Source: Candidatus Saccharimonadota bacterium
GTDB lineage: Bacteria; Patescibacteriota; Gracilibacteria; BD1-5; UBA6164
Direction of reading: 5' to 3'
Assembly (NCBI GenBank): GCA_965227835.1
Contig: OZ245768.1
Coordinates: forward strand, 1,410,001-1,442,000
DNA: 32,000 nucleotides
Shown here: piece by piece, positions 1 through 32,000 of the stretch
Numbering within the stretch: position 1 is the first letter of the stretch
Layout: each line of letters starts with the position of its first letter
Made by a program: the position numbers and the translations under genes
The notes under the pieces: model-generated
Told to the model about the DNA's origin: nothing
The model's database searches: none
Seen by the model: the letters and a program-made list of their open reading frames with translations, nothing else

Positions 1-630
1 ATTTCTCATGTCAAATTTATTTAATCCAAATGGTGATGCTGATGGTACAGCTATTAAATCTGGGCTATGTTTTCTTGTTAGTTTTACAGGGTCTATATTG
101 TAATCTCCATTTATATTCCATATATCTTCGCATATAAGTACAGACACTTTTGTTATAACTCAGTTTATTTCTATTTCTATTGGTTTGTAATACTGTTCTA
201 GTGGTTTTTGTTCTTCTTTTGCCAAGGTTTGAAGAGAAGTAAAATATCTTTTGTCATCAAACATACGATAGTTTGGTAAAAGTGTTTTGTGTACTTTTCC
301 TAGTAGTTTTCAGTTTTGGCTTATAAATGCTGTGTTGTATTTTCTTATACTCCCATCTTCATTTTTCTTTCTTTCGTCAATATCTATATTTCCCCATATT
401 CAGGCTATCCCATTTTCATCTAATATTTGTATTATTCTCTGGTTTATCTCTCTGCACTCTTTTACAAAACTATCCCTTAACCATCTATCTCAGATCATAT
501 ATCAGGGTATACACATTTCTGGTAGGATTAAAAGTCATCATTTTGGAGTTTTTTTTGCCATTTCTTCAACTCATTTTAGATTTCTTTCGGGATCTCATGC
601 ATATACCTGCATTTGTCATAATTTTATCAT
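1..630 (-). CDS. nadE: Glutamine-dependent NAD+ synthetase, N-terminal carbon-nitrogen hydrolase domain (5' part only; the rest lies beyond the window start)
   Basis: Code-25 translation from the ATG at 628-630 gives MIKLGQMQVYAGDPERNL..LILPEMCIPGY..HKTLLPNYRMFDDKRYF..VLICEDIWN..AVPSASPF, the nitrilase-type motifs of the NadE amidotransferase domain. The frame is open to position 1 with no TAA/TAG (checked codon by codon). The start overlaps the stop of the upstream gene (ATGATAA). Confidence 0.75.
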
Positions 631-1709
631 AGTCTTTGTATTATTATATTTTTAAAATCATTTGCCACTGTTTCTATTTCTTCAAAGTTTTCTAAGTTTT
701 CTATGTAGTATCTTTCTGGCATTTCTCAACTTAAAGCTCAAACCATATTTCATACTATTGATCAATAGCTATCAGTATCTCATCATATGCTTACTGAATC
801 TATTATTGCTTGAAAACTTTGTTCTCTTAAAAATATACAGTAGGTTATTGCCAGTGTTGTAGCTATTTGTCCGGATTTTTTTATATCGTCTCCCCATCAA
901 AAATTTTCTAATATTTCATCATCACTTATTATAAGTTTTCATTTTTTTGAAAATTCTTTCATTTTCTCAAATATTTGTCTAATTTTTGCAAGTTCTTGTC
1001 ATTCCAAAGTGTCTTTTTCTGGAGCTGATTTTTTATCTGTCAATTCTTCGTAAGTTCTTATTTTTCTAGTCATATATTCTAAAAATTCTCACACATTTAT
1101 ATTTCAATTGCTATTTAGAATATATCTAAAACCTATATCATGTATAATGCTTGCCAGTTTTTGAGGGTAGCTGTTGTGTGTTAATCTGGTAAAATCAATG
1201 ATTTCTCTATTTGGTGCCTCCCAAAGTGTAAGAGGTGCTTGTTTCATCATAATTCCACATCACATAGAACTACTTTCTATACTTAATAGTTTGTTTATGT
1301 CTTTGTATTCTCTAAAGTGTTTTATAGCTTTTCTCGTAGCTCCTCAAAATCCATATGGAAATTTGTCATAACCTTGCATTGTTTTTTCCATAATATCATA
1401 TAAATCTATTGTCTTTTTTTCTGTAATGGATTTCATAACTGCCATAGTAAGAATTGTATCGTCTGATATTTTTCATACTTCTTTTGATGATAATTCTAAT
1501 CCAGCTTTTATGAAGTAAGTATTCCATCATGAAGGCAGGTAAAAATCTATTTTTGAAGAGCTTTTATGCAGAATGTCTTGTATTTCTTGTTTTGTTTTCG
1601 TTTCTACTGGTAATCATAGTGCATCTCATACTGCTCAGTTTATAAGTATTGCCGGTATTTTTTCTGCTTTTTTTAACTCAAAGTTTTTACTTCCTATTTT
1701 ATCTTTCAT
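624..1709 (-). CDS. ADP-ribosylglycohydrolase family protein (DraG/ARH-like), 361 aa
   Basis: ATG at 1707-1709 and TAA at 624-626, with no in-frame TAA/TAG (checked line by line). The translation contains INGAVGDALGLPVE near the N-terminus and IGGDTDSYGSIVGNMVGA near the C-terminus, the two metal-binding signature blocks of ADP-ribosylglycohydrolases. Several of those glycines are TGA codons. Confidence 0.8.
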
Positions 1710-1729
1710 TTGATTTGGTGTTTAATGAT

Positions 1730-3166
1730 TTAAACTAAAACCTCATTTTTTTTCATTCAATTCACTCAAAAAATTCTTTTAAACCTTTCAACTCTATTTT
1801 CTTCTCCCATAGCTTTTTCTGGATTATCTGATAATTTTACAGCAGATTCTCATCCTGCTTGAGTAACTTTACATACTTGAGAGAAAGCTCTAAATCCAGG
1901 TATTTCTGATGCTATTCATTTACAATCATTTGTAGTCATAGTTCACATAGCTTGTGGTAATCTCATTATTCTACTTGATAATTCTCTTACATTTTGTACT
2001 AATCTATCAGCAGTTAATCCATCACTTGGCATTATTAGTTTTCAATCTTTTACTGGATCTATTCCTTTTTCTCTCCACCATTTTTCCATAAAATCCATTG
2101 CATCTTTTTCAGGCATAGAATCAACTCTTGGTCAAACCCATTCTTCTAATTTTAGCCACTCGGGAGCATTTTCATGAAATTGTATTGTTCAAAATGTATC
2201 TGGTAAGTATACTTTCAATTCAGGATACATTTCTGCCCATTTTTTTAATACTAGATATTGAGAGTTAAGTATGTATTCATCAGAATCATCTCAAATATTT
2301 GCTGCTACCATAGGTAGTTCATGAGCATTTGTTCCTATGGGGTTTACACTTCAAGATTCCATACTTAGTTTTACATTTGAAGTTCAGCTTAATTGGTTTC
2401 ATAAACGATCTTTTAAAAAACTGTATGCTAACCAATGCCAATATTTTGAGTGTCTTCTTCTTGTTCAAAATTCCGCAAAAGCTACTCTATCATCTTGAGA
2501 TATTTTTTTTGCTGTTTCTTCTAATCTATACATCATTCAGCTATAAATTCATGATACTTGCGAGTTTGAAAGTCAATATTTTTTAATAAGTCAGTAAAAA
2601 TACATTTCAGATATTATGCTCATAGATATTATTTCCCAGTATGTTACTTCATCCCATCTTCAAGAAAAGTTTAGTTTGAATGATCAATCTTCGTTGTTTC
2701 ACAACTCAAATTCGGGTAGCTTAAATCCATTTAGACTTTTTATAAACCATCAGCTAAACATTCTATGTTGCATTTGTGGGTCTATAGGCATACCTCTAAG
2801 ATATGATAACTCTGCTGGTGTAAATGTGATTTTTCTAACAGCTTCTAGTTGTTCTCTTAGTTCATTTATATCAATAACTTCATGAGGTTTAATTTCTTTG
2901 TGATGACGGTTTATCCAAGAGAATGTTACATCTGTTTCTCACCATGTTTCTCCCCATCAGTATTTATCTTGTTCTTCTTTTGGTATCCAATTTTTTTGAA
3001 GCTGATTCATAGGAAATTTGTAAAAATCTGTATCCAGTAGGCTTGTAACGATTTGTTCTCCTCTAGCTTGTGCAAATATTTTGTTAACACTTAGCTGAAC
3101 ACCATCTGTAAATCCTATTAGAGGGCTTGGCATTTTCAGCTTTGGTATATTTTTTTGTGTTTCCAT
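1730..3166 (-). CDS. pncB: Nicotinate phosphoribosyltransferase, 478 aa
   Basis: Translation gives METQKN..SLLDTDFYKFPM..FAEFGTRRRHS..PIGTNAHELPM..LPDTFGT.., matching the conserved PncB blocks. There are many in-frame TGA codons and a TAA stop at 1730-1732. Confidence 0.85.
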
Positions 3167-3190
3167 AATTGTATTTTTAATAAATAAATT

Positions 3191-3931
3191 TTAATATGTT
3201 AAACTTTCTACTATTTTTATTCACGACTTATTTTTTTGTAATAATTTTTTTTGTTTTTCATTTATTATGGTAGCTTCTTTTAAGATTCTTACATCTATTC
3301 AGCTTTTTGATATTTCTTCTAAACTTAATCTTGCTCAACTATTTTCTAAAATTCAGACTATATATATTATTCAAATCCCGTACTTTTTTAGGTTATTTTT
3401 TACTTCTAAGCTAAGAGGTATAGAACTTTTTTTAGTTTTATTTTCTGATAAATTTCAATTTGAGTCGAAAAATAGGTTGATTTGTATGTTTTGTGATAAA
3501 ATTCTTGAATTGTATTGTGGTAAAACTAATTCGCTAGATCCATCATGTAGATCTCAATTTAGACCTCAAAGGATAAATCATCATCTAGATTTTACTTTCA
3601 ATATATATTCATTGATTTTTTTGCATATAATTGATACTTCTTCTTTTTCATATTCACCTATATCTATTATAAATAATGCCTCCTTTGTTTGCTTTGCTAC
3701 ACTTGAGGTAGATTCAGAATATTCTCCTCCAGTTCAACTCTCTACACTTCTAGAATCAATTAAAGCTTGAAGTCTATTTCTTTTTTTATAGCTTTTAATA
3801 TTTCAAAGAAATTTTGAAATTAGTCCTCTTAAAAATGAACCTACCCAAGGGTCTCTTTCTACTTCTGAAAGTAACTTTTTGAGTTCACCTGTATCATTTT
3901 TATCTTTTAAATCAACTCTTGTATTTATCAT
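3191..3931 (-). CDS. Hypothetical protein, 246 aa, embedded between pncA and pncB
   Basis: Uninterrupted code-25 ORF from the ATG at 3929-3931 to the TAA at 3191-3193 (MINTRVDLKDKNDTGELKKLL..GGFILGGLNGDLHDGSSELVLPQYN..). I recognise no family motif. It is co-oriented and tightly packed with the NAD salvage genes. Confidence 0.55.
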
Positions 3932-3964
3932 AGCTTATAATTATGTTTTAAAAAATATAAACCT

Positions 3965-4744
3965 TTAAGCTATTTTTTTAACTATCTCTATTCAAGCTTC
4001 TCTCATTTTTTCTAAAGCTTTTTTTGATCATTCTTCATCCACTCAAGCTACTGCATCTTCAAGTACAATTACTCTATCAAATTCTCATGTCTTTCTTAGT
4101 TCATTAGCATCCATAGCTGTATCCATTACACAAACATCAGTTGCTATTCATACTATATATAGTATTCTTACATTAGAATCTCTTAGAACTTCTTCTGTTT
4201 TAGGATTTAGCATACTAACACCACGATTTTTTTCTTCTCGTCATTGGAATGCACTATAAGAATCTACTCAACTTTTAAAACCTTTTGCTACTTCTGTGTG
4301 TACACATGATCAGTCTAATAATCTGTGTGGATCAGAGCTCTCTTCTCATGCTACTGCATGATCTGGCCATAATTTTTGAACCTTAGTTTCTTCTAGATAT
4401 GATTTTAAATCTTCTAAACTAAAAGTAGCAGTTTCAGATATTCAGTTATTTTCTGGTGTCCATTCTTTTACTTCATTCCAAGTTATTTCAGAAAAATTTT
4501 CTTTTCATTTGAAACTTGATGCAAAAGAAATATGACCTTTTGGATGATAGTCTCTACTTGCTAATACTAATCCTCCTTTTTGTTTTATTTCTCTCATATA
4601 ATCATTTACTCTAGGAACTATAGCTCATCAATTTTCAACTCACAATTCTCATGTTCCTCAATCTTCCTCTTTGATAAATGTGTTTTGCACATCTACAACC
4701 ATTATACCTATCCCTTCGGGATTTTTTAAATTTACATTTCACAT
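3965..4744 (-). CDS. pncA: Nicotinamidase / isochorismatase-family hydrolase, 259 aa
   Basis: Translation gives MGNVNLKNPEGIGIMVVDVQNTF..LWPDHAVAG..KGFKSGVDSYSAF..YIVGIATDVCV, covering the catalytic Asp, Lys and Cys blocks of PncA. The glycines in VAG and VGIATD are TGA codons. TAA stop at 3965-3967. Confidence 0.85.
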
Positions 4745-4818
4745 AATTAATATAGTTAAAAAATAAGTTTTATATGTTTGTGATCAAATTTATAATAATT
4801 TTTTATTTTTTGTCAAGT

Positions 4819-6087
4819 TTATTTTAATAAATCTGATCAAATGTTTAGTGTTTGAGCTTTTGATGCTAGATATAGCTTCATTAAAGATATTGCTTCATCT
4901 TTATTTCCTTCTGGTAATTTTTCTCCTAATTTTTCAATTATTGTTCAAAGTTCTTCTCAGCTTGCTTCTCATCTTTGTTTTGCTTGCTCTTTTTCTCACT
5001 GAGCTAATTTTTGTCTCTCTTTTAGCTGGGTTTGTTCGTATTTAATATTTTTCATATTCCTTTTGTGGTTTGATTTATCTAAATCTTTTTGACTTTGTAC
5101 CATAGCTGATTCTTCCAGTACTCTTTGTACAGCTATTTCTTGTGGAGACCATTGTCTGAGGTTAACAGCATCTATTTTTATTCATATATTTCAGAAAGGA
5201 TCATTTTTAAAAAACTCCATTTTCGATATTTTTTTTCAGGTATCTTCTTTGAAGTTATCAAAGTTTTTTCTAGAGATTTCTTTTGTAACTTCAGATTGTA
5301 TTTTGTTATAAAATTCACAAAGTGGGTCATGGTTTTCTGTTACTAATTTTTCTAAATTAGATATAGAATAAAATATCATAAGTTTTATTTCTATTTCTAC
5401 ATTGTCTTTTGTTCTTACGGGAAAACTGAAATAAGTTTGCGTATCATCAAGTCTAAGTTTTTCAAATGTTAATGCTCATGGTACCTTTTCAGTATCTCAA
5501 CCTTCTTCTCAACTTCATGTCCAATAAAATCTTTTTACTCTTTCTAAGAATGGATTTATAAGGATTTCTGGGCTGTCTTTTCATTCTATTATTTTTTCTT
5601 TTCAATCCTGTCATATTATAACTATTGCTTCTCTTTGAGAAATTTGTATTTTTTGAAATTTTAATAGTTTTCATTCAGGATGGATATAAAATTCATTTGG
5701 TCATTCTACTTCTCTATGGTTTCATTTTTCATCAAAAATCCATCATTTTTCTCAACTCTCAAGAGTTTTTCTATTATATTCTACAAATTTACCATCTGGA
5801 TGATTGAAAACCACATCGGGTCATACTATTTCAGTTCCTTGTTTTTCTCATGGTTTGTATAAAACTATTTTTTGAAGTGCTTGTAGGTCTATTCTTTGAA
5901 ATTCTCTTACATTATTTGTAGGAGAGAAGATTCTTTTTGGTCACTCTATTTCACTCTTTTCTCAATTTAATAGATTTGTTACCAATACTTTTATTCATCA
6001 AGATATTGATATGTACATTCAAAAGAATGATTTTTTAATTCAACTATTATTTAAGTTATTTGAATTATCTGTCTCTAAATTTCTCAT
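4819..6087 (-). CDS. Major-vault-protein-like repeat plus SPFH/band-7-like shoulder domain protein, 422 aa
   Basis: The ORF was verified free of TAA/TAG in frame. The N-terminal half has repeat-like blocks (GTEIVGPDVVFNHPDGKFVEY.., GEKGWIFDEKGNHREVEGPNEFYIHPEGKLLKF..) resembling eukaryotic MVP repeats. Next comes a shoulder/SPFH-like block (FSFPVRTKDNVEIEIKLMIFYSI), then a helical tail (QRVLEESAMVQSQKDL..KERQKLAQ). The family call rests on remembered MVP sequence, not a search. Confidence 0.55.
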
Positions 6088-6680
6088 AATATAAAATTTA
6101 TAAAAATAAAATAAATGTATTTAGTTTTCGTACTAAATTTTTATACATAATGTTTTATATACACTTATTTGAAATTAATAAAATAACTTATTTTTAGTCT
6201 TTCTAGATAAACTTTTTCTTTGTTCTTTCTAGCAAGAAATTCAAACCCAGCACTTATTCATTTTAATTTTAGCAACAGTATTTCTTTTTAGAAGACAGAA
6301 GCATTATTATAGAATCTAACATATAGAATATTTTAATCATAACATCTATAGTTTAAATTTGGATAGAACAATAATGTAATAGGTACTTATATATGTGTAT
6401 ATAAAATTATATTTTTGGTATTTGTTTTAAGCTTTTAATACTTGTTTTTAAAATGAAAAGGATAATTATATAATCATAATAACTATATTTCATTTAAGTG
6501 TATTAAAAACACTTTAAAAGTGTAATGTTTTATTTTTTTATGTCAAACTTTTTTTCAAACTTTTTTATTTTTTATGAAAATAATCTATTTTACAAAACAT
6601 ATAGAAGTCAATTTTAAAATATAGAAATATAAGCTTAATTATGATATTATATAAAAGTTATTTTTATTTATTATTTTTAA

Positions 6681-8006
6681 ATGAGTTTATCTAATTTCAT
6701 AAAAAAAGATTCTGGTAAAACTTCTTCAAAAATGGAAGATTTATTTATTATTCCTAAGGTTTCTAAAAACAATAATATAGTTGATTCAGATTTACACTTA
6801 GATGTTTATGGTAGCTGAAAGGATGATAAAAAAATTATACTTATCTTAAATGATATATTTTTAAAAGCCCTTATTCTAAAGGCTTCAGACATACATTTTG
6901 AACCAAGAGAGAAAGACATCAATATAAGATTTAGGGTTGATTGAGCTTTTGTTAAATGAAAATCGTTTGATGTTTCTTTGAAAGATTCAATTGTTGCCAG
7001 AATCAAGATAATGTCTTCTCTAAGAATAGATGAACATAGGCTACCTCAAGATTGAAAAATTACATATAAACTTTTTGCTGGTAAATCTATTGATATGAGA
7101 GTTTCTGTTATTCCTACTATATATTGAGAAAAGATTGTTATAAGGCTTCTTAAAAAAGATGAAAAACCACCTAAGCTTAGAAGTTTGGGTATAATGCCTT
7201 ATAATATGGTTAAGATAAAAAAACATTTAAGTGATCCTTATGGAATGATTTTAGCTGTATGACCAACTTGATCTGGTAAATCAACTACCCTTTTTTCTCT
7301 TTTAAGCCAGTTTGATTCTAGTGAGAAAAATATATCAACTTTAGAAGATCCTGTAGAGTACAGAATTCCTTGAGTTAATCATACTCAAGTAAACCCTAGT
7401 ATAGATTTTAATTTTGCTAAATGACTTAGGAGTCTTTTAAGACAAGATCCAGATATAATTATGGTCTGAGAAATAAGAGATAATAATACGGCAAAGTTAG
7501 CAGTTGAAGCTTCTATTACATGACATATAGTTTTTTCTACCCTTCATACAAACTCTGCTAGTCACACTTTACAAAGGCTTATAAATCTAGGAATAGATCC
7601 TCTTCTTATAAGTTCAAGTTTGAGGATTATAATATCACAAAGATTGGCTAGAAAACTTTGTAGTAGTTGCAAAATTTCTTATTCTCCTGATCCTAAAATA
7701 AAGGATTATATAATTTGAAAAGTAGGAAAATACATAAAAGATAAAGATAATCTCAAATTGTATAAACCAAAACAGTGATGATGTAAAAATTGTAATAGTA
7801 TTTGATATTCTTCTAGAATTTGATTATATGAGGTTTTGGAGATGACTGATTCTATGGAGAATCTTATACTTAATAATGCTTCTAGGACCCAGCTTGAAAT
7901 TCAGGCTATAGGTGATTGAATGGTTACTATAAAAGAAGATGCTTTGCTTAAGGTTGTTATGTGAGAAACTAGTATAGAGGAAGTTTTGGCTGTTTTGGGG
8001 CATTAG
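6681..8006 (+). CDS. pilB: Type II/IV secretion / type IV pilus assembly ATPase (GspE/PilB family), 441 aa
   Basis: Walker A AVGPTGSGKSTT (glycines at 7260-7262 and 7269-7271 are TGA). Also present: Asp box LEDPVEY, Walker B DPDIIMVGEIRD, His box [12 protein letters not shown], and a tetracysteine motif CSSC..CKNC typical of PilB/GspE rather than PilT. TAG stop at 8004-8006. Confidence 0.9.
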
Positions 8007-8154
8007 GATAAAGCTAATTAAATATATTTTGAAAAATTAACATTTTTGGAAAATTCATTTAAAGAAAGTTAATTTTTTTCTAATTTTCACCAGAGATTTT
8101 TTTGTCTTAGAATAGATAAACAAAAAATCTTGTTCATAAAAATTATCTAAAAAA

Positions 8155-8332
8155 TCAAAAGACTAAAGACTCTTTTGGCAAAGATATGAGGTCAAAAGGC
8201 TAAAGCCTTCTGTTGAAAAATATAATATCAGAGGACTGAAGTTTATCTGTTGACAAAAATACAGTATCAAAAGGCTAAAGCCTCTTCTGCATAATATGTA
8301 AGGTCAAAAGGCTAAAGCCTTCTGTTGACAAG
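8155..8332 (+). repeat. Tandem array of five ~37-bp hairpin-forming repeats, consensus TCAAAAGGCTAAAGCCTTCTGTTGA(A/C)AA
   Basis: Copies start at 8155, 8192, 8228, 8267 and 8304 (spacings 37, 36, 39, 37). The core stem is AAGGC / GCCTT around a TAAA loop. The array sits in the convergent intergenic region between pilB-1 and yebC. Confidence 0.75.
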
Positions 8333-8414
8333 TAGTAAAAAATTATTTTTTAGTTAAAATTGTATTTTAAAACAGTTTAACTTACGAGTTAATTTACTAT
8401 AAAAGAAAATAGCT

Positions 8415-9185
8415 TTATGTTTTAAAGCTATTTTTTTCTATAAACTCATTTACTTCTTTTTGTAGTTCTTCTGAAATTATTTCATTTGTAGATACTCCTG
8501 CTACATCCTCATCTTCATTAAAAGCTTCTATCATTTTTGTGAATTTTAGAGCTTTTTCAAATTCATTAATTTCTACATAGTTTTCAGCCACAAAATCAAG
8601 TTTAGATTCCATTAGTTCAATATTTCTTTTTTCAAAGAATTCTTCTATTTTGTTGTGAGTCTCCACTCAAGTGATTATTTTTAAATAATCCTTATTTATT
8701 ATGAAGTCTAAAGATTCTGTTTCATATACTAGATTTTCTATTTCCTGATTATCATATTTTTTAGGATCTATAAAAATAACTCATCTTCTTTGAAATGACC
8801 AAGACACAGAACCACTTTCTCACATATTACCTCAAAATTTTGATAAAATATGTCTAATGTTTGAAACAGTTCTATTTTTATTATCCGTCAAGACTAGAAT
8901 CATAACAGATATTCATCAAGAAGCATATCATTCATAAATTACTTCTATTATTTGCTTGGAGCCTTTATCTTCTCAGGTTCATTTTTTTATCGCTTTTTCT
9001 ATATTGGAATTAGGAACCCCATCTTTTTTAGCTTTTTGTATAGCTAAGGCTAGATTTGGATTATCATCTGGATTTCATCCAGAACTTGACGCTAGCGATA
9101 TTAATTTAGCATGGATTGAGAAAACTTTACCTTTTATTTTGTTTACAGAGTCTCTTCTAGCTTGAACTACTGGTCATCTTCACAT
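8415..9185 (-). CDS. yebC: YebC/PmpR family DNA-binding transcriptional regulator, 256 aa
   Basis: Translation gives [85 protein letters not shown].., colinear with YebC/TACO1 family proteins. ATG at 9183-9185 and TAA at 8415-8417. Confidence 0.88.
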
Positions 9186-9402
9186 AGATTAAATAGTTAT
9201 GTATTTATTTAAATAATGAATTAAAAATTCATATATTTTAAAAAAATAATATTTTTTTATACAATTTTTGCAAAAATTAATGTCATATTAATATTGCATG
9301 TGTATAATTACAATTTTTTGTACATTGTTTTTGGCTTAAATTAAGGAAAAAAGTCGATTTTTCTTTTGACTTATAAAAATATTTTTTTAACATATTTTTT
9401 GA

Positions 9403-9458
9403 GCATTTAGTCAATTATTTTATGGGAGGTTAAAATAATTCACTAAATGCATTTTTTT
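9403..9458 (+). terminator. Long hairpin plus T-run (intrinsic-terminator-like) with no upstream plus-strand CDS
   Basis: 20-nt arms GCATTTAGTCAATTATTTTA (9403-9422) and TAAAATAATTCACTAAATGC (9431-9450) carry one mismatch around the loop TGGGAGGT. The hairpin is followed by ATTTTTTT (9451-9458). Confidence 0.4.
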
Positions 9459-9652
9459 ATGCATATTTTTGACAAATATTAGAAATCTAAAATTATAATA
9501 AAAAACTTATCTATATATTTTATCACTCTAAGGAGTCACTAAAAAATTACTTCATAATGTAAAAATAAAGATTTTTTAGTTAAATTTTTCAAATAAAGAG
9601 TCCTTGTGAACTATGTTATTACTTTTTCAACTTTAAAAAAATTAATGAAAAA

Positions 9653-9678
9653 AGTTACAATTCTGTAACTTTTTTTTT
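9653..9678 (+). terminator. Intrinsic-terminator-like hairpin upstream of the speH-like gene
   Basis: AGTTACA (9653-9659) and TGTAACT (9664-9670) form a perfect 7-bp stem with loop ATTC, followed by eight T (9671-9678). Confidence 0.5.
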
Positions 9679-9764
9679 GTATAAAAATACGGCTAGGAAG
9701 GTAATTTTTGGTTTTTTAAAACTGAAATTTATTTCTAGGTGATTTTATTTTTTAATTTTTTTTG

Positions 9765-10199
9765 ATGAAACTTTTAAGAAACATTAAAGATGAGTGACTT
9801 TCTTATGAAACTTCTTTTTTAGAAGAAAATCTTAGAAAGGGTAATTTTTGGGGTCTTGCAACTTCACTTGATATTTATTGATGTGATCCTGATATAATCA
9901 GAGATTCAGATTCTATTAGTAGATATGTCAAAGAACTGTGTGATCTTATAGAGATGAAGAGATTTTGAGATACTCAAATTGTTCATTTTGGTGAGGATGA
10001 GAAAGTAGAGTGATTTAGCATGATACAGCTTATAGAAACTTCTCTTATTAGTGGTCATTTTGCAAATAAAACTAATGCCTCTTACTTGGATATTTTTAGT
10101 TGTAAATATTACGATCCTCAAGTAATGGCAGATTTTAGCTTGAAGTTTTTCAAGTGAGATTACTACAAAATAAACGTATCCAGTAGGGATACAAAATAA
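9765..10199 (+). CDS. S-adenosylmethionine decarboxylase proenzyme-like protein (SpeD/SpeH small class), 144 aa
   Basis: Translation gives MKLLRNIKDEGLSYE..GLATSLDIYGCD..EGFSMIQLIETSLISGHFANK..YLDIFSCKYYD, resembling the small bacterial/archaeal AdoMetDC fold. The self-cleavage region reads ETS rather than the usual ES. TAA stop at 10197-10199. Confidence 0.55.
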
Positions 10200-10220
10200 T
10201 ATTTTTTAATTGAGAATTTT

Positions 10221-11003
10221 ATGATACAAAAACTATCACAAGGTTATATTGCAAGTGTTGATACAAATTCTTTGAGACAAAAGGATATTTTAGATATGTA
10301 TGATATAGAAAGAGATACTTGGAGCCATTTTATGGGAGAATATGTTAAATGCGAATCTTGCAATATTAATTATTCAAAAAAAGATATTTATTGAAATATT
10401 TCCTCTGATTATTGATTGAAGTCAGTTTGAGAGCTTGAAAATGAGTATTGAAGAAATAATTTAAGGTGTCCTTGCTGTTCTTGAAAAGTCAAAGATTTAC
10501 GGGGTGAAGAACTTATTTCTATAATAGAATCTAGACTTTTTGATACTAAGAAGGGATTTGTAAATTTTTATAAATCTAGTGTAGGTAAGATTTTATGATT
10601 TGCTTATTGATTTGTTGATACTCCAGAAAATACTTATATAAAAGAATTTAAACATCATTTCAATGATAAACTTTTATATTTACTTAAAAAAGAATTTTGA
10701 AATCAAGATTTGCTTACTTTGTCAGGTGTTTGTGTTACTCAGGATAAAATTAGTATCAGAGTTATTTATGAAATACTAAAGAATTTTTATTGTACTATAG
10801 ATCCAAAATATGATAAAAATGTTTGAATATGAGAATCTATCAAGTGAACACCCAGTAATAAAATATATAAAAGAATGTTGCCTTATTCTTTTGATATAGA
10901 AAATGAATCTAATTCAGAAATTTTATATCAGTATAAAGCTGTATATATATCCAAAAAGTATAGTAATAGTAGTATCACAGATTTTCTAAAATCATCAAAA
11001 TAA
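10221..11003 (+). CDS. Hypothetical protein with a CxxC...CxxC zinc-ribbon-like motif, 260 aa
   Basis: Continuous code-25 ORF (MIQKLSQGYIASVD..KCESCNINY..LRCPCCSGKV..). It starts 22 nt after the speH-like stop. I recognise no family. Confidence 0.55.
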
Positions 11004-11107
11004 ATTTTTTTAACAACTAAAAATAACACCAAATTAAAAATTGGATTTAGACCTCTATTTTATTAAAATAGCAATAACTAATAGTTTTTTAATTATTTTT
11101 AAAAGGG

Positions 11108-13198
11108 ATGTTATTATTTGTCTTGTATACACTAGTAATAGTTTTTTTACTTTATATATGATTTTTGTGATTTAAAAAATATTCAAATAGTAGTTGAATA
11201 TTTCTATTAGTTGCTAGTATAGCATGAGCTATGCGGTTTTTTTCTTATATAATAATATATTCATTTTTAATAGATAAAGAAATACTTTTATATATTTTTA
11301 GATTTATGTATTTAATGTCTATATTTTGATTTTACTCTATGGTTATTTTTGTGCATAAATTTTGAATTAAAATTCTAGAAATATCTAAAGCTCTGTATCT
11401 ATTAATTTTTTCAATAATTTTTTATATATTTGTACTTACACCATTAGTTGTAATTGATCTGAAATATATTGAAGATAAAAAATATTTTTTTGAAATATAT
11501 TGACAAGCATATGACTATATAATTTTTGCTTATTTAATACTAATAATTTTGTTTGTTTATGTAAGCTTTTTAAAACTAAAGATTTTAACATATATAAACA
11601 AAAGTAGACTCAAGATAATAATTTTTTGATTTACTATATTTATGTTATTATCAATGTTTTTTTATCTTTTTTTACCTTACTTTGGAATATTTTTATTGGA
11701 AAGTTTGGGAATTTTATTCTTAATACCTTTTGTTTTATCTGTTATTTATTCAACAAAAACTTATGGATTTATTAACTTCAAAATAGCAACTTGAAAAATA
11801 TTTGTTTTTATTTTATCTATATCTTCATCTATAATATCACTTTATTTATCTAAATATATATTATCTATATTTTGAGAAGATTTTAGATCTTTTTGGTGAA
11901 TATCAAAAAATATTTGATTTTTTGATTTGATTTTGGTAATAATATTATTTTTATTTTTTACTAGAATTTTTTCAAAAATTTTTCTGTGAATCAGCCATAT
12001 ATCATCATTTGAAAAATCTTTATTCTCTCTAAAAAACTATATACCATATATCCCAAATTTAAGGAAATTAAATAAATTTTTGAAAAATAATTTTTCCTTG
12101 TTATTTAAGATAGAATATTTAAATATAAAATTGTTTAAAAGTAAAAAAAGCGAACTTTATAAATATTTTTCAAAAGATATATACAGAAATATATTTATAA
12201 ACGATGTTGTTTTTATAGAAGAAAATAAATACAAATTTGATACTAAAAAACTAGAAAAAGAATTAGCTCAAGGTGTTCATTTAGTTTTCCCAATTTACAA
12301 TAATAAAAAAAATTTGATATGAATTTTTGAATTATGAGAAAAACCATTTAAAGAAGAATATTATTCTGAAGAAATAGACTTAATATCAAGTTTTGTAGAT
12401 TTTCTATCATGACACTTGAAGTATATAGAAATATATTCTCATATAAATGATTTAAATATCAATTTGGATAAAAAAGTCGATGAAAAAACAATAGAATATA
12501 ATAATCTTATAAGTAAGCAAAAAGAATTTATATCAATGTCTTCCCATGAAATAAAAACACCTGTTACATCTGCTCAACTTCAAATAGAATGTCTTTTAGA
12601 TGATATAAAATCTTGAAATTATAACAAAAAATTTTTGCTTGCAGAAACCTCTATGTTGGGAGAACATATATGAAAAATATCTGATTTAGTTAAAAACATA
12701 TTTTCAGTTCAAAAATACGAAACAATAGATGTTTGACTGTATTTGGAAAATACTTCTTTGAATTCTTTGATAATTTTAGAATGCCAAGTTGTGGCAAGAA
12801 TATACCCAGAGGTAAAAATTGATATGAATTTATCTGATTCTATATGAATTGTAAAATTGGATAAAGTACAGTTTAATCAAGTAGTATCAAATCTACTAAA
12901 TAATGCTTTTAAATTTTCTTGAAAACCAAAATGAAAAGTAAAAATTACAAGTGAGCTATCTTCAAAGGATATAAAAATAACTATAGAAGATAATGGTCAA
13001 GGATTTAAAAATTGAGAAGAAAAAAATATATTTGAAAAATACTCTACTGGTAAATGAAAATCTGTTTGATTATGAATGTGACTATATTTATGTAAAAAGA
13101 TAGTTGAATTGCATTGAGGTATAATAAAAGTAAAAAACTCAAAATCACTTTGATGAGCAAGTTTTGAAATATTAATCCCTCAAAAGGTTCTAAAGTAA
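11108..13198 (+). CDS. Polytopic membrane sensor histidine kinase, 696 aa
   Basis: A single code-25 frame joins the track ORFs at 12080 and 12416. The N-terminal ~290 aa are made of repeated hydrophobic segments. The C-terminal part has the H box FISMSSHEIKTPVTS, N box VVSNLLNNAFKFS, G1 box EDNGQGF and G2 box GLGMGLYLCKKIVELHGG. TAA stop at 13196-13198. Confidence 0.85.
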
Positions 13199-13285
13199 AC
13201 AGAAATATAACTATTTAAAACTAGATAAAAATTCAATAAGTCTTAGAATAGTTTTTGAAAATTTAAGGTTTATATTTCTTTAGAA

Positions 13286-13981
13286 ATGAACATACTAATA
13301 ATAGAAGATGATAAAAATCTAGCTTTTAGAATAGAATCTATTTTTTTGAAAAAGGTTATATCAAATAGAATAAAAATCATTGATAGTTTCAATGATTTTT
13401 TGAAGGAATCATATGCTATAAATAGCTATGATATAATACTTGTTGATATATTACTTTGAGATGAAAGTAGTAATAATTGAATTGATATAATTAAGTGTAT
13501 AAGAGATAAAAATATCAATATACCTATAGTCATAATAAGCTGATTAAATGATATATGATGGCTCAAAATTGCTTTTGATAGCTGAGCAAATGATTACATG
13601 CTTAAACCTTTTAGATTGGCAGAACTGGAGGTAAGAGTTATGAAATGGTTTAATAGTTTTCTAGCAGTTAATCAGGGTTTAGAACAAAAATCCATTAAAT
13701 ATAATAAACTTATATATGACTTTTCTACTAATTTATTCTTTTTTAAGTGAGAGGCTCTTAAAATGAGTAAACTTAGTAAATATGTTCTTTTACTTTTTGT
13801 ATCAAAAAGAGAGCAGTTGCTTACAAGTTTATATTTGACAGAAAAAATATGGGGAGATTATAACCTAGTTGAAAGAAATCTGAGGATTGTAATATTGAGA
13901 CTTAAAAATGTTTTGAAGCCTTACTCTATAGAGAGTTGGATAAAAAATGTAAGAGGAGAATGATATATACTGAAAAAGTAG
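13286..13981 (+). CDS. OmpR/PhoB-type two-component response regulator, 231 aa
   Basis: Receiver domain: MNILIIEDD..DIILVDILLG..IPIVIISG..ANDYMLKPF. Winged-helix end: ..RIVILRLKNVL..VRGEGYILKK. TAG stop at 13979-13981. Confidence 0.85.
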
Positions 13982-13988
13982 ATAGATT

Positions 13989-14936
13989 TTAAAAACTTTG
14001 TGCATTTATTATTTTATAAATTACTTGATTTATAGGATAAAGTGCATTGTTAAGTTTATCTCTAAATACAATGTAATCCTCTTTTAGTAATTCAAGCATT
14101 ATGTGAAGTCTAAAAAAACTATCATATTGTACATAGCTATCAAAAGCCAGAGGATATAATTTTAAAGAATGTGCCATTTCATCTACTATTTCTTTTTGAG
14201 TTATAGATACTTTTTCTCATATTTTAATAATTGGTATAGAATTTCCTCTGTTTCCAGATCCACTTCATGTTAAACTACCTTTGTTTCTGGAATCCAAGTA
14301 TCATAAATAATACATATACCTACATAATTCAGTACTTGATTGATCAAGTATTATTTTTTTCATACGTTTACTGCGTTCTTTTTCTGTTACTATTATACAT
14401 TCTTCCTTATTTTTTATTTGTATTAACTTTTTTATTTTTGTGCTTACTTTTTTTATAGTTTTTTGTTTCATTATACCAGTTTTGTCTGTTTTTTCTACAA
14501 ATTTTTTTATATTCTCAAAAGCATCTATTTGCGAATTTATAATACCACACTTATATATTTTATTTTGATTGGTTCTATACAAATATTTTGCTTTTTTTAT
14601 ATTTGGTATAAGTTTTTGGGATCATTCTTCTACATTCAAAAATCAATTTTTCACCTTCTCATAGCTTATATTTCTTTCATAAAATTTATCTAGTTTTATT
14701 ACCTTATCAGCACTTTTGGAATACTCCTGTTCTAGACATACTTTTTCAACTTGGCATTTATAAAGGTCGTATCATTCCTTACCTAAACATTCTATAGAGC
14801 TTGCATTTATATCTATTGTTGCAAATTTTAAAAATATCATAAGCAATAGAAAGACTTTTAGAAAAAAACTAAAAAATGAATTTATTGTTTTATTTTTTAG
14901 TTTTCTAAAATTTGTTTTTTGAATTAGTTTTGACAT
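13989..14936 (-). CDS. Hypothetical signal-anchored/secreted protein, 315 aa
   Basis: ATG at 14934-14936. The N-terminus is basic then hydrophobic (MSKLIQKTNFRKLKNKTINSFFSFFLKVFLLLMIFLKFA). The code-25 ORF is continuous and ends at the TAA at 13989-13991, absorbing two track ORFs. Confidence 0.55.
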
Positions 14937-15027
14937 TTTAATTTCATTAAAAAAATGTTTAATTTTTTGAAAAAGTGATAAGATTTATATTTATTTTTTT
15001 ATTATGAAGCAATTTTTCAGCCTCTCC

Positions 15028-15570
15028 CTAATATATTAAACCTCTAGTTTTTATAATTTTCTTGTTTCAAATATTTTCTGTGATTTTATATCTTTTTCAA
15101 TCTATATCAAATTTATTGTCTGACTCTAAAATAAATTTAGTATATCAAGATAGGTTTTGCAATTTAAGTTTTCCTCAAGAGTTGATAGCTATGTCTTCTA
15201 TACTTCAAGTTAATAGATGTTTGTCGTTGCTACCTGTGTAGTAAAACACTATTCAAGAATTTATTATTTCTAGATTTACATTTGAATTTTCTTGAAAGGT
15301 TATTTCATATATTTCTTTATTTTTTAATGATTTTTCAATTGTTTTGTTTTCTATATTTATAGTTTTGTTTGATACAATTTCTTCATCTAGTTCACTTTTG
15401 ATAATTTTTTCTTTTATTAAAAAATTTTCTTCTAAAAAATCTTTATAAGAGATATTTTTTTTAATTACATAAGTTATTTTTGTACTTATACTAAGGAAAC
15501 TAATAGATATTATCAAGCTTAAAAAGATTGACCAAATTAAAATGGAAGCTTTTCTTTCTGTTTTTTGCAC
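15028..15570 (-). CDS. Hypothetical membrane-anchored protein, 180 aa (GTG start inferred)
   Basis: The ORF VQKTERKASILIWSIFLSLIISISFLSIS.. has a single N-terminal hydrophobic helix. It continues through one TGA to the TAG at 15028-15030. It is divergent from the second pilB, but no canonical prepilin G/FTLIE motif is present. Confidence 0.45.
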
Positions 15571-15747
15571 CTTTAAGCTTATTATGATATAATTTATAAA
15601 AGTATATATACAAGTTGGATAAAAACAAAATATTTGTATGTGTAATAGATTGTCTAAAAGATTAAAAAAAGGCTAAAAATAGCTATTTTAAAGTCTCATA
15701 AAAGATCTTTTTAGATTAATTTAAAATATTATAATATATTAAATGAT

Positions 15748-17076
15748 ATGTCTACAAAAGATATTGCAAAAAAAGATGCACAGGATAAATTAAAGGAAGA
15801 TATATTAAAAACTGAAATAAAAAGTGAGATTTTTTCAGATAAATTTTCCAAAATAGAGAAACAAGTAAAAAAATCCTTAATTGAAAGAAAAACCGATCAA
15901 GCTTTATCTGATTTGACATTTTGAGCTCTTTATTTGGGTGTTTCAGATATTCATTATGAAGCTTATGAAAAACATGTGGTAGTTAGATTTAGAATAGATT
16001 GAGTTTTGGTTTCTATTTTTAATTTAAGCCACTGAGAATATAAATCTATACTTGAAAGGATTAAATATTCTGCTAATTTGAAATTGAATATTAGTAATGT
16101 ACCTCAGGATTGAAAATATGATTTAAAGGTAAAATTGAAGGACAAGGAAAATTTTAAAAAAATAGATGTCAGAGTCTCTACTTTGCCTACAAAATATTGA
16201 GAAAATATAGTTTCTAGACTGCTTGATAGTTCAAAAGCTATAGTTGATTTTGAAAGTTTGGGTTTTTATTGGATGAGTAGGAGAATGATAGATAAGGCTA
16301 TTTCAAAAAATAGTTGAATGATTCTAGTAACTTGACCTACAGGTTCATGAAAAACAACAACTCTTTATACAATATTAAATAAAATAAATAATTCTGATAA
16401 AAAGCTTATAACTCTTGAAGATCCAATAGAATATGAACTACCTTGAGTTATACAATCAGAAGTAAATGAAAAATCAGGTTTTACTTTTGATACAGGTTTG
16501 AGATGTCTTTTGAGACAAGATCCTGATGTAATAATGGTTTGAGAAATAAGAGGAAAAGAAACTCTTGATACAGCGACTCAAGCTAGTCTTACATGACACT
16601 TGGTATTATCAACACTTCATACCAAATCTGCTGCGGAGACTTTGGATAGGATAATAAATATGTGATTAAAACCTTATATAATAGCTTCAGCTCTTGATAC
16701 TATTATAGCCCAAAGGCTTGTAAGGAGGATATGCCCAGATTGTAAGATAGAGAGAGAAAAAAGTTCTTGAGATATAGCTATGATTAAGGCTATGATGCTT
16801 GATGTTTGAATGAAATGATTGCCTGTTGAGGCTATGAAACTTTATCGTTGAAAATGATGTGAAAAATGTAATAATAGTTGATATTCTTGAAGAGTTTGAT
16901 TATTTGAAATAATTAGGATAAACGAAGATTTAGCTGATCTTATAAGAAAAGAGGCTCCTAGTGAAGAGATAGTAAAAAAAGCTAGAAACTCTGATTTGGT
17001 ACTTATGAAAGAAGATTGAATATTAAAGGCAATAAAGGGTTATACTACTTTGGAAGAGGTTCTTAGGGTGGTTTAA
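15748..17076 (+). CDS. pilB: Type II/IV secretion / type IV pilus assembly ATPase (GspE/PilB family), second copy, 442 aa
   Basis: Walker A VTGPTGSGKTTT (TGA glycines at 16333-16335 and 16348-16350). Also present: [30 protein letters not shown], and the tetracysteine motif CPDC..CEKC. TAA stop at 17074-17076. Confidence 0.9.
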
Positions 17077-17204
17077 ATAAAGGTCTTTATTCCTTCGATA
17101 ATTAAAAATTAAACAAAATTAAACATATAGTCTTATGTTTTTAATAATTAGAATTTGAAGGTAAGCATAATGAATGCCTATAAGTAAATAGTAAGTATAT
17201 ATTT

Positions 17205-17233
17205 GCAAAGAGCTAAAGCTCTTTGTTGAAAAA
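17205..17233 (+). repeat. Single copy of the CAAAG-GCTAAAGC-CTTTGTTGA hairpin repeat family
   Basis: GCAAAGAGCTAAAGCTCTTTGTTGAAAAA has a perfect 8-bp stem CAAAGAGC/GCTCTTTG around TAAA. It has the same architecture and tail (TTGAAAAA) as the 8155-8332 array. Confidence 0.65.
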
Positions 17234-17262
17234 TTTGTTTAATGAAATAAAAAGTAATTATA

Positions 17263-17286
17263 AAAAGAAGCCTTAAGGCTTCTTTT
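17263..17286. terminator. Symmetric bidirectional intrinsic terminator between convergent pilB-2 and AAA gene A
   Basis: AAAAGAAGCC-TTAA-GGCTTCTTTT forms a perfect 10-bp stem with an A-run on one side and a T-run on the other. Confidence 0.7.
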
Positions 17287-17364
17287 ACTATAAAATTATC
17301 TTTTCCAAAAATATATCTTTATTACGAGACTTATTTGCTATTTACTCAAAGATATCCAGGAATC

Positions 17365-20300
17365 CTATTCTTCTATAATTTCAATTTTACTTTCTTTTAC
17401 TAACCCCCTTACTATATTCTCCTGTATATCTTTATCTTCAAGGTTACTAACCACAGCACGAGCTTTAGGTACAAGCACTTCTTCTATAACTTCACTAAAA
17501 CTTTTATCTCATAGTTGGTTATAACGCAAAAATATTTGTTCAGCATCACGATAAGATACCTCAAATTCAAACTTTTCTTGATAATTTTCAGATTTTTGTT
17601 TTTCTCTTAAATTTTGAAAAAGTTTTACAAGAAATCTAACATTTCCTAAAGTTCTTGTTAATTCATTATCTTTATCTTCTCCTCTAAAAAATGATTCTTC
17701 TCCATAAAATCTACTAAACTTATCAAAATCTATATTTTTAAAATAATCTATACCTGTGTATTTAGCAATCTTATATGCTTCATTCTTTTCCGATGGTGCA
17801 TTTATTTGAATTATACTTGATCTACTTACTATAGGATTTGAAAGAATTTCATAACTATTTCTTGTTCCAGCAAAAATACAATCTGAGTGAGCTTTAATTG
17901 TACCTATTTGAGGATCATATATAGACCTTCCAGAATCAAATAGTCTGTGAAGTCTTTCAAAACATTGAGGATCTAGTTTATCTATCTCATCAAATAATAT
18001 AATAACTCATGGTTTTTGCATAATTTTTATCCATTCAGCTTGTTGTCTACTTGTTTCTCATGCTTTAAGTTGTGGAGAAAAAAACAAATCACTAGGATCC
18101 ATTTTTGAACACTGTATTCTTACTACTTCTCTGTTTGTCATAGCTCCAAACTGTTCAATCATCATAGTTTTTCAAAGCCCTGGATCTCATTCGAGAATTT
18201 CTATTCACTTTTGCTCTTTTTTTTGAATAACAAAACCTGCACTAATTTTTCTAAATATTTCTCTTTCTTCATCAAGTACAATAAATCTTGGATCAGGAAG
18301 GCTGTAGTGAGATCTAGGATTTAAATCAAGCTTGTTTGCAAGAGCAGTAGCAAAATATTCAAGTATTCTTGGTGATTTAAATTTTTCTAAATGATTTTTA
18401 TATTTTTCTTTTAAGTTTTCGTATTCTTCTTTTTTTGAATTATCGTTTCTAATTTCAGACATCCTCTTTCTCATTTCTTCATATTGTTTCTTTCATCTAT
18501 CTAACCAAAAATTATAATCTCTTTGATGTCTTAAAAAATCTTCTTGCGAAAGATGTGTAGGTATATTTATGAAAATCATACCTAAAGCATACCTTCCTGG
18601 ATTTTGGAGATAGCTATCTATATCAAAAACGGTTCCATCATCATAATGAAGAGCTAGTTTAATATTCCCTTCGGGTGTTCTTGATCACTCAAGTTTAAAT
18701 CAGATAGATTTTTGTCATATATTTGAAAAATAAAGACTTACATCAATACCATATTCATCTATTGAGACAGACCTTGTTTTATTATGAAACTCATTTATTC
18801 TTATCTCTTGTTCTCTTTTTTTAAATGCATTATCTAAACTTATTGTCATTTCCTCACGATATTCTTTTGGAATAGTCTCAATATAGTTTTTAATTTTTAA
18901 AACAAGTGGATCTGAATTTTGTAGTTCTTTTAGACTTTCAATATTATCTATACTTGCTATTATCCTTTTTATATTGGAAATTCATGTATTAATTTCAGAG
19001 ATTTTTTCTTCTATTTGCCTTTGTTTTTCACTTTTTTCAGATTTTTTTACTTTTTCTATTCTAGCGATATGGGAAGCTATAATATCTTCTATATTTCTTG
19101 TTTGAGTTTTTCTCTCATCTTCATCAAGAATTTCTATAATTTTAATTGCTTCTATATATTCCTCTTTATTATAGACAGAAGTGATTTGTGGAAGGTAGTT
19201 AATTAGAGATAGATAATCTTGTATTTTTTCAAAATATTCTTCCAAAGATTTTTTTATATCATCTAAGTTTTTCGAACGGATCTCAGATATGTTTCTTTCT
19301 ATTTCTTTTTTGATGGAAGATATTTCATTATCTAGATTTGAGTCTGTGTTTGGTATCTGTCATCTAATTTTTTCTATTTCATCCAGCCTTTCTTTAAAAT
19401 TAATAAGATCTGTTAAGATATTTTCTGGATTTTCCTCTGATTCTAGATTTTTTAAATCGTCTCCAAGCTTTTTGGTATCTGATTTTAGTTTTTTAAGAAG
19501 CATAGAAAAATATTTTTTGTTTATTTCGGACTCAACTTCATTTATAGTTTCAGGAACATTAATCAAATCAGGATGTTTTTTTATCTGCAAAAATAGTTTT
19601 TTAACTTCTTCAATAGATTCTACATCATTTGCATCATCAAAAATTTCTTTAAAGGTTTTTTCTCATACAGAAGCATCCCATATTTTTTTTATTATGTCTT
19701 TCGCTAAATTCTGTTCATTTTTGTTTTCTAAGTTTATGCTTATTCAAATAATATCTAGTTTATCTTTTACCTCTTCAGCTGCAGTTTTTATTAATTTATT
19801 ATTATTTATATCTAGTGGATTTTTATCCACATATCCTCTTGGAATATTGTTAGTTGAAATACAAACTACCCTTAAATTTTCTTTATCATCTTTACAAAAT
19901 AGTTTGTTATGTTCATGGCTCATATAAACAATTTCTGTAATTCCATCATAGGCATCTTGTACCTCTTCTAATGTTTTCCTATTTAATATTCTTAATTTTG
20001 AGTAGTTTTGCTCTTCGGATATAATAAAATAAAAATTATTGTTCTCATCAGTGGATATTTGTTTAATTTTTCCATAAAATGATAAATTGTAAAATTCTTT
20101 TTCAGGCAAATAACTTTTTTCATTATTATCATAATTCAAATAAACTAAATTACTATCTTTAATACCAACAAGTCTTTTTCCACTTTTGTTTATGACACAA
20201 TATCAATCTGATTCAAAACCAATATTTTCATTATTAATAGATATTCTCAAGATACTCTTTCATTGATAAAATTTTGATTTCATTTTTATGTATTCCATCA

Positions 20301-20748
20301 TTTCTCTTTTTTTTCTTTTATCTTGTATCTTTAATGCTTTGACTCCTTTTGACAAATATTCATCGAATTTTCAGAGTAGAATATTCCCATCTTTTGTTGT
20401 AATTATTATATAATCTTCAACGGTTAAAATATCTAAAATCTCAAATAGGTTTACCTGTGAATTTAATTTACTTATATGTATTCATACAGAAGAATAGACT
20501 CGCATATCTTTTAAATTATTTATATATGTTTCAAATGATTCTGGTACCACAAAACTTTCAAGATTTTTAAATGAAGCTCTTTTAAATCATATATTAATAA
20601 AATCATCAAAATTCAATCAATCTACAACTGATAAATTTGAAAGAAATTCTAAAACATTGTTTTTATTATTGTTTGGAAGTAACTCAATGGAAAATTTTCC
20701 TTGTTCATATTGAGTGGGAAGAAGTTTTTTTTTGTTTATACTTGTCAT
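17365..20748 (-). CDS. Giant multidomain protein (paralog A, intact, 1127 aa): unknown N-terminal domain, long helical/coiled-coil region, C-terminal MoxR/AAA_5-like ATPase
   Basis: All 1128 codons were translated by hand. There are about 20 in-frame TGA and no TAA/TAG before the TAG at 17365-17367. Walker A EGDPGLGKTMM (the TGA glycine is at 18172-18174 on the plus strand), Walker B GVIILFDEIDKL, and sensor-like blocks CIFAGTRN and PIVSRSSII. The frame merges five track ORFs. Confidence 0.85.
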
Positions 20749-20772
20749 AATTTTTGTTTTTATTTCTATTTT

Positions 20773-20970
20773 TTATTTTTCATATCTACGAATAGTTTTT
20801 CGTAGGTTACTATTATATGATCATATCATTTTTTCAGTTAATTTTCAAATATCTGGCACTATAATAGTTCATCCACTTTCTTTGTTTCAAAAATACCATT
20901 GTAACCTTTCTTTATTTTGATTTGATGAGTTTATGTAGTAAGCTGTAACTCCATATCACCTATCCCTTAT
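20773..20970 (-). pseudogene. Dead remnant of the 3' end of the TGase-vWA gene (about 65 codons, no start codon)
   Basis: Translation IRDRGYGVTAYYINSSNQNKERLQWYFGNKESGGTIIVPDIGKLTEKMIGSYNSNLRKTIRRYEK* aligns colinearly with the last 65 aa of the 25644-28205 protein (IRNKGYGLTAYYIGGSNQDKTELEGYFGNEQKGGTIIVPDIGQLKQKLIGSYNTGLRNIIRKYTK*). The frame is closed by a TAA immediately upstream. The same 24-nt spacer separates the stop from the next ATG in both copies. Confidence 0.7.
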
Positions 20971-22245
20971 TTAACTATTTTTATAACTTACCTCTTATCT
21001 AGGTTCTTTTTTTAAGTATTTATCAACTTATATATTCTTTTACTAATTCTTTTACTATATTCTCCTGTATATCCTTATCTTCAAAATCTTGTACTACAGC
21101 TCTTGCTTTTGGAATTAGTACTTCTGAAACTACTTCTGAAAATGTTTGATTTCAGAGCTTATTATAACGCAAAAATATTTGTTCAGCATCACGATAAGAT
21201 ACCTCAAATTCAAATTTTTCTTGAAAATCTTCTGATTTCTGTTTTTGTCTCAATGCTTGAAAGAGTTTTACAAGTCCTGAAATATTTTTTAAAACCACTT
21301 CAAGCTTTTCACTTCAAGCTGATTTAATGCTACTAGATTTATTTCAGCTATATATATTTCTAAACTCATCATAATTTATATTATTAAAGTATTCTATACC
21401 TGTAAATTTTGATACTTTAAATGCTTCATTCTCTTCCGATGGTGCATTTATTTGCATAATACTTGATCTACTTACAATAGGATTTGAAAGGATTTCATAA
21501 CTATTTCTAGTAGCAGCAAAGAGACAATCTGAGTTAGCTTTAATCGTACCTATTTGAGGATCATAAATAGATCTCCCAGAATCAAAGAGTCTATGGAGCC
21601 TCTCAAAACATTGGGGATCTAGTTTATCTATTTCATCAAATAATATAATAACTCATGGTTTTTGCATAATTTTTATCCACTCAGCTGGTTGCCTACTTGT
21701 TTCTCATGCTTTGAGTTGTGGAGAAAAAAACAAATCACTTGGGTCCATTTTTGAACACTGTATTCTCACAACCTCTCTATTGGTAATAGCTCAAAATTGT
21801 TCCACCATCATAGTTTTTCATAAACCTGGATCTCATTCAAGAACCTCAATTCACTTCTGTGTTTCTTTTTGAATACTAAAACCAGCACTCATCTTTCTAA
21901 ATATTTCTCTTTCTTCATCAAGTACAATAAATCTTGGATCAGGAAGGCTGTAGTGAGATCTAGGATTTAAATCAAGCTTGTTTGCAAGAGCAGTAGCAAA
22001 ATATTCAAGTATTCTTGGTGATTTAAATTTTTCTAAATGATTTTTATATTTTTCTTTTAAGTTTTCGTATTCTTCTTTTTTTGAATTATCGTTTCTAATT
22101 TCAGACATCCTCTTTCTCATTTCTTCATATTGTTTTCTTCACTTAATTTTCCAGAAACTATAGGGACCTCTGCAAAAAGATAGATTTAAATTACAAAAAT
22201 ATAATAAAAAGATTAAAATATGATAAATATTTTAATTTTTTTTTA

Positions 22246-23217
22246 ATGATTATGTCACCATTTAAAGAACAACAAACATTTTTGAATTATTTCCAAAATG
22301 AGTTATGAATTACAAGAACAGAAAAGTTTCTAACAAAATTAGATAAAGTAGTCCCATGGGAATCAATATCAAATAAAATTAATTTATCTAGAGAAATATC
22401 AGATTGATGAGTTTGAAGACCAAGAATGGAAATACAAAAAATGTTAAAAATACTATTTCTTCAATGACTATATGGATTATCAGATCCGGAAATAGAAGAT
22501 CAAATAAGAGACAGAAATAGCTTTCAAAAGTTTCTATGAATATCTGAATCTAAAGATATACCAGATGAAACAACAATATGTAGATTTAGAAATGAATTAT
22601 CAGAAAACTGAAGTCAGGAAACTATATTTACAATGACTCAATTTATTTTAGCTGAAATGTGATTTACAGTAGAAAAGTGATTTATTCAAGATGGTACTAT
22701 AATAGAATCACCAAAATGAAGAAAGAATAATAAATGAGAAAATACAAGAGATAAGGAAGCTAGTTTTACAAAGAAGAATTGAAGAAGTTATCATTGATAT
22801 AAAGCTCATATTGAAACAACAAAGAGAGGAGACTTTGTAATGAATACAACATATACGACAGCTAAGATACATGATTCACAATTATCTGATACTTTAATTA
22901 CTTGAGATGAGAGTGAAGAGGCATATTGAGATAGTGCCTATATAAGTAAAGATAAAATAAAATTTTTAGATGAGTTATGAATTAAGTGAGAGTTCAATGA
23001 AAGATGATCTAGAAATAATCCGTTGACTTCTTATCAAAAAGAACAAAATAGAATTAAATCTACTATTAGGGCAAGAGTAGAACATCCTTTTTCTATTTTA
23101 AAGGCTAAATATTGAAATTATAAAACAAGATATAGATGATTAGTTAAGAATGCTATGCACTGGTTTTTATCTTGTGCTATTTATAATTTTGAACTATTGG
23201 CAAGGAGGTATATATAG
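22246..23217 (+). CDS. IS5-family DDE transposase, 323 aa, itself requiring TGA = Gly
   Basis: Translation gives MIMSPFKEQQTF..GGVGRPRMEIQKMLKILFLQGLYGLSDPEIEDQIRDRNSFQKFLG..DETTICRFRN..IQDGTII..YHGYKAHI..YGDSAYIS..RARVEHPFSILKAKYG.., the InsH/IS5-like N-terminal block and DDE blocks. There are many in-frame TGA at conserved glycines. TAG stop at 23215-23217. The start could instead be the ATG at 22252. Confidence 0.85.
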
Positions 23218-23305
23218 CTTTCTAATAGGTGAATTGTGCCTAAATTTGGAAATTATACCTAAAAAAAGGCATAATTCATAGAAATTATCTTATATATTCT
23301 TCAAA

Positions 23306-23336
23306 AAAAGTGATTTTTATTCAAAATCACTTTTTT
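23306..23336 (+). terminator. Intrinsic terminator inside the right end of the IS
   Basis: AAAAGTGATTTT (23306-23317) and AAAATCACTTTT (23323-23334) form a perfect 12-bp stem with loop TATTC, followed by a T-run. Confidence 0.6.
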
Positions 23337-25643
23337 CTTGTTCTTTTCAACAATATTGCAGAGGTCCCTATAATTTTTCTGATGTTCAATAAAATCTTTC
23401 TGTGAAAGTTCGGTAGGTATATCTGTAAAAACCATTGCTTCTGAATACTTTCCTGGATTTTGGAGATAGCTATCTATATCAAAAACAGTTCCATCATCAT
23501 AGTGAAGAGCAAGTCTAATATTCCCTTCCGGTGTTCTTTTTCACTCAAGTTTAAATCAAACAGATTTTTGTCATACATCTGCATAATATAGACTAGTATC
23601 AATACCATATTCATCAAGTGAAGCAGATACTCATTCACTGTAAAGTTGGCTTATACGTATTTCCTGATTTCTCTCTTTAAAAATATTTTCTAAGCTGATT
23701 TTCACTACATCACCTTCTGCTTTTGGGAGAGTTTTTATATTATCTCTGATTTTCAAGACAAGTGGATCAGAACTCTCTATAGAACTCAAAACCGTACTAT
23801 CGTTTATGCTGGCAATTACTCTCTGAATAGATGCTATTTCTGTATGAATTTCTGTGATTTTTTCTTCTATTTCTTTTTGCCTCTTTTGATTTCAAGATTT
23901 ACGTACCTGTTCAACCACACTCATACGTGCCTGAATCATATCATCAAGACGTTTTAACTGAGTTTTTTTCTCGTCTAAATCAAAAAAATCTATTATTTTT
24001 AGGGTCTCTTTATAAATATCAGTATCATACACCGATGTAATTTGTGGTAGGTAGTTAATTGCAGAAAAATATGATTGAATTTTTACAAAATAGTCTTCCA
24101 AAGAAGCCAAAACTCATGCAGAGTTTGCACTACGAATATCAGAAATATTGGATGATATTTCTCCAGAAATAGTAGATATTTCTGTATCCAACTTCACATC
24201 CACATCAGGTATTTGCGATCTATTTTTTTCTATCTCAGTAAGTTTTGTTTGTAAATGAATTAGTTTTGTAAATTTTATTCTTTCATCTTGTTCTCAGCTT
24301 ATATCTTGTAAATCATTTCTCAGTTTTTGAATATCTGATTTTACTTTTTGTAAGAGTATAGAAAAACACTTTTTTTCTATTTTTGATTTTATACCGTCCG
24401 TGATACCAGGTACAGACATAACTAAGGGATGTTGTTGTATTTGCACAAAAAGTTTTTGTACCATATCAATATCTTCTATATCTTGAGCTTCTTCAAAAAC
24501 TTGTCTAAAGCTAGACTCTCAAACTGGGATATTCCAAATTTCTTCTATAATTTCAGCATGTAATGTTTCTCAAGGATGAGTATTTTCGTCCATATCCGGT
24601 GTAAGTTTGAGTCATCATTGTTCTAGAACTTCTATAAGTTTTTGAGCTGTAGTATCTTGTACTCTAATAATATTTGTTGAGTTATCTTGAATGGTCAGTG
24701 TATGATTATCCACATATCCTCTTGGGAGGCTATTTGTTAAGATAGTTATAATTCTCAAATATCCATCTTTGTCTTTACAAAATAATTTTCCCTCTTTATG
24801 GCTCATATAAATAATTTCTTCAATATCATCATATGCTTCTTGTACTTCTTGTAGTGTGGCTCTGTTAATTATCCTGAGCTTTGAAATTCCTTCATTTTGT
24901 GTAATAATGAAATAGAAATTATTATTTATATCTGTAGAAATATGCGTAATATTTCCATATTCAGATAAATCATAAATTTCCTTTTCAGGAGTACAAGAAT
25001 CTTTATCATAGCTATAGTAACGAAGTTTGTTATTTTTTAATACAGCAATTTTATTATCATCAGCTATGCAGTATCAATAAGCAGAAACAGAATGAAACTT
25101 ATTTTCTACTTTTATTTTTAATAATCATCAATCATAAGTAATAGCTTCTTTTTTCAGCATATCTGCTTTAACCTTATTTAACTCATCTTCATTTGTTATT
25201 TTTAAGGCTTCTAATCAGTTACTGAGATACTTATCAAAATCTCCATAAAATAGATTTTCTCCATCGTCTCTAATGATTATACTAGAACCTAATTTTGATA
25301 CATATTTTACCTTAAATAAAGGTATTCATATATTTCTTAAATCATTGATTTTTTGAAAAGATCAAGAATCAAGGGAAAATCATTGATTTTTCAAATTATA
25401 AATGAATGTTGATAACTTTTCAGGTATGTATAAATAATCATCAAGAGAATTACCAGTTTCAAATCATAATTCTATAAGTTTATTCTTACTCAATCATTGA
25501 ACAATTGATAAATCAGATAAAAACTTCATTTTATCATCTCTATCAACTATAGGAAGCATATCAATAGAAAAACTTCCTCATGATTTATTAGATTCTTTAT
25601 CTCAATCTATTTCTGACATAGCTACTTTTTTAAAATATAAAGT

Positions 25644-28205
25644 TTATTTTGTGTATTTACGAATAATATTTCGTAAACCTGTATTATATGATCATATCAG
25701 TTTTTGTTTTAATTGTCATATATCCGGCACTATAATGGTTCATCCTTTTTGCTCATTTCAAAAATATCACTCTAACTCTGTTTTATCTTGGTTAGATCAT
25801 CCAATATAATAGGCTGTGAGACCATATCATTTATTGCGTATTTCATTTATAAGAGACTTGAGTCATTCTCATTTAAGCCCTGAAATAGGTGTTCCATCTC
25901 CTATGAAGGAAATATTTCAAAATGATTGTTTTTTTGTCTTTTTTTTATAATCTTCTAGTTTTCATAGTGTATATGCTAGAGGTTGTCCTATGTCTGTTCC
26001 TCAGCTATTTTGTAGAGCTCTCATAAGACGAGATGGTACAGTGTTGAGCCTTTTATCTGTAAATACTTCTCCAAAAGCCATGACCTCTTCTATATTATCG
26101 TCAAAGAAAAGAATATTAAATTCTACTTTAAAATGTTCAAGTACTTTTGCTCTTATAATTGCAGCCTTTACTGATTCTCTTATGGGAGAATTCAGATCAT
26201 GAAAATTCCCCATACTTCCACTCCTATCTATTATGATACTCTCAAACATATTGATTTCATTTGATTCACGAACCTGTTTATCTCTCCTAAATACATTAGG
26301 GTCTCAAGTCAAAGTATGTTCAATCAATTTTCCTGTACTACCGATGCGAGGACCACTACGATGATAATTTTGTTTGTCTTGGATTGTATGATATTTTTTT
26401 GGAAGTATTCTTTCAAGAGCTTTTATTTGTGATCTTAACTCTGGTTCAATCTCTTTTTCAAGATCCTGATAGGTTTGAAAAAGATGAAGTTCATTATCTT
26501 TAAATCCCATTCTTTCCATTTTAGATTTTTGACGTTTTTTCTCTTCTTCTATTTTTTTTCTTACTACATCAGCATATTCAGAGAGCTTCTTTTTATAATC
26601 TTCATTTAGTAGAGAGTTTTTTTCTAACATCTCTATTTCTGATTCATCTGTTGCATTTTCTATTTCTTTTTTTTCTTGATCTAATATTTTACTATTTCAA
26701 ATATCCTGAATCATATCTTTTGCAAAATCTGAAAGTTTGGTATTATCAAGTATATTTTTAATATCTTCTTTTGACTCGGATTGCTCAAGTTTTTCTATGG
26801 TATCTTTGAGTTCTTCAGCTTGTTTTGATAGTGAGTCTTCTCTTGCTTGTTCTATAAGTTCTTCTAGTGCCTCTATTGGAGACTTTGATGGAGCTTCTGA
26901 TTCTTGTCATTGTGAGTCATTTCATTCTTGAGAACTAGATTCTCATTCTTGTCATTTTGCTTCTTGTAAAGGTTCAGATAATTCTCCCTTATCTCACTCA
27001 CTATTTCAAGAATCACTTGATTCACCTGGTTCCAGGGACTCATTCTCTTTAGAAGAATTATCTCATTGTTCAGAGACACTTTCAGAGTTATTGTTGTCTT
27101 GAGAGTTTCAAGTATTATCACTTTCTTCTTTCACTTGAGGAGTTGCATCTATATGAATCCACTTCTGAGTATCTTCATCCCAAAATTCATTCCAAGCATG
27201 ACCATTATTAGAACCAAGCAGACTTTTTCATCCATCTGTTTCTTGTGACATATGTCCTGTTACTACTCTACAAGGAATTCAAAGCTGTCTACAAAGACCT
27301 GCAAAAAGAGATGCTGCAGAAAAACAATCTAGTACCGGTGAAGCATCTAAGTTTGTAATATAGTTTCTCTTATTAGATTTTTTATGAAGAGATCATTGCT
27401 TTGTTGTTGAATATTTCTTTGTACTTATGATATGCTTTTTGATTTGTGTTGCAGTATCTTTTGATGATACTGGTTTCAAAGAGTTTAAGAGATTTTGAGT
27501 TTCTGATGAAAGTTTATCAAATATTATTTTTTCACTATCTTCTTTTATTGGGTCAAGTGGTGTAATATTTTGGTTTTGATAAAATATAAAACTTACATAT
27601 TGTTTTTCCTGACATTGTATATATATACAGTTATTCTGATCTTTTTTAAATAAAGGAGGATATTTTCCATTGTATACAATGCTACTTATATCAGGTATAG
27701 AACCATTTGGAAGGGGAATAGTAACAAGTCCAGCAGGCATAACTCAAGCATATGTGTATTTTCTTTGTGTTTTATCAATACTATCATTTATGTCTCAGAG
27801 TTGCTTTTTTTTTGCCCAAAGATTTGTATTTGAATCGAAATAAGAATTTCTTCCAGAGACATAGTATCACTTATAGTGTGGATGTATTTCTGCAAACCTG
27901 GGAGAAGCTCACATTGACTCTCAAAATTCTGAGTCTTTTGGAATATACTCATCTTCATCTTGAAAATGCTGTTCTTGTTTTGGAGTATTTGAATCTTGAT
28001 TTCACGAATTTTTTGGTGTATGAGAATCATCTTTCATAGATGCTTCTTTATTCTCATCTTGAGGAATAACTTCTTCAACTCTATTTTTTGTCTCTTTTTC
28101 AATTCTTTCTTTCTTTTTTCTTATAAGACTTAAAATAAACTCTTTAACATTTGAAAGAGATTCTTTGAATTTATTTGAAGAATTTATATTGTTTTTGCTA
28201 TTCAT
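25644..28205 (-). CDS. Fusion protein: transglutaminase-like cysteine protease core, acidic low-complexity linker, coiled coil, and C-terminal von Willebrand factor A (MIDAS) domain, 853 aa
   Basis: The frame was verified continuous from the ATG at 28203-28205 to the TAA at 25644-25646, merging four track ORFs. Transglutaminase triad context: LDCFSAASLFAGLCRQLGIPCRVVTGH .. NGHAWNEFWDEDTQKWIHIDAT. vWA MIDAS motifs: IIIDRSGSM .. SGGTDIG .. FIGDGTP. The N-terminus is hydrophilic and I see no signal peptide. Confidence 0.85.
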
Positions 28206-28398
28206 GTATGTATCATAGCATATTTTTTATAAATTCTCAAAATATTGATATTATAAATATTTTTTATTTCTTTTATACTATAGTAAACTAGGTTACAAAT
28301 TGTTTTACTGTGTATATAGATAAATAACAAGAAAAATTAAAAGAATCCTTAGTTTTAAACAATGGAATTTTTCACAAAAGAAGAATACTCCAACAAGA

Positions 28399-28464
28399 GC
28401 AAATGGCTAAAGCCATCTGTTGAAGAAGATATAAGAACAAAGATCTAAAGCTCTTTGTTGAAAG
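28399..28464 (+). repeat. Two tandem copies (38-bp spacing) of the same hairpin repeat family
   Basis: GCAAATGGCTAAAGCCATCTGTTGAAG (from 28399) and CAAAGATCTAAAGCTCTTTGTTGAAAG (from 28438). They share the loop TAAA, the stem architecture and the TGTTGA tail with the arrays at 8155 and 17205. Confidence 0.65.
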
Positions 28465-28501
28465 ATTTTTCAGTCTTTTCTTAAAGTATCTTTTTAATTT
28501 C

Positions 28502-29794
28502 CTAATCTCTTATAAGTATTTGATCATTCAATTGCTTTAGCCTTTCTCATATGGCTTTTCATTTTAAATTAGGATATTTTTCCAAAATATCATTTCAAGT
28601 AAAAAATTTTTTTGTGGGGAGAATTTCTTTAAATTCTTTGTATATGTATACGATTTCTTCAAATCATTCTGTTTTTTGAGGTATCCTTCATTTGGTATCA
28701 GCTTCTCAAACTAATAAAAGATCTTCAAAATCTCTATCCATCATCAATTTTCTAGCTTTTAGTTTTCTCATATTTGCAATTTTAAATACTCGCAAGTGTT
28801 CTTTTATAATAAAATAAATAGTTCTACCAAAGTTGTTTGAAAATCTAAGCCTTTCTACCAAATCATTTTTAAACATTTCTGCTCATATTGTTTCATGTTT
28901 ATAATAATGTGTTTCTCAATCTTCTCATATGCTAAAAGTTGGAGCTTTTCATATATCATGAAGTAATATTGCCCATATGAGCATCAATTTTCTCTGTCAG
29001 TTTATTTTTTCTCTTTTTACTATTCCGTTCATTTCTAAAACACACATTTTGGTATGAGTCCATACATCTCATTCTAAATGATGTTTATTCCCAGGAAACT
29101 TATCAAGGCAATCAAGTTCGGGGATTATAGTTTCTATAAATCAAATCTTTTTTAAATCTTCCAAAGCTTCCACATTGTTTCAATCCAAAAGAATTTTATC
29201 AAGTTCTTGTCTAATTCTTTCAATTGGTATATTTTTTAATATTTTTATATGTTTTTTTATTATTTTCCAGTATCCCTCATCTGCGACTTTGAAGTTGTAT
29301 TTGTTTTTAAATCTAATAAATCTAAGTATTCTTAGGGCATCTTCTTTTATTCTATCTTCTATATTTCATACAAAACGAATAACTCAAGCTTTAATATCAT
29401 TTATACCTCATGTGGGATCAATAAACTCTCTAAGTTCAGGGTTATAATAAATAGCATTACAAGTAAAATCTCTTCTTAGGGCATCTTGTTCAAGAGAATC
29501 TGTAAATTCCACTTCGGCAGGTTTTCTATGATTTACACTTCCTATGTCTTTTCTAAAAGTTGTTATTTCAAATGATTCATCTCATTCAAGTACTATACAG
29601 GTACCATATTTCTTACCAACTTCTCAAGTAACTTCTAAAACTTTTTTAACTTCATCAGGTGTGGAGTTGGTAACTATATCTATATCTCAGCTATTTTCAT
29701 TTCATAAAATCTTTTCACGACAAAATCCTCCAACTATGTAGAATTCTTTGTCTATTTTTTTAAGTTTGTTTTGTATTGATAGTATGTTTTTCAT
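28502..29794 (-). CDS. cca: CCA-adding enzyme (tRNA nucleotidyltransferase with HD domain), 430 aa
   Basis: Translation gives ..FYIVGGFCREKILG..SGDIDIVT..YGTCIV..TTFRKD..DALRRDFTCNAIYY..GGINDI..IRFVGN..EDALRILRFIRF.. followed by an HD region ..LLHDIGK... The frame was checked line by line for TAA/TAG. TAG stop at 28502-28504. Confidence 0.85.
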
Positions 29795-29878
29795 TTTAGA
29801 GGGGTTTTGTAAGAGGATTAATTCAGATTAATTTTTAATAGTTAATTATATATTTGATATAAAAATTTATGTATTATT

Positions 29879-32000
29879 TTATTTTTTTGGTATTTTTTTA
29901 CAAAACTTTCAATTTGTATCAATAAATCACCATTCTTTACCTTTTTTAACTATAGCAAAACCTTCATTAAAATCTCATACATAATCATAAACTAATTCTC
30001 AAATTTCATTTCAATCTGTATCAATAAATCACCGTTTTTCAGCTTTTTCAACTCTGGCAAAACCTTCATTAAAATCTCATACATCATCATAAACTAATTC
30101 TCAAATTTCTTTTCAATTTGTATCAATAAATCACCGTTTATCACCTTTTTCAACTTGAGCAAAACCTTCGTTAAAATGTCATACATCATCATAAACTAAT
30201 TCTCAAATTTCATTTCAATCTGTATCAATAAATCACTGTTTTTTACCTTTTTTAACTGGAGCAAAACCTCCGTTAAATTCATATACATAATCATAAAAAT
30301 TTGGAAATTCTTTTCAATTTGTATCAATAAATCACCATTTTTTACCTTTTTTAACTTGAGCAAAACCTTCTCTAAATTCATATACATAATCATAAAAATT
30401 TGGAAATTCTTTTCAATCTGTATCAATAAATCACCGTTTTTCATCTTTTTTAACTTGAGCAAAACCTTCATTAAAATCTCATACATAATCATAAACTAAT
30501 TCTCAAATTTTATTTCAATCTATATCAATAAATCACCGTTTTTCATCTTTTTTAACTCTAGCAAAACCTTCTTTAAAATCGTCTATATAATCATAAAAAT
30601 TTGAAATTAATTTTCATTCTTTATTAATGATTCAGTAAATATCATCCTTTTTCCCAATTGCAACTCCATCTTTATATTGTCATGTTCTATCCCAAAAATA
30701 TTCTGATTCAATTCAATCTCAATCTCTATCAACAAACCAATATCCTCAATCCCTTTCTATACATACAAATTTTTCTCCTTCCTTAAACTTTTTTAATACT
30801 TCATCTCCAAACATATTTCTAATATCTTTATCATTTCCAAGTTTCTTTAAATCAGCTTCTATTTCCATTCCAACAGCTTCAAATTTTTCCAAGAAATATC
30901 ATCATAAATCATTTACAAAATCTATAAAAGGTTCTTCAAATCCTGAGGCCCAACCTAACTTTGCTAAAGAATCTATATCCTCTTTAGGGATTTCAAAATC
31001 TTTTTTTCACTCCATATCCTCCAACAATCTATTAGCAATAACCCCTATCTCATACCGATTTTCATTTCAATCATTTTTAACTGAAGACTTTGCTAAATAT
31101 TGTAAGAATTCTTCTTGCTTTTTAGTATTATCTGAAAAATCTATCTCATCTAGCTTTCTAATTTCATAAGGATCTAGGTTTGCCAAATCATAGGGATCAA
31201 TAAATTTTGTTCCAGAATCTTTAAAAATATCATTATCAGACATAATATTTCTATCCAAATCAGTTCTATCAACATCAATCATCCTATCTTCAAGCAATCA
31301 AATATCAGATTTTATAATTAATCAATTTTGAGAAAAAATTTTAATCAAAAGTAATCTATCAATAGTAGGATAGGCAGGGTTTGATAAGAAATCAGCAATT
31401 TTTATTTTTATAAACTTTTTAAAATCAAATTGAGACCCCCTAAATCCATTAAACAAAGAAACAAATTTTCAAATTTCAAGGATAGCTTTTTGCAAATGAA
31501 CTCAAGATTTATCAGATAATCCCAAAGAAATTTTCAGTTCAGATCATTTTCATAAATAACTATCTTCTATCTCTTTCAAAGCTTTAACAAGATTATAAAG
31601 AATTCAATCTTTTCACAGTTCTTCTTTACTTAATCAATATATATAACCTTGGGATTCCATCATATGAATTAGAGCCAAATCATAGGCTTCATTATTATTT
31701 AAATAAGATACTTGTATTCAACTAAATAATCTAAGTATAGCAGGATCTATTTCCTCTCTATCAGGGTGTTTTTCTGATTTAATATTTGCAGTAGCAATTA
31801 TTCAAGTAGAATGTAGGGTAATTCTACTATTAGAATCTTCTTGAGGGGCATATTGGCTTCACGATTTTAGAGTAAAAAGATGCTTTACCCTCATAATAAC
31901 ATCATTAGGAATCAAATCTATTTCATCAATAATAGGAACTTTTCATTCAACAAAAGCCTTTAACAATTTTCAAAGTTCAGTAGTGGTTTCTATTTCTCAT
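29879..32000 (-). CDS. AAA_5-like ATPase with C-terminal WG (KWG-type) beta repeats; the N-terminus lies beyond the window end
   Basis: The minus frame has no TAA/TAG from 32000 down to the TAA at 29879-29881 (checked line by line). At the window edge it reads ..KVPIIDEIDLIPNDVIMRVKHLF..GIIATANI..EIDPAILRLFSG..NNNEAYDLAL, colinear with the Walker B to lid region of paralog A. The C-terminal 250 aa are repeats such as GFAQVKKDEKRGFIDTDGNEIGELVYDYVGDFNE and KEWGFIDTNGK. Confidence 0.75.
29885..30640 (-). repeat. Seven in-frame tandem 99/102-bp repeats encoding WG repeats
   Basis: The motif TATCAATAAATCAC recurs at 29917, 30019, 30121, 30223, 30322, 30421 and 30523 (spacings 102, 102, 102, 99, 99, 102). 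Neighbouring units are highly similar at the nucleotide level. Confidence 0.8.

Follow-up and report, generated by a model that had tools for sequence, protein, structure and literature searches.

MoxR-class ATPases, vWA proteins and transglutaminase-type (TGL) enzymes are brought together in the MoxR-vWA(DUF58)-TgpA/YebA-like operon, which has been predicted to encode an ATP-dependent membrane-proximal degradation system (Zhang & Aravind 2012, PMC3495828). Its MoxR, vWA and TGL components are predicted to recruit, unfold and cleave (PMC3495828). In the NorQ:NorD complex, which has a 6:1 stoichiometry with a finger of the vWA domain in the pore, the AAA of NorQ acts on the linker between the N-terminal domain and the C-terminal vWA of NorD (PMC13036017, PMC9976466). 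MoxR and vWA also occur together in ternary conflict systems of the VMAP, iSTAND, FtsH and beta-propeller types (Kaur et al. 2020, PMC7159879). The window analysed here (a stretch of 32,000 nucleotides of contig OZ245768.1) carries an undescribed rearrangement of the known ATPase/adaptor/peptidase trio. It is a two-gene module (A and B), known to date only from Gracilibacteria/SR1 bacteria with recoded UGA, and is probably a lineage-specific, re-partitioned MoxR AAA+/vWA/TGL (TgpA/YebA-type) remodelling and processing machine.

Reading of the window with table 11 gave only fragmentary ORFs; when stops were limited to TAA and TAG, long ORFs spanned it. In-frame TGA codons lie opposite mainly Gly in homologues, with Trp at a 0.4% background, which supports code 25, the reading already adopted in the initial annotation. 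With UGA as Gly, positions 17365-28205 of the minus strand code for A (853 aa) and two copies of B (B1 and B2), and all features of these genes given below are on that strand. A promoter-like site with a TG-extended -10 (28212..28240, minus strand, 10/12 matches) is found directly 5' of A, and a terminator-like hairpin (28400-28419) follows the CCA-enzyme gene upstream of A. Both were called by consensus matching only, and shuffled sequence has promoter-like sites at least as often.

Gene A (25644..28205) encodes a predicted soluble fusion, whose layout follows from Pfam, a 22-member family alignment and an AF2 model with domain cores at pLDDT 70-90. From the N-terminus it has a helix, a conserved acidic motif, a beta-sandwich, the TGL core, an acidic linker, a helical region and the vWA/MIDAS domain. 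The TGL core (residues 250-354; 27144..27458) matches Pfam Transglut_core (E 7e-15) and its catalytic residues C294, H336 and D353 are invariant columns of the alignment. TgpA (6g49) is the sole solved sequence relative of this region (E 9e-6). The acidic linker (residues 361-443; 26877..27125), rich in Ser, Gly, Asn and Gln, is predicted to be disordered from its composition and a pLDDT of about 25, and gappy alignment columns show that its length differs between homologues. It is followed by AF2 helices at pLDDT 70-85 (residues 443-600; 26406..26879) and by conserved residues 603-651, the candidate counterpart of a pore-inserting finger, for which the model is of low confidence. The vWA/MIDAS domain (residues 652-853; 25647..26252) matches Pfam VWA (residues 657-833, E 1e-5) and VWA_2. 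It has DxSxS (660-664), GGT (735-737) and D770, with D660-x-S662-x-S664 and D770 invariant in the family. Its best Foldseek matches are the MIDAS domain of Rea1/MDN1 and the vWA of NorD from NorQD complexes, with integrin I domains at similar TM-scores. No TM segment was detected in A by hydropathy (maximum KD19 1.23), in keeping with its description as cytoplasmic-looking in the initial annotation.

The intact copy of B, B2 (17365..20748), encodes 1127 aa and matches Pfam AAA_5 (residues 851-956, E 5e-15), as do all B homologues (12/12). Its MoxR-class AAA_5 module (residues 834-999; 17752..18249) contains Walker A (GDPGLGKT), Walker B (DE), sensor-1 N and an Arg finger, with the sensor-2 R downstream at 1067. 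Across B homologues the Lys of Walker A, the DE of Walker B, the Asn of sensor-1 and two Arg do not vary; Walker A departs from the canonical form in one AAA clade (GTGKN). Against PDB sequences a profile of B matched midasin (5e-35), CbbQ (8e-16) and NorQ (5e-8), all confined to residues 834-999. By sequence, then, the C-terminus of B is an AAA_5 ATPase of the CbbQ/NorQ/midasin group with a competent-looking catalytic site. Hydropathy revealed no TM segment in B.

The remainder of B is family-specific. Among 1.84 billion representatives, no relatives of its 750-residue extension were found beyond the family, and the extension has no counterpart in characterised MoxR systems. For the N-terminal domain (residues 100-310; 19819..20451), which is beta-rich in a low-confidence AF2 model (pLDDT 45.6), a search among the representatives gave 35 matches, all of them B-like or short fragments. 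The long helical region (residues 311-650; 18799..19818) has conserved columns and no Pfam match. AF2 places helices, at low confidence, at residues 343-391 only, and the rest of the helical call comes from the initial annotation and the appearance of the sequence. The connector (residues 651-750; 18499..18798), called beta-rich in the initial annotation alone, has conserved Y666, L672, Y673 and G705, and is present in duplicate in locus L010.

B1 is split. Its 5' part (23373..25619, codons 1-749) covers everything from the N-terminal domain through the helical region to the connector, and its 3' part (21020..22162), with the AAA_5 module and C-terminal lid, is severed from it by a 1206-bp IS5-family insertion sequence on the plus strand (22163..23368; DDE_Tnp_1 E 5e-24, DUF772 E 7e-21). 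The element has 13-nt inverted repeats (GGGACCTCTGCAA), a transposase ORF (22246..23217) and, from comparison of its junctions with B2, 4-bp TATA target duplications (22159-22162 and 23369-23372). Taking it out in silico restores a single frame of 1129 aa with the AAA_5 module at about residues 834-999, as in B2. The single B of the nearest relative is orthologous to B1, and amino-acid identity between B1 and B2 is about 30-45% at residues 1-650 and 90-98% at residues 751-1000. A 242-nt tract of perfect identity (18248..18489 in B2, 21894-22135 in B1) forms a putative gene-conversion patch adjoining the IS insertion site, and all 60 codons for B2 residues 767-826 are the same in B1. As dS is reduced in the 3' third (0.5-0.7, compared with 1.3), gene conversion is supported. 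In this genome the ancestral B (B1) was duplicated, and gene conversion probably homogenised B1 and B2 over their 3' thirds. The IS5-type element then inactivated B1, so that the one ATPase still intact is the divergent paralogue, B2. The tandem B is a duplication peculiar to this genome, with a single B everywhere else.

Most of the initial annotation is borne out by these data. All three profile assignments (AAA_5, vWA and transglutaminase) hold, as does the MoxR/vWA/transglutaminase logic built on them; Pfam and AF2 agree with a transglutaminase, acidic linker, helices and vWA in one chain of 853 aa. The two ~1130-aa paralogues with C-terminal AAA_5, and their local duplication, gene conversion and IS strike, were read correctly. 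The architecture is uncatalogued, as had been supposed, with no match for A or B in PADLOC or NCBIfam and none in the searchable literature. The proposed three-gene system, however, becomes an A-B pair, its second B being the lineage-specific duplicate.

Synteny in related genomes, which had been anticipated, is strict. In scans of the lineage made with two peptide patterns only, A was followed by B on the same strand, 24-40 nt away, in 40 of the 40 loci extending past A (18/18 from genomes and 22/22 from metagenomes), and UGA is recoded in every A-B locus. Neither genome nor metagenome loci have a third conserved gene beside the pair. Flanking genes are unrelated from locus to locus and often housekeeping (about 40 loci), and searches of phages, plasmids and viral contigs gave no matches. 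Identity of A across SR1 and Gracilibacteria is 40-60%. A-B therefore looks like a chromosomal function that code-25 bacteria inherit vertically and not a mobile defence island, and the earlier view of the locus as fast-evolving accessory DNA does not hold in general.

If the module works as NorQ-NorD, CbbQ-CbbO and midasin do, B would hexamerise via its C-terminal AAA module and the C-terminal vWA of A would dock onto the ring. Capture of a client protein might fall to the MIDAS site, to the N-terminal beta-rich domain found only in the B family, or to both. ATP hydrolysis by B could then pull on the linker of A or on the client, which the tethered TGL of A would cleave or transamidate.

Episymbiotic lifestyles favour conflict systems, and the initial annotation preferred a role in defence or host interaction. 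In such a system, directed at phage, competitors, host or prey, the variable N-terminal domain of B would sense a protein of an invader or host, upon which the TGL effector would be unleashed by the AAA/vWA engine. This is unlikely. In its favour, MoxR-vWA cores are known conflict-system scaffolds (PMC7159879). The N-terminal domain of B, predicted earlier to be variable and found to be so from lineage to lineage in the identity matrix, is the fastest-evolving part of the protein (dN/dS 0.32 versus 0.03 for the AAA module, in the one unsaturated pair), although its dN/dS is still < 1. It is also uncoupled from the AAA clade: the AAA modules of L012 and L020 are 90% identical and their N-terminal domains only 27%, and the window locus joins a group-I N-terminal domain to a clade-alpha AAA. 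This independent variation leaves room for a role in recognition or conflict, and two B paralogues, differing mainly within their N-terminal 650 residues, are kept here. The IS, however, struck the ancestral copy, a pattern closer to decay than to a gain in an arms race. Strong conservation of A, the single-copy state of the pair amid its unrelated flanks and the lack of phage, plasmid, viral-contig or PADLOC matches also argue against conflict, as does the lack of a conserved third component and of an effector C-terminal to the vWA, unlike the ternary systems (PMC7159879). Since the locus is not generally accessory, what speaks for defence is the variable N-terminal domain together with the duplication and IS of one genome.

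A prokaryotic assembly factor of midasin-like type, split over A and B, is an improbable reading. Here an AAA_5 ring, D/E-rich tether and MIDAS would strip factors from, or install them on, a large housekeeping complex, for example the ribosome, pilus or secretion apparatus, with the TGL as accessory. Midasin is the first solved match for both the AAA (by sequence) and the MIDAS (by fold), the order of D/E-rich linker, helices and C-terminal MIDAS in A mirrors the midasin tail, and A-B is a conserved single-copy pair, often with housekeeping genes around it. But CbbQ/NorQ and NorD are comparable matches, which makes those to midasin a reflection of the general MoxR/vWA clade, with no specific link, and integrin I domains score similarly. 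B has one AAA per chain and not six, no UBL-type client gene is linked, and strict conservation of the TGL triad implies a central role for catalysis. Very improbable indeed is that A and B are mere neighbours without functional coupling, or that this locus is a decaying remnant. The IS disrupts B1, an in-frame TAG in the linker splits A in L001 and L029, and vWA type and AAA clade are discordant in two of 14 loci (L010 and L019); adjacency at 24-40 nt nevertheless persists in 40/40 loci across deep divergence while all flanks change, A and B2 are intact here with all catalytic residues conserved, and AAA_5 with vWA is a recurrent functional pairing.

No solved structure matches the B AAA module and the A MIDAS domain better than midasin (Rea1/MDN1), which also shares a D/E-rich segment before a C-terminal MIDAS and long helical segments. 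It is, however, eukaryotic, with six AAA modules in one chain and no TGL, whereas the 'tail' here sits on a separate polypeptide (A); the resemblance is shown at clade level only. With the ternary vWA-MoxR systems A-B shares a MoxR and vWA core with a variable appended domain, possibly a thiol-peptidase-type effector and, very tentatively, an N-terminal domain of B that may be propeller-like. It differs in having two conserved components outside PADLOC's catalogue, an effector N-terminal rather than C-terminal to the vWA, extra domains borne by the ATPase, and hosts that are reduced-genome UGA-recoded rather than multicellular bacteria.

The partner proteins of NorQ-NorD and CbbQ-CbbO have, like A, an N-terminal domain, a disordered linker and a C-terminal vWA with MIDAS, and the similarity extends to the B AAA (CbbQ 8e-16, NorQ 5e-8) and to the match between the vWA domains of A and NorD. 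In contrast, no nor or cbb client enzyme genes are linked to A-B, the N-terminal domain of the partner is, by its sequence, a putatively catalytic TGL in A, and B is four times larger than NorQ or CbbQ. The MoxR-DUF58-TgpA operon links the same three domain types, with an intact TGL triad and an AAA_5/MoxR-class AAA. However, its TGL protein has TM helices, which A lacks, and the vWA of A is not scored as DUF58. Its three genes are reduced to two in A-B, with TGL and vWA fused in one soluble chain and the ATPase carrying an N-terminal extension of 830 residues that no protein outside the family has.

Translated with table 11, the window yields short ORFs only; when TAA and TAG are the sole stops, it is covered by 33 long ORFs, at ~26% G+C. 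In alignments of homologues of A (the 853-aa transglutaminase-fold (TGL)/vWA fusion) and B (the ~1130-aa protein ending in a MoxR-type AAA_5 ATPase) from ~15 loci, in-frame TGA columns lie mainly opposite Gly, against a Gly background of 3% and with Trp essentially absent, which confirms the code-25 assumption of the initial annotation. Public translations of A and B genes carry Trp at the TGA positions (for example, database proteins P0001 and P0007) or are fragmented. Standard pipelines shatter or mistranslate these genes, Trp replacing Gly at 2-4% of positions.

The minus-strand block at 17365-28205 had been described as a transglutaminase-vWA fusion gene followed by tandem giant genes for AAA_5-like ATPases. 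This observation was confirmed in full; table-25-type retranslation and profile searches gave Pfam support for AAA_5, VWA and Transglut_core alike. Protein A (25644..28205, minus strand, 853 aa) matches Transglut_core (residues 250-354, E 7e-15) and VWA (residues 657-833, E 1e-5), and its Pfam vWA calls are VWA and VWA_2 only, with no DUF58. In the 22 clusters of homologues, which are 40-65% identical, the catalytic residues C294, H336 and D353 never vary, nor do the MIDAS residues D660-x-S662-x-S664 and D770. No membrane segment was found in A by hydropathy (maximum 19-residue value 1.23).

An AF2 model of A, built with the 22-cluster alignment on the database translation (Trp for Gly), has a mean pLDDT of 61.9, with domain cores at 70-90. 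From the N-terminus, a helix is followed by an acidic stretch (~83-136), conserved yet unstructured, and by a beta-sandwich with the TGL core (~135-360); a disordered acidic linker (361-443), helices (443-600) and a conserved low-confidence segment (603-651) then lead to the vWA fold (652-853). In Foldseek searches with this model the Rea1/MDN1 MIDAS domain and the NorD vWA of NorQD complexes rank first, and integrin I domains come next with similar TM-scores. The sole significant solved sequence relative of the TGL region is Pseudomonas aeruginosa TgpA (6g49, E 9e-6), the transglutaminase of the classical MoxR-DUF58-TgpA operon; the profile of A had no match among PDB sequences at E below 0.01.

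Residues 83-136 of A (window ~27798-27959) form a strongly conserved acidic motif, DEDEYIPxDSEFGE...RFAEI.P...Y...SYF...NLW.KK.QL, with a pLDDT of ~25-45 in the AF2 model. Speculatively, a role as docking peptide, internal MIDAS ligand or pseudo-substrate is conceivable. An in-frame TAG within the linker of A was seen in L001 (8851-8853) and likewise in L029, loci of one lineage from two independent lake assemblies (contigs of ~0.5 and 1.1 Mb). It gives separate ORFs for a TGL half of ~500 aa and a helical-vWA half of ~320-380 aa, and may represent a natural split variant, a pseudogene or further recoding.

B2, the intact copy of B (17365..20748, minus strand, 1127 aa), matches AAA_5 at residues 851-956 (Pfam E 5e-15; 56.1 bits against a cut-off of 22), and an AAA_5 match was present in all 12 B homologues searched. 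Compared with solved proteins, the B profile matches over residues 834-999 only, to midasin AAA modules (5e-35 summed), CbbQ (8e-16) and NorQ (5e-8). Walker A K860, Walker B D920/E921, sensor-1 N964, the Arg finger R976 and sensor-2 R1067 are invariant in B, which is 1100-1200 aa long with ~830 residues ahead of the AAA module. From the midasin/CbbQ/NorQ matches of B and the MIDAS/NorD and TgpA matches of A, each of the three domains points to the MoxR/vWA/TGL association.

The B proteins of clade beta, one of two clades of the AAA module (L001, L002, L005, L006, L010-L012, L016, L018 and L020), have GTGKN as Walker A rather than GxGK[ST], with no loss of invariance in Walker B, in sensor 1 or at the arginines. 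The GTGKN-bearing proteins constitute one deep AAA clade, and this unusual P-loop may change how nucleotide or Mg is handled.

Scans with the A profile gave 14 loci from species-representative genomes and 23 from metagenomes, and protein look-ups gave 7, some loci being duplicates of one another. The titles of the 14 genome loci are SR1/Absconditabacterales, Gracilibacteria, 'Peribacteria'-labelled MAGs and UBA5532. Synteny in relatives, on which the initial annotation depended, was upheld: B (~1100-1200 codons) directly follows A on the same strand in 40 of the 40 loci that extend past A (18 + 22), with an A-to-B gap of 24-40 nt in the 15 loci measured. The retrieved homologous loci hold no second B, and clustering of all flanking ORFs from 20 loci returned only A and B as conserved, with no third gene. 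Where flanking genes were listed they differ between loci and are often housekeeping (YchF, Obg, LepA, tRNA synthetases, IF-2 and trigger factor). Many in-frame TGA codons occur in A in all 16 loci checked, and searches of IMG/VR viral contigs, PLSDB plasmids and GenBank phages yielded no relative. The constant adjacency, the lack of a third gene, the UGA recoding and the lack of viral, plasmid or phage relatives together mark A-B as a module of two genes, which by appearance has been passed on vertically inside the UGA-recoded lineage.

Gracilibacteria and Absconditabacteria keep ~6 kb for A-B despite very small genomes. As a conserved, lineage-restricted and putatively ATP-driven machine that includes a catalytic thiol enzyme, the pair makes a good candidate for a role at the centre of the unusual biology of these bacteria.

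Genes of the MoxR-partner type lie beside the pair at two single loci and are not conserved elsewhere. In L006, a DUF58 gene (7070-7750) is downstream of A-B on the opposite strand, the sole locus with a separate DUF58 beside the pair. In L044, the locus of the nearest relative, a 675-aa VWA_2+PLDc_N protein is encoded immediately upstream of A (7851-9878).

Several other genes of the window are of note. A CCA-adding/poly(A) polymerase-family enzyme with an HD domain (28502-29827, minus strand; PolyA_pol E 3e-34) is encoded directly upstream of A, and the hairpin after its gene (28400-28419) is the only terminator-like hairpin in the region. Operon structure was not supported by promoter and terminator scans, promoter-like sites being at chance level. 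An ORF running off the window end (29879-31999, minus strand) encodes part of a large protein with seven C-terminal WG_beta_rep repeats (Pfam E 1.5e-51), the visible N-terminal part of which (IIDEIDL...) resembles the half of a P-loop/AAA-type ATPase that bears Walker B. The idea that it is a third B paralogue was not supported, as BLASTP against B2 was not significant. On the plus strand there is a PilB/GspE-like gene at 15715-17076 (T2SSE E 3e-116) and, judged from sequence only, a second at 6681-8006, with a histidine kinase and response regulator pair, likewise judged from sequence only, between them. A link to type IV pili or secretion was not supported, as the other A-B loci show no synteny with these genes.

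Pfam recognises nothing in B2 ahead of AAA_5. An exhaustive HMMER search with the N-terminal 400 residues of B against 1.84 billion representatives returned just 35 proteins, all of them B-like (1100-1300 aa) or short fragments, with no other architecture, indicating that the N-terminal domain is exclusive to the B family. With its 750-residue extension, B contributes a set of domains that is uncharacterised and confined to this family. A homology search with a 12-sequence B profile gave the same 6 clusters again, and was probably swamped by low-complexity words. AF2 modelling of residues 1-396 from 6 input sequences reached a pLDDT of 45.6; Foldseek with this low-confidence model gave weak propeller-like matches (TM below 0.35, rmsd above 10 A), and self-hhalign detected no internal repeat in the domain (E 0.22). 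A beta-propeller fold is therefore not claimed.

The AAA modules of B form two clean clades, alpha and beta, and N-terminal domain groups cut across both. The window B carries a group-I N-terminal domain on a clade-alpha AAA module, and L012 and L020 have AAA modules that are 90% identical, yet N-terminal domains at 27% identity. In the sole unsaturated B pair, dN/dS was 0.32 in the N-terminal domain, 0.11 in the helical region, 0.06 in the connector and 0.03 in the AAA module. The crossing of clades and the value of 0.32 bear out the variability anticipated for this domain, which on average is still under purifying selection. Both the crossing and the dN/dS gradient fit an engine that is conserved, joined to a recognition module that is exchangeable or evolves fast.

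In L010/L025 (SR1, dolphin oral metagenome; B gene 4805-8407), a tandem duplication of the beta-connector segment GKFKLSFQSS..GNEIEPSINK..FKFTYTFKERQELKQSLS.WKKSGKQQYNKLK brings B to 1200 aa. At this locus the vWA of A is of alpha type, whereas the AAA of B is of beta type. Co-segregation of vWA type and AAA clade was not supported, being concordant in only 12 of 14 loci.

B1, the copy split by an insertion sequence, starts 24 nt past the A stop codon. The IS5-type element (22163..23368, 1206 bp) has DDE_Tnp_1 and DUF772 matches, inverted repeats of 13 nt and a duplicated TATA target; when it is deleted in silico, B1 becomes one frame of 1129 codons. Identity between B1 and B2 is 33-45% over residues 1-650, 66% over 651-750, 98% over 751-830 and 90% in the AAA module, and a 242-nt tract is identical in both (21894-22135 and 18248-18489), its end ~25 nt from the IS site. 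Synonymous divergence is ~1.3 in the 5' two-thirds and 0.5-0.7 in the 3' third, a drop which argues that gene conversion homogenised the 3' parts. The nearest relative found (GCA_041156785.1, A 60% identical) has A and a single B. All along residues 1-750 this B resembles B1 more than it does B2 (52% against 41%, for example). B1 is thus the ancestral, A-adjacent copy, destroyed by the IS, and B2 a divergent, intact paralogue.

The variable N-terminal domain of B and the paralogue B2 in the window genome are what favour a defence or accessory role, a minority reading here. The initial annotation had taken the locus for fast-evolving accessory DNA with a conflict, defence or host-interaction role, a framing that the distribution of A-B does not support. 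We also consider it rather unlikely that A-B represents a novel type of modular machine for sensing and processing, specific to UGA-recoded episymbiotic bacteria, in which a midasin-like split engine (AAA_5 ring, D/E-rich tether and MIDAS) would carry a swappable, family-exclusive N-terminal domain recognising host, prey or invader proteins, and a tethered transglutaminase-fold enzyme would modify them covalently or cleave them. Were this so, paralogue expansion, as in the window genome, would widen the target range.

For the mechanism, the model with structural characterisation is NorQ-NorD, in which each NorQ hexamer binds one NorD, the C-terminal vWA inserts a finger in the pore, MIDAS binds the client, and the linker that leads to the N-terminal domain is twisted and stretched as ATP is hydrolysed (PMC13036017, PMC9976466). 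As A matches the NorD topology of N-terminal domain, linker (disordered in A) and C-terminal vWA, we infer a scheme whose steps all go beyond the domain assignments. B would form a hexamer by way of the AAA module, A would dock onto this ring with its vWA, the client would be captured by the MIDAS site, the B N-terminal domain or both, and the tethered TGL domain would then cleave or transamidate it. Zhang and Aravind (PMC3495828) read the MoxR/vWA/TGL trio as recruiting (vWA), unfolding (MoxR) and cleaving (TGL). A-B offers a natural experiment on this trio and, because adaptor and enzyme are fused and soluble, the long-standing recruit-unfold-cleave prediction should be easier to examine in vitro than with membrane-bound TgpA/YebA systems.

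Among known systems, B shares with MoxR-class ATPases the AAA_5 match, intact motifs and a neighbouring vWA gene. However, those ATPases are compact (~270-500 aa) and essentially one AAA module, whereas B has 1100-1200 aa. The MoxR-vWA(DUF58)-TgpA/YebA operon has in common with A a TgpA-related TGL domain with a Cys-His-Asp triad. It differs in having three separate genes where A-B has two, TGL and vWA sharing an ORF except in L001 and L029, a polytopic membrane TGL protein where A has no TM segment, and a DUF58-type vWA instead of VWA/VWA_2. The vWA-MoxR ternary conflict systems (Kaur 2020) include either a conserved VMAP, iSTAND or FtsH as third component or a vWA-fused propeller, whereas clustering of flanking ORFs from 20 loci showed nothing conserved besides A and B; defence-model listing does not place A or B2 among them (0 PADLOC families each). 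Midasin unites six tandem AAA modules and a C-terminal MIDAS in one polypeptide, unlike B with its single AAA module and A as the bearer of the MIDAS. As far as PADLOC and NCBIfam (no model for A or B2), Pfam and the searchable literature go, the architecture can be called undescribed, but what A-B presents is a known functional trio, rearranged, rather than a new principle.
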